In this document: piece after piece, positions 1-64,000 of the stretch
How positions within the stretch are numbered: position 1 is the first letter of the stretch
Layout: the number at the start of each line of letters is the position of its first letter
Source of the DNA: Raja brachyura
Taxonomy: Eukaryota
Direction: 5' to 3'
NCBI GenBank assembly: GCA_963514005.1
Contig: OY740808.1
Coordinates: 2,170,001-2,234,000 of the forward strand
DNA: 64,000 bases
The notes under the pieces: generated by a model
Told to the model about the DNA's origin: nothing
Database searches by the model: none
Seen by the model: the letters and a program-made list of their open reading frames with translations, nothing else
Position numbers and translations under genes: made by a program

Positions 1-297
1 TAAACTATTTGCCTATGATATACTTTAGTGAAATACTACTAATAAATTGCAGTACAAGGTTGCCTTTTAGAAATCAAAAGGATTAGCATAATATTGGATA
101 AAATAAGATATTTTCAAAGGAACACCTAACATTCCAATACTCAAGAAGGACAAAATTGTCAAGAATCTTGAATCCAGTTATTGTGTGATCCCATTAATTT
201 TAGAACATTGATCAATATTTTACTGATAGAAATAAAATGGAGGAGTACTTGTTTATTGTTGTTCATTGGAGAAATTTGGGCTAAGTTATTTCCAGTG

Positions 298-366
298 ATT
301 TAGTATAGTTTATTGTCACGTGTACTAAGGTACAGTGAAAAGCTTTTGTTGCGTGCTAACCAGTCA
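298..366 (-). mobile_element. 3' tail fragment of Rex1/Babar-type LINE
   Basis: Reverse strand reads ...aaaagcttttcactgtaccttagtacacgtgacaataaacta; similar tails at 2620-2870, 45730-46060, 18873-18986 and 63290-63372. Confidence 0.6.
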
Positions 367-383
367 ATGGTCAATTTAAATGA

Positions 384-482
384 AGATAGACGCAATGCTG
401 GAGTAACTCAATGGGACAGGCAGCATCTTTGGAGAGAGGAATGGGTGACATTTTGGGTCGAGGCCCTTCTTCAGACTGATGC
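384..482 (-). mobile_element. Short Penelope/MER6-like element with decayed hammerhead-like core
   Basis: Family motif gatagac..aatgctggagtaactca..ggcagcatc..gggtcgaggcccttcttcagact; 10-bp direct repeat ATTTAAATGA at 374-383 and 483-492. Confidence 0.7.
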
Positions 483-2619
483 ATTTAAATGAGATGCATC
501 ATAGACCTGTTTCTTTGGAAATAACTACTGGTACTTTTTTATGTTTAATGTCTAATGTGTACACTCCACATTCAAATACCCAAAGCAATATGAACCTATT
601 CCTGATAAATGGCCAAATGTGTATCTGATCCAATTTTAAGCTAATCTTTTGTTCACAAACACTTATTCTGAAAACTTGAGTGTGATTGCCCCAAACCAAA
701 TAAAGTAGATTTCAAAACTTTGTGTGCATCAATGCTGATTCTATTGGGTTTTTTTTCCCTTGGATTTTGATTAGAATTCCATTTTTTGCCTCGTCCATGG
801 TACATTCGAAGATTGCATGACTCTGCCTTTGCCCATGTGGTCTTGATAGTTAAACATAGCTGGCAGTTCTTCAGAAGATCCTCGCATCTGCAGTGAAACT
901 GTCATAAGTTTAGAAAAATAAAGCAGATGTAGAGAAAGCAAAGAATTAAAGCACCAAAAACATTTTTTGCTAACCACCCCAAATGATGCCAAATGAATGT
1001 TACATTTATGCCGCATTCATTATTGTATTGGTATTGACATTTTTCAATTAAAGTCTTAATGGCAACCAGCCTCTGGAACCATGATCTTGAAAATATGTTG
1101 TGCAACTAGTGTTACTGTAAGATGGTATTTAGGGTGTTTTACTTTAAATTAACATGGGCTCATAATAAGTCTAAAGCTCCACCCTATTGTAGTCATCTAT
1201 ATTTTCCAACATGACACATTTTAAAACGTTACATGAGTGTTTGCAAACTCTGTACAGGGCATTTACGGTGTTAGCTGGCTGACTATCTTAAGTACATAAA
1301 AAGAATAACTAAATCTGTTGGCAGCTGTTGAATAATAAATTAGCTTGATGCACTGATTCACCTCGGGAAAGTACTTCAAATGTTAATGTTCCTTACAGAT
1401 GTGAACAAGGAACAAAACACATGGAAAGGATTGCTAATTACTGCATCAAAGTAAAATGTGTCCCCTGATCTTTCCCTGTATGATCTCTGATGATTGCATG
1501 GTTTGAACTAGCTAACAAAAATGAACCAAAAGGCCCTGGTGCCTGATAGCATTTATACAACATCTGTGGTAGAATAACTGATATTTGATTTCCTCTTTTA
1601 AAAATGATTAAGCTATAAATATTCACTATTTTTCAACATTGATGTTTATCTGGTTTCCTATTTAACCCTGACGTTTGACATTCCCATCGATGAAGAATTA
1701 AACTGATTGGATGAGATGTGACCAAACTTTGCACGATCTTGAAAAATCAATTGTTGACTGAGCTGGATATATTAGATGGCTTTGACCAATTTGAAAGTAT
1801 TTTAACTACAGTATGGTAGTCTTCCTGCACAAAGCTCTATGCTTTCTCAAGTTTGTGAGCTATGTGGAATTGTTCCCCTTCCATTATTATTTTGAAGCAG
1901 GAATGTGTATATGGAGATAGAAAGCTCCAGCTATCATTGGAATTCTTGAGTATAAATCACCCATACGGCAAACTGCAACATAGGCACACAAATGGCTTTG
2001 CAAATTGCAACTGGATTAGACATTGCCCATGCTGGTCCATTAGATACAGAGTGGATTTTGTGCGTCCACCAACTGCTAGTCAAGGTGAAAACCGATTATC
2101 AGTGAGACAACTCTATCAGTGAAGTTCTATGCAAGTCGACTGAGAGTTTGCCTCCAAATATACTGCTTCTCTTTCCATGTTGAGTTGCAGCTGTTTCCAT
2201 ATTTAAACAGCATCTTAATTTTGTGAAATGGCCCAGGGCATTTCACAATCTGACAAGAGTGGTACTTGAACCAAAGGAGATATTAGATTAGATTTGACAG
2301 ACTTTGGATGAGTTCATTGGACAACAGCTTCAAGCCTGAGTCTCTCAGTGAGTTTTGGACATTAATAATATCAGTTTAGGAAAATATTTTTTTACCAGAG
2401 CCAAGAGCCAAAAACAAAGAGGCAAAACATTGAAAAAGGTTTGCAGTAAGTAATTTAACAGTAATATTTTACTTGTGGTTGCCCTTAACTTAATCCATTC
2501 ATTAGTCATGGAATAAACGGTACACTGAAGGGTACCTAAATAAAAAGTTGAATTAGATGAGGTCACATGGGGATAGCAGGACAGATAATGTACAACAACT
2601 ACACGTGGGTGATCCTTTA

Positions 2620-2870
2620 GGTTTAGATGTAGGTTAGGTTGATTATTGTCATATCTACAAGGTATGGTGAAAATCCTTGCTTTGCATGCTATCAAATCAG
2701 ATAATACTATACATATATACCATCAAGTCTAACTCAAGTACAATAGGTAGAACAAAGGGAAAGATGCAGGGTGCAGAATATAGTTCTCAGCATTGTAGTG
2801 CTTCAGGTCTAGAGACAAAGTCCAATGTCCACATTGGGGCAGAGATAAGTCGGACTACCCTAGAGCCTGA
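2620..2870 (-). mobile_element. Rex1/Babar-type LINE 3' fragment
   Basis: Similar to 298-366 and 45730-46060 (attattgtca...ggtatggtgaaaatcc...catgctatc). Confidence 0.55.
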
Positions 2871-3239
2871 TGGCCAAGGGAAAGCTATCATTGGAATTCT
2901 CCTGGAAACCATTGTGATTTCCAACACGCACATATGTATGTGATGTGCCTTTAACTTGAGGAGTTTCAGCTCAGAACTGTGGAGCTGAAGTCTGAACTGC
3001 TTATGTTCGGAGGCATAAAGGAATGGGAGGCTACCTCGACACTGATCTAGGAGATATCACAACCCTTGGGTTAAGTCATGGTATTCATCTGGTTAGTGGT
3101 CTGCTGGGATCAAGTAATTGATAAAAATTTGCAAGAATATCGTGGCTTCAAGAAAATATAGACATGCTAAATGAATAATTGTGAAAACACGCATGTTAGA
3201 CAGAAAAATATGAAGTTGTTCAGCACAACTGTAATTCAT

Positions 3240-3366
3240 TGTATAATAAGGAGCTGCAGATGCTGGCTTATGCTAAAGATAGACACAGAATGCTTGACTC
3301 AGCGGGTCAAGCAGCATCTCTGGAGAAAATGGATAGGTGATGTTTTGGGTTGCGACCCTTCTTCAG
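3240..3366 (-). mobile_element. Short Penelope/MER6-like element
   Basis: Same family motif; flanked by ACTG(T/C)AATTCAT at 3228-3239 and 3367-3378. Confidence 0.7.
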
Positions 3367-4828
3367 ACTGCAATTCATCATGGAAGCGGAAACCTTATTT
3401 TTGGAGACAAATTATATTTCTGGAATTCTCTGCTCAATACAATTAATTGTGTGCTTCAGCCATTGAGTAGTTTTAAAATGGAGCTCATTTCATTTTTGGA
3501 TATTCGAGATTTGCCGATGAATTGAAAGATTATTTCTGACCTTATTAAATGGCGGAACAGGACCAAAGAGCAAAATCACCTCCCTTGGCTTTATTTCTTT
3601 TGTGATTAAAAGCTTTGTTAAATACGTGGATTCATAAATAGTGCCATAATGAGAAAGAGGGACATAAGGAGGGAATGGTTTAGCAAGGAAATTGTAGATT
3701 ATGGCACAGATATTGGCAGTGGTGCTGTAAATCATGTGACGGTTAAAACTAATTGGTGGCGAAGTGTGCAGTTGGAGGCACTGTGGCGAAGTTCTGGCAT
3801 CTGCCTGATATACTTTAGTTGCTACGTCCTTATCTCAGTCAGAGGTTGTTTACAGAAATTGCTTTTCCTTGCAATAGAATTAGTTTTATTTTTAATTTAT
3901 AGGTGAACTCATAGTGGGAAGATTGACAGTAAAAGGTCACTTAGTTAGAAGGGGTTATGCACCTGTGGAACAAATTTATTTAACAGTAGTTTAAAAATGA
4001 GGGGAACAAATTAAAAATGAATCTGAGCTTTGTTGCAATTTCTCTTAATACTTGAAGTTGAACTTCTGTTTCAAAGATGTTTTTCATTACACTTGCCTTT
4101 GTGTGCTTAAAACAGTCTGATTTAGAGAACCTTAAGCCAGCTGGAATGTGATTTTTTTTTTTTGAGTGAGGAGATTAAGCCCAGGGACATAAATTCTGTC
4201 CTTTCTTCTTGTTGGCTCCTCTTGTAGAATATTACTGTAGAAGTGTGGCCGGCAAAGCTGGCTTAATGCATGCATTCATTGAGATAAAGGGAATAGCATC
4301 AAAGCAATTAAACTAAACAGATTTTCATTAAGTAAATTGCAGCAAGGCTGTGCTGTGTGAAGCTAGACAACAATTAGTGTTAATATCCATGCTACTTTGC
4401 CACCCTCGTATTCATTTGATTGTAATTTGTGCAAATGGATTATGCCTGGACGGCAGGGCTGGCAGATTGGCCCCTTTGGCGGTTTAAATAGGTAGATTTT
4501 AATAAATTGTGGGAAATGCTATTACTTTTGTGATAAACCCCTACATTTAATTAATCCTTAAATATTAACAGGCATGAATGAGTTGAGGATTTTGATCAGT
4601 ACAGTGGGAAAAGACTGAACTTTTCAGAGCTCAACTGCAACATAATCATTTTTTGCTAGAATGTGTGCCTGGTGAACTCTGGAATCGACAGGCATTTAAC
4701 AATAATTAGGAGTGAGATATTAAAGCTGACTCTATCCCTTAGAGGTGGAATCAGCTGATGATGATTAAACATGGAAATGTACTGCACAAATACTTCAAAA
4801 TCGGTTTTGGTTTATTCCAATTTCCTAG

Positions 4829-5192
4829 GTTCAAGCTTTGCTGGAAGCAATCTGACGTCGAATGAGAAACCTGAAACAAAAGGACCAGGTGTTTCCAAGA
4901 TATCCGGACTAGAGCGCAGCCAGGAGCAGAGTAAGGAGACACCCTTTGTGCCACTGGTCCCAAGCCCACCAGCTATAGTGGTACCACCACCGCCTTCAGC
5001 GTGCACCTCCAACAGCACAGCAAGTCCTACGATAAAGGAGCCCATCTACTCATCACGGCCACAATCAAGACAACCAACACCACAGTTACAACCACAACTG
5101 CAGCATTATCCTCTGCCTCAGGTTCATACACAGCCTCCTTCACATCACCAGATTCACCACCAGATACCCTTCAGCAGTCTTAATAGTATCAG
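4829..5192 (+). CDS. FBRSL1: Fibrosin-like 1 (AUTS2 family) internal coding exon
   Basis: ttcctag acceptor, AG|gtaagt donor; encodes the AUTS2-family motif KISGLERSQE and a Pro/Gln/His-rich tract ending SSLNSI; phase 1 to 2. Confidence 0.9.
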
Positions 5193-5339
5193 GTAAGTTG
5201 AGGGAATATTGCATTACTTTTAGAATCTACAGAGTTTTGTTTGTTTTATTGTGAATTGGAATGCAAATGCTAATGGCCAGATCACTTCTATTTCTGACTG
5301 GGTATCACATCAAGTTCTCCCAGGTCAGGGAGTAATATC

Positions 5340-5452
5340 ATAATGTCGCCAATCCTTTTTCTCCAAAGATGTTGCCTGACCCACTGAGTAACTCCAGCAC
5401 TTTGTTTCTATCTTCGGTATAAACCAGCATCAGCAGTTCCTTTCCACACATT
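5340..5452 (+). mobile_element. Penelope/MER6-like element fragment (opposite orientation)
   Basis: gcctgacccactgagtaactccagcactttgtttctatcttcggtataaaccagcatc is the reverse complement of the family motif. Confidence 0.65.
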
Positions 5453-5915
5453 CTACTCATTCTGTCCTTGTACCAGAGCCGTGCTGTTGGAGCACCAGAA
5501 CTGCTGCACATGATGCTTTTCTTATTTCCTACTCGTGCTATTCCCATAACTGAAAATAATTTAGTCCCAAGATGTAGTTGTTGTTTCCTACAGATTGAGC
5601 ATTGAAACCTTGAATCTGTATCAATGTCAGTAATTTCTTAAAGTTTAACATAGAATAATGGATTTTACTTCCTTCTAGCTAGCCCTGTTAGCACAAAAAA
5701 GGTGAAATCTTAAGCTCAAGATTGGCAAGTAAATTACCTGTTCAGTTATATAGAAACCATGAACATTGCTTGAGGAAAATTGCAAATTGGATCAGTAGCA
5801 GTATGCTTGAGGGAATCTTTTCATTTACTTTGGACCTTTGCAAATTCAGCAATCTGCTTCACTCTGAGATCTTCAATCTGGGACCAAAACTACCTGTATC
5901 CATCTGATTTCTTCT

Positions 5916-5984
5916 TGAAGGTAGACGCAAAATGCTGGAGTAACTCAGCGGGACTCGGGCAGTATCTCTGGAGAGAAGGAATGG
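5916..5984 (-). mobile_element. Truncated Penelope/MER6-like element
   Basis: Family motif; 10-bp direct repeat GATTTCTTCT at 5906-5915 and 5985-5994. Confidence 0.7.
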
Positions 5985-6473
5985 GATTTCTTCTGTGATT
6001 TCTTCTTTCTCTTCCTCTGTTTCATCCACATGCTTTTGAAATCTTTGAATTGACAACTCATAATAATCACTATCATCTTGAGAGAATCCAAATTCTGTTG
6101 CCAATAGACCCGATTTGTTCTTGTTCCCACTAGCCCATCAGGCCTCTTCACAACCTACCATCCCACAGTAATGAAAACTTAAAATTATTATCTTCATATT
6201 ACCTTGCCCATCCTTATCATTGTGACATTCAGTGACTTTTTATAATTTTAATTTCTCCAATGTTGGTCTTCTAATATAAGGTTCAGTGTAGGAGTGGACT
6301 GTTTGGACCCATGAGTCTTCTCCACCACAATTCGAAAGCAGGTACAATCGGATCTTAAGGCAAATAAAACTCAAAAGTGCTGGAGTGAATCAGCAGGTCA
6401 GGCAGCATTCTGGAGAACATCGATAGGTGACGTCTTGGGTCAGGACCTTGCAGATTCTTGTGACTGCAACTAG

Positions 6474-7009
6474 ATCTCCACCAATTTGAGGAAGGACATC
6501 CTTGTGATTGAGGCAGTGCAGCATAGGTTCACGAGATTGATCCCTGGTATAGCGGGACTGTCATATGAGGAAAGATTGAAAAGACTAGGCTTGTATTCAC
6601 TGGAGTTTGAAAGGATGAGGGGATATCTTATAGAAACATATAAAATTATAAAAGGACTGGACAAGCTAGATGCAGGTAAAATGTTCCCAATGTTGGGTGA
6701 GTCCAGAACCAGAGGCCACAGTCTTAGAATAAAGGGGAGGTCATAAAAGACTGAGCTAAGAAAAAAACTTTTTTACCCAGAGAGTTGTGAATTTATGGAA
6801 TTCCCTGCCACAGAGGGCAGTGGAGGCCCAATCACTGGATGGATTTAAGAGAGAGTTGGATAGAGCTCTAGGGGCTAGTGGAGTCAAGGGATATGGGGAG
6901 AAGGCAGGCACGGGTTATTGATAGCGGACGATCAGCCATGATCACAATGAATGGCGGTGCTGGCTTTAAGGGCCGAATGGCCTCCTGCACATATTTCTAT
7001 GTTTCTATG
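6474..7009 (+). mobile_element. 5'-truncated CR1 LINE (RT C-terminus and 3' UTR)
   Basis: ORF 6486-6746 RFTRLIPG..LSYEERL..LGLYSLE..RGHS; ends in (TTTCTATG)n tail. Confidence 0.9.
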
Positions 7010-7059
7010 CTAATATTTGGTAATATCTGTTTAATTATTTTTTATCTGATTGAGTCATA

Positions 7060-7285
7060 TAGCATTGAAATGTGATTTTAGGCACACAGTATACATATAT
7101 CAACAGGTCAAGGACTGATGTGGTTTGTCAACCCCATACAACCTGCACATCTTTAAGATGTTGGAGGAAATGCACATGGACATAGGGCGAATGTGCAATC
7201 TCCATATCCAGAGCACTGAAGCAAAGATTGAACCCAGGTTGCTAGAGCTATGAGGCATCTGCTTGACTAACTACACCACTCTTTA
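7060..7285 (-). mobile_element. Degenerate tRNA-derived V-SINE
   Basis: Similar to the minus-strand SINEs at 51780-52298 and 61335-61600 (gattgaacccaggttgctagagctatgaggca..ctacaccact). Confidence 0.55.
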
Positions 7286-7840
7286 TGATTCTCCACATGT
7301 CCTGCTACTGCATCTTTAGCAATTTAGGACTTTTTGCTTTTCTATTGTTGATAAGAATTTATTAAAATAATTGGGTGGTTTTTGCTTACCCTTGGGCATA
7401 CTTTTGCCAACACCTTCCTACCCCCTCTTTATTGGCTTTACTGTGAGTTGAAGACTTACGTTTCAAACTAAAGCATCATTTTCACATTTCTGGCTGTCTT
7501 GTGGCAAAACATAAACTGCTGGAAGAACTCGGTGGCCCAAGCAACCTTAGATGTTCCTCCTTAGGAGGCGAAAGGATAGTCAATGTTTTAGGTTGAGAAC
7601 CAGTATCAGTCCTTGACCTGTTGAGTTCTTCCAGCAATGCATCTGTTGCTCCAGGTTTCTGTGCTGCAGGCTCTTGTGGCTCTATGGTTGTTTTGTAATC
7701 ACCTTTCTATGGAAAGCATCGTGCTGCAACATTGCTAATTAACACAAGCTTATTATACAGAACCATATCTAAAATGGATCATTTCCAGGCTCTTCCAGGA
7801 AGTTGTGTCCTATGATACTTTCTATGAAGTTATTTTGCTT

Positions 7841-8723
7841 GGAGGCTGCAGGGTGATTTGGATAGGCTGAGTGAATGGGCAGATGCATGGCAGATGCAGT
7901 ACAATGTGGATAAATGTGAGGTTATCCACTTTGGTGGCAAAAACATGAGGGTAGACTATTATCTGAATGGTGGCAGATTAGGTAACGGGGAGATGCAACG
8001 AGACCTGGGTGTCATGGTACACCAGTCATTGAAAGTAGGCATGCAGGTGCAGCAGGCAGTGAAGAAAGCAAATGGTATGTTAGCATTCATAGCGAAAGGA
8101 TTTGAGTATAGGAGCAGGGAGGTTCTACTGCAGTTGTACAGGGTTTTGGTGAGGCCACACCTGGAGTACTGCGTACAGTTTTGGTCTCCAAATCTGAGGA
8201 AAGACATCCTTGCCATAGAGGGGGTACAGAGAAGATTCACCAGACTGATTCCTGGGATGTCAGGACTTTCATATGAGGAAAGATTGGATAGACTCGGTTT
8301 GTACTCGATGGAATTTAGAAGATTGAGGGGGGATCTTATAGAAACCTACAAAATTCTTAAGGGGTTGGACAAGCTAGATGCTGGAAGATTGTTCCCGATG
8401 TTGGGGGAGTCCAGAACAAGGGGTCACAGTCTAAGGATAAGGGGGAATTCCTTTAGGACCGAAATGAGGAAAACATTCTTTACACAGAGAGTGGTGAGTC
8501 TCTGGAATTCTCTGCCACAGAAGGTAGTTGAGGCCAGTTCATTGGCTATATTTAAGAGGGTGTTAGATGTGGCACTTGTGGCTAAAGGGATCAGGGGGTA
8601 TGGAGAGAAGGCAGGTACGGGATACTGAGTTGGATGATCAGCCATGATCACATTGAATGGCGGTGCAGGCTCGAAGGGCCGAATGGCCTACTCCTGCACC
8701 TATTTTCTATGTTTCTATGTTTC
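7841..8723 (+). mobile_element. Young 5'-truncated CR1 LINE; uninterrupted RT C-terminal frame 7858-8628
   Basis: WQMQYNVDKCEVIHFG, LVRPHLEYCVQFWSP, FFTQRVV.LWNSLP motifs; (TTTCTATG)n tail. Confidence 0.95.
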
Positions 8724-10916
8724 CAAATTTACGTTTGCAATTTAATTTTCCCAAACTGAGGATCAAGTCCCTTATTATTTAGCATAGGTCAAAATTGTGC
8801 TGGTTGAAAGAAATTTCCTGGGTCAACTATTTGGCCCAGTCTTGGACTTCCATTCATTTGCAGCTGATCTTGGAAGGGTTCAGTGTTCTGAAGGTCAGAT
8901 GCATCCGACTGCCCACACAGCCTACTGCACCTCGGCAGGCCCACTACCCAATGGCTCACTGTAAAAAATAAAAATAAAAAAAATCTTGATGCACTTTGCA
9001 TCAGTTACTTAGCTTTTGGCAGTCAGGGCCAACATACAAAGAGAAATCCTATTATTTGAATATGACTCCACACAGGTAGCTCCCAAGGTCGGGTCAAACT
9101 CCAATTGCGGGAATTGTGTAAAAGCAGCACCATTAATGATAAAACATTAATGATAAAACACCGTTGATCAAGCATGTGAACCAACAAAATACCAGATCAA
9201 AGTACCATTATCCATTGTTATCTCTTATCTCCATGTTCTGATACTACTTCCAGGCTATTGGTCATTTGATTTACCATCTCCATTTGGCACAGTTTATTTT
9301 GTTTAACTGTGCACCCATTAAGAACCCTAGAATGTTTTTCAACATTAAAGGGACTGTATAAATCTTTACAAGTACAAGTTGAGATAATTATGCAGTAGTG
9401 CCATTACTTATATTCATGGTCTGCTCCATTATTCTATTATTGATATCGATATTTTTAATTTGCGCTCTCCTCTCCCAAATGGAGGTTCGGATTTGTCTCT
9501 TTGTGAAGCACATCTAAAGCAGCTCAGAACATTGTATACTATGGGTGGAAGTTCATATTAGCTTGAGTATTTGCTTGTTTCAGTTTGGTTTGTGCAACAT
9601 CCAATATAAACATGTAAGTTAATGGACTTCCCCAATTTGCCTCTGCTGGCATCCACACTTGACTGCTTTGTAATTTTTTAGATATGATTATTTTAGGCTG
9701 AAATCAAGCTAGCTTTACTTTCAAATATTATATTGTGGAAAGCCACAACACTCAATCTTTCCACCCAAAATTAAATTATTCCAGCCCAATTAAATTCAGA
9801 AAGGAAAATAATCATTCATTTTTTGATCAAATACAGTTTTGCACAGTAAAGTATCATCTGTTGTACTAACAAATGAACTACACCATTTACTTTAGCACCA
9901 CAGCATGAAATTAATAGAGAATAATTCCTCTTTCTCTAGAAATGAGTTCTTAGCATGTTTAGAAGTTAAAGGTGTGTTAAATAGAATCCTAGAAAATTCA
10001 TGTCACAGATTGTCACTCAACCTGATGTATTTGTACAGGCTGAAAAAGAGTTTAGTAATAAAGGTTGTCATCGGCAATCCATCCACTAGCTTGTTCTGAC
10101 ATTAATCTAACCAATCATCATGTCTTCTTGTGATGCCACTTTTTTAACTTTCTGTTTACAATTTTTAATTATTATTTTATCTCTTGTCCCTCACTCAATC
10201 TCTTCTCTCTCGCTCCTTTCCAAGACATCTCTCAAACTAAGCTGTATTTTGTTTCTTTTTTTGAGATAAAGCCTATGTCTACACAAATTACTGAATTTTG
10301 TACTCTAGAACCTGGGCCCTGTGTTACTTTCTTTAGCTGTGTTTGTAAGTGTGAATCAAATGTGATACCATTTGTACAGTGTATTTAACTGCTGTTATTA
10401 GTTGCTTCTTAACTTTAACCATTTACCGTTTCCAATGTAGATTTTCACTATAGAATTACTAAATAGACCAGAGAGTGCAACATCTTACTGATATTTAACT
10501 GTAAATAAGCTGTCCAACCTAACCCTTAATTATCTTTCAGAATGTTAAAATACTACGGTAAAAAGAAATATGCTAGAACAGACTCCTTTGTCCAGTATTG
10601 ATAATTCCAAATCATTAAAGTAATTAACTAATCACATTTAAAATGTATTCCTGCCCCACCTCTCGCCAATAAATAAAATGCAGTATAAAATGCAGCATCA
10701 AGCAGTATTCAATGATGCTGAATTCTCAAAAATATAATTTTACCATTTATGATAAGATTTGTGAAATTCGTTTTTATAGAATTAATACACTCTTTTAATA
10801 TGCAGTGGAAATATCACTGTTTTATCTTATAGATAATTTGTATATATTTGCAATTTTATTGTTATGAGTTAGGGTTTGTGAAACATGTTAACTAATTATC
10901 AACTTTTCTTTTGTAG

Positions 10917-11188
10917 CAGCAGGAGCAGCAGTGCCAGCAGTGCTGCAAGCATCAGTCTACCCAAGCACCTGCCTTCATCCCCCCAAATCCACCCCCATCA
11001 CTCAACCACTCCAGTCCTGCCCTTATCAATTCCAAACCTTGCTACCTCACATAATTTCTCCCTGAGGCCTCAGACTCATCCTCATCACCACGCCATGTTT
11101 GCAACACCAGCTACCTTACCACCACCACCTCCTTTAACGTCAAACAGCCTTGTTGTACCGGGTCACCCTGCAGGACCTGGCTATTCAG
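10917..11188 (+). CDS. FBRSL1: FBRSL1 coding exon
   Basis: tttgtag acceptor (tandem TAGCAGCAG), G|gtaggt donor; HHHAMFATPATLPPPPPLTSNSLVVPGHPAG family motif; phase 2 to 1. Confidence 0.93.
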
Positions 11189-12099
11189 GTAGGTGTCAAT
11201 TTTTGTTTTCCCCAAAGTACTTGCACTGTGGCTCAATTGTGTTTGTTGCCGGGAAGTTTTTGTCTGTTAACATTTTATTTCCCTTTAGATTCCCTGAAAT
11301 GTTCACTTTTAATTTTGAATTATGACGTTTCACTTGATATAGACCTACATTATTTTAAAAGTGAGAACATTTGCTCAGTTCATAAACCTTTAACGAAAGA
11401 AATGGCAAAGACGTTAGGAAAATTATTATATGAAGTTAGTACTACCACTTTATTCACAACTTGATATTCAGAAGCCCATGTGATTTGTAATGCAACTGAA
11501 TAATGTACAGAGAAATTAGTGATAACTATTTTCATGTAAGATAAGTGCTCATATGTTAGCCTGTAACACTAAGGAACTGAAGTGGTTAAAAATCCTGAGA
11601 TCTGGTAAGAGTTTAAGTCGTCCACTTATTGAGCAAACTAGTAAATTGATATGCCATGAGAGGTAGAAGTCCCATTGAGAAAGATGTAGAATTTTGTTTC
11701 CTACCCAGAAGAACCCGAATTTGTCAAATTAAGATTGGGTGGAAGGGGGCAGAGAGTGGGAGGGTAAGTTGAAGTAATTGAAAAGTTATTTTCCACCTTT
11801 TCACCTTGGTTAAAAAGCAGTATCGGCAAAGTCTGTTCTACTTGTTGAGAGGAAATGCACACGCATTTCAAAAGTCCTGGATTAACACAAAATATTTAAT
11901 TGCTGTCGTGATATTTTGTAGTCTTGAGGTGGAAGATGTAGCAGTAGAAACTGATGCACCCTTGTTTGATCTAGTGAAGGTGATAGCTTTTGCAAAATTG
12001 TCAACTGTATTTGTATTCCAAGTAGATTCCCTTCCCTATTTCATTTTCTGGAAACGTTGAATGATTGATTGATGTTTAGCAGTCCATACTTAAAAGGAC

Positions 12100-12372
12100 A
12101 ATGGCTGGTGGAGCTGCTGGCTCACAGCACCAGATACCTGGTTTGTTCCTGACCTCGGGTGCTGGCTCTGGAGTATGTGCATTCTCTCGTTGACCATCAA
12201 GGATTCTTCTGGGTGCTCTGGTATCCCCTCACATTCCAAAGACGTGCAGGTTTGGAGGTTAATTGCCTGCCCTCTAAATTGCCCCTAATGTGTAGGGAGA
12301 AAGTGGCATAACATAGAACTTGTGTGAATGGGTGATTGCCTGCGGTGTGGACTCGTGGCATGCCCTATCTAT
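12100..12372 (+). mobile_element. tRNA-derived V-SINE
   Basis: gagctgctggctcacagcaccagatacctggtttgttcctgacctcggg head and gggtgctctggt..cacattccaaagacgtgcagg core. Confidence 0.75.
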
Positions 12373-13137
12373 CAATTTCGTTATATAGTTGTCATATTTG
12401 AATATCCATATCAAACACCAAATAAGGCTTTTTACAGTAGTTCAAAATTAAATCATGCAAATACTTCATTGTAAGTATTCAAGCCATCTCCAAAAAGATC
12501 AGAGAAGCATTTTGTCAAGATGTTGTAATGATAATTAATAAGAATCTAGAATTGCATCCCTTGTGTTCGATTTATATTTAACTTTTCCATTCATTTTTAA
12601 ATGGGTAATGACATTTAATAAGTACTATTTAAAATGTGTTAATCTTACAAGGTAATACAATTCAAAATTGATTTTTATCTTTGAAACTGTATTTGATACA
12701 AGAAAGATGTCCTCATAAGAGCATAGAACAATTTTGTTTCATAAAAAATGCATGTGTTCAGCATGCTGCTAATGTTGTTATGCTACCAATGGTGAGTGAA
12801 AGTGATTCAATGTATTCATAAATGTGGGCTGCTTCAAGCATCGAGTGAACTCAAACTCATATGTAACAGTAGTCAAGCAATTATTGTTGCAGATATTTCT
12901 GTTAAAGCCCCAAATCACCTTGTCTACTTTGTGTATTTATAAAAATGTTAGCTTTCAATGGTGCTAATGTATTTAAAATAACATGGAATGCATTTGGAAC
13001 AGTGCTCCTGCTGCCTGCTCTTATGGGTGACAAGTATTTTGTCTTGGCTGTCTCGTCTGAGGTGGATTTTGTGCGTTTCTGGTGTCGCCAGTTTGTTTTC
13101 TGCTGGGTTGACTCACCTGGTTCTCTTTTGTCTTTAG

Positions 13138-13298
13138 ATACCAGCCTGTTGATATCATTCAACCAACCAATCATGTATTGTCAGCCTCAGTCGGGAATTC
13201 TGATTGGTGCTTTGTCACAGGCATCTCTGTTACCTCCACAAATGAGTCCTCATGTAGAAAACCACCACAGCATCACCTGCAGAAACAGGGAATGCCAG
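13138..13298 (+). CDS. FBRSL1: Probable alternative FBRSL1 exon ([24 protein letters not shown]...CRNRECQ)
   Basis: Branch-like gactcac plus pyrimidine tract and tttag acceptor; phase 1 matches the upstream exon; donors at 13206 (G|gtgctt) and 13298 (CAG|gtgaat); reading frame open through to the next exon. Confidence 0.6.
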
Positions 13299-13356
13299 GT
13301 GAATATTTGCCAACTGACTGGCCCATGGCCCTTGTGTTTCTTTTTTTCTCTTCCAG

Positions 13357-13565
13357 AGCATGAACTGCTGAGGCAGGAGCTGAACAACCGTTCATTGGTT
13401 CAGAGTTCTGACAGGGCTGGATCGCTGGCCCTGCCACCAGCAGAGTTTCATCAGCATCAATACCAGCATCAGCACATGCATCAACACACACATCAGTACA
13501 CGTTTGCTCCTTTCCCTGCAAGTCTGCCACCCACTCTGCTCATGCCGCCCACTGCACCATCTATG
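13357..13565 (+). CDS. FBRSL1: FBRSL1 exon with HX (HQ/HT) repeat
   Basis: Strong ttccag acceptor; [37 protein letters not shown]; donor ATG|gtgcat, alternative AAA|gtgagg at 13586. Confidence 0.95.
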
Positions 13566-14946
13566 GTGCATATCCCAGGCAGAAAAGTGAGGATAAGTAG
13601 AGCATCTCTTGAATCCCCCTTATCCCTCTACCAAAGAAAATCCTTCCATTTTTTTTCCATAGTGACCACGGGTTGGCTGATGTGGTCCTCAAAAACAGAC
13701 ATCAGTATTACTTTTTTCTTTTTCAATTCTCCTGTGATATCCTTTGACCAATCAAAATGAATGGCCGCGTGTATATTTGAGCTATTTTATGTATATTCTG
13801 ACTTGAACCTTTAAATGAATTGCATCCTATAATGTGTTTAATGTTTGACTGTTGAGTCAATTGTTCTATCTTAAAATGTCACCAATTGACAATAGTTGCA
13901 ACAAAAACAGTTTCAGAACTTGATAACATCAAGCCTTTATGAAGCATCCTTTAAATAGAAAAACAATCCTCGCATTTGTAGGTGCATGGTCAAAAGACAG
14001 AGACATCCAATATCCTCTCTAGCCCTTGGAACACATTTATCTTGTGACTTGATATGCAATGCTGAGAGTTTAAATTTTGAATCACTACGATTTACATCAA
14101 AATAAAATTATTGAATATGATCTTAAGAATGCTTTTTGGCCAATGCGCGCTAGCAAAATGTGAAACCATAAACAGTTTCGTTAATTTAATCTCTGACATG
14201 CAAACACTGTTTCTCTAGAAGAATGGGAATTGTGAATGTATGCTTAAAATAATCTTGAACCTGTAGATCAGGCTTGTGTTTACCTGCCTATTGTCTTTAA
14301 TCTGATTAGTATTTTTTCTAATATGGTATTTCTTCTGGTTTAAACTAATTTGCCACCTGTCTGTGCAAATTTAATGCAAGCCTACTTTTAAATAGATTGC
14401 CAACTTTTCCAAAAAGATTCTTTGTTAAAAATCAGTTTTTTTTCAGTATTTCTAATCCAAAAACTATACCATGTGGTCTAATTATGGTCATAAAGAAGTG
14501 TGTGTATAATCTAGCACTGTATGTTTTTGTGATTAATGTTGTTTATACACACTAAGTGGCAGACATCTGGTAATGGCTATAATTAATGAAATTATGCATG
14601 TGTTCTGTATACATAGTTATTATATTCAGCAACAGCTGCCATGCCAAATGGCTCTGTGTGAAGATTTTCCATTTCTTAATGTCCCTTAATTGTTTAAAGA
14701 TGTAATATGTAGAAATAATTATTAAAAGCTGTTTGTTGATTTTAGATCATTTAAAAAATTGCTAATAGTTCATGCCAGGCTGAAAATGATCGGAATCCAA
14801 TAATATTGATTAATAATTAGCCTATTTTATGGTTCAATTATTGCAACAACAGAGGATATATTTATCTCTAGATGACCACAGAACTTCACAATGAAGCTAG
14901 AAAAAACACAACATCTATTATAACTCGTTTTTCCTCTTCATTTCAG

Positions 14947-14997
14947 TTTGAAAAGTATACACCAAAAATGGAAAATCCTTTCTATCGACATTCTAGT
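14947..14997 (+). CDS. FBRSL1: FBRSL1 51-nt exon FEKYTPKMENPFYRHSS
   Basis: tttcag / gtgagt; phase 0-0; resembles the family FDKYP.K.DPFYRHS motif. Confidence 0.92.
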
Positions 14998-15539
14998 GTG
15001 AGTGTCCTCTATTTCTTGAGAACTCATTGTCTATTCATTATATTTTGATCAAGCATTATTTCATATATTAAATTTGAGGTGTCTCCACATGTGGCTTCTA
15101 GCTCATCTGCAGTTCATCAAATGTTTCAATTTGCTTTTCGAGCAGAGACTGTCCAAAATAGATATTCCATGTTGTAGTCCAATGTCATTGTGCATCCAAG
15201 GTATCCTTGGTGTTGAGGTGAATGCTTTCACGTTCAGACGGAGTATTTTCAGATTAATGCCAATACTCTGAGAGAGCTTGAAATAAAATAACAGTTAGAA
15301 CGCTTTTCCATCAAATGTTGTTCTCACTTAGGTTCAACTGATGTAAAAACTGTCTGAATTGCAGTTCAGTTTAGTATATTTCACTTTGTTTGCCTTCATT
15401 AAAGCAAATTTTTAGTTTTGGCATAAGGTAACTTCAAAAGATAATGGAACATCATAGTAATCTGCTACTTCCATTAATGAATTATGGGGTGGGAAGGGTA
15501 AGAATGCTTCCAACACCATGTCTTTTTCTAGACAACAGT

Positions 15540-15985
15540 GAAGTTGGCAATAAGCTGTTCGCTGTTCAAGGGAGGAGAGTTGGGGAAGTCCCGAACCAGG
15601 TGTCACAGTTTAAGAATAAGGGGTAGGCCATTTAGGACTGAAATGAGGAAAAACTTTTTCACCCAGTTGTGAATCTGTGGAATTCTCTGCCACAGAAGGC
15701 AGTGGAGGCCAATTCACTGAATGTTTTCAAGAGAGTATTAGATTTAGCCCTTGGGGCTAAAGGAATTGGGGGAAGATAGACACAAAAAGCTGGAGTAACT
15801 TAGCGGGACAGGCAGCATCTGTGGAGAGACATTTCTGGTCGAGACCCTTCAGACTCATGGAATCAAGGGATATGGGAAAAAAGCAGGAATGAGGTACTGA
15901 TTTTGGTTGATCAGCCATGATCATATTGAATGGCAGTGCTGGCTCGAAGGGCCGAATGGCCAACTCCTGCACCTATTTTTCCATG
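15540..15985 (+). mobile_element. CR1 LINE 3' fragment interrupted by a Penelope/MER6-like insert (~15772-15858)
   Basis: CR1 3' sequence resumes (ggaatcaagggatatggg) after the gatagacacaaaaagctggag...gagacccttcagact insert. Confidence 0.85.
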
Positions 15986-16236
15986 CAGCAGTATTAAAAT
16001 AATTTTAGGTTTCATCCTTTATACACTACAAATAGTTGGAAGCCTCACCATTTTCTATATCTAGTTAAGTGTTGTAAACATTACCTGATGTAGTATAATG
16101 GTAACAAGATACACGAGCCAGGTGCAAATAGTTGGTGTTGTTCTGTAGCTGGATAATTTTACTCTGTAGTTTCTGCTTGGATTTTAATATGACTTTCTCA
16201 ACCTGAAAATAACTTTTCATAACTTGTTGATTTTAG

Positions 16237-16374
<138 letters not shown>

Positions 16375-18858
16375 TAAAACTGTTCTCCGGATGATAGCAG
16401 CACTGAAGAGAGACATCAGCGGTGCCACTTTGTTCTTCATTGCCCCTTCCTGACATTTAATATTGGCATGAGTGATTGGGAGCTGAATTGGGCAGCTGCG
16501 TCCAGATTGTAAGGCAATATTAAAAAAAAGTAGCAATTAATTGTCAAATTGTAATTATCAGTTTATCTCGTGGACATTCGTTATAAGGTTGCTGCATAAC
16601 ATTTACTAATAAATAGTTATTGTATGCCCAGTGATTGATGTGGTTAACCTATGATTATACTAAGGATCAGTAAGTACAGCATTTCCCAGGCTTATAATTC
16701 AAGACAAAATGTATCTGTCAAAGGGAGACAGGTCTGATCTTCAAATTTACACATAATTTGCATGCCAACTTGAGTAGACAAGAAGGCCCTAAGGGTAGAC
16801 TGCAGAAGGTTAATAATACTTGACCCATCTTTGGAGTCAAAAATCCTGTGGTTGATGCACTGTAGTGGTAGGAACCATTTCAAACGAGCAAATTACCCTG
16901 TTCTGTAGAGCAGATGATTTTTTTGCCCTGAAGGCCTGACTTATGTGTGCTCCTGCTGACTGAGCACAATGCTTTACTCTGGCTGCCATGATCAGTCAGG
17001 GTTATTAAGTTTGCCTGGGTCGGCACTACTGAGTGCTCCTCCATTTTTCAGACTGAAGCGTCTGTCACTGAGGTAGGGAGAGACAGATTACCTCAGTCAA
17101 TTTCACTGTCTTCGCATTCCACTTTGCTGAGCTGGGAGCCAGTTAAAGGCATAACAGGTTATTCATTATCTGACTGGTGGTGTAGGCAAATGGCAATTTC
17201 ATGGACAGGCATGCAGTATCCTTAAGGTCAGGAGAAGGAGAACAGGATAAAATTTCATTTTCCAGCAACATATTATCATATCTAAAAGTGTGATAAAGAT
17301 GTAATTTTCAGTGTTACTGATAGCTAATAAAATAGTTAATTTAAATCTCTCAATGTAAAATATATCATGTAAAGAATAATAATGAATAGATAAAAATGGA
17401 AGACAGGCCCCTAGCTTAAATAAGCACTTAAGCTCATGAATGCATTTTGAGTAGATGCAATGAAACTGCTATCTGATGAAAATATGTTTATATGGTACGA
17501 TATTTTATTTTAGATTTCGTGTAAGTTCTTGGTTTCTTGTGATTTTCAGGAGCATTCAAGCCTTAGTACAAAGGCAAATGTCATTCAAGGAAAGGTATTT
17601 TCACAGGTTTATCAAAATATAAATTGCAAGAAAATTGCAAAGTCAGAATGTTTTGATTTAATTGGGCAATTTTACATAGAAATATGTGATATAGCTAAAG
17701 TCCGTCGTACCCAGAGCAATGTCAGACAGTAATCAAAAAGCACAAAACTGCAGATGCTGGAAACCTGAAACAAGAAGAATACCAGAAATGTTCAGCTGAT
17801 CAAACAGCATTGGTGGAGAGAAAACAGTTAACATTTACAGACCAATGACCTTGCTTTATAACTCTCTAATTATGATACAAACTGGAGAGGCTTCTTATTA
17901 ACTGAAGTGTTCATTCCCGAGAGCTGTGTATCCTTTTGTCACGAGATGAGATACTCGTCCTTGAGCTTGCATTGTGATAGCATAAAATGCCAAAGACACA
18001 AAAATCAGAGTGAGAATGGAGAATTAAAATGAGCCAATTGGAGGCTCGGAGTCATATTTGAATCACAGCCCGCTAAATTAGAAGAAGTAAACATGAACCA
18101 CAACATCACTTGGAAAATGCGTGTTAAGTCTTTGCATGGTGGGAAGGGAAGATGGGGGGTGGTATTGGAGGAGATGGGAAAAAGAACCAGAGAATTGTGG
18201 AGAGAGTCCTTTTTGGAATGCGTAAAATGGAGTGTAGCCTAATATCTGCTGCTACCAATATAATCCACTGCATACACATGGTGTATCTAGTGGTGGCATT
18301 ACATTCAAGGTAGCAGTTATTATGAATGCTGGTAAAATTGTAGATGAGAACGATGGAAACCCAAAGATAGACAATGTGCTGTAGAAACTCAGCAGGTCAG
18401 GCAGCATCTCTGGGGGACAAGGAGAATTGGAAACCTAGGCACGGGGAGGGGGGGGGGGGGGAGATGGGGCAAGTGTGAGCAACGGAATAGATGCAGTTGA
18501 GAAGCATTTCAATTATGGTGTAGGGGAAGCCTTGGTTAAAGAAAAAGGAAGACGGATACAATGGATTCAGAGGAACTGGAAGATGTTATGAAATTCCTAT
18601 GAACAGATATTCCCTCTTCCACACTTTCCCCTTTGTACAACCTTGTTGATTTCTATCTTCCAAGTCCTGTGAATGTTAACTCTTCTTCATTCATCACAGA
18701 TGTTGTCAAAGCTGCAGAATATTTTCAGCATTTGTTTCTGTTTTACTTCAATCTTTGACTGTTGTTTGTCCAGTCATGAGTTCAGTATGTTGAAGAATGA
18801 CACTTCAGAATGTTCTCAAACCGGTTTTTCACCTGCCCTCTCACCTTATAGCTATGAG

Positions 18859-19002
18859 TTACTAGAGAGGTTGAGTTCAAGATAGTTTATTGTCACGTGT
18901 CCCAGATAGGACAATGAAATTCTTGAAGCAAAGCAAGAATTTCATTGTCCTATCTGGGATACATGACAATAAACTCTCTTGAACTCTTAAACTCTCTAGT
19001 AA
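18859..19002. repeat. Near-perfect inverted repeat made of two LINE 3' tails
   Basis: Arms 18873-18925 and 18934-18986 are reverse complements (3 mismatches in 53), with an 8-nt spacer; outer TTACTAGAGAG/CTCTCTAGTAA also pair. Confidence 0.9.
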
Positions 19003-19322
19003 TTGATTTTTCCATCCTGGGTAAAAAGGTTTCAGAGAAAACAATCCAAGTCTGTCCAAACTCTCCTTGTTGCTCATGCCCTCTAATCCATGCAATATTC
19101 TGGTAGACCTCTGCTACACCCTTTCCAAAGCCTTCACATCCTTCCTGTAATACTATAGAGAGCAATTTACAATAATCATCTAGGAATGTTACCTTTGTAC
19201 TCTAGTTACATGTGGTAAGTGCAGAAAGTATTCCAAAGTGTTTGGACATGATGGCTTTTCACAATAGTGCAGTAACTTCAGTAGACAGTTGTTGTTAATT
19301 ATGAGGTCTTGTCTTTTCACAG

Positions 19323-19394
19323 ACTTCCAATCCAATTGATGTAGCAAGCAGACAAGGAGCAGTTCCTCACACTCTACTTCAGAAGGACCCCAGG
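19323..19394 (+). CDS. FBRSL1: FBRSL1 exon [24 protein letters not shown]
   Basis: ttcacag / gtaaat; 72 nt; family motif. Confidence 0.96.
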
Positions 19395-20632
19395 GTAAAT
19401 GAATTAATAACGTTCAACCTGAAATATTCAGCCATGATTGCATTATATGTATGTTGAATTCTCATGATGCTTCAATTAATCAGTACAAGACCCAAATACC
19501 TTCTCCTGGCTTGCTCTACTTCCTCGTCCTTCACCGTTTATAAAGATGCCTAGATAAGAACATCTGTAACATTCTCGCATTTGATACTATTCCTTGCTAA
19601 ATTAATCTATCATTGTCATTCTTATTAACCACACCAAAACAATATGTTGCAACTTTCATCAAAATATGTTCCTTGAAAAATAGCATCTTGGTGACAAATC
19701 TTTTCTCACATTTCCAGAGATTTGGAAATAGGCCATTCAGCCCATTGAGTATATTGTCATCTCTGAGTACTCTTGTCAATCCCATTCTCCATATTTCTAT
19801 GTAACCCTTTCAAGTGAATAATCTCTTTTTTGTTACTAGCTCTTTGAAGGTTAAAATTGATTTACTTTCATGATTTTTGTTTCAGTTGGCAAAGCAATTA
19901 AAATAGTTAGACTTTTGGATTGGTTTTCAATGTGCTTCATACCCATATACTCTGAAATAATTAGTTTGATAGGAATATGACCCAGGTTTTGATATTCTAT
20001 TTTTCTAGTGAAGCATAAAATCAAGGTCCTCGGATTCTGTGTAACTCCGACTTAGATACACTGTGCAAAATTCACACACATGCACTTACTGCTGTTCTAA
20101 CGGCCAATTGCAGTTAAGCCGTCTGCAACTCTGGGGGGCATTGGTGTGTCACACAGGATATAAATTCACCCGTTCTAGCAACTGTAAATCATATATCAAT
20201 AGTGGTCAATATCGTTATATGCCACAGACACACACAAAGCTTTATTTATAGGGTTGCCACTGAGTGTAGTTACTGAACTGAGTAAACATTGAATGAAACG
20301 GCGCAATCCACTTCAAGTCTGAGTTTATCTAGTATTTATATACATCTGAAAGTATCTGGATTTGAAACTGAAAATTCTCAACAAAATGATACAGATAACG
20401 GCCTTTGAGCTTCTCCAGTCATCATATAGATTAAACAGTAACTATAAAGGGTTAGTTAGTTCATTTTGCCGTTTCTTATGCTATGATCAATATAAATCTT
20501 CACGCTATTTTTGACCATGTTTCATCCCGGCGGGTTTTCACGATTAGCTGTGGAGGAAAAATCAATTTAAATTTGGACGTAGTGAAATGAAGCCGAGGTG
20601 TAACTGCTGGCACCGGAGAAGAAAAGGAATAA

Positions 20633-20861
20633 AGGGCCTGTCCCACTTGGCGATTTTATTTTTTGGCGACTGCCGGCATCATTGACTGGTGTATCAGGTC
20701 ACCGAAAAATTGGTGGTGTGATGACGTTTGATGCACGGTGTTCTTTCAAGTGTTGCAATTTTTTTTTGTCACCGCTGGATTTTGAAATGTTCAAAATCTT
20801 TTGGCGACATTGATATGACGCCGGCAGTCCTCGAAAAAAATCGCCAAGTAGGACAGGCCCT
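20633..20861. mobile_element. PIF/Harbinger-like MITE
   Basis: TIRs AGGGCCTGTCCCACTTGGCGATTTT / AAAATCGCCAAGTAGGACAGGCCCT, flanked by TAA/TTA; second copy at 52018-52264. Confidence 0.85.
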
Positions 20862-21749
20862 TTAAGGAATAGTAAAATTATAACAAAGGATAATACTTGT
20901 TTAAGAAGTGCTTTGAGGAATATCTAGAGGAGGGTGAGAATTCAGGAGTTGTTGAAAGTTAAACCATGACTCTATCCAATAATACAGAAGCTGGTACTGA
21001 TGAATAGTTGTCCAGGCAGTATCATTGCAGGTATTGGTGAAGGGTAATTACCTGTGCATACGGTTTTGTCTTCTTTATTATTTCTGCTATTTCACATTCA
21101 TCTCAAAGTATTTTTGTGTGCCACTATACAAATTATTGCCTAGACCTCTATGTCTATTAGATTGATTTACTGATTTTTTTTAAAAGTCCGATTGACTTTT
21201 TTTTCTCCATAATTTTAATCTGTAACCTGAGGGGTGCTGTGCAATTGAAAGGGGCACAAAGGGAAGGAGCTTACTCTACGTTATCTCCAACTCATTTATA
21301 TTCATGAAATACGTTTGAAGCATAGGCATCCTGGAGCATTGGTCAATGTGGAACAACTGTTAAGGAAAAAGATTAATTTTGCAGTTGGGGGAGGGGGAAA
21401 CAGTGTAGATGAAGTCTTTGATTCTTATATAAATCATTTTAATGTAAACAGAAATCCATTTAAGTCTTGAGTAAATAATGTCTCAATTTGCATGAAAGTA
21501 GCTGGAGAATAAGCATCATTGCCTAGAGTTAGGTAGACACAAAATGCTGGAGTAACTCAGTGGGACGGCCAGCATCTCTGTAGAGAAGGAATGGTAAAGT
21601 GTTGGTACAGTTTGTCCTCTTTATCAAGGAGTTAACCTAATAAAGAGCGTAGCTCGTCCAAATTCATCACTGGCAATTACTGCTGTTGAGTCTGAAATGC
21701 CTTTTGCACAAAACGGATATAAAACAAGATTTACTTAAAAATTCATATG

Positions 21750-21885
21750 GATTCATGTTCATGTGATCGGAGCAGAATTTGGCCATTTGGCCCATCAAAC
21801 CAACTCCGCCATTCAATCATGGCTGATCGATCTCTCTCTCCTACCCCCATTCTCCTGCTTCTCCCAATAACCCCTGACACCCCTA
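21750..21885 (-). mobile_element. CR1-type 3' tail fragment
   Basis: ggccatttggcccatc..ccgccattcaatcatggctgatc is the reverse complement of the CR1 3' UTR seen at 8630-8700. Confidence 0.7.
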
Positions 21886-22365
21886 ATGTACAAGTTCAAA
21901 ATGAATCTAATCAATAAGGAAAAACTGAAAAGTTGTTCAAACTTCATTTAAAATAAGTCACTATAATATCGGGTTCACAGTAATAATATAGTGTATACAG
22001 TGGCAAAGGTGCCTTGAATTCTGCTGATGATGAATATTAACCATGACATGGAGCCGATTTGGATAATATGCTTTGTATTAGTTTAACTTTCAGAATACAT
22101 TTTCATTTTAGTGTGTAAATCCTTTCACGAAGATTAATTTACCCATTTACTGATGGTGACATGAGCATTTGGTTTGTATCTGATGTTTAAAAAAAACATT
22201 CTATATATCCCAAGAATCCTTTGAATTACCACTGAGGGAAATGTTTGAGTAAATGTAATGTAATGGACGCTGCTGCAGTCGCTTTGTATCTAAGATACAA
22301 GTTTTTATATTGTCAGTTTCCTTTAATATTTTGCTCCTATCAATATATGATCTCATCTTTTCTAG

Positions 22366-22398
22366 CAATTATCAGACCCCTACAGACAGTCAATAAGA
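22366..22398 (+). CDS. FBRSL1: FBRSL1 33-nt micro-exon QLSDPYRQSIR
   Basis: ttttctag / gtaagt; phase 0-0; corresponds to the family LTDPFRP..R segment between KDPR and KPGKWCA. Confidence 0.88.
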
Positions 22399-25300
22399 GT
22401 AAGTGAAATTACTTTTTCGTGATCAAACATTTTATAAAACATGTCATTTTAAATAGCCATATATTTTTAGAATAAATTATTTTCTTGCATTATTTCAGAC
22501 ATGTGTTTTATAATCGGTTTATAATCATTGGTGTTTCTTGGAAATTAGCTGCTAATTGTTCTGACCAATTTTGGCAGGATCTCATTGAATTATGTAATCC
22601 ACATATTTCATATGCATATCAAATTTCATGTCACATGGATATTTCTGCACTGGATTTTCTCTTGCATCCTTGTGGTTCTGGAGAAACAAGACAAGAAGAC
22701 ATATTTATTTTCTCTCTTCGGGAGACATCCAGCAGGCTGCGTGAATCTGGGATGTGTTTAACAAGTGAACAGGATTTTTGAATGCTTGGTCATGTTTTTT
22801 GACACACAGCCCTCGCGTTGGGCAAGTGTCTAATCAGATAGCTCCGTCAGGGAATTGCATATGTTGTTTGAAAATATAAAGCAATTATGTTTGAAATAAA
22901 TGGGGATTTTGCATTTTGAATCAAATTTGTTTTCCAGACGTTCTGCATTGTCGAAAGTATTCTTCGTGGTTCTAATTGGCCAGACGTGACAGTCTAAAGA
23001 GGAAATCATTTAACTAAATTTACTTCTGAAATGTCCAACTTTACACACGCTGGTGTTTCATAAAAAGCCACCATTGCAAGGAAATGCTGAAATAATTTGA
23101 TAATTGAATATATAGAGCAAAGGTGGTCCAGGCTGTCTTTGAAATTGTTAACCTTCCCTATAGTATTAACGCTTTCTCTAATCAAGGACTGTTTCCTCCT
23201 GCAAGTTTGGAGATTGCAACAGTGAATGCATTTGCATCATGTTTCTTTGGAGACTTAAACACTTCGGGACAAATTAACTTGATGGTGCTCCTCTCCAAAG
23301 TGCTATAAATGAACAAATATGGAAAGTGCTTTTACTTAGTTCAGGATGTTAAGATTCATTATTCATGGTTTATGGCATGGATCCAACCAGCCAAATTATA
23401 CGACATGAACCTCCCCCAGCTCCTTCCTGTGGTCTACATAGGGTCCCATCTTCACCTCTTGTTTGCCTGTTCACATCAACTGAAAGTTTTTTGTGGTTAC
23501 CAACACTTCAAAATAGATACGTCCAATGTGAATACAATCTTACTTTGAAACGTGAAGTTCTTGCAACTTTTGGCAACTTATAATCACTGATAATGAAGTT
23601 ATCGCAAAGTTCTGGCTTCAAAAATCTGTGCGTGCTTCAGCAAGGCTTTCTGTCTTCCTACTGAACATTTCTTTGCATTCTGCAACTTCTTTAACCAGTT
23701 CCATGAAGGCCAAGGGACAAACGTGGATCAGATTATTAAAAAATATTCAAGACATCTATATTTGACATGGTTTCATCCACGAAGCATTCAGTGTTTCATT
23801 TGTGTTTACTGTTTTCTTCCAGCTCCCACTCAAAAGGGTAAATCTACCTCAAAAACAACTGGGCGTAAGTATAACTTGAATAAAGTATTGGTTCAGATCT
23901 TAGCACACCCGACGATGAATCTTTCCCAGAACGTCAGTTTCAGAGCTCTATTCAAGCAGTACTGGAAATATGCTGGCTCTTTGGATTAACAGAAATGGCT
24001 CTTCAAAAACAAGTAACATTCTTCATTTTCAGAAAGAAACAAATAATTTGGTTTCTAAAACCAGATCTTGGGATTGCCAGTCCTACAGTTCTGCCGCTTC
24101 GTGAAATTTCCAAATGAGCTTGCTATTTGGTTATCTGAACATCTAATTCATCTCCCCTTCCACTCTCAATTGTAACGAGTTAACAATAGAATTCAAGGAG
24201 TTGCCACAATTGTCATCTATTTTTGTAAACTTGATTAGTTCCCGAATTCTTCACCATTTGGTCATTGAAGTCCTGCAGGACTACTTATAATTTCCTTGAT
24301 GCCTGCTTTCACCAATTCTTTTAAGGTCCCTTCAGTGTCATAAGACAGTTGGTTCACTGTGCTTTTCTGACCGATTTGGGCGATGCTTGAACCATGCAAG
24401 GCGATGCAAGAAAGGTGTGTGATATATATTTGACCTCTCCCTGTACCCCAACACCCCCCCAGAGAAAGGATGCTGTAATTAGCAATATATTGGCAGATTC
24501 TCATTCACAAATATCAAAATCAATCATTCACCAAGTAGGCACCACGATCAACAGGGATATTCAAACTACTTCAAGCACAACATACTTTATATGCTAAGCA
24601 CAGAATGCTTTCTGTAAGGCCTCTAATCCAATGCTTTTGTGTAAGAACTGGTATTCTCTGATGAGTGTTTCTAACATTAGTAAATGATGAACAAGATGAT
24701 CTGGAAGAAAGAGGGTGAGTAGGAGCAAAATATCTGATCCCCACTTTTGCTAAAAATGTTGTCTTGCATAAATGGTTTGAACTTGAAACTCTGTAAAAAC
24801 TAATGCTGCTATTCTATAAATAGTAACATAGATGGCTTTGGTCTCCGTCTGAGAGAGCTCAGTAATGTGCTCTAATGACTCCTTATCAGGGATAGACACA
24901 TTCTCACACCTCATCTCAATTTCATGCCATATCTGGTATCCATATTTTATTGGGCTCCAGGAATAATCATTCTATAATTCTGTACACTCGACTGTGAAGG
25001 AGACATTAGATTCTACCGAATGGACGCAAGGATAACAGTCTGCTGTGCCGCTGTATGCGTAGAAAATCTAGTCATTTGTGGAAGATGACAATGGGCCTGT
25101 TTTATCAGCAAGCTGGCAATGGTTGAATGAATTGTGGGATATATCTGCCAGTGTGGAAAAATGGTTTCAATTTCATCCTTAAGTAATAATTCAACACCTG
25201 AGGAAAGATTAAAGGTCATTTAAGAAGAACTGTAACCTAAATATGCATTAATTTTGAGGAAGCTTAATATATAGAGGATGCTTTCAAAGCAGCCACATGA

Positions 25301-25991
25301 AATAATCAGCACATTAAGGCTCCCTTCCATGCCATGGAGTTTGACAGGGTCATTTTGGCACCTGATGTAGTCCGTGGTTAAACAGTTTCATCTTGTTCAT
25401 TATAAATAAACAACTTTCATAAAACAGCCTCTGGCACATGGAGAAGATGGCTCACCAAAGGTTAAATAGTTCTCATTCTTCAAGTTAAGTTATTCTGTGC
25501 ATAGCAAAACCTCCATTCCCTGGATAAAGTGCTGAATTTCACAATGAAAGAAGTCAAGATTTTTGACTAAATGAAGGATCGAGGATGAACCTCAGTTACT
25601 TTTACCTCACCTGACATGGAATTTATGATCTCTCCAGAGACAAACTAGCACTTGAGTAGATCAAATTTCTCGTGTGTTGCCTTGGTATCCCGCTCTAAAA
25701 TATGGAAGGAATAAGCCAGTTCCAGTATGGAATGCAAAGCATGCTCTATCTGAAGACTATTCTTAGACTATGTTCATCTTCGTATGTCTAACTCATTGAA
25801 AATGAATCTGGATTTGCGTGTTCTCAAACTCACTTGGGCCAAATATTTACTTTAAACTTCACAGCATACTTTTTGGCTGGAGTTCATTTTTTTCGCTTGC
25901 CGCGTTATGTGACTGGTTTACATTTTATTTCAATAGGTGTGGATTTCCATGTTTTCGTTACTACTGTTGAAATGTCTTTTAAGATCTATGA

Positions 25992-26087
<96 letters not shown>

Positions 26088-26164
26088 TAATGAGGAGCCC
26101 TGACATTCCCGAAATTAGCGCATTTTGCATTTTTATTTAGTTATCAGCGAAAATACTAAATAAC

Positions 26165-27795
26165 CAATGTTAACAGAGTGAAAATTTAGCAATGAGAGCA
26201 GTCTGGGTTGCCGTCAAAGAAGTACTGAAGGTACTGTCATGTTTGAAAGAAGACAAATCTCTGGGGCCTAATCAGATGTATCGGAGAACACTGCGGGAAA
26301 CTAGAGGAAATTGCGGGATCCCTGGTTGAAATTTATGAGTCGTCCTTAAATGCAGGAGAGATGCCAGAGGATTGGAGGGTGGCAAATGTTGTGCCTCATT
26401 TCAAGTTGGGCTGCACGGAAAATGCTGGGAACTTTTGGCCGGTGAGCTTAACATTTGTAGATGGTAAGTTACTGGAGAGTATTCTGAGGGATAGGATATA
26501 CAGACATTTGGATGGGCAAGGGCTGATTAAGGACAGTCAGCATGGCTTTGTATGTGGGAGGTCGTGTCTCACAAATCTGATTGATTTTTTTTTAAGACAA
26601 GAGAGCTGTATATGTTGTGTACATGGACTTTAGTAAGGCGTTCGACAAGGTGCCGCATGATAGACAGCTCTGGAAGGTTAGATCGCATAGGTTCCAAGGA
26701 GAGATAACTGAATGGATAGCAAATTGGCTCCATGGAAGGAAGCAGAGGGTGATGGTGGAAGGTTGCTTCTCAAAATGTGCCCTTTGACTAATGGTGTGCC
26801 ACAGGGTTCGGTGCTGGGTCCGTTACTGTCTGTCATCTACATCAATGATTTGGATGAGAACATACAGGGCATGATTAACAATTTTGCTGATCTTGCAAAA
26901 GTGAGTGGTTTTGCAGATAGTGAAGATGGTTGTCAACGATTGCAGCAGGATCTGGATCGATTGGCCAGGTGGGCGGAGGAGTAGTTGATGGAATTCAATA
27001 CAGAGAAGTGTGAGGTGTTGCATTTTGGGATGTCAAACTAGGGCAGGACCTACACAGTAAATGGGTAATGTTGTAGAGCAGAGGGATCTAGGAGTACAAC
27101 AAGTGCATGGTTCTTGAAGGTCGAGTCGCAGGTAGATAAGGTGATCAAAAAGGCTTTTGGCACTTTGGCCTTCATCAGTCAGAGTATTGAGTAAAGAAGT
27201 TGGGAGGTCATGTTGCAGTTGTAAAAGACGTCGGTGAGTGCATTTAGAATATTGTGTTCAGTTCTGGGGTTCATGTTATATGAAAGATATTGCCATCTTG
27301 AAAGGGTTCAGAAAAGATTTACGAGGATGTTACCAGGTCTGGAGGGTGTGAACTTTCGGAAAAGGTTAAGTAAACTGGGTCTCTCTATTCCATGGAGTGT
27401 AGGAGGATGAGGGGAGATCTTATAGAGGTATACACAATCATGAGAGGAATAGATTGGGTAGATGCACAGAGTCTTTTACCCACAGTAGGGGAATCGAGGA
27501 ACAGAGGACATAGGTTCAAGGTGAAGGGGAAAAGATTTAATAGGAATCCAAGGAGTAACTTTTTCACACACAGGGTGGTGGGTGTATGGAACAAGCTGCC
27601 AAAGGAGGTCGTTGAGGCTGGGACTATCCCATCGTTTAAATAGTTGGACAGGTACATGGATAGGACAGGTTTGGAGGGTTATGGACCAAGCGCAGGCAAG
27701 TGGAACTAGTTTAACTGGGACATTGTTGGCCGGTGTGGACGATTTGGGCCGAAGGGGCTGTTTCCACACTCTATCACTGTGACTGTATGACTCTA
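26165..27795 (+). mobile_element. Older degenerate CR1 LINE (RT domain to 3' tail)
   Basis: PEDWRVANVVP, SQHGF..GRSCLTNL, GVPQGSVLGPLL..YINDLD motifs with stops and frameshifts. Confidence 0.93.
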
Positions 27796-27879
27796 ACTGG
27801 GGCGAGGAGAAATAGCTTCATTCAGAAGATGGTGAATCAACATATTTCAGGAAATAATTATTTATGGAGGAGAACAGGA

Positions 27880-28088
27880 ATAGCCCTGAAATGGGGGGAC
27901 TATGTATAAACACAGCTGTAATTTCTACATGGTGAAACCAAAATGTACAAAAATGGCCTTTAGTAAAATCTGACAACGTGCATTTTAACCACATGTGATT
28001 TTTTTTCTGTTACAAATCTCAAATTGTGGAGTACAGAGGCAAATAAATAAATGATGGGTCTTTGTCCCAAACATTATGGAGATCGCTG
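27880..28088. mobile_element. Tc1/mariner terminal fragment
   Basis: Ends ...gggtctttgtcccaaacattatggagatcgctg|TA, a Tc1-like TIR end with TA target. Confidence 0.6.
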
Positions 28089-28269
28089 TATAATCAATAT
28101 TCATTTTTTAAGAATGTCCTCAAATTTCTGGGCAGGATTTTCTTTGAAGTTTTTCATGACTAAAATAAAAAATATATACAAATTTGACACATTTTTCTGT
28201 TTGTATCATGCCGAGAGCAGATCTTAAGCAAAATTTTATTGTAGACTAATTGTTTCCTTTTGTGTTTAA

Positions 28270-28539
<270 letters not shown>

Positions 28540-28560
28540 TGACAATAGAGAATGCAGATA

Positions 28561-29740
28561 TAGAAACATAGAAATTAGGTGCTGGAGTAGGCCATTCGGC
28601 CCTTCGAGCCTGCACCGCCGTTCAATATGATCATGGCTGATCATCCAACTCAGTATCCCATACCTGCCTTCTCTCCATACCCTCTGATCCCCTTGTCCAC
28701 AAGGGCCACATCTAACTCCCTCTTAAATATAGCCAATGAACTGGCCTCAACTACCCTCTGTGGCAGAGAGTTCCAGAGACTCACCACTCTCTGTGTGAAA
28801 AAAGTATTTCTCATCTCGGTCTTAAAGGATTTCCCCCTTATCCTTAAGCTGTGACCCCTTGTCCTGGACTTCCCCAACATCGGGAACAATCTTCCTGCAT
28901 CTAGCCTGTCCAACCCCTTAAGAATTTGAAAGTTTCTATAAGATCCCTTCTCAAACTCCTAAATTCTAGAGAGTATAAATCAAGCCTATCCAGTCTTTCT
29001 TCATAAGACAGTCCTGACATCCCAGGAATCAGTCTGGTGAACCTTCTCTGCACTCCCTCTATGGCAAGAATGTCCTTCCTCAGATTTAGAGACCAAAACT
29101 GTACGCAATACTCCAGATGTGGCCTCACCAAGACCCTGTACAACTGAAGTAGAACCTCCCTGCTCCTATACTCAAATCCTTTTGCTATGAAAGCTAACAT
29201 ACCATTCGCTTTCTTCACTGCCTGCTGCACCTGCATGCCTACTTTCAATGACTGGTGTACCATGACACCCAGGTCTCGCTGCATCTCCCCTTTTCCTAAT
29301 CGGCCACCATTTAGATAATAGTCTGCTTTCCTGTTTTTGCCACCAAAGTGGATAACCTCACATTCATCCACATTATACTGCATCTGCCAAACATTTGCCC
29401 ACTCACCCAGCCTATCCAAGTTACCTTGCAGTCTCCTAGCATCCTCCTCACAGCTAACACTGCCCCCCAGCTTAGTGTCATCCGTAAACTTGGAGATATT
29501 GCCTTCAATTCCCTCATCCAGATCATTAATATATATTGTAAATAGCTGGGGTCCCAGCACTGAGCCTTGCGGTACCCCACTAATCACTGCCTGCCATTGT
29601 GAAAACGACTCGTTTACTCCTCCTCTTTGCTTCCTGTTTGCCAGCCAGTTCTCTATCCACATCAATACTGAACCCCCAATGCCGTATGCTTTAAGTTTGT
29701 ATACTAATCTCTTATGTGGGACCTTGTCGACAGCCTTCTA
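28561..29740 (-). mobile_element. Young 5'-truncated CR1 LINE with one frameshift near 28925
   Basis: ORFs 28901-29665 and 28650-28913 are consecutive RT parts; nearly identical to the 7841-8723 copy. Confidence 0.95.
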
Positions 29741-31268
29741 GAAGCCATCTTCCTCAACTGTCCCCACGGGTGGGCAGATTGCAACCTGATGGAGCTTTTG
29801 GTTTTTAGTTCATGCAATCAATAAAACATTTGCTGAATGTATTGCCAGACTACAGCTATGATTAACAATTTATATGTGAATAAAGATTGTTTTATTCAAA
29901 TAAAGTAACCCAGCCAATAGAATGTAATATTTTAAGGATCTCCGTGCACTCATCAAGCCCTAGGTTCAAGTTCTACCCATGTTTAATTTCCAATTCAATC
30001 CAATTATCCCTACAGTTACTGTCTTTAGTTCTTGTGCAGCCAATTGCCAAACCCCAAAGTGGATATGCCAAACTTAATGACTTTTTCTCTAATGTGTTTG
30101 ACGGCATTACATATTCACACTTGTCTCTTCATTGTATCTCAGTACACGTGACTATAATAAACTAATACCAATGATAAGCATAGATTAAAACTTGTCATTT
30201 TAAATGGTCTGATATCGGCTTAGATTCTCCTCATCCCTGCTATAAAAGCAGACGTGCAAAACGCTGTCATCTGATCTATATTCTCCTTGTCTATTTTCCC
30301 ATTCACTAGATAGAATGTGCGGTTACTTTTTCCAATTTGTATGAAAAGCCCAATTGTCTGACTGGTCTTGTCCGATCTGCCTTCTATAATTTAATTTACC
30401 CTTTTGACTGTAACTTCTTGTGTGTCCTAGTTCAAGGAATTAAAACTTCTGCTATTTCAGTCATACAGTCTTGTACTTTCCAGTTCAATTTATTATATAT
30501 CAAATCTTCTCTCCTGACACTTCCATTCCTCTATCAAAGTTGTTCTGGCTATTTTTTAATGTTGTCTTCAACATCATTTTTTAAAAAATGCTGGTTTTCT
30601 TTTGTGTAGTTGTTTAATGAAATGTTCTTGAAAATCAATAGTATGTAGCAACACAAAACCGTTAACTAAATTGCCATCAGACGAACAGTTCAGTGCATAG
30701 TTTTCATCTCACTATTAGTACATTGAACTTTGCTTCAAGCCACTGTAGATAAGCTGATATTCTTGGTGCTGTAGGTAAGCCCGTTATCTTTGACTGGCCA
30801 TCCACAAGACAGACAGTTGGCTGACCAACCAATGCAATGTGCAATAACTAACTGCCACTTTGCAGTATTTCTCCTAGTTTCTCTGCTGGATCTTCATTAT
30901 CACACGGCTGCCTACTGTCCTGTGCAATACAAATGTTTGTAAGAGATCTCATTTTAAACCCGTCACTGGGGTTCTCATCTCTAAGATGTGTCCTGAAATC
31001 TTGGTGGGTTGGAAAATGACAGTCTTCATCAGTCATGTGAAAATAACGCAGTGAATGTGCTTCAATGAATTTCCATTACAAGAGGGAGCTGCCTCCTGGG
31101 TTGATGATGTAGTAATAATTTGAACTGTATGTGCGTGTTCACTGAAATGACTCCATGTATCTCTATCCTCAGATGACTAGTTAACAGTATTGATGGATTG
31201 TTGCTTTCATATTTTCTTAACTCCTTTATCCTTCATTTAACCAAGATATTTTTTTATGCACCTTGTAG

Positions 31269-31349
31269 GTAATGCACACCCGGCTGCAACCACCTTTGGG
31301 CCACCACCTCATCATCACAGCAGCTATTTACCCACTGGTCACCTGGCAG
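31269..31349 (+). CDS. FBRSL1: FBRSL1 exon (G)NAHPAATTFGPPPHHHSSYLPTGHLA
   Basis: ttgtag / gtaagg; 81 nt; phase 1-1. Confidence 0.92.
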
Positions 31350-33130
31350 GTAAGGAAAGGAACAGGTATCGTCCAAACTTGGACTATAATTGTATTATTC
31401 CTGTATTCCGTTGCAGCCATATCTAATTTACAGTCGACACTTTTCTTTTGGTGGGTTTAACTAAAGTTATTTCAGTTTTGAAAGATGTCGGCAAGGTACT
31501 GTTGCAATATGCAATGCTGGTAACCAGGCCACTCTTGGGTATCACACAGTGCCAATGCTATTTCTGATGTCAATGCGAGAACTCTCCCCAGTTTAACCAT
31601 TACTTCATCACCAAGTTACAAGATGCAAGTATTTGTCACCAGGTCTGCCACTGGTGCTAAAACAAAAATAGTGCAGATTCTCAAAGTGAAATGAATAAGA
31701 TGGTTTGGAGCCAAGACAGATCCTGAGTTGTGCAAGTATGGGAGTAAGTGCACTGGCAGTCTTTGTGAAATGAAAGCGACTCCAACATGGAGTGAACTTG
31801 GATCCTGAATAAAATGCATCCATATAAAGTTGTTTTTTTTTAACCACTGGAAGAGTTCAGCAGGTTGGGCAGCATCTTTGGGGGGAGGAATGTACAGGCA
31901 ACAGGACCTTAACCATCTTCTGTCCAGTTCCCTCCACAGATGGACATAAGTTAAAGAAAAATGTTGCAACATTTTTATTATTAGTAATGTTTTGACAAAG
32001 TAACTCCTGATTTTTGAAGGACCACTATTCTTTTCACTGAATCAAAGATGATTTTTTTTTATTGAGTGAAGCAAAGATCTTAACCCATAGCGGATTCATG
32101 GGGAATGCATCATTCATTACCCTGCTTTCACAGCTGACTGCTTACCTTTCACTTGGATCTGGACGGCAGGTCACCCATTTTCTATGGACAAAATCTTGGA
32201 TTAAAGATAAAATGGTCTCACCAAAGTTTTATACAGCTACACCATGACTTGCAAGTTTTTGTTCTCAATGCCCTGACCAATGAAGGCTGCCTTCACCACA
32301 CTATCCACTTGTTGCCCTTGCAGGGAGAAATAGACTTGCAGCCCAAGATTCTCTGTACATCAATGCCTCTCAGGGTCTTGCCACTTTATACTTTTCGCTT
32401 GTAATTGACCTACCAAAATATAACACCTTTTAAACTTAATTTGCTATTTCTTCATCCAAATTTTCAATGGATTGATTTCCTGTTGTATCCTTTAACGAAC
32501 TTCCTTGCCATTCTCAACTCTCTCCATTTTTGAGTTGGCTGCAAACTTACCAATCAATCCACCTACATTTTCATCCAAATAATTTATATTGCGAACAACA
32601 ATCCTTGGGGAACACCACTTATCATGAACCTCCAGTTAGATAAACACCCTTCCATCACGACCCTTTGTTATCAGATTTGTATGCAACGTACCAAGATTCA
32701 CATATATGACTTGTACTTCTGGACCAGCCTATCACAAGGAATGTTGTCAAATATTTTACTAAAGCTCACGTAGCTGATGTATTTTTCTGTCAATATACAT
32801 TTGTGTTTATTAATGGGCTAAGTGCATTTAAATCTTATCCATGGAATGCTTTCAATATTGAAAGTAAAAGAAAAGCAATGTGGTTAAGAAAATTATTGTC
32901 ACATGTTGTATTTTAATAACTTAAAGATACTTTTATTCATCTTACCATTAAAACCACTTTAATATTTCCACCCAATATATGTTTTTTCCTTATCAATTAC
33001 TTGATTTTCAAGAAGTTAAAATGACTAAATATTGTAGGCATAAAGAACTTTTGTGACCATTTATATTGTGGTTTCTGTTCTGGCACCATAATTTTAAAGT
33101 TTTTACTTGCATATCAAGGAAGGAACGAAT

Positions 33131-34486
33131 AAGCGAGTTCGGTATTCCGATAAACGCAAGGAATCATGGGATTTGCCAAAGGTCATTCAGGGAAAGAAAA
33201 AGGGAATACAGCGCTGTGTATAATTTGTCAACTATTCTGCCAGGGAATTAATCTAGAATTATTTTAACTCAATAGCTCCCTTTCTTCTTCTGCTGTTCAC
33301 ACTCTACTTACACAGTTCTAGTTCAGTTCATTAATCTGCAATTGTAACATATTCAAAAAGTTAAAGAATTTATTATTTTCATTTAATCCTTAATGTGTTT
33401 GCTACTGGAATAAGAAAGTACTACTTATGTGTGAAATATTTTCTTATCTTTATTCCGTTATTCATAATTTATGTGTAACAATATATTGAATCTGAGGCAG
33501 TCAGCGACTGTATCAGTGTGATGTGGACTGATGCTTTATCTACAGGCGGTGTGAATGTACCGTTACGGCAAAGATTAATCTCCGAGGAAAACTGAGGGTT
33601 GGCCCTGTGAAGGAGCCGCCAATCCGATATAAGACATTTAACTGGGAAATGCCTGCCCTTTAGTATTGGGTAGATTGAGTGGAGGGTCTATGCTGTACCA
33701 AGGTTGCGGTGCGTTTCCCCCAGCTCTGTCACCCAGTGCAGGTTGACCAGCACAGTTCGCCAGCCCTTGTTAGCAGAGGCTCTTTGTGCAGGTGTTACCT
33801 GAAGCCCAAAGGTTTTGTGGGGGTTCTTAGGTTCGGGCACGCAGCAAGCTAGTGAGAGGGCTGTCGGATCAGATCAACCCCAGTTGCCGAGTGGCCGAAG
33901 GGTCGTTATTAAACTGTCCCGTCTGTATGGCATTGCCAGCGCTCTCTCTCCCAGACCCCCACCACAACTGGAGATAAAGTCTGACTGAGAAAATGCTCCC
34001 ACTCATATTACGGGTCGGCTCCACGTTTGCCCACGCGCCTCCTTCAAAGAGAGAGGAACAGGTCCCGCCAGCTGGGGAGCTGCGACCCACTCCTGAGTGA
34101 AGCCTCTAGTTTGGCTGCGGTTCAAATGGCTGCAAATTCTCATAATTGGTTGACCACACAACTTGTAATTTGTGTAAATCAATATCGAATTTGCATGGCT
34201 GCGATTCAGGCCAATGCCAGGGATTTGATAATTGACAGGTTCAGTCCAGGTGTTCTTGCCTTTTCAAGGCTGGTGTTATATTGCGTCAATAGTTTAAATA
34301 GATACAATTGTGGATTTGTGCAGCCTGCAGTACGCAGTAGCCTACTGCTGACATATTTGACGGATACATTTATTTATGAATCTCATTGAAATGAATACAC
34401 ATGTCCGTACACACACAGCTGGCGAGAATGTTTTTCCCGAGTTACCTATGGCCTAGGCATGCGCAGTTGAAATATCGAACTCGCTT
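33131..34486. mobile_element. Putative non-autonomous DNA transposon (~1.36 kb)
   Basis: Terminal inverted repeats AAGCGAGTTCGGTATT (33131-33146) and AATATCGAACTCGCTT (34471-34486); a paralogous empty site is present at 34929-35003. Confidence 0.6.
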
Positions 34487-35330
34487 TTCCTTGTCTTAAC
34501 AAAATATTTCTGTGGATTCCTGCACCCTCCATCGTCAGCTGTTTCTTGTTTTTTTTTTTGCAGCAACATGGATGTGCAGTGCATGCAAAGGGCTGCACAA
34601 TGCCACCCATCCACCAGCAGTTAAAACTATCTTTCAGATGTATGTGTCGAGCTGCTGGAATTAACATAACAGCTTTTTCTAATCTTGTAAAATAAGAAAC
34701 TCAAGAGAGAGAATTTGTGCAAAATCTAACTAAGCTCAATTCTTTAATGAAGATTTTCATGGTGAAAATTTACAATTGTGCTTGAGGATCTAAAAACAAG
34801 GTTAACAGCAAAGTCTAGATAGTACTGTAGCTGCATTTGAACAAATTACTAAATAATGTAGACGAAGAACTATAGAGACAGTTTATTTTTTGTGGTTTCT
34901 GGCAGCATAATTTGAATGTTTAGTTACATTTTACTTGCATATCAAGGAAGGAATGGGTTTATTCCTTAAGTCCTGACAAAATATTTCAGTGGATTCCTGC
35001 ACCAGTGGAAACAATAGGTGTACACCAAAATAAACAGTTGCCTGATCTTTGAACATCATTCTTTAAGTGTGATATAAATACTGACTTTGCACTGATTGCA
35101 ATCATAGAGGGCAGGTGATGTGGCAACTGATTTTGTAGTTTTGGGTATGAGGAGTCAGATTGTGTTTGTTTATGGAATAAAATTGGGCAAATTTCATCAA
35201 GAAAAATGTGGATAAATGTGGAACAGCTGGATAAATCCTCCTTGGACTTTGTCGATAAATTGTTTCTTGCAGATGTCAGAGATGGGCTTTTCTAGATGTG
35301 GCTGAACGCCTGTTAATCAATGTTTTTTAG

Positions 35331-35414
35331 ATCCATTCAATAGATCAAATACCTACGGCGGCCTTGGAAACCTCAGCACCAGTGCCTTTGGAGGATTAGG
35401 CAATCCAGCACTTG
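35331..35414 (+). CDS. FBRSL1: FBRSL1 exon (D)PFNRSNTYGGLGNLSTSAFGGLGNPAL
   Basis: tttttag / gttagt; 84 nt; AFGGLGNP motif. Confidence 0.94.
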
Positions 35415-36059
35415 GTTAGTAATTGTTTGTATTGTACATTTGAAGTACCATTATTCTTTGTGTTGTCAAAACAGTTGCTTAAGATAATGTATTTATTTAG
35501 GCAGTAGCACAGTTGTTTGCTTTGGCTGCTTGCCAGCATATTTCTTTCATGCAAAATTTAAGTATTTTAATGGACTGCAGTCAACTGAATGACTTGGCTG
35601 AGACTTGCCAGTTTATTTTCAAATGAGAAGATTGTTAAACTTGCCCTTGAAATCTGATAACTGTCCCCGGAGCCTGGAACAGAGACAAGCCTCCCATGAA
35701 TGTGACAGCAGGCAGACAGTGTTCGTACCTGATTATCTCAGGGAATGGGTGTAACTCAGCCTTTCAGAGTGCAGGAGTACAGGCTTTCAGGTGTCGGTTT
35801 GTGGTCTCTGTTGTTGTGAAGTGGTATCTTTGCTGTTAGGGCTGGAAATCACACCCTTCATTGGGTGTCTGAGTGTGTAACGCCATTACCAGTCAAGTAC
35901 TTGCCAATAATATGAAGACTGGTTGTGGCGATGGGGGTTCCAACTCTGCTCTCAAATGAGTGTTTTCATTTTTATAATTTAAGATTTTTATGTGCTATTT
36001 GTGATTTTTAAAGGATCCATTTTGGTCATTATAATGTCTTCCATGTTCCCATTTCTCAG

Positions 36060-36285
36060 CTTCCAACAGCATGTTTGGTCACAAGGAAGGTCCAGGGATA
36101 CAGAGCCTCAACAATGCTCACGAGCCATGGAATCGCCTCCATCGAACGCCACCTTCATTTCCAACACCTCCTCAATGGCCAAAGCCAGGGGATTCAGAGC
36201 GGAGCTCCTCAGTAACTAATCACGACAGAGATCGCGATTTGGAGAAAAGAGAATCATCACTTAAAAATGACAGAGAGAAAGAAAG
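36060..36285 (+). CDS. FBRSL1: FBRSL1 penultimate coding exon
   Basis: tctcag / AG|gtgctg; [18 protein letters not shown] motif; phase 1 to 2. Confidence 0.95.
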
Positions 36286-37762
36286 GTGCTGGTTCTCTTG
36301 CGTTTTAATCAAAGTTTTCATAACTTGTTTTCAGTTTAGAATCCTTGGTTTCCATCACTCTGCTCTAGACCCTGTGCATGTTTTTTTTTCACTCAGATTC
36401 GAGTTTTTTAATGGTTTTGTAGAGATCAGGTGCCCAAGTGTCTTTAATGTTGCTGTATTTGGGAACTTGAAGAAACTTTAACCATGGAAGTCCTCACAAT
36501 CGAGCTGAATCCAATCCCTGGGCAGTGTTCACACTGCACTTATTACAGGTTTTTCAGCAGTAATCAGCCAGCCTTAAATGTTAGAAACTCAAACTTTAAA
36601 GCCAGTTATAATCACTCTGGTGATAACCTAGTTCAACATAGAATGCAAAGAGAAACCAGTCCAACATGCTCAGGTATTTAGGACTGACCCATATAGGGCA
36701 AGACAGTCACCAAGACAGTCGTGCACTCATGAGTTTATTTGCCAGTTCCACCAGTCTGTTGCCAGCATGAGTTCCCAACCTATTTAAGTAGCTGAGCCGT
36801 CTTGTTCAATGGCCAGTGATATAACGGAGCATGGGATTATTATTCTGCAATCATAGTGGTATGTGGGGAACAAGAATGTTTTAGATCTGGATGTAATTTT
36901 CTTTTGCAAAAGTAAATGGATAGAGTAATTGTTTCTTAGTGCTGTGTAAACCAAGCAGCCATGAGTTGGAATTTCCAGCAGTTTGAGGCTGCCAGCAGTC
37001 AGTAATGGCCAGATGTCCATGTTCAAGATTCTCTCCATGATCCTGCCTCTACCAGATCTGTTCTACAAGGCAAAATCCCAAACAGGATTATATCAGGCCT
37101 GATGATTTATTGTTAATGGATATACGATATGGAAATAATTGCCTTTTTAAAAAAAATGAAAGTTAGGCAATCCAAGTCTTGAAAGAAATAAAATTTAAAA
37201 GTGCATTGTATGACCAAGCCACACGAGAAGCAAAAGCCTTTGGGAATCTCAATTCCAAGAGATATTTTGTTAGAATTTGCCACATCAATGGCCATTCAAC
37301 CCATCATGCCTCTACCAGCTCTTTCAGATAGCTTCAATTCATCTGCCCTACAAATTCTTCCTTTCTAAGTATACAGTTAACTCTTCAGATTGTTGCTGAA
37401 AGTATTCTAATCGCCTTTCCTATCCTATTGTTTCTTTAACTATATTGCACTTTATCAGAAATATAAGTAAAAGTTTGGTTATTTGTAAATTTGAACACTT
37501 TTGCATAATTGTGGGATGACAAGTCAATGTTGGGTATTTGCAGCCATTGATCTGTATTTGTAAAGACAAAGGTCGGATTAATATTCCAATGAACGCAATA
37601 TTTCTGATTAACATACCGGGTTTACTAGATATTTAGAATACTTGATGGTCTAATTCTGCACTTATGACGAACTTTATAAAGTAATTGCCTGAAAACTTGT
37701 AATCTCCCCAAATTCTTAGTTTCATTAGTTTTTGGCTGGTTAGCCAGATTACTTCATTTTAA

Positions 37763-39037
<1,275 letters not shown>

Positions 39038-41040
39038 TTCTTAAATGTGGGGGAACTGTCCTGTGTATGAGATCCTTTAATTCAAACAATGCACTGCAAC
39101 AAGAGATAGCTGTAAATTTATAGAATTGAAGCACAGTTGGGAGGGTTAAAAAGTCTGAACTTTGATACCAGAAGATTGCTTATAATTGGAATTAATATAT
39201 TATCAATTATAGATCTCTAGATTTCTTTGTGCAGAGAATTCTGAAATCATGTTTGTACATTTTTCCAATATTTGAAATCTAATTTGTATGGATTTGTAAT
39301 TTTATTGTTTCATTTTTATTTGTTTGCTTTAAGTTTTAGTGTTCAGTTTCCAGCCGTTAAGGCCTCAAACTATTTTAATAATACCCAGGGTTGCTATGGT
39401 ATAATTTGTCAAGATACCTATTTACATTGAATCCACTGTGAGGTTCCATATTGAGGCCAAAAAATGACTTTCCTTTCTTTGGTTCCCAGAAATGTCTGTG
39501 TACTCTGAGAAATGTACAAATCTGAATTTGTTTTGCCTTATTAACAATTACAAGATATGCAGAAGAGGTCCATGTGGTTCCTGTACAAATGTAAATACTC
39601 TGTTGATACTCAGAACATGCTAATTAAATTCTTTACTTAGGTAGCCTTTATAAAGGGTTTCTGAAACCAGAAAAGCTCACTGGATATTTATATCACAAAA
39701 TTATTCCTATAAGTGTCACGTGGAAGTGTGCTTAACGTTCAGTTTCAGAAAAGCATATTCAATTCAACTATGCAAGAACCGCAGGCAGGTCTTTCACAAA
39801 GGCTGCACATCCAAACTAACGCCGACACATGGTTAGGGAACACTCCCACCGGCAATGGTTGGGAGCAGGGGAGGGGCAAATTACCACTCCATTAAGAGAC
39901 ACAAAACCATTTGCGAAAGGGATTTGTGGGGGGGAGGGGGAGAAGAAAATTATTGGACCAATAAGGCACCCAGTTCAGAGAGAGACTTCATTTCTCAATC
40001 CACAACACAGACAATAATGACAGACCTTGTATTGGGCAGAAATTCTTAGTGACTGGCAAGGACATTCAGTGTGGACCTTGTGTAATTGTGCAGTGTTTTT
40101 ATGGAATCTGTATACAAGACAAAGTAGTATTTTAGGAATCAAAAATCTCACAGTACCATTTCTGATAAAATACTGTTAGCAAATGAAGTCCTTAAACAGA
40201 TGGTTCTTGCAGTGTGGTTCTGGCTGAACTACGCTGCATGGCTCTTTATTTCTTGGTCATATGTAAATTTTGCCATGTTTTACTTGCTGGACAAAAAAAG
40301 CAGCATCTGTGTTTATATATCTGGGCTTTTACTTGTAGTTCATACATCAGCTGCCATTTCCTCCTTTCTGCTCTGTACTTTGGTTTCTGTATTTTAAACA
40401 GACTTGATTCCTGTAGATCAATGAGAAAAATACAGCATTGATTTTGGACAAAATGGTTGTTTGTTTGTTGTGTCAGAGATCATACTTCACTGAACTAAAG
40501 AGTACCACGTGAGAGCCATGCAAAATTGGTTGATGTTTCCTGCAGTGAACCTATCTGCCTTTAACAAACATACGGCTGACAGTTCCAATACTGGTGCTTC
40601 AGGGGGAAGAAAATCTCATCAATAATGTTGGTTCTTGTTTCGCAGAATATTGTTTATATGAAATATGTAAGTGTTGTGTTTGGAGACCATCTTCCCATTT
40701 CACATACTGTGAAACATTGTAAATCTCACAGTAGTTCTTTCAATGCAATTTTTGACATTTCCATTTTCATTCTACACACTATCTTATAAATTTGTGACAA
40801 ATGCCGCACACACACATTCTTTATTCCCGTTCAGCATTCACAGACATTCATTTTTATGCTTAGCTACCAAGGTATATCGTTGCTCCACTCTGTTCCAACA
40901 AGCACATATTTGTTTCCTCCAGTTGTAGAGTCATGAATAAGGTTTGTTGTCAGGAATAGGCACTTTCCTGTGGGGAGAGAGGTGAGATATATCATCCACA
41001 GAGGTTGTGAGATGGTACCCAAATGACATAGACAAATAAA
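39038..41040 (+). other. FBRSL1: Probable FBRSL1 3' UTR (end uncertain)
   Basis: AT-rich, no recognisable repeats; TGTAAATA at 39590-39597; first canonical AATAAA noticed at 41035-41040. Confidence 0.55.
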
Positions 41041-42724
41041 TCCAAGACTAAAATCAATGAGTTTATGGAATGCAAGTGAAATGAGGGATCAGGATTTGTT
41101 CCGGAATGTGGATCTGAGCTGCAGAATCAGCATGATTTTGCTGAATGATGGAAAGGCTCTTCCTCCTGCTCCCCATTGATGAATGTTTCATCCATGTCCA
41201 AATCGGTCAGTCTGCCCAACTCACGGTAACGTAGTTGCTCACTGCTTGTTCATTTTTGGAAAATAAATTCTGCTGCTTGTATCATTCGAAGAAAAACAAG
41301 GGAGGATGAAAGTGGCCAGAGCATCTACGTTAGAGAGGAAAAGATCTGCTGTGTCTTCCACTCTTGATAACATGAATTTCTGTTCAAAGTCCACGTTTGA
41401 GCAAAAGAAGGCAGTATCTGGCTTTGCCTGCGATGCCCAACCATTCATGTAAGAACAGTGCCCACTGTTCAGCCAAACTGCGATTCCCCCTCTTCCCCCC
41501 CCCCCCCACACAATACTGCAGTCAGGTCTGGCCTGTTTTCAGGTGCAAGTATTTCCGTCAATTGTTGGATCAAGTTGATTTCTAAATGTCACATAATCCA
41601 TTAAAATTTTACATTAGCAAGGGAAAGAAAAGATATTTTAAGCAATAATTTAGTTATTTTTATATACTAGGTCACCATTGTAATTAGATACACTATTATC
41701 ACCAATGCTCCAACAATCCTGCCAACCTGGGTGTAATGGCTGTGAACATTCCTTGCAAGGAAATGCACTCATCCAAAGGAAGGGAAGAGGGATATTAGTT
41801 GGACCTCTAGAGGTTTGGAGTGGGATGTATACTTTGCATGATCTGCTATTTTAGTCATTTAATACAATCAGGGATTCAATAGGTTTTACCCAGAAACATG
41901 AACCTAAAAGACAAATTTTAAATTATTAATAAACTGAGTTACACTGTACACATTTTAACATGATAGGTTATTACATCATAGAATTATTTGGAAATGCTGT
42001 TGAGACAGATTCGCTGTAATTTAGCAGAGCTGTTTAAGTGCATGAAAGAGGAATGAGAAAAGAAAAATGTTATTCTAGTAAATGGCTCCAGTTGAAGCTG
42101 TGCTGTTGCACAATGAGCCAAATAACATCCTCTTTCTCTTACAAGGTTATAAATTACAATACCAATGCAATTGTGGGTGATGAAATCAAGCTAAATTTGA
42201 TTTATCATCTTCCCTAAATTCACTCCGTGCAGTGGGGAAATGGTGGTTGTTTGCCGTTTCCTGTACGGATTGCACAGAAGTGAATAAATTAAGTGCATCT
42301 TACAAGTTTACAGAATTGCGAAACTTAACTGTTTCTGAGAATGTCTTTATGTATATGAGATTTTCACAATATTTAAATGCAAAAGATTAGAGAAAGATTT
42401 CCCAAGATTATGTTGAATCCAAGAATCCTGTTTTCAATAAGTTACTGTTGACCTGTTCAGTTTAAGGCTTGACACCATTGCAGTAACCCACTCCTCTGCT
42501 GTCTTTGCATCCAACATCCCGTACGTTTTCAGACGGAGTGCAGGGTGAGCCTCAGAAGAGGCCCCACCCATGGACCCCTGGACAACCCGACACCAATTGC
42601 TGACAAAAGGCTTTTTCTTGTTTCCAAATGATCAGATATTTAGAAACCATTGGAAAAAATATTAAGTTTTAATGTATTGATATTTATTCAAACCCATTAC
42701 TTCCAATGTTTATAAGAATAATAA

Positions 42725-42990
42725 ATAGAAACAAGAGTAGACAGAACAATACAGCACAGGTACAGGCCCTTCAGCCCACGGTGTTTATGCCGAATATTAT
42801 GCCAAGGCCTATTCTTACCTGCCTACACATACGTGATCCATACTCCATTCCTTGCATATCCGTGTACCTATCCAAGAATCTCTTAAATCCCACGATTGTA
42901 TCTGCCTCCACTACACCCCTACATAGTAGCTCGTTCCAAGCACCCACGACTCTTATGTTCTTGCCCTGCACATCTCCTTTAAACTTTGGC
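42725..42990 (-). mobile_element. CR1 LINE 3' fragment
   Basis: Minus ORF RVVGAWNEL..VVEADTI..FKRFLDRY. Confidence 0.8.
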
Positions 42991-43912
42991 CCTGCTCTAT
43001 TTGGTGAGGTCCCACCAGGTCACTTATGTACCACATACCTACTCTGACCCTATAATCATTTGTTTCCTGAATACATTATAAGCCTTTTGAGCTTTAAACA
43101 TCTTCAGCAGCTGAGCTGCCACCGCTGTCCAATATAGAGAATTTTGTATTTCACCACCCTTCGGAATTTAAAAAAAAATCTAATTTCTGAAAGAGCAACT
43201 TGTATGTCACTGAATCGTGATGCTGGATTTGGACACCTCAGCCAGGGAAATAACAACACTGCATCTACCTTTCAGGCCTTATTTTATTTGAATGCTTCAA
43301 TAAGATCACTGTTTTCAAATGCAAGAGTACAGGACAAGTCTCCTAATCTCCTCATATGACAAATCTGACATCTCAGAAATGCGTTGCATGAACTTTCATT
43401 GTGCTCCCTCTTTCAAGTATAAATCTGTTACATGTAGGGACAGCACATCTGTTCAGGGACAACTAAGGATGGGCAACAGATACTGGGCCATGCCAAATCA
43501 TGAAAAAATTAATATAAATCAATCTACCAGATGCGGTATTGTAAGGCCACAGTAATAATTAAAGCCAGGTACCTCTGCTTTTGTATTTAAATCCCCTTGC
43601 AAAAAGACCCATGTATTTCACCATTTAAAAAATATTCCACTTTTCTATATTTTCTACTGATATGGATAACTTCAGATTTTTCTATATTATATTCCATGGG
43701 ACATGTCCTTGCCTTAACCTTTCTATATGCCACTGAAACATCTCTTTCTCACAGTCTACAGAACCACCTCGCTTTTTATCATCAGCAAACTGGATATGTT
43801 GGACTCGCTCCATTATTCCAAATCATTGATACAAATTGTGAACAACTAGTGTCATTGCATGGAAAGTAGTGGTAGCTCCACATCCATAATCTCCCAATCA
43901 ATAAACAACATG

Positions 43913-43998
43913 GGTTACACAAAAAGCTGGAGAAACTCAGCGGGTGCAGCAGCATCTAAGGAGCGAAGGAGATAGGCGACATTTTGGGTCGAGACCCT
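43913..43998 (-). mobile_element. Penelope/MER6-like element inserted in old CR1 debris
   Basis: Perfect 15-bp TSD TCAATAAACAACATG at 43898-43912 and 43999-44013. Confidence 0.8.
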
Positions 43999-45729
43999 TC
44001 AATAAACAACATGTCTGTTCCTGCTACTCTCTATTCATTAACCAATCTCAACCCATACATTGCTCCCAGTACCATATGTTCCAGATTTGTTGAATAATTG
44101 TTTGTGACACTTTAGCCAAGGACTCCAACTCCATCATATCGACTTGCTCACCTTCATCTATTCTACAATTTCAATAAATTCTAATAGATATGTCAAAATA
44201 ATTTTGTCCTTGTCCATGTTGATTCTGCCCAATCCCTTCACTATTTTCGAATTGAAGATCAATAAAATTGCAGATGCTGGATTCTGTAATTAAAATATAT
44301 AATTATGGAAACAGTAAGTTGGGCGGCATCTGGGGTGAGACACGGCACAAAGGTTTTAGGTCGAAGGCTCTATATCAGGTTATTTTGCAAGAGCCTTATG
44401 ACTTCCATAATTAGATTCCAGCTTCTTTGATAACAAGCAAATTGGTCTATAGTTCCCTACTTTCCCTCCATCTCTCCTTAAATTGTTAAATGACTTTGTA
44501 TTCTGGAATGGCTCCTATAGATTGCAAGGGAACAAAGTATTTTGGAAGAAGGCAAACACAGCCTTCACCATCTCCACAAATGCCTCCTGCTAAATCCTAG
44601 AATGTAGGTTGTAAAAAAAATGTTTTTAATTATTTTGTTCATTATTTCTGGAAGATTTTCTGTGCCTTCGTTATATTTCATTTTGCGTGTCAAGTTCAGG
44701 GTCCATAAGGGATGTACATTAATTAATCTTTTCCTTATGCATATATGTAGTGGATCTTAAACTTATGAGGTACTCTCCTTATCAATATCTTGATTTTTCT
44801 CTACAGGATTCCTAAGTGTTTCCAATCCTTAGGCTTACTACCACTTCTCATGTTGGAAGCCTTTCCTTTGATCTGATACCATCTCCAACGTTTCTTGTTA
44901 GTCAAGGACAAACTATTTTCCTTACTTATTTTCCCTAAATGGATTTACCTGCAAATCCATGCATTTTTTAAAGTTGGCCAATTATGGTTTCATGTCATTA
45001 AACATCATTTAGTTTCTGAGCCTCTCATTGTACCCGTCACCTAATGCTTTGGAAGTTTGGTTTGTTGATATTTAAGACCTTAGTTTCAGTTTGAACTAAA
45101 CCATTTAAATCTTTATATTATATATGATCACACTCTTAAAGCTGCCAGATGATTTTATTTACCCTTTCTCCTTGCATAATATTAGATCTAAAATAGCCCA
45201 TCCTATCAACATATTGTTTTTTTTTAAACAGATCTTATACACTCCAGGAATTCATTTTCCCCTTTATTACCATTTAGTTGGTCTGACCTTTCTGTATATG
45301 CATTAACTCCATGATTAATATATTACTCTGATCACATGCACCTCTAAATTCCTGATTTACACATGCCGTACTTTCCCAATACTATTAGGAACCTATCTAC
45401 AACTCACTAGAATGTTTATTTGCCACTTTTTCTTAGACACACACACACACACAAACACATTGATTTTACAGCTAAAGTCCTATCTCTCTACTGCCTTTAA
45501 CCCATCCTTTCAAAGCAGTGCAACCCCACCTCTTCCAAAAGTTAAGCAACCTTTCATATTTAGTTTTCAATCTTGACACTTTGCAGCCCGATCTCTGCGT
45601 TATCCATCGGATGCATCTACATTTCTATTTGTGCAATTCAAGACCAAGCGAGTCACAATGTTGAACTGCAATATGCACTGGGAGCGAACAATGACATTCT
45701 TACTTGCTGCAGCTTTACAGGAACATTAT

Positions 45730-46060
45730 TGGTTTATTATTGTTACATGTACCAAGGTACAGTTGAAAGCTTTTTTTTTGCATGCTGTTCCATTACATCT
45801 GATCATGCTATACACAAATACAACAGGTAGAGCAAAGAGAAAAATATCAGAATGCAGGACATAGTTTGACAGAAGTGACAGAGAAGTCCAGCGCCCACAA
45901 TGAGGTAGGTTGGAAGATCGGAACTGCACCCTAACCTATGTGAGGACTGTTCAGTGGTCTGATCAGAGGGGAAGAAGCTGCTCCCAGATCTGGTGGTACG
46001 TTCTTTCAAGCTTTTATATTATCTGCCCGGCGGGAGAGGGAAGAAGAGAGAAATGACTTA
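45730..46060 (-). mobile_element. Rex1/Babar-type LINE 3' fragment
   Basis: Reverse strand has ttcccctctcccgccgggcaga..aaagcttgaaagaacgtaccaccaga (SPLP.GR...RTTR) plus tail. Confidence 0.65.
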
Positions 46061-46649
46061 AGGAAAGAGTAAGAACTCACCTAAACTGTTAAGGAAGCAC
46101 AGAGACATCATTCAACAATGGGCTGTGCAACAACAATGGTCACAGTTAGGCTGAGGGGCCAGAAGTGAAGGATATGCTCATAGCTCAAAATACTCCTAAA
46201 ACAATTGATAGCATGCTGAGGAAGAGAGTGAGAGATCAGATGCATCTGATAGTGTTGGCAGTCCAAATTTCTGCACTCCAATGTACAGACAGACATGTGC
46301 GTTCAGATTGCACTGATGTGCAAACTAGAACTGGAAGGAAATTCCCAAAAACCATCAACACACCGACGGCACAATCTGCCCAAAATGTCAGCTTTCCTTT
46401 GATGAATCAAACATTACATTCAAATGATTACATGTATCTGAAGGCCTTAAATAATTTTGCTATAAAGTATAAAACTCTGCAAGATGGAAATTAAAAATCT
46501 CACTGGAGGAACAAGAAAAGGTTCTGCAATTTTTTGTATTTATGCTCTGAAGTTTATGTTCTCTTGTTGCTGAATAATCAATAAAAACTATCCAACCAAA
46601 CTCTTTAGTATTCTGTTGTAATTAGACTGAAAAGTGTGCAAAATAAAGA

Positions 46650-46990
46650 TTTAAGAATGTTACCAGGTCTGGAAGGTTTAAATCGGGGGTTTTTAACTAG
46701 AGCTTTTTACCCCTGAAGCAGAGGAGATTGAGGTGTATAGTGAGATATAAAATCATGAGGTGCATCACCACAGACTTTACCACACAGGGTGCGGGAGTCC
46801 AGAGGGCAAAGTTTTAAGGTGAGATCAGAAAAAAAATTAAAGGGTTCGAAGGGGCAGCTTTTTCACATAGAGGATGGTGTGCATATGGAATGAGCTGCCA
46901 GAAGAAGTGGTAGAGATGTGAACGACATGACATTAAAAACGTACAAAAGGTTTGGAGGATATGGGCCAGGCTTGGACAAATGGGACTAGT
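46650..46990 (+). mobile_element. Degenerate CR1 3' fragment
   Basis: tttttcacatagaggatggtgtgcatatggaatgagctgccagaagaagtgg. Confidence 0.7.
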
Positions 46991-47981
46991 TATCCTCAAA
47001 GATCCTTGGTTTTCTTTGCCCTGCACAGCAAAAGCTCATGAATCTCCCCATTCTGTCTGGAATTATTAACTTTTGGAACTGACAACAAATATTTGAAAGC
47101 CAGAAGACACTTCAGATGCTGGACTTGGGAACAAAGATGGAAAGCTGCAAGAAGCAACATGAGAGGCCAGCACTCCTGTTTCCAACATTTTTTGACACAC
47201 ACTTCCCATTACCTTTCTGTTCAGTTTTACTTTTTAAATAATCTTTCCAATAATGTGTGGCAGGTTACCGAACAGCCAAGACTTTCCTAAAGGTCCATTT
47301 CTATTCAGCTCGGAACCATATTAAATTTATTTCCAGCTGACTGGTGCAACAGGATGAGCAAAACCTTTAAGAAAAGTATTTGTGTTCTCAAATATTCAAT
47401 ATGTTTCTCGTATGTTTTTCTTCCTCAAATATTCCCTTTCTGCTTCACTCTTCTTCCACAAACCTGTCGACCCCGCCTGGTTTTCCTCTCTTTACCTTCC
47501 ACACAACCACAATGACGTCACTCCTAGAGTATAATTCCCACAGGCACATTTTCCATCCTGACCCTTCCACCTATCTCCCATGGTTTCTTTTCATCTCTGG
47601 CCTTTGTCCAACCATCTGCCAATCAAACATCCTCCTGGCCTGCACCCACATATCAGACTTTGTTCAGCCCCTCCCTCTCTTCCAGCTCTCAACCCCACAA
47701 TCAGTCTGAAAAAGGATCGCAACCCAGAATTATGTCCTACCTATCCACATTCTCCAAAGATGCTACCTGACCCACTGAGTTATTCCAGCATTTTATGTAT
47801 TTCCCCCCCCCCCCATTGTATCTTTCACATCACATTTAAATCCATGTCCTCTTGTACTTGATTCCCCGACCCTGGGTAAGAGAGTCTGTATTCCCCTCAT
47901 GATTTTATACCACTCAGTTTCCTGTGCTCCAAGGAATAAAGTCCTTGTCTGCACAACCTCATAAATCTTCTATGTATCTTT

Positions 47982-48167
47982 GTGTAAGAAGGAACTGCAG
48001 ATGCTGGTTTAAACCAAAGATAGACTCTCTCCACATCACTGTCTATATCTCTCGTTTCCCTTATGCCTAACCAGTCTGACGAAGGGTCTCAGCCCACAAC
48101 ATCACCAATTCCTTCTTTCCAGAGTTGCTGCCTGTCCCACTGAGTTACTCCAGCTTTTTGTGTCCAC
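47982..48167 (+). mobile_element. Penelope/MER6-like element with inverted 5' segment
   Basis: TSD CTTCTATG(T/C)ATCTTT at 47967-47981 and 48168-48182; CTGACGA-agggtctcagccc core at 48076-48095. Confidence 0.75.
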
Positions 48168-49679
48168 CTTCTATGCATCTTTCCTTTACTCCGTATTGAG
48201 TTCAGTAATTTTGGATTCAGCATTTTCAACATCTGCATTCACAACTGTTTAATTCCAACCTGCATTGCAGCAATTTATGTTACTAATTTTTGTCAATAAT
48301 TTGACTTCTTCCACTTTCACATCCTCTGTACTTTTCTTTGTCTTTCAACTTGTCCTGTTCTCATCCTGTATTGCCATCATCTCTCCTGCCTTCAATCCAA
48401 TCTCTTCTTTCTATCCTTGCCATTTCCCACTTCCTCGCAAACACAGAGTTTGCTTAATCTGCAACTTTCACCAGGTCCTGGATCCTAAGCCAGTCCCTGA
48501 TCAGCTTCCCTCTCCTTAACTCTACTTGACTGCACGGTATTGCCAGCATTTCCTATTTTCATTCAGCATCTGTAATATTTTTGCTTTCGTGTTTGCATTA
48601 GTACTTCCAGATTAACACTGACATATTCAGCTGTAGAGTAAAACTCTGGCTCGAAAGGGCTTAGCTATTTTATATCAAGGTCACATTTAGTTCTAAATTA
48701 CGTTGCCAATTATTGCAGGATTATAGAACCTTACAGCAGAGAAAGACATCTTTGTACAAGGTTTGAAAAGGTTTGCCAGTTTGTCTCTGCTCCAGTCCCT
48801 GCCTTGTCAGTTTGCAAATCTTCATGTCTACATCTATTTCCTCTCATGTCCCTAATCATCCCTTTGCTTTTATTTTGCCAATTATTTTGCCTTTGCTGTT
48901 GCTGTGAGATTCTTCCTGTTAGGGATAGGACTGAGACTGAGCGAACCACTCTCCCACCATCGCATCACTTTGTTTCATCACATCAGTCTCAAACAGAATT
49001 GAAAGACACCAAAGGCAGAGGCTGACTCTGTCCCAGAGCCAGAATTAGTTCCTCCACCGACAACAATGTAATTGAACAGGGAAAACAGAGCTATCCACAA
49101 TTTGGACATCAGATTTTGAGAGTCTGCAAACTGATTGTTTGGTATTGATCGCAGTGCATTAAGAATCATTTAATGCATGAACTGCACAGTCTTCCACACA
49201 CCCATGGGCCCCACTAGAAATACATTTCAGATAAAATCTAAATTACAATCTTTTGTCAGTGATTTGTACTCAGCTGTACAAAGGAGAACTTGTGTTGAGC
49301 AGGTAAACGTGATATGAACAATGAAAGGGCGCCAATGATCACAATTGCTGCTCTATTGCGGGGTATTGATGACATGACATGGTTCTCCTGCTGAGAATAC
49401 CTCATTGTAAAATTATATATTTTTGAGCACTGCAATGACGTGAATATTGTTATCTGATACTGTACCAAGCTTCAATATTGACCAGGGCTTTTTATTATCC
49501 GAGTTGTAAACAGAATTGTATCAGCTCAACTGTTAGGAAAATATGCAACTCCTGGCTGGTTGGAGGGCAGGTTATTGTAGACACATTGAACATGGCAGGA
49601 CCTGCCCTGGCAACTCACCCACTGATGACCAGGCGCTGAGGTACAGCCACAAACACATTTCTTTGTGCTGTGTATCATT

Positions 49680-50074
49680 TAGAAACTTACAAAATTCTTA
49701 AGGGGTTGGACAGGATAGATGCAGGAAGATTGTTCCCGATGTTAGGGGAAGTCCAGAACAAGGAATCACAGTTTAAGGATAAGGGGGAAGTCTTTTAGGA
49801 CCGAGATGAGAAAAACATTTTTCACACAGAGAGTGGTGAATCTGTGGAATTCTCTGCCACAGAAGGTAGCTGAGGCCAGTTCATTGGCTGTATTTAAGAG
49901 GGAGTTAGATGTGGCCCTTGTGGCTAGAGGGATCAGGGGGTATGGAGAGAAGGCAGGTACGGGATACCGAGTTGAACTGCCATTGAATATGATCAGCCAT
50001 GATCATATTGAATGGCAGTGCAGGCTCGAAGGGCCGAATGGCCCAATCCTGCACCTATTTTCTATGTTTCTATG
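49680..50074 (+). mobile_element. CR1 LINE 3' fragment (young subfamily)
   Basis: Close match to 8340-8720; (TTTCTATG)n tail. Confidence 0.92.
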
Positions 50075-51779
50075 ACTTGCCACAGAGTGTTTCCCCTCGA
50101 TTCCCACTGACTTCAAACTAAACAACGGTCTTTGAAGTTAAGGCAGTGACTTCTCAGCTTTCCTCTCATGTCCACGTTTGAAGCGAGGTGTCCCGTGTGC
50201 AACCAACCCACTGTTGTAGGTCAGCACACCGCAGCAGACAACATTGTCCGTGACCCATTTCATCATTGATGGTCAGGCACAGAAAAAAGCCACGAGTAGG
50301 CCATTCAGCCCTTCCAGTCTGCCATCCCATTCAATACGAGCAAAGCCTATCCTCTCTCTCCAAACTATATTCCTGTTCTCCCCCATAAATATGTTGATTC
50401 ACCATCTTCTGACTGAAGCTATTTCTCCTCGCCCATTTCTAAATACTTTGCCCCATATTCTGAGCCAGTCTCCTGCTTCTAGATACTCTCCACCTCTTGC
50501 TACAGAGAACATCCTACCTCTATCCAACTGTCAGAACTTTATGTTTCAATAACATCCACACTCATTCTTCACTCCATAGAACACCAACCTGATTGCTCCA
50601 AACTCTCTACACATGATGCTTACTCCGAGACCAGTGTGAGACATGCTGTCTGACCCGCTGAGTTACTCCAGCTTTTTACATCTTTTCTGAGATAAGGATA
50701 CTCGGCTTCAATTGTGCCCTCGGAATAAGGCATTGGAGGTGAAATGAGAGGAATGGCTAAGATGAGAGTGTGTCATAATCCACTGGCAACCGGGACATCG
50801 AGGGTGAACGTAGAATTGTACACGAGCAGTAGTTTTGCTCGGGTTGTCAACAGCTGAACGACACGGTGAATCAGAGACTGGACTTCAATACTTTTGCAGT
50901 GTAAAGATTACTGGCAGAAATACAATCTCAACACATCCCTGGGGACGGACAGTTCTTCAAGCACGTCACCTATGCCACTTTAATCTTGCAGCTAATTCTG
51001 CAATGTCTGAGACTTACCCAGGCGAGGAGCAGTGGCTCAGGTCAAAGCAAGACATTACACTTTATTACCAGCGATACCAGTGAAGCCTTTTCACTTTATA
51101 TTGGACTGTGAAATACAGTCCACAACTCCATGTGTGACAACCAATGCACTTGCCAAATTATTGCAACAGCACAGAGATTCCTACTGAATAATGCATGGTT
51201 GAAAGGAAAGCAGGAGATGCAGTGAAATATTAGCAGCTGAGGAAGATTGATTGAGTAGACAAATGCCCAGCAGCTAATATAAACCAGCAGAAGGTTGAAC
51301 ATTTCTGACAGTGGAACAGACTCAAACTGTTTTCAACACATTCTAATGTGCCTGTTCATTGTTGTTCTGTGCTGTGAGAAACTATTTTTAATTTGTTCTT
51401 GCTAAATCTTTCCATTTGGCCAGTCAGTGGGTTACGTGCTTTGTCTGCAGTGTTTCACTGTGGAGATGGTTGCTTTATGAGGGAGGTGGTCGGGGGAAGG
51501 TTCATCTGTTGGTCCCAACAGCGTCACAGAGAGTCTGGAAGTCCCGACCTGGGCCTGGCCCAGGAGTGTGATCAAACCCGTCCCCAGGAGTGAGTGGCGA
51601 TGCTGCCCATCCTGTGTCCGCACCATTGTCCCCGGGGTCTTGTCCCACCCTGGGCACTTCCCCTCTATGTGAGGGCAGTGCCCTGGCACCTGTGTCCTTT
51701 GCCAACTGATGTTGAGCACACCCAGCTTCACCTTGCCACAACCTCCCAACTATCACCTTGACCAACTTGCCTTCTGTAG

Positions 51780-52298
51780 TTTAGAGATACAGTGTAGAAA
51801 CAAGCCCTACAGCCCACCGTGTCCATGCCGACCAGCGATCACCCGGAAATTAGCACTATTCTACACATTAGGTACAATTTACAATTTTTACCAAAGGCTA
51901 CAAACCCGTATATCTTTGGAGTGTGGGAGGAAACCAGAGCACTCACGGGGAGAACGTACAAACTTCGTACAGACGTCAGCCGTATTCAGGATCAAACCCA
52001 TGTCACCGGTGCTGTAAAGGGCCTGTCCCACTTGGCGATTTATTTCGGCGACTGTCGGCATCATTGACTGACGTATATCAGGTCACTGAAAAAGTCGCGG
52101 CGGTGACACGGCGTGACGACTTATTGACGCGCGGTGTCTCAAGTGTCGCAACATTTATTTTGTCGCCGCTGGATTTTGAAATGTTCAAAATCTTTTGGCG
52201 ACCTGATACGTCAGTCAATGACGTTGGCAGTCGCCGAAAAAAATCGCTAAGTGGGACAGGCCCTTAAAGGCAGGAACTCTACCGCTGCGCCACCGTGC
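51780..52298 (-). mobile_element. V-SINE interrupted by a MITE
   Basis: tctttggagtgtgggaggaaaccagagc...ggtgctgtaa[MITE]aggcaggaactctaccgctgcgccaccgtg. Confidence 0.8.
52018..52264. mobile_element. PIF/Harbinger-like MITE
   Basis: TIRs AGGGCCTGTCCCACTT / AAGTGGGACAGGCCCT; TAA on both sides (52015-52017, 52265-52267). Confidence 0.88.
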
Positions 52299-53169
52299 CA
52301 GTCCAAAATGTGGACCAGTGGCCCACATTTGCTGGGTAACTTTCCTGAGAAGTGCCCCTTAACCGCACCCGCCCTGTTGTGTGGAGACACAAGACGCAGC
52401 AGGTGCTGGAATCTGGAGCAATAAACACTGGCAAATCTCTCCTCTCACTCCGGATGCAGGGTTTCAACCCAAAACATAGGCAATTCCCCCCACGGATGCT
52501 GCCTGACCCGCTGAGTTCCTCCAGCACTTTCTTTGTTCTGCCTGCAGTACGATGAAGCCATAACTAATCTCAGCTGTTGTAAATGAATGACAGAACACTA
52601 AACCATCCTGGCAGCAGATGAACCCGGTCTCAGTTAATCTGTGTCTGCCAGGCAGCATCTTTGGAGAGAGAAATAGAGAGCGTGGTTCAGATCAATGACC
52701 CATCTCCACAGATGTTGCCTGACCTGCTAATTGCTTCCAGAATGTTCCCGTTTTATTTAAACTTTGTTTTCCCAGCATCTGTTGCCTTTTACGTCTGTTC
52801 ACCAACCGCGAGGAGCCAGTGGCAAATGTAATGTTGTACCAGATTTGAACCAGATGGAGGCTTGATTGTTCAACAGCTTCACCCGACTCCTGGCTGAGCA
52901 GGCTGCAGGCCCAATGCGTGCACATTTTAATCTTCCCTTCCATTAACTTCATAGGATTTGTATTGGCTCTGTGGCTCCTCCAGAACATTCTGTGCTGTGC
53001 TCACTGTGCTCAGGGGCTGAATCCTGATCTTAGTCGTAATCAACCTCCAGGCTCGTGATCTCCTCTTCAACCACCCGAGCTGTTCTCTGCTCTTTACGTA
53101 GGCTTCACTCAACGCCTGAAACTCTCGCCTCAAACACCCTATTCCACAGCTGATTCCAGGATCATATTG

Positions 53170-53293
53170 TTTAAGAAATAACTGCAGATGCTGGAAAAAT
53201 CGAAGGTAGACAAAAGTGCTGGAGAAACTCAGCGGGCGAGGCACCATCTGAGATGCTGCCTCACCCGCTGAGTTTCTCCAGCATTTTTGTCTA
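53170..53293. mobile_element. Fold-back Penelope/MER6-like insertion
   Basis: Two inverted family segments; perfect 14-bp TSD CCAGGATCATATTG at 53156-53169 and 53294-53307. Confidence 0.8.
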
Positions 53294-53630
53294 CCAGGAT
53301 CATATTGAGTAAGTGCTGCCTTTAAGATGCCCTATCATCACGGCACAAACATTACGGGCCGAAGGGCCGGCTCCTGTGCTGTATTTTCTGTGTTCTAATG
53401 GAAACCCACACGGTCACTGGTAGAATGTGCCAACTTCACACAGGCAGCACCCAAGGTCAGGATCAAACCGTGAGGCAGTGGCTTCTCTGCACAGTGTAAG
53501 CTGGAGCGCTCCCAGACTTCTGAAAGTATTCGAGGTGAATAATAAATGTTGGGTTTGCCAACTTGGCCAACATCATGAAAAACTGGATTTTAAAAATCAA
53601 TCCCTGGCAGGCAGCACTTTTGGGGCGGTC

Positions 53631-53938
53631 CAGGACAAGGGGGTCACAGCTTAAGGATAAGGGGGAAATCCTTTAGGACTGAGGTGAGAAGGACTTTTTT
53701 CACCCAGAGAGTGGTGGGTCTCTGGAACTCTCTGCCACAGAGGGCAGTTGAGGCCAGTTCATTGGCTATATTTAAGAGGGAGTTAGATGTGGCCCTTGTG
53801 GCTAAGGGGATCAGAGGGTATGGAGAGAAGACAGGTATGGGATACTGAGTTGGATGATCAGCCATGATCATATTGAATGGCGGTGCGGGCTCGAAGGGCC
53901 GAATGGCCTACTCCTGCACCTAATTTGTATGTTTCTAA
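53631..53938 (+). mobile_element. CR1 LINE 3' fragment
   Basis: Matches 8412-8720. Confidence 0.9.
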
Positions 53939-53984
53939 TTACAAGTTCTTTTTCTGCCTGAATGCCCCTGTCAACAGACTCAGT

Positions 53985-54857
53985 AGACAATAGGTGCAGG
54001 ATAGGCCATTCGGCCCTTTGAGCCAGTACCACCATTCAATGTGATCATGACTGATCATCCCCAATCAGTACCCCATTCCTGCCTTTTCCCCATATCCCCT
54101 GACTCCGCTATCTTTAAGAGCCCTATCTAGCTCTCTCTTGAAAGTATCCAGAGAACCGGCCTCCACCGCCCTCGGAGGCAGAGAAATCCACAGACTCACA
54201 ACTCTCTGTGAGAAAAAGTGTGCCTCGTCTCCGTTCTAAATGGCTTACCCTTTACTCTTAAACTGTGGCCCCTGGTTCTGGACTCCCCCAACATTGGGAA
54301 CCTGTTTCCTGCATCTAGCGTGTCCAAACCCTTAATACTCTTATATGTTTCAATAAGATTCCCTCTCATCCTTCTAAACTCCAGAATATACAAGCCCAGC
54401 CACTCTATTCTCTCAGCATATGACAGTCCCGCCATCCTGGGAATTAACCTTGTAAACCTACGCTGCACTCCCTCAATAGCAAGAATGTCCTTCCTCAAAT
54501 GAGGGGACCAAAACTGCACACAATTCTCCAGGTGTGGTCTCACTAGGGCCCTGTACAACTGCAGAAGGACCTCTTTTCTCCAATACTCAACTCCTCTGGT
54601 TATAAAGGCCAACATGCCATTCACTTTCTTCACTGCCTGCTGTACCTGCCTGCTTACTTTCATTGACTGATGAACAAGGTCCCCCCAGATCCCGTTGAAC
54701 TTCCCCTTTTCCCAACTGGACATCATTTAGATAGTAATCTGCCTTACTCTTTTTGCTACCAAAGTTGACAACCTCACATTTATCCCCATTAAACTGCACC
54801 TGTCATGCATCTGCCCACTCACCCAACCTGTCCAATTCACCTTGCATTCTCATAGCA
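53985..54857 (-). mobile_element. CR1 LINE 3' part
   Basis: Minus ORFs 54196-54726 and 54587-54799 carry RT C-terminal motifs. Confidence 0.92.
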
Positions 54858-55599
54858 ATTGAAAACTCCAATTGAAAACGTGCATCTCCCATCAACGAGT
54901 TGCTCAGTAGCACTGACGAAGGTGGAAACCACATACCTGATCCTCCATTTAAACAGAACACGGCCAGTTCAATGTCGGAGGGGGAACCCGTCCACGTCAC
55001 CTCATCGCTACACAACTTCAATACTCCAAGTCGATGCCAATAAAACACTAACAATTACATCCTCTCCACTGGAAAGACAGCAAACTGGGAGCAGGAGAAG
55101 GCCATTTGACCTTTCTAGCCTTCTTCCCTGTTCAATATCATAAGAGCATTAGTGATAGGAGTAAAATTAGGCCATTTGGCCCATCAAGTCTACTCCACCA
55201 TTCAATCATGGCTAATCTATCTCTCCCTCCTAACCCCAATCTCCTGCCTTCTTCCCATAACCTCTGACATCCGTACTAATCAAGAAATAAACATTCAATC
55301 GTGTTGTCCAACTCTGTCCAGGCTGATTCTTTGGACCAGTGACTGACCAGAGCTGAGAGGTTCAATCACGACGTAGCAAAATATTTATTGCCGATAGTCT
55401 GCTTCAACTCCATAATCCCAACAAACTAAAGTCAAACCCCCTGGATCTAGACCTCCGCCTGACCCACTGACCACAAGCAGTGAGGATAGGCATCAGAAAA
55501 TCCTCTACAATCATTCTCAACAAGGATGAGTTCTCAGCCCAGAGTCTAGACTTACAACTGTGCAGCCAAATTCTCCTTTTACAAGTTTGCAGATTGATG

Positions 55600-56300
55600 G
55601 CATTACTGTACTGGGCTGCATCTCAAACAATGAGTTCGCGAATGAAATAGAGAGCTGAGTAACATGGTATTGAGACAAAAACCCCTCTCTCAATGTTAGC
55701 TGACGAAGAAGCTTGTTACATGCCCCAGTCAGCATCTATGGCGCTGAAGTGGACATGGGCGAGAGTTTCCAGTTCCTCGGCACCAACAATTTGTCCTTAA
55801 CCAACTACAATGAATCAATGGCCAAGAAAGAACACCGACGCCTCTACTTCCTCAGAAGACTAAGGAAGTTTGGCATGTCTACAATGACTTTGACCAACTT
55901 CTACTGATTCATCGCAGCTTGGCTTGGCAACAACTCTGCCCAAGACCACAAGAAATTGTGGATGTAGGCCAGTTGATCACACAGACCAGCCTCCCCCTTA
56001 TTGACTCCATCTACGAGTCACACTGCCTCGGGAGAGCAGCCAAGATAACAATAGACCGCTCACACCCCGGCCATTACCTTTTCTCCCCTCTTCCATCGGG
56101 CAGAAAAAACAAAAGCTTGAATGCATGTACCACTAGATTTAGGAATAGCTTCCCCCCCCCCCCCCCCCCCACTGTTGTCAGATTACTGAACGGTCCTCCC
56201 ATAAGTTTGGGTGTAGTCTGATCTTCCAACCTCCCTCATTGCACAACTTGCACTTTTTTATCTGCACTTTCTCTGTAACACTATACTCTGCACTATCTTT
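55600..56300 (+). mobile_element. Degenerate Rex1/Babar-type LINE RT C-terminus
   Basis: RLYFLRRLRKFGMS..TLTNFY and SHPGHYLFSPLPSGR..TTRFRNSF motifs. Confidence 0.8.
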
Positions 56301-56468
56301 CTCTGCTGTAGGAGAGAGGAGGATAATACGTTATTGCCTTCCATCACAGTGCGATGTGGTGGATGTTTATGCTGATTTTTATGTAGTTATGTGTCTTGTT
56401 GCTTTTTTGGTTTGACTGTATGGCAAATATGACGTGCTCATGTATAGTATGATCTGACTGCATAGCAT

Positions 56469-56522
56469 GGGGTGGGAGATTGCAACTTCCACGTGGTCCG
56501 CCCTGTTTCAACGAATGCAATC
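56469..56522 (+). ncRNA. Predicted minimal HDV-like self-cleaving ribozyme
   Basis: P1 GGGGTGG/CCGCCCT with leading G-U, P2 GATTGCA/TGCAATC, P3 ACT/GGT, L3 TCCACGT, J4/2 CGAA, in canonical nested double-pseudoknot order. Confidence 0.7.
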
Positions 56523-56595
56523 AACCTGGCGTGTACAATCAAATAGAACAAGTTGTCCAACGACTTTAGGCTGTGCACACCATACGCAAGAGAAA
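56469..56595 (+). mobile_element. Short non-autonomous retroelement with (AAG)n-like tail
   Basis: TSD ACTGCA(T/A)AGCAT at 56457-56468 and 56596-56607; homologous to the 61979-62111 copy. Confidence 0.8.
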
Positions 56596-56654
56596 ACTGC
56601 AAAGCATGCAAGTTTTTCACTACATGGGGTTCACATGCCTGTGTTCCAGCAACA

Positions 56655-57107
56655 TGCCTGTGTTCCAGCAACTAAGTTACAGAGAAAGGTTGAACAAGTT
56701 AGGTCTTTATTCTTTGGAGCGCAGAAGGTTAAGGGGGGACTTGATTGATGTCTTTAAAATGATGAAAGGGATAGACAGAGTTGACGTGGATAAGCTTTTC
56801 CCATTGAGGGTAGGGAAGATTCAAACAAGAGGGCATGACATGAGAATTAAGGGACAGAAGTTTAGGGGTAACATGAGGGGGAGCTTCTTTACTCAGAGAG
56901 TGGTGGCTGTGAGTAATGAGCTTCCAGCAGAAGTGGTGGAGGCAGGATCGATTTTAACATTTAAAAGTAAAGTGGATAGGTATACGGTCGGGAAGGGATT
57001 GGAGGGGTATGGTCTGAGTGCAGGTAGATGGGACTAGGGGAAAATAAATGTTCGGCACGGACTGGAAGAGCCGAGAGGGCCTGTTTCCGTGCTGTAATTG
57101 TTATATG
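56655..57107 (+). mobile_element. CR1 LINE 3' fragment (distinct subfamily, TTATATG-type tail)
   Basis: LSYRERLNKLGLYSLERRRLRGDLI..TRGH..FFTQRVV. Confidence 0.9.
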
Positions 57108-58135
57108 TAGGTATGTTACAAAACATACCTTGAGCAGCGCTGCAGTTCTGCCGCTCCCCATGTGCGCGACTTTGGCGCCTTTCAGAGGGGGGCGGGCTTA
57201 AAGTGCAGTTTTTCTTCAAACTGGGCAAATCGATCAATGTCGGGGATTTCGGTGCGGAAGAAAAATCGCTCCGACATTTCATTAATGAAGGTATTTTTAA
57301 ATTACACTAGATTATTTATTATCTAGAGTAATTTAAAAATCACCTTCGAAAGCCGTGAACGCCGATAACGGGAAGGATTTTGTGTAGGGGAGAAAAAAAG
57401 GTACACAGTTTATTTTTATATTAAAAGTTATTTTTTATGGAGGCTTTAATAATATTTTCATGTTGCGAAATGGGGTCCAAAAAAAATGTATGAACCGGCT
57501 GTATTTTTCATACCGACTTCACAGCAAACCGCAACGTTCCAATCCACCGCATTCCACTAAAACCCACTCGCTAGTTGATTTAAATGGCCATTAATTTACA
57601 GGCATTAAACACTAAATTCATTCCATTTGGCCCAGAAATTCATGAAAATTAGATTTAATAATTATGTTATATTGTGGATTATTGTGTGAATGTTATTTGG
57701 ACACTTAGGCAATTTAAAAAAAGTTTATCTTTTCTTAAGAAATGGATAGATGTTTAGATCTACTCATTGAATTTTGTAATTAGCTACAATTAGATAACTA
57801 ATTATATGCTTTAATTTCAGGTCATCCAAGTAAGATTGTTTCATATTTGTTTCAGAATGCTTCAATCTATAATAACTGAAAATTTCATTGAGTTCTCTTA
57901 ATTTTTAAGAAAGTTATGGGCTTTTAACTGTTCTAGATCACAGCTTTTGAGTTAAGAATTGAAAGGCAATGGGGAACAAGATGCTAATTTCCGAGTAAGA
58001 AAATGGTCATAACTTTCTTAATACTGAAGATATGAAAGTGAATTAGGTGTCAAATTAAACTTCTTTTTATGCTTTATCTGATGGGATAAATTGCAGACTT
58101 GATTTTTAAAATCTCAACATTTTGTAACATTGCTA
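57108..58135. mobile_element. Putative non-autonomous DNA transposon (~1.03 kb)
   Basis: TIRs TAGGTATGTTACAAAA / TTTTGTAACATTGCTA (14/16); TTATATG on both sides. Confidence 0.65.
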
Positions 58136-58723
58136 TTATATGGTTATATGTTATATACATCTCTGTGGACATGACAATATTAAACCAATACATTTTCTCA
58201 TTTTCCTTCATTATAATCCATTTGCCACAAGCAAATAGTATGCATGACAATAATAAACCAATAAAGGCAAACACTGGATATTTAGGGGCATTTAGATCTA
58301 TGCTTCATTTTGAGAGAACGTTTTACCACTGGGAGATGACCAGACCCATTTGCTTTCTCAGTCTGGGTGCACCCTGACCCACAACAATACAGTTAACACC
58401 CAGACTTGTGAGATGGTCCAACATGGAGCCACTGGTACTGAAACATCAAGGCAAGAGGAATGAAACCAGGTTGAGCACCATTGTGAGGGCATCTTCACCA
58501 CAAGGAAGCATCGGTTGAAGCGGGCAGCTCCCTCGCCAGGGACATTAGGCATGGAGAATAAATAACTGTTGACCTTCGCAGCAATGCCCACATTGCACAG
58601 GAACATAGACACAAGGAAAACAAACAGTGCATTAAATTTCACCATCTAATCAAAGTCAAAGGGCAGCAGAATGTTGACTTGAATCGTTCTTTGTCTGAAA
58701 CCTTCAGCAGTGAATGTTAGTGT

Positions 58724-58757
58724 GTATATATATATATATTATATATATATATATATA
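58724..58757. repeat. (TA)n microsatellite
   Basis: Direct reading. Confidence 0.9.
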
Positions 58758-58779
58758 GCATAAGCTCCCTGCCTGCATT

Positions 58780-59040
58780 GAGGGCCCGAGCTTGGCGGCT
58801 GACCGCGACATGACATCCTCCTCTCCCTCGGGTGTTGTTTTCATGGACCTCTTCGTCGACACCGGGCGTCTGTGGAGGGAGAGTTATTCCCCATTCACAC
58901 GCCGCCCGCCCGCCCGCCCGCGGCCTCTCCCCGGGGCCTGTGGCCGAGGCCTCGCTCCCGCCCGCCGGGAGCGTCTCCATGGCAACGCCCCCACCTGCCT
59001 CTCCCCGTCGCCCAGGCCCGTCACCCGGGCAACGTATCCT
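58780..59040. promoter_or_regulatory. CpG-rich promoter-like segment with RFX X-box and GC boxes
   Basis: High CpG density; GTCTCCATGGCAAC at 58973-58986; (CCCG)n GC boxes near 58903-58920. Confidence 0.6.
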
Positions 59041-59076
59041 CCCTGACACTGAACCCCCCCCCCCCCCCCCCCGGCA

Positions 59077-59942
59077 ACCTGCCTCACCCTCTCTGTCCAC
59101 CTGCCCCCCACCCTCTGTCCACCTGCCCCCCACCCTCTCTGTCCACCTGCCTCACCCCCTCTGTCCACCTGCCTCACCCCCTCTGTCCTCTGCCCCACCC
59201 TCTGTCCACCTGCCTCACCCCCTCTGTCCACCTGCCTCACCCCCTCTGTCCTCTGCCCCACCCTCTGTCCACCTGCCCCCACCCTCTGTCCACCTGCCTC
59301 ACCCTCTCTGTCCACCTGCCCCCACCCTCTGTCCACCTGCCCCACCCCCTCTGTCCACCTGCCCCCACCCTCTGTCCACCTGCCCCCCACCCTCTCTGTC
59401 CACCTGCCTCCCACCCTCTCTGTCCACCTGCCTCACCCTCTCTGTCCACCTGCCCCCACCCTCTGTCCACCTGCCCCACCCCCTCTGTCCACCTGCCCCC
59501 ACCCTCTGTCCACCTGCCCCCCACCCTCTCTGTCCACCTGCCTCACCCCTCTGTCCACCTGCCCCCACCCTCTGTCCACCTGCCCCACCCCCTCTGTCCA
59601 CCTGCCCCCACCCTCTGTCCACCTGCCCCCCACCCTCTCTGTCCACCTGCCTCACCCTCTCTGTCCCCTGCCCCCACCCTCTGTCCACCTGCCTCACCCC
59701 TCTGTCCACCTGCCCCCACCCTCTGTCCACCTGCCTCACCCTCTCTGTCTAACTGCCCCCACCCTCTGTCCACCTGGCTCACCCCCTCTGTCCACCTGCC
59801 TCACCATCTCTGTCCACCTGCCCCCAACCCTCTCTGTCCACCTGCCCCCAACCCTCTCTGTCCACCTGCCCCACCCTCTGCCACCTGCCCCCCACCCTCT
59901 CTGTCCACCTGCCCCCCACCGTCTCTGTCCACTGCCCTGTCC
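59077..59942. repeat. C-rich minisatellite, ~21-24 bp unit CCACCTGCC(C/T)C(C)ACCC(TC)TCTGT
   Basis: Roughly 38 tandem variant units read directly. Confidence 0.95.
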
Positions 59943-60829
59943 CTTCTGTCACCTGGGTACAACCCCATCATTTTCCCTCTCGCCTCCTGTCCCCCACTCT
60001 CTGTTCCCTACCCCCTTATCCACCACCACCACCCCACCCCTTACCCCTCCCACACTATCCTCCCCCTCCCTCCCCCATTCATTTTCCTCCCTCCCCGATG
60101 ATGCTCCATCCACAGCTCCCGTCCCACACGTTCAGCTGCAGCCAACTGTCTCTGAGTTGCAGTCACCACTGGGTCTGACCTCCTGCAGCCGCCGTTAGGA
60201 ATGTTTGTGTGAGAACGACCAGAGGAAGCTCTTTCTTCTTTCTATCTCACAGCTTGAGGTTAGTGTTGGAGCAGGCACTGATTGTCTGCATGTGGGAATG
60301 AGAAAGATCCTTTCAATGTTATTTGTGGCTGATCTTGGCTCCAGTTTTGCTGAAGGAGTCAAAGTCTCTCCAATTCAGCCTGGAAATTGGTTATCTTCTT
60401 TGAATCTCAGTGCAGATGTTGGACCAGACTGGGCTGTTTGTTCCACCAAGGTCCCCTCCTCCTTGGCAGCTGCCTCCCACTTTCACCTGACCAGCCTGTG
60501 ACCTTCACCCATCCATGTGAGAACGCTAAGTTGTTCTGTCTGTTCTTGGCAGTTTTGGACCAAGTCTCCAGTCCCCACTATCCACCCACCCACCCTCAAC
60601 ATCCCTTGTGTCTCTTAGTCTGCTGCCTCCCCAATAAAGTCTAGACTTCACCACTCGGGACCTGATTCATCTGAAGTGTTGCCCAAACCAAATGCTATCT
60701 CTGCGTGTGAGTGAACACCCATGCCTGGAAGTGATTTCAGGCTTGGCTAATGACGGCTATCAGTTGTTGGATCCCTGCTCCATCCTGTCTTTCCAAACCT
60801 CACTTGGGGCTCGCAAGGATGCTGCAGCA

Positions 60830-61190
60830 GGCACCCACCACTCTTTGTGTGGAAAGACTTCTCCTTTAAACTTTGCTCCTCTCACCTTAAAGCTCTGCCT
60901 TCCAGTCTTTGACATTTTCACCCTGGGATTGTCGACCCAATCTATGCCTCTCATAATTTTTAGGTAGACTAAATGCTGGAGAAACTCAGTGGGTGAGACA
61001 GCAGGTCAAGACCGAATCGGCGCCTATTTCCTTCGCTCCATAGATGCTGCCTCACCCGCTGAGTTTCTCCAGCATTTTTGTCTACCTTTGATTGTCCAGC
61101 ATCTGCAGTTCTTTCTTAAACTTATAATTTTTAAAAGGCCTCCTCTCAACCTCCGGCATTCCAGCGAAAACAATCCAAGCTTGTCCAAAA
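60830..61190 (-). mobile_element. CR1 3' fragment with nested fold-back Penelope/MER6-like insert (60963-61123)
   Basis: CR1 sequence on both sides; ATAATTTTTA duplicated at 60953-60962 and 61124-61133. Confidence 0.75.
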
Positions 61191-61334
61191 GGACACAAAG
61201 TACTGGACTAACTCAGCGGGTGAGGCAGCATCTTTTGGAGGACATGGATTAGTGGTGTTTCGGGTTGGGCCACTTCTTCACACTTTTTGTGTATTAACTA
61301 GCAGCTGCAGATCTTTGTTTGTCCAACCCCTCAT

Positions 61335-61600
61335 AGTTTAGTTTAGTTTAGATATACAGAGCGGGTACAGGCCCTTCGGTCTACTGAGTCCGTGCCGACC
61401 AGCAATCCCCGCACACTAACACTATCGTACACACACTGGGGACAATTTACAACCAGACCAAGCCATTTAGCCTATAAAGCTGTACGTCTTTGGAGTGTGG
61501 AAGAAAACCGGAGATCCCGGAGAAAACCCACACGGTCACGGGGAGAACCTACAAACTCCGCACAGACAGCATCTGTGGTCAGTCTCTGGCAGCAACTTTA
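61335..61600 (-). mobile_element. V-SINE
   Basis: (AGTTT)n tail, gtacgtctttggagtgtgg..aaccggagatcccggagaaaacccacacggtcacggggagaac core. Confidence 0.8.
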
Positions 61601-61869
61601 CTGACGTGCATAGGTATAGGTAACACTCTCTAATGCAGGCAGCATCCTGGTGAACCTTTTCTGCAACATCATAGACAAAGGAACTGAGGAGGGTTTTCGC
61701 TCCAACGTTTGGTGGGTATGTGGCTCTCACTACAACGTGAAGTGAAGTGAGGAAATGATTGTAGCAAGGAACATGGAGCAGAGTGACCAGGATGAATAGC
61801 ATTGGAGAGGATGCAACAACACTAACTGGACCAAAGGGCAGCACTGGGCGAACGATTCAAGGCACTAAC

Positions 61870-62295
61870 GGGTGGCACAGTGGCCCAGCGGATAGAGCTG
61901 CTGCCTCACAGTGCCAGAGTCCCCGATTCCATCCTGACCTCTAGTGCTGTCTGTGTGGAGTTTGCACGTTCTCCTTGTCTTCTTCTTGCATATGGCATGC
62001 ACAGCCTAAGGTTGTGGGTCAACCTATTTGATCTATTTGTTTTGTGCACGTCGGGTTGATTCCATTAGTGGAAACAGGGTGGACAACGTGAAGGTTGCAA
62101 TCCCCCAGCCCGTTCTCCTTGTGACCACGCGGGTTTCCTCCGGGTGCTCCGATTTCCTCCCGCATCCCAAAGACATGCTGGTTTGTAGGTTAATTGGCAT
62201 CTGTAAATTGCCCTTAGTGTGCAGGGAGTGGATGAGAAAGTGAGGTTACAGAACTAGTGTTGACAGATGATCGCTGGTCGGCGTGGACTCGGTGG
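61870..62295 (+). mobile_element. V-SINE interrupted by a short retroelement
   Basis: tRNA-like head ggcacagtggcccagcgg..gattccatcc; V core resumes after 62111. Confidence 0.8.
61979..62111 (-). mobile_element. Second copy of the HDV-ribozyme-headed short retroelement
   Basis: 12-bp TSD CGTTCTCCTTGT (61967-61978, 62111-62122); tail CAAGAAGAAG on the minus strand. Confidence 0.8.
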
Positions 62296-62984
62296 AAAGG
62301 ACAGCAGGTGACAATTTATTTGCCCCTTCTATGATACCTTTGTCTCACTTGCTCCCCCCATCAGACGGAATGAGTGAAGCTTCACGGAGAGGGGCATCAT
62401 TAATCGTACTGACAGCAGCAGCAGCCGTGAGAACAACTTCAGTGAACAGCGAGCTCTCACATCCCACAGTTGGACACCTTCTCCGGATGAATTGCCAGTG
62501 ATGCCTTAATCACAATTAGCTGTACATTAGTATCCTGACAAGTGATTTGATGACTACATTGAGTACACTAGCGGGATGCAGACAGTGCCCCTTGGACCGG
62601 CGAGGTTATCTGACGGCAACAGCTGGAGGAGGAAGCCCCAGACCACCCTCCTGACTCAACCTCCCCTCCACTCAGTCCGACAACCACCTAGAACAAGAGG
62701 CTATACTCCTCAAACTCTTCAAACGTCTGCCTCGCACCTTCTGCTTTTATCTCTGGCCTTTGTTCCAACCATCTGTCTATCAAACCCCCCTCGCCTGTGT
62801 CTGCCTATTACCTGCCCCACTGTCCGGCCTCTCCTCTCTCCTTCCCCCCTCCCACAATCAGTCTATAGAGTCCTGACCTGAAACGTCACCTATCCACGTT
62901 CTCCAGAGATGCCGCCTGACCTGTTGAGTTACTCCAGCACTCTGTGTTCTTTTTTATAGGAACCCCTCCATTCATTAGCCGGCG

Positions 62985-63500
62985 ACCACAGGATGGTGTG
63001 AATGGTATTGGCCCACAGTGTCTGTGCCGAACATGATGCCAAGTTAAACTAATCTCCACTGCCTGCACATGACCCTTATCCCTGTTGTCCCTGTGTATCG
63101 ATGTGCCTATCTAAAAGCCACACAAATGCTTAAACAATCCAAGAATGTCCAACCTCTCCCTACAGCTAATGTCCTCTAATCCAGGCTTCATTCTAGTAAA
63201 CCTCCTCTGCACCGTCTCCCTAGACTTCACATCCTTCCTGTAATGGGGTGACCAGAACTGCACGCAATACTTCAAACGTAGCCTTTACATGTCTGTTGTG
63301 TTGCTGCAATTAAGAATGTCATTGTTCCGTTTCGGGACGTATGACAATAAAACACTCTTGAATTTTGACTCTCAGTCAAAGTTTTATAAAGCTGCATCAT
63401 GACTTCCTGCCTCCGATACTCAATGCCCTGATCTATGACAACAAGCATACCATATGCCAATCTCTACCACTCTATCTACTCGTGTTGCCACTTTCAGATC
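62985..63500 (-). mobile_element. Fragmented CR1 with a nested plus-strand Rex-type tail (63290-63372)
   Basis: gaccagaactgcacgcaatact, tagtaaacctcctctgcacc and minus ORF GIEYRRQEVMMQLYKTL. Confidence 0.7.
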
Positions 63501-63894
63501 CCACTCCACATCAATGCTTTCAACTTTGCCACTCAAGGCCCGCTAGTCCCTGACATTTCAGTTGTCCCACAAGCAGTAGATCCCTGCCCCTTGCTGTAGA
63601 GCCAGATGGGGAGAACACTGACTGTACTGCCATCGGTCACCTTTCGCTCCTCATTGGAGACAGCCTACTGGCAGCGTCAGTGCTTTGGCCAATGACCCTG
63701 GCAGTGGGTTGATGGTGGCACAGATGGATGACCACTGTGGGTGACGAGGAGGAGGGGAGACCAGAGACCTTGTGGGCCGTAAACACCCTGAGATCGGGAA
63801 CCCAAGCTGTTGGAAGGTCAGGAGAGGAACTCCAGCAGAAGGTTGATCATCTTCATGCTCTTTCCTCGCCAAAACTGGAGCCAGACTCACCGTG

Positions 63895-63970
63895 ACCAGA
63901 AACGTCACCCATTCCTTCTCTCCAGAGATGCTGCCTGTCTCCAGAGTTACTCCAGCATTTTGTGTCTATC
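63895..63970 (+). mobile_element. Penelope/MER6-like fragment
   Basis: gaaacgtcacccattccttctctccagagatgctgcctg..gagttactccagcattttgtgtctatc. Confidence 0.7.
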
Positions 63971-64000
63971 ACAGTGGGCATTTCTGGCTCCACACGGAGA

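Follow-up and report, generated by a model that had tools for sequence, protein, structure and literature searches.

Introduction

A stretch of 64,000 nucleotides from Raja brachyura (assembly GCA_963514005.1, contig OY740808.1, positions 2,170,001 to 2,234,000; hereafter the window) contains a short element whose copies carry the remains of a hammerhead ribozyme. The locus raises the question of which kind of element disperses this motif, and of whether the ribozyme has left a trace in the copies themselves. This touches on two questions of the field, namely the in vivo role of Penelope hammerheads and the reason why so many bare pseudo-LTR (pLTR) ends are found.

One Abundant Repeat

Positions in the element are numbered from the C of CUGA, the first core base, taken as 0, with the predicted cut between +27 and +28. 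All seven stretches cited in an earlier note on this DNA are copies of a single repeat, and more than 15 fragments are indeed present in the 64 kb (25 by one profile, 24 by a second), with none in the reversed window searched by profile as a control. The ends given for these stretches were too short, the element reaching about +93 or about +125 from the first core base, and some copies extend upstream of the core into a 3' UTR and an ORF. In sixty evenly placed 10-kb stretches, 193 copies were counted, which occupy at least 3.6% of the sample and correspond to about 870,000 fragments genome-wide; these 600 kb and the window form the random sample referred to below. The intact 31-nt core occurs 12,457 times as an exact 31-mer in the 2.7-Gb genome (0 in the control). 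By comparison, 4,000–9,000 motifs are reported in PMC4209133, which uses its own descriptor, and no cartilaginous fish term was found in one of its supplement files. An Rfam scan of the window gave no match to the element and only four weak matches to miRNA models, elsewhere in the window.

Among 217 core-spanning copies, which include the 101 of the random sample, position 7, previously described as A or C, is A in 205, while the C present at 48080 is a rare variant (5/217). CpG transitions make up 142 of the 354 core substitutions in the 101 copies (40%) and so fall short of the majority once claimed for them; they are enriched, with a per-site rate of 0.24 vs 0.087 at other sites. That no copy is intact holds in the window (0 of 5 core-spanning copies) but not in the random sample, where 14 of 101 are intact.

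Read from its sequence, the focal copy is a decayed two-armed insertion that includes upstream bases of the parent 3' UTR (Table 1). Its subfamily is about 9% diverged, and no intact ORF was seen for it; those that are intact come from a sister family of younger age (about 3% diverged). No target-site duplication was seen at the focal insertion, and no coding part of the element was found within the window.

Table 1. Copies of the element and other features located in the window.
Feature	Positions	Strand	Remarks
Decayed minimal hammerhead core, focal copy	48076..48103	+	CUGANGA and bulged A; stem II, GAAA and ACGU damaged
Predicted cut, focal copy	between 48103 and 48104	+	
Final 47 nt of parent 3' UTR, focal copy	48029..48075	+	matches sequence behind GIY-YIG stop in L032-L049
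Remaining pLTR to short 3' end (~+90), focal copy	48104..48164	+	putative first RT start site
Inverted second arm with tail, focal insertion	47981..48025	-	head-to-head
pLTR copy	384..478	-	starts at -4 (5' edge class)
pLTR copy	3240..3370	-	starts at -4; tail present
pLTR copy	5349..5442	+	starts near +30; tail present
pLTR copy	5919..5985	-	starts at +29, directly past predicted cut
Older pLTR fragment	6376..6451	-	
Old head-to-head fragment pair	7503..7642		7503-7608 minus, 7612-7642 plus
pLTR copy	15774..15855	-	internal deletions; within LINE fragment
pLTR fragment	18364..18430	-	
pLTR copy	21530..21594	-	starts near +30
Short old fragment	31857..31891	-	
Young copy	43912..44000	-	starts at +5; 98% like intact L065 family
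Older-subfamily copy	47587..47798	+	~119 nt of upstream UTR in common with 62744-62947
Short 3' fragment	50643..50685	+	
Old fragment	52458..52534	+	
Head-to-head pair	52649..52743		
Head-to-head pair	53169..53295		tail on one arm only
Head-to-head pair	60962..61124		tail on one arm only
pLTR copy	61192..61284	-	starts at -3 (5' edge class)
Older-subfamily copy	62744..62947	+	with upstream UTR
pLTR copy	63899..63970	+	starts at +20
Host-gene exon	37763..39037	+	
Further host-gene exons	4765..5196, 10882..11325, 12906..13760, 36035..36481		
LINE 3' fragments	7828..8725, 26247..27616, 28553..29737, 49674..50073, 53620..54858, 56570..57037		presumably CR1-like; several subfamilies, 75-95% alike
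C-terminal fragment of other non-LTR element	55814..56221	+	HPGH..LF..LPSG motif; presumably Rex1-like
Minisatellite	59077..59955		22-nt units, ~40 copies
MITE-like short inverted-repeat elements	18876..18978, 52010..52272		first gives chance miRNA-model matches

The host gene is likely a member of the AUTS2/fibrosin-like family (first Atlas match 0.90, a lead only), and the focal copy lies about 9 kb past the last coding exon of this candidate.

An Autonomous Parent Element

Where copies extend upstream of the core, some contain the C-terminus of a GIY-YIG endonuclease. When the genome was searched with this C-terminus, 122,514 candidates emerged at first look; 150 of them were scored, and 20 loci were retrieved. 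A motif search allowing two mismatches placed the core 184–318 nt downstream of the endonuclease match in 15 of the 20 loci, and two further loci contain it with more changes. With a reverse transcriptase (RT) piece, open frames as long as 1,204 codons were then located. Locus L065 has the order hammerhead, 1,191-aa ORF, 3' UTR, hammerhead (pLTR-ORF-pLTR), and L061/L062 form a tandem array with a period of 3,965 bp. The unit of about 3.97 kb consists of a single 1,191-aa ORF (RT, Cx4CxxC linker, GIY-YIG), a 3' UTR of 100–250 nt and the minimal hammerhead, followed by about 100 nt that stop just short of the ATG of the next unit.

The deduced protein (P0003, 1,191 aa, no stop) combines RT and C-terminal GIY-YIG in one ORF. 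Its Pfam matches are both weak and below the curated cut-offs (RVT_1, E 5e-4; GIY-YIG, E 2e-3), and a frameshifted RT piece (P0002) gave no Pfam match; 933 homologues with RT domains were found for the element protein. The Cx4CxxC linker is present in P0001 and P0003, and its cysteines are invariant. A zinc-finger-like Cx2-5CxxC linker between RT and endonuclease marks Neptune and is shared by Nematis (PMC8557442). Judged by this linker, the element is probably of the Neptune type. The single RT/GIY-YIG ORF, the pLTR tandems, an inverted 5'-truncated copy and an optional tail are all traits of endonuclease-bearing (EN+) Penelope-like elements (PLEs). Neptune EN+ PLEs share with the present element the C-terminal GIY-YIG, the linker, partial tandems, the inverted 5'-truncated copy and a tail of 30–40 bp at one end; a long proline-rich N-terminal half, within a total of 1,191 aa, sets the present element apart (PMC8557442).

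The Penelope-like link proposed in the earlier note is thus borne out, and the autonomous element for which it called exists, with intact ORFs between hammerheads. We conclude that the repeats are almost certainly the pLTR ends of autonomous Neptune-type PLEs. A close family with the same depth shape occurs in two other organisms, as seen in four of 24 runs. All 24 consist of contigs, and the four, guessed to be RNA but in two cases probably DNA, show no start or end positions and carry no weight as signs of expression.

Several further features of the parent loci were noted. In L063 (G000:C6:45548001-45558000), two units with a period of about 4.2 kb have incorporated an inverted pLTR pair into the repeated unit, and this pair joins exactly at a CAG-N-CTG palindrome. 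The ATG of L065 (1640-1655) is part of an AAG/GTATG that resembles a splice site and follows a run rich in pyrimidines. Drosophila Penelope has an intron in its 5' UTR, and some EN+ families have a spliceosomal intron. Finally, two foldings seen in L065:1483-1612 and in alignment A1 are kept in all subfamilies: an 8-bp helix that pairs +48..+55 with the tail, and a small hairpin of which only the loop differs between subfamilies. Neither shows compensatory changes, and they may represent an RT-binding structure.

By-Products or a Separate Family

The repeats had been taken for a second, non-autonomous family, and a SINE- or retrozyme-like element that spreads as its own short RNA might be expected to leave stubs such as those seen here, with their sharp 5' edge, length of 100–130 bp and very high copy number. 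An internal promoter could allow the stubs to be transcribed, a composite repeat carrying pLTR ends exists elsewhere in the genome (L135-L140), and two small groups of copies have common upstream flanks. However, the subfamilies of the short copies equal those of the RT- and endonuclease-bearing parents base for base, most flanks have nothing in common, and the 5' ends grade without a break from inside the pLTR into the ORF, protein cover rising from 1 to 19 matches toward the C-terminus. Tandem arrays of a short unit were not found in the window, and only 9 head-to-tail neighbours occur among the 217 copies. Moreover, the RNA template of PAc, the Poseidon element of Anolis carolinensis, needs the first 172 nt of the ORF (PMC11167929), for which the stubs have no equivalent. 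Non-LTR retrozymes likewise have a pLTR-related type I hammerhead, but they are tandem arrays of short units (10.64898/2026.07.22.740005), whereas here dispersed single or inverted ends accompany an autonomous element. We therefore regard a separate family as highly improbable; taken as a whole, the explanation of the stubs as by-products of an autonomous endonuclease-bearing element that leaves its pLTR ends behind is very probably correct.

The composite repeat (L135-L140, e.g., G000:C1:3813801-3814800) is a dispersed GC-rich sequence of at least 1 kb, with copies 90–98% alike and several nested pLTR ends in both directions. With 13 of the 100 rows of the start census described below, it should number some 500 copies, and it could be either a genuine non-autonomous passenger or a different element that took insertions before spreading. 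The copies in the window are not of this arrangement. Upstream of the core, 200–300 nt of non-UTR sequence are common to L118:294 (-) and L133:8783 (-), and likewise to L128:210 (+) and L109:718 (-), which suggests small chimeric families.

A Predicted Minimal Hammerhead

The consensus core comprises CUGA-A-GA, one unpaired A, a stem II of 4–5 bp and GAAA-CG-UC. The identification as a minimal type I hammerhead, in which a palindromic ACGU replaces stem III, fits the plan of the min-HHRs of PLEs (Cervera and De la Pena, 2014, PMC4209133): both have CUGANGA, GAAA and the UH core, a bulged base after A9 (between 9 and 10.1), G10.1-C11.1, a palindromic 15.2-16.2, no loop 3 and a place in the pLTR, and both occur mostly as single motifs of truncated elements. 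Such min-HHRs are reported in fish Neptune, Poseidon and Xena (PMC4209133). In all eight reference copies, stem I consists of 2 bp, a 2x2 or 3x3 internal loop and then 1–2 bp; it is weaker than the 3–5 bp of most relatives and shorter than the 4–5 bp of the Schistosoma families (PMC4209133). Stem III can form through ACGU only between two molecules (-3.1 kcal/mol).

Helix II varies little within the genome, where one subfamily swaps U-A for U-G; in relatives it has 4–7 bp of different sequence. Of 80 metagenome loci that encode protein relatives with 33–50% identity, 16 have a motif of this plan on the sense strand, with a stem II that differs completely in sequence, compared with three antisense matches and none in reversed sequences. 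Since the fold persists in distant relatives although their stem II sequences are unrelated, the plan is conserved as a structure across the group. Covariation within this genome was not significant, the hammerhead pairs being matched by 47–75 of 500 shuffles. Minimum-energy folds prefer other helices over the hammerhead, and when 17 genomic copies were folded as an alignment, two different helices emerged, neither of them with a compensatory change. Published min-HHRs cleave slowly (PMC4209133) or with the help of protein (PMC11167929), and the predicted hammerhead is probably of one kind or the other.

The motif could also have ceased to cleave in this lineage and have been retained for another role, as a core promoter (Inr with downstream element) or as a protein-binding signal. 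In favor of this are the very short stem I and the near constancy of the 28-nt core sequence across subfamilies, and the ACGT at +27..+30 from A(-3) shares 5 of 8 letters with the Penelope downstream element RGACGTGY (PMC2377424). Furthermore, cleavage was absent in eight of the nine dimers from Xenopus (10.64898/2026.07.22.740005). Against this stand the retention of every catalytic base and of the GUC site in the consensus, the preservation of the fold with other sequences in distant relatives, and a small rise in the number of 5' ends at the predicted cut (see below). A loss of cleavage therefore seems unlikely to us; a promoter or protein signal and ribozyme activity are not mutually exclusive.

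3' Ends and Inverted Pairs

The 3' ends cluster at two sites, about +93 and +123..128, the latter directly before the ATG. Of the 217 copies, 78 form 39 head-to-head pairs, and two pairs are tail-to-tail. Among 73 partnered arms, tails were scored on both arms in 4 cases and on one arm in 45; the p value of 0.006 for this test is too strong, as pairs were partly counted twice. Head-to-head arms with a tail on one arm have been described before (PMC3846280, PMC8557442). In PAc, two 3' ends about 30 nt apart match two internal RT starts, with a tail; as here, the hammerhead lies just upstream, and in PAc both target strands can be extended and uncut RNA is the main template (PMC11167929). The two elements differ in that the PAc ORF starts inside the hammerhead and RT starts within the ORF, whereas both RT starts of the present element lie in the 5' UTR; no pile-up of 5' ends is described in the available account of PAc (PMC11167929).

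By analogy with PAc, the element protein would nick the target DNA, and reverse transcription would start internally at the two 3' sites. Transcription would begin at an Inr-like (T/C)CAGT that touches the first base of the hammerhead. An RT that starts some 100–130 nt from the cap would therefore run off at the cap and leave stubs of 100–130 bp, while longer copies would derive from transcripts that read through tandem units, or from jumps between templates. The hammerhead would fold solely as a dimer through ACGU, and most templates would be uncut at the time of copying.

A Sharp 5' Edge at the Hammerhead

About a third of the stubs stop at the first letter of the ribozyme, and this edge is sharp. 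The 5' ends of the 217 sampled copies fall at -8..0 in 72 cases, at -60..-9 in 14 and beyond -60 in 25, while a leave-one-out simulation of uniform truncation placed 110 at -8..0 vs 302 at -60..-9. In the young family, the UTR letters -16..-13 are lost in 8,804 copies (about 27,800 after correction) and kept in 10,641, from which about 71% of copies reaching +9 stop between -12 and +8. Among the first 100 rows of a start census, 95 were usable by eye and about 13 belonged to the composite repeat; the mode was -2 (23 starts), followed by -3 (12), -4 (8) and -1 (7), with 3 at -8 to -6, 3 at -5, 39 at 0 to +9 and none at -12..-9. Unknown UTRs might mimic such an edge, but the excess simulated for this artefact was only about 2-fold at -5..0, the upstream bases are not pyrimidine-rich, and the young family, whose UTR is known, has the same edge.

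The Inr consensus resembles the bases at this edge. Immediately ahead of a -2 start, G stands in 3,786 copies and C or T in 2,311, i.e., G in 62% (59% without the composite repeat) vs 30% expected. In internal-junction controls, which were small and counted by eye, G was present in 3 of 19 matched cases (p 0.002) and in 21 of 82 (p 0.03). Full-length L1 insertions bear an additional G that has been interpreted as a copy of the cap (PMC11702581). Penelope has an internal promoter with a start within the pLTR (PMC2377424), and an Inr-like TCACT has been noted in a pLTR (PMC3846280). We thus favor the 5' edge as the likely mark of RT run-off at a capped transcription start. Against it, the base before -3 starts follows a general purine bias (A 45, G 42, T 13 of 100), and the modal start is a G at -2, unlike the pyrimidine-purine step of a typical initiator.

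Alternatively, RT might stall where the folded hammerhead ends, or the cDNA might snap back on CAG-N-CTG, with the purines contributed by end joining. Several inverted pairs do join exactly at the CAG-N-CTG mini-palindrome (L063, L116), purines are generally favored at junctions, snap-back is known for R2 (PMC11371274) and palindromic junctions are known for Penelope (PMC3846280). Most edge copies, however, are not palindromic joins, G at the 5' edge junctions exceeds that in the controls, and past the edge the drop-off rate is about 20-fold lower. In addition, as RT travels 3' to 5' along its RNA template, stalling should occur ahead of a structure rather than beyond it. Stalling or snap-back is in our view an improbable source of the edge, and run-off at the cap is retained as the preferred reading.

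A Step at the Predicted Cut Site

A second, smaller accumulation of 5' ends lies at the predicted cut. The random sample has 16 starts at +28..+32 vs 10 in 16 flanking positions, the corresponding simulated values being 39 vs 95. In the young family, +28 is the mode (9 of 59 usable rows, 41 of 100 having been dropped), followed by 6, 5 and 6 starts at +30 to +32. Genome-wide, after visual removal of rows that contained indels or internal deletions, 51 starts were kept at +28 (66 raw), about 19 at +26 (34 raw) and about 41 at +29 (55 raw), about 19 of the last coming from one microhomology hotspot. The step is thus 2–3-fold and concerns about 1% of copies. Because the counts at +30 to +32 come close to that at +28, the step could also be due to stalling or to trimming of ends, and we consider it possible but somewhat doubtful that it records ribozyme cleavage.

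The edge and the step can be combined in a more speculative proposal, which we regard as unlikely in full: the hammerhead would itself be the capped transcript start, with a clipped helix I, about 300,000 run-off cDNAs and, in about 1% of the young family, fossils of cleavage. The start site would trim helix I to 2 bp, so that the cap-proximal copy would be unable to cut and only read-through copies could do so. The roughly 300,000 genomic cDNAs would then be cap run-offs of a "strong-stop"-like kind, and the 1% class that starts at the cut site would be a germ-line fossil record of cleavage.

Significance

The ribozyme type and its host element are both already known, so that the finding as first written is ordinary; the clues at the start edge and at the cut site were not found in the literature. 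Our search, which covered few subscription journals, found no paper on a 5'-end pile-up at Penelope hammerheads or on a cap-derived G in Penelope elements, and no junction evidence for in vivo cutting by such ribozymes.

In a family as large and partly young as this one, insertion junctions reveal the ends of the RNA template to the exact base. Should the 5' edge correspond to the cap, no SINE would be needed to explain the stub copies, and the start site would fall on the ribozyme. Should the small step at +28 prove real, junction evidence of ribozyme cutting in vivo would be at hand.

Follow-up and report, generated by a model that had tools for sequence, protein, structure and literature searches.

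A 137-nt repeat headed by a predicted HDV-like ribozyme, probably an internally deleted Ingi/Vingi-type LINE

The element and its host in the window

The window (the whole stretch of DNA that was analysed, 64,000 nt) contains a 133-nt element on the minus strand, inserted into a SINE-like host, and a second copy of the same element on the plus strand (Table 1). The first 54 nt of the element can be laid out as a minimal HDV-like ribozyme. Direct reading of the minus-strand letters from 62111 to 62058 agreed with the ribozyme segments written out in an earlier note on this DNA, which had also stated that both copies begin with the same G (hereafter G1) and that the 61979 copy is bounded by a 12-bp target-site duplication. 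Both statements are correct; the final base of the duplication is G1 itself, which leaves 11 bp that are unambiguous. The 61979 copy has one mismatch in each of P1 (C-C), P2 (G-G) and P3 (C-U), and the C and AA of J4/2 are conserved (CUAA here, CGAA in the 56469 copy), all as described before. Pair 5 of P1 is U-A in the 61979 copy and U-G in the 56469 copy. The two copies are 80% identical to each other, and the 61979 copy diverges by 6.8% from the family majority described below.

Table 1. Positions of the element, its predicted ribozyme parts and its surroundings (window coordinates unless given as genome-wide loci).
Feature	Position	Strand	Remarks
Interrupted host SINE	61870..62295	+	tRNA A-box-like motif at 61881
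Target-site duplication, left	61967..61978	+	
Target-site duplication, right	62111..62122	+	62111 shared with G1
Whole element, decayed copy	61979..62111	-	133 nt (family 137 nt); probable non-autonomous, internally deleted Ingi/Vingi-type LINE derivative
Part from parent LINE 5' end (nt 1-80)	62031..62111	-	alignment to L236
Part from parent LINE 3' end	61979..62022	-	last codons (LDLQL-stop), 3' arm, terminal motif, GAA tail
Minimal HDV-like ribozyme fold, predicted	62058..62111	-	54 nt from G1 (62111); three stem mismatches
P1 5' strand	62105..62111	-	position 4 G to C
P2 5' strand	62096..62102	-	
P3-L3-P3 hairpin	62083..62095	-	L3 = UUCACGU; single P3 mismatch
P1 3' strand	62076..62082	-	
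P1.1 G and P4 of ~6 nt	62069..62075	-	pairs assigned by analogy with HDV-like ribozymes
J4/2 CUAA	62065..62068	-	presumed catalytic C at 62068
P2 3' strand	62058..62064	-	one mismatch
5' arm of predicted 5'-3' pairing	62043..62051	-	
3' arm of predicted 5'-3' pairing	61996-62003	-	
Second copy in window, older variant	56469..56595	+	P1 U-G, J4/2 CGAA, all stems paired
Other Vingi-type families	L061-L088, L111, L114, L118, L120, L129-L139		genome-wide loci

The earlier note considered the 61979 copy to be probably dead, and the sequence bears this out. In addition to the three stem mismatches, its P2 3' strand can pair with the P4 remnant (U-UUCC-A in this copy, U-UUCG-A in the family majority) to give a competing 5-bp hairpin in minimum free energy prediction. 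Two changes in this copy create that hairpin, adding to the case for a decayed insertion that is probably inactive. An HDV-like structure descriptor run on both strands of the window gave a single perfect match, the 56469 copy; the 61979 copy satisfies it only when three mismatches are allowed, and six resampled sequences of 64 kb gave none. Rfam returned no match at gathering level in the whole window and two chance matches at E<=10 on the 61979 copy. A PDB sequence search was likewise negative.

An uninterrupted relative of the host at 12111-12355 aligns colinearly with both host flanks, running through the insertion point (71% over 257 nt), so the nesting is genuine and the 61979 copy is younger than its host, as had been proposed. 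The host is indeed a multicopy SINE-like repeat; the more specific name V-SINE is our presumption from its central motif. ARAGORN detected no tRNA in the region of the host and the element. Relatives of the host occur in the window at 12111-12355 (+), 61432-61582 (-) and 53400-53463 (-). The window also contains a C-rich minisatellite with units of 19-24 nt (59000-59990), a short repeat found at 398-443 and in 12 other places (13 copies counting one strand, with additional ones on the opposite strand), and numerous LINE-like 3' fragments (6483-8725, 28553-29441, 49674-50073 and 53620-54858), which we take to be of CR1/L2 type.

The repeat family and its parent LINE

A search of the genome for the family gave 2273 candidates, the best 40 of which were scored, and a majority sequence of 137 nt was built from 30-31 copies. 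Every position of P1, P2 and P3 is paired in this majority, including the three pairs that are broken in the 61979 copy, so the fold survives the first of the two refuting conditions set in the note. In contrast to the single-copy CPEB3-intron ribozyme of mammals, the element is a dispersed repeat: the intact 54-nt core is present in 118 exact copies and a 27-nt stretch of the 3' part in 343. Combined with a mean divergence of 5.6% (22/30 copies), these counts give by simple arithmetic a family of ~1,600-2,700 copies. As an unbiased sample, 30 of the 343 copies were picked by their 3' part alone. Twenty of them start at position 1, 24 within the first three positions and 27 within the first six, the remaining three being further truncated; all pairs and core bases are intact in just eight. 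An exact duplication of at least 8 nt was found at 40 of 60 loci (a few loci are repeated in this set), and in 28 of the 40 it ends at or shares G1. The element begins at the G1 of its LINE (see below) and has no Pol III head, nor was any tRNA found in it.

Several further observations concern individual copies and other genomes. The target duplication often ends in T (20/30 in L031-L060, 11/24 in L260-L289), so that read-through transcripts would carry a U at position -1. In L276, two changes in P1 turn G-C into U-A and keep the pair, which may be due to chance. One copy (L122:1700-1837) lies within a Vingi-type LINE of family F and is therefore younger than that LINE. Sequencing runs from six organisms contain at least half of the sampled family words; in the contigs of the four runs examined, which come from other organisms, family sequence gives way to unrelated flanks at the same two termini, and the older variant with U-G and CGAA is dominant. 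No RNA data were listed among the sequencing runs matching the family.

The 3' part of the element reads in one frame as the end of a LINE open reading frame. A pattern requiring the final Trp codon of this frame before the shared tail gave 47 matches and none in the control, and the first 20 of the 47 all extend upstream into LINE coding sequence and have the tail in common. The proteins of these parent loci comprise RT and, at the C terminus, a Cys/His motif, and end in WMSTLDLQL-stop. A full-length parent copy, L236, has the same G1, a short 5' UTR, APE, RT, the Cys/His motif and the tail; it is bounded by a 12-bp duplication and interrupted by frameshifts and a CR1/L2-type insert. In the short element, nt 1-80 of the parent are joined to its last ~44 nt through a 13-nt linker. 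It is bipartite: internal deletion has brought the two termini of a single LINE together, within a target duplication. The same parent has given rise to another, independent deletion form in which nt 1-95 are retained (L035, L045 and L050).

The pieces of L236 and its closest full-length relative, P0190 (1019 aa, 60-67% identity), indicate a single ORF with APE followed by RT. Full-length relatives are ~1000 aa long and contain APE and RT; no RNase H was found in Pfam scans of P0190, P0300, P0124 and P0323. In this respect, and in its internal deletions, the system resembles Vingi LINEs and their derivatives (PMC5786205; PMC13708176), Vingi being defined as a single-ORF LINE with APE and RT but no RNase H (PMC13708176). 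In a quick tree, the parent grouped with arthropod elements, outside the branch containing families A-G and an Anolis protein, which we infer to be Vingi; identity between the parent and the Anolis protein is only 39-41%. As named references for Vingi, Ingi and RTE were absent from this tree, we use the name Ingi/Vingi-type. RTE, a guess made from the tail, was ruled out as the parent because the parent protein groups with the Ingi/Vingi-type set in this tree, which included no named RTE. The parent was missed by protein searches that started from families A and I; two of these searches scored the best 150 of 2533 and of 5202 candidates.

We put the probability of our overall reading, in which the 137-nt element arose by internal deletion from an Ingi/Vingi-type LINE, retains only the two ends that the parent protein needs and is mobilised as in the model given below, at about 0.8. 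Ribozymes have been described on LINEs of the Ingi clade and on derivatives of these that carry deletions (PMC4035085, PMC6765202, PMC8256844, PMC5786205), as have bipartite Vingi derivatives (PMC5786205; PMC4494074). The closest parallels are NARTc, RIME and SIDER, which arose from L1Tc/ingi by internal deletion and carry the Pr77 HDV-like ribozyme (PMC4035085). Like these, our element is short and non-coding, combines both ends of a LINE of the Ingi group and has an HDV-like fold at its exact 5' end. Unlike them, it resides in an animal genome, has a 54-nt fold almost without P4 and a GAA tail, and derives from a parent without RNase H; its ribozyme is a prediction from sequence.

Sister families and the CPEB3 ribozyme

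The genome contains at least seven other Vingi-type families, each headed by its own HDV-like fold. Searching all 2.7 Gb with RF00622, the Rfam model of the CPEB3 ribozyme, gave 58 matches among the best 59 of 137,320 candidates, with E-values down to 1e-14. At least 32 of the 59 that were scored exceeded the cut-off of 35 bits, the top score being 65.8 bits; none of 14 control genomes had a match over the cut-off. The matches that we inspected are the 5' ends of other Vingi-type LINE families, and none comes from the 137-nt family. Families A (65.8 bits), G (60), E (53.7) and H (34-37) exceed the cut-off, D (26-28) and C (24) score lower, and family B gives no match. A copy of family A, L069, continues into APE and RT. 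Family H has a tiny P4 like the 137-nt family and forms a bridge between that family and the CPEB3-like ones.

The majority of family G (five of six copies, L135 being left out) agrees by eye with 56 of the 62 RF00622 consensus positions outside the L4 loop. P4 is identical at 14/14 positions and P2 at 12/14, the difference being one compensatory pair. Family G is rare, with seven matches and just four in a wider pattern search, and the link to its ORF comes from a single deleted copy together with several inverted ones.

Two observations on related repeats may be added. Family H (L082-L088, L237-L254) is itself a bipartite element of ~150-190 nt in which P1 is mostly 6 bp long. A very abundant related LINE family (L145, L148, L156-L185; 5202 candidates) has a similar terminal motif, and at one of its 5' ends a decayed fold can be seen in which P3 is again ACC/GGU.

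The CPEB3 ribozyme has been described as having no outgroup. Judged from these sequences, the sister families suggest that it is an exapted Vingi 5' end. Identity in stems that otherwise vary freely would favour common descent, and the landing of a LINE 5' end in an intron would account for the direction of transfer. We consider it rather probable that the insertion took place before the marsupial-placental split, that the families found here are the missing outgroups, and that Ingi/Vingi-type RNAs are generally released by a 5' HDV-like ribozyme and looped at their ends. The alternative would be that the constraints of the HDV fold have produced the likeness by convergence, independently of shared ancestry. 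The motif is short (67 nt), its G-rich P1 and loops are constrained, the matches are the best of 2.7 Gb, and the comparison is of the ribozyme by itself (no CPEB3 flanking sequence was found in the main text of PMC10919898). Against this stand the identities in P4 and P2 of family G, stems that vary freely among the families of this genome, the E-values per genome and the clean control genomes. Moreover, only six of ~60 positions are reported to be invariant in HDV-like ribozymes (PMC8256844). Given this evidence, we regard convergence as unlikely.

We found no publication that ties the CPEB3 ribozyme to Vingi, although Ruminski 2011, Webb 2009 and Kojima 2011 and their supplements may contain such elements; Vingi is not named among the ribozyme-bearing clades in the available part of PMC5786205. 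In our reading, the ribozyme of the 137-nt family belongs to a single radiation of Ingi/Vingi-type 5' ribozymes, at the end distant from CPEB3, while close counterparts of the CPEB3 ribozyme lie on other branches.

The predicted fold and a proposed looping of the RNA

The family majority and the 118 exact copies of the core can form the nested double pseudoknot of P1, P2, P3 and P1.1 with the correct helix lengths, and the G1 wobble, the L3 core and the C of J4/2 are those of HDV-like ribozymes. The earlier note had taken the U-A/U-G difference in P1 as support for this fold. The difference is real, but it is a one-sided change between subfamilies and hence weak support. Strong support for the predicted fold comes from covariation across families. 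In 14 sequences of eight families, 89.6% of cells pair, compared with 68.7% after shuffling and 37.5-49% in slid controls, and both sides change in 13 of 18 stem pairs; the control is uncorrected for relatedness, and five of the 14 rows are partly out of register. Compensatory changes within the family are rare (3 of 24 pairs). The best Rfam match of an intact copy covers exactly the 54 nt and is RF02682, the F. prausnitzii HDV-like ribozyme (17.5 bits, E 0.29); this is far below the gathering score of 44 bits, and there was no other relevant match. RNAalifold, whose model excludes pseudoknots, favours a competing nested fold in the 5' half.

P4 is nearly absent from the fold. Such a reduced or missing P4 and an ACC/GGU P3 are shared with minimal HDV-like and theta ribozymes and RF02682, and P4-less HDV-like ribozymes cleave in vitro (PMC10879173). 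Those reported are ~99% phage-borne and often tRNA-linked (PMC10879173), whereas here they head an animal retroelement with thousands of copies. We infer that the 54-nt head of the element is a self-cleaving HDV-like ribozyme that cuts 5' of G1.

The main role of the head might instead be that of an internal promoter or a binding site for protein, the fold being a non-cleaving relic and transcription starting at G1. Pr77 of L1Tc combines promoter and ribozyme roles (PMC8256844), a fixed start at G1 would be expected from an internal promoter of this kind (PMC8256844; PMC3383444), and the low Rfam score and the alternative folds fit a relic. A relic would not, however, be expected to retain all stems, the C-G pair of P1.1, the G1-U wobble and C-N-A-A in J4/2, as the majority does, or to keep the fold while its stem sequences are almost wholly unlike those of the sister families. 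Together with the cleavage by P4-less ribozymes cited above, this makes a mere promoter quite improbable, and we retain the self-cleaving ribozyme as our reading of the head, whose bases may in addition have a promoter role.

Each family shows complementarity between the bases that follow its ribozyme and those that precede its terminal motif. We had spotted this complementarity by eye before subjecting it to a permutation test, in which fixed windows of 30 and 36 nt and one decayed copy per end were used; families D, I and J, for which one end is missing, were excluded. The cognate 5'-3' assignment of the seven families has the lowest summed energy of all 5040 permutations. Individually, the cognate partner ranks first in only four of the seven families, and second, third and fourth in the others.

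Inverted insertions point in the same direction. Six of 47 parent loci (L193, L194, L201, L205, L210 and L216) contain an inverted parent segment adjoining a 3' fragment of 60-430 nt. All six segments come from nt 1-107, one of them reaching position 1; a seventh, weaker inversion was also seen, and the rest of the parent reference contributed no inversion at the 47 loci. Inversions of this kind were also seen in families A and G, and further loci with inverted 5' ends are L064, L067, L074, L075 and L081. Inversions of LINE insertions have been explained by a twin-priming model. Their confinement to nt 1-107 suggests a looped template with the 5' end beside the 3' end, and we think that the ends of the element's RNA would loop together in this way.

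These findings can be combined in a model. A copy would be transcribed, probably by read-through from host promoters given that there is no Pol III head. The ribozyme would then cut 5' of G1 and release an RNA with an exact 5' end, and pairing of the post-ribozyme stretch with the pre-tail stretch would loop this RNA. The APE-RT protein of the parent would bind it in trans and nick the target, and reverse transcription from the GAA tail would leave a duplication of 8-14 bp. Inversions would arise when the second strand is primed on the RNA, its 5' end lying beside the 3' end, and synthesis stops at G1.

It remains to consider the claim of the earlier note that this family is itself a mobile reservoir of CPEB3-like ribozymes. 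As claimed, the RF00622 consensus has exactly the same L3 and CCCU-GU junction, and the family shares with the CPEB3 ribozyme its topology, a 7-nt L3, a single-pair P1.1 and C-N-A-A in J4/2 (RF00622; PMC8233481). However, all stems differ, P4 is missing and the element is multicopy and mobile. RF00622 matched neither the intact copy (E<=10, cut-off 35 bits) nor the 5' end of the parent (E<=1), and the Rfam comparison asked for in the note places CPEB3 no higher than other HDV-like motifs, RF02682 being the best. By eye, the P3-L3-P3 hairpin agrees at 11/13 positions with F. prausnitzii and at 9/13 with CPEB3. No RF00622 match and a closer RF02682 mean that the CPEB3 claim fails for this family. 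That the family lies near the source of the mammalian motif is largely refuted and has hardly any probability left: the shared L3 and junction, and the CGAA of the older variant, are outweighed by the lack of a model match, by 26/49 agreeing core positions (by eye, from the consensus lines) against 42/48 for family G, by an L3 that recurs in families A, E and H, and by a parent in a protein branch separate from the CPEB3-like families. What stands of the reservoir is a mobile HDV-like family, and sister families that do match RF00622. As far as sequence comparison can tell, the earlier claim is wrong for this family and right in spirit for its sisters.

Taken alone, the 61979 copy is an ordinary dead insertion, and its interest lies in the family context. 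The sister families provide candidates of ~90% identity that make the origin of the CPEB3 ribozyme testable; a Vingi fossil, X12_LINE, is present in the human genome (PMC5753468). Two families with P4-less HDV-like folds head animal retroelements here, compared with the mostly phage-borne examples reported. Work is under way to use Vingi-1 as a gene-insertion tool, with a donor RNA that carries both UTRs (PMC13708176). If our model is true, a self-cleaving fold at the 5' end and pairing between the 5' and 3' ends would explain why Vingi-1 needs both UTRs, and why this group of LINEs yields bipartite derivatives.
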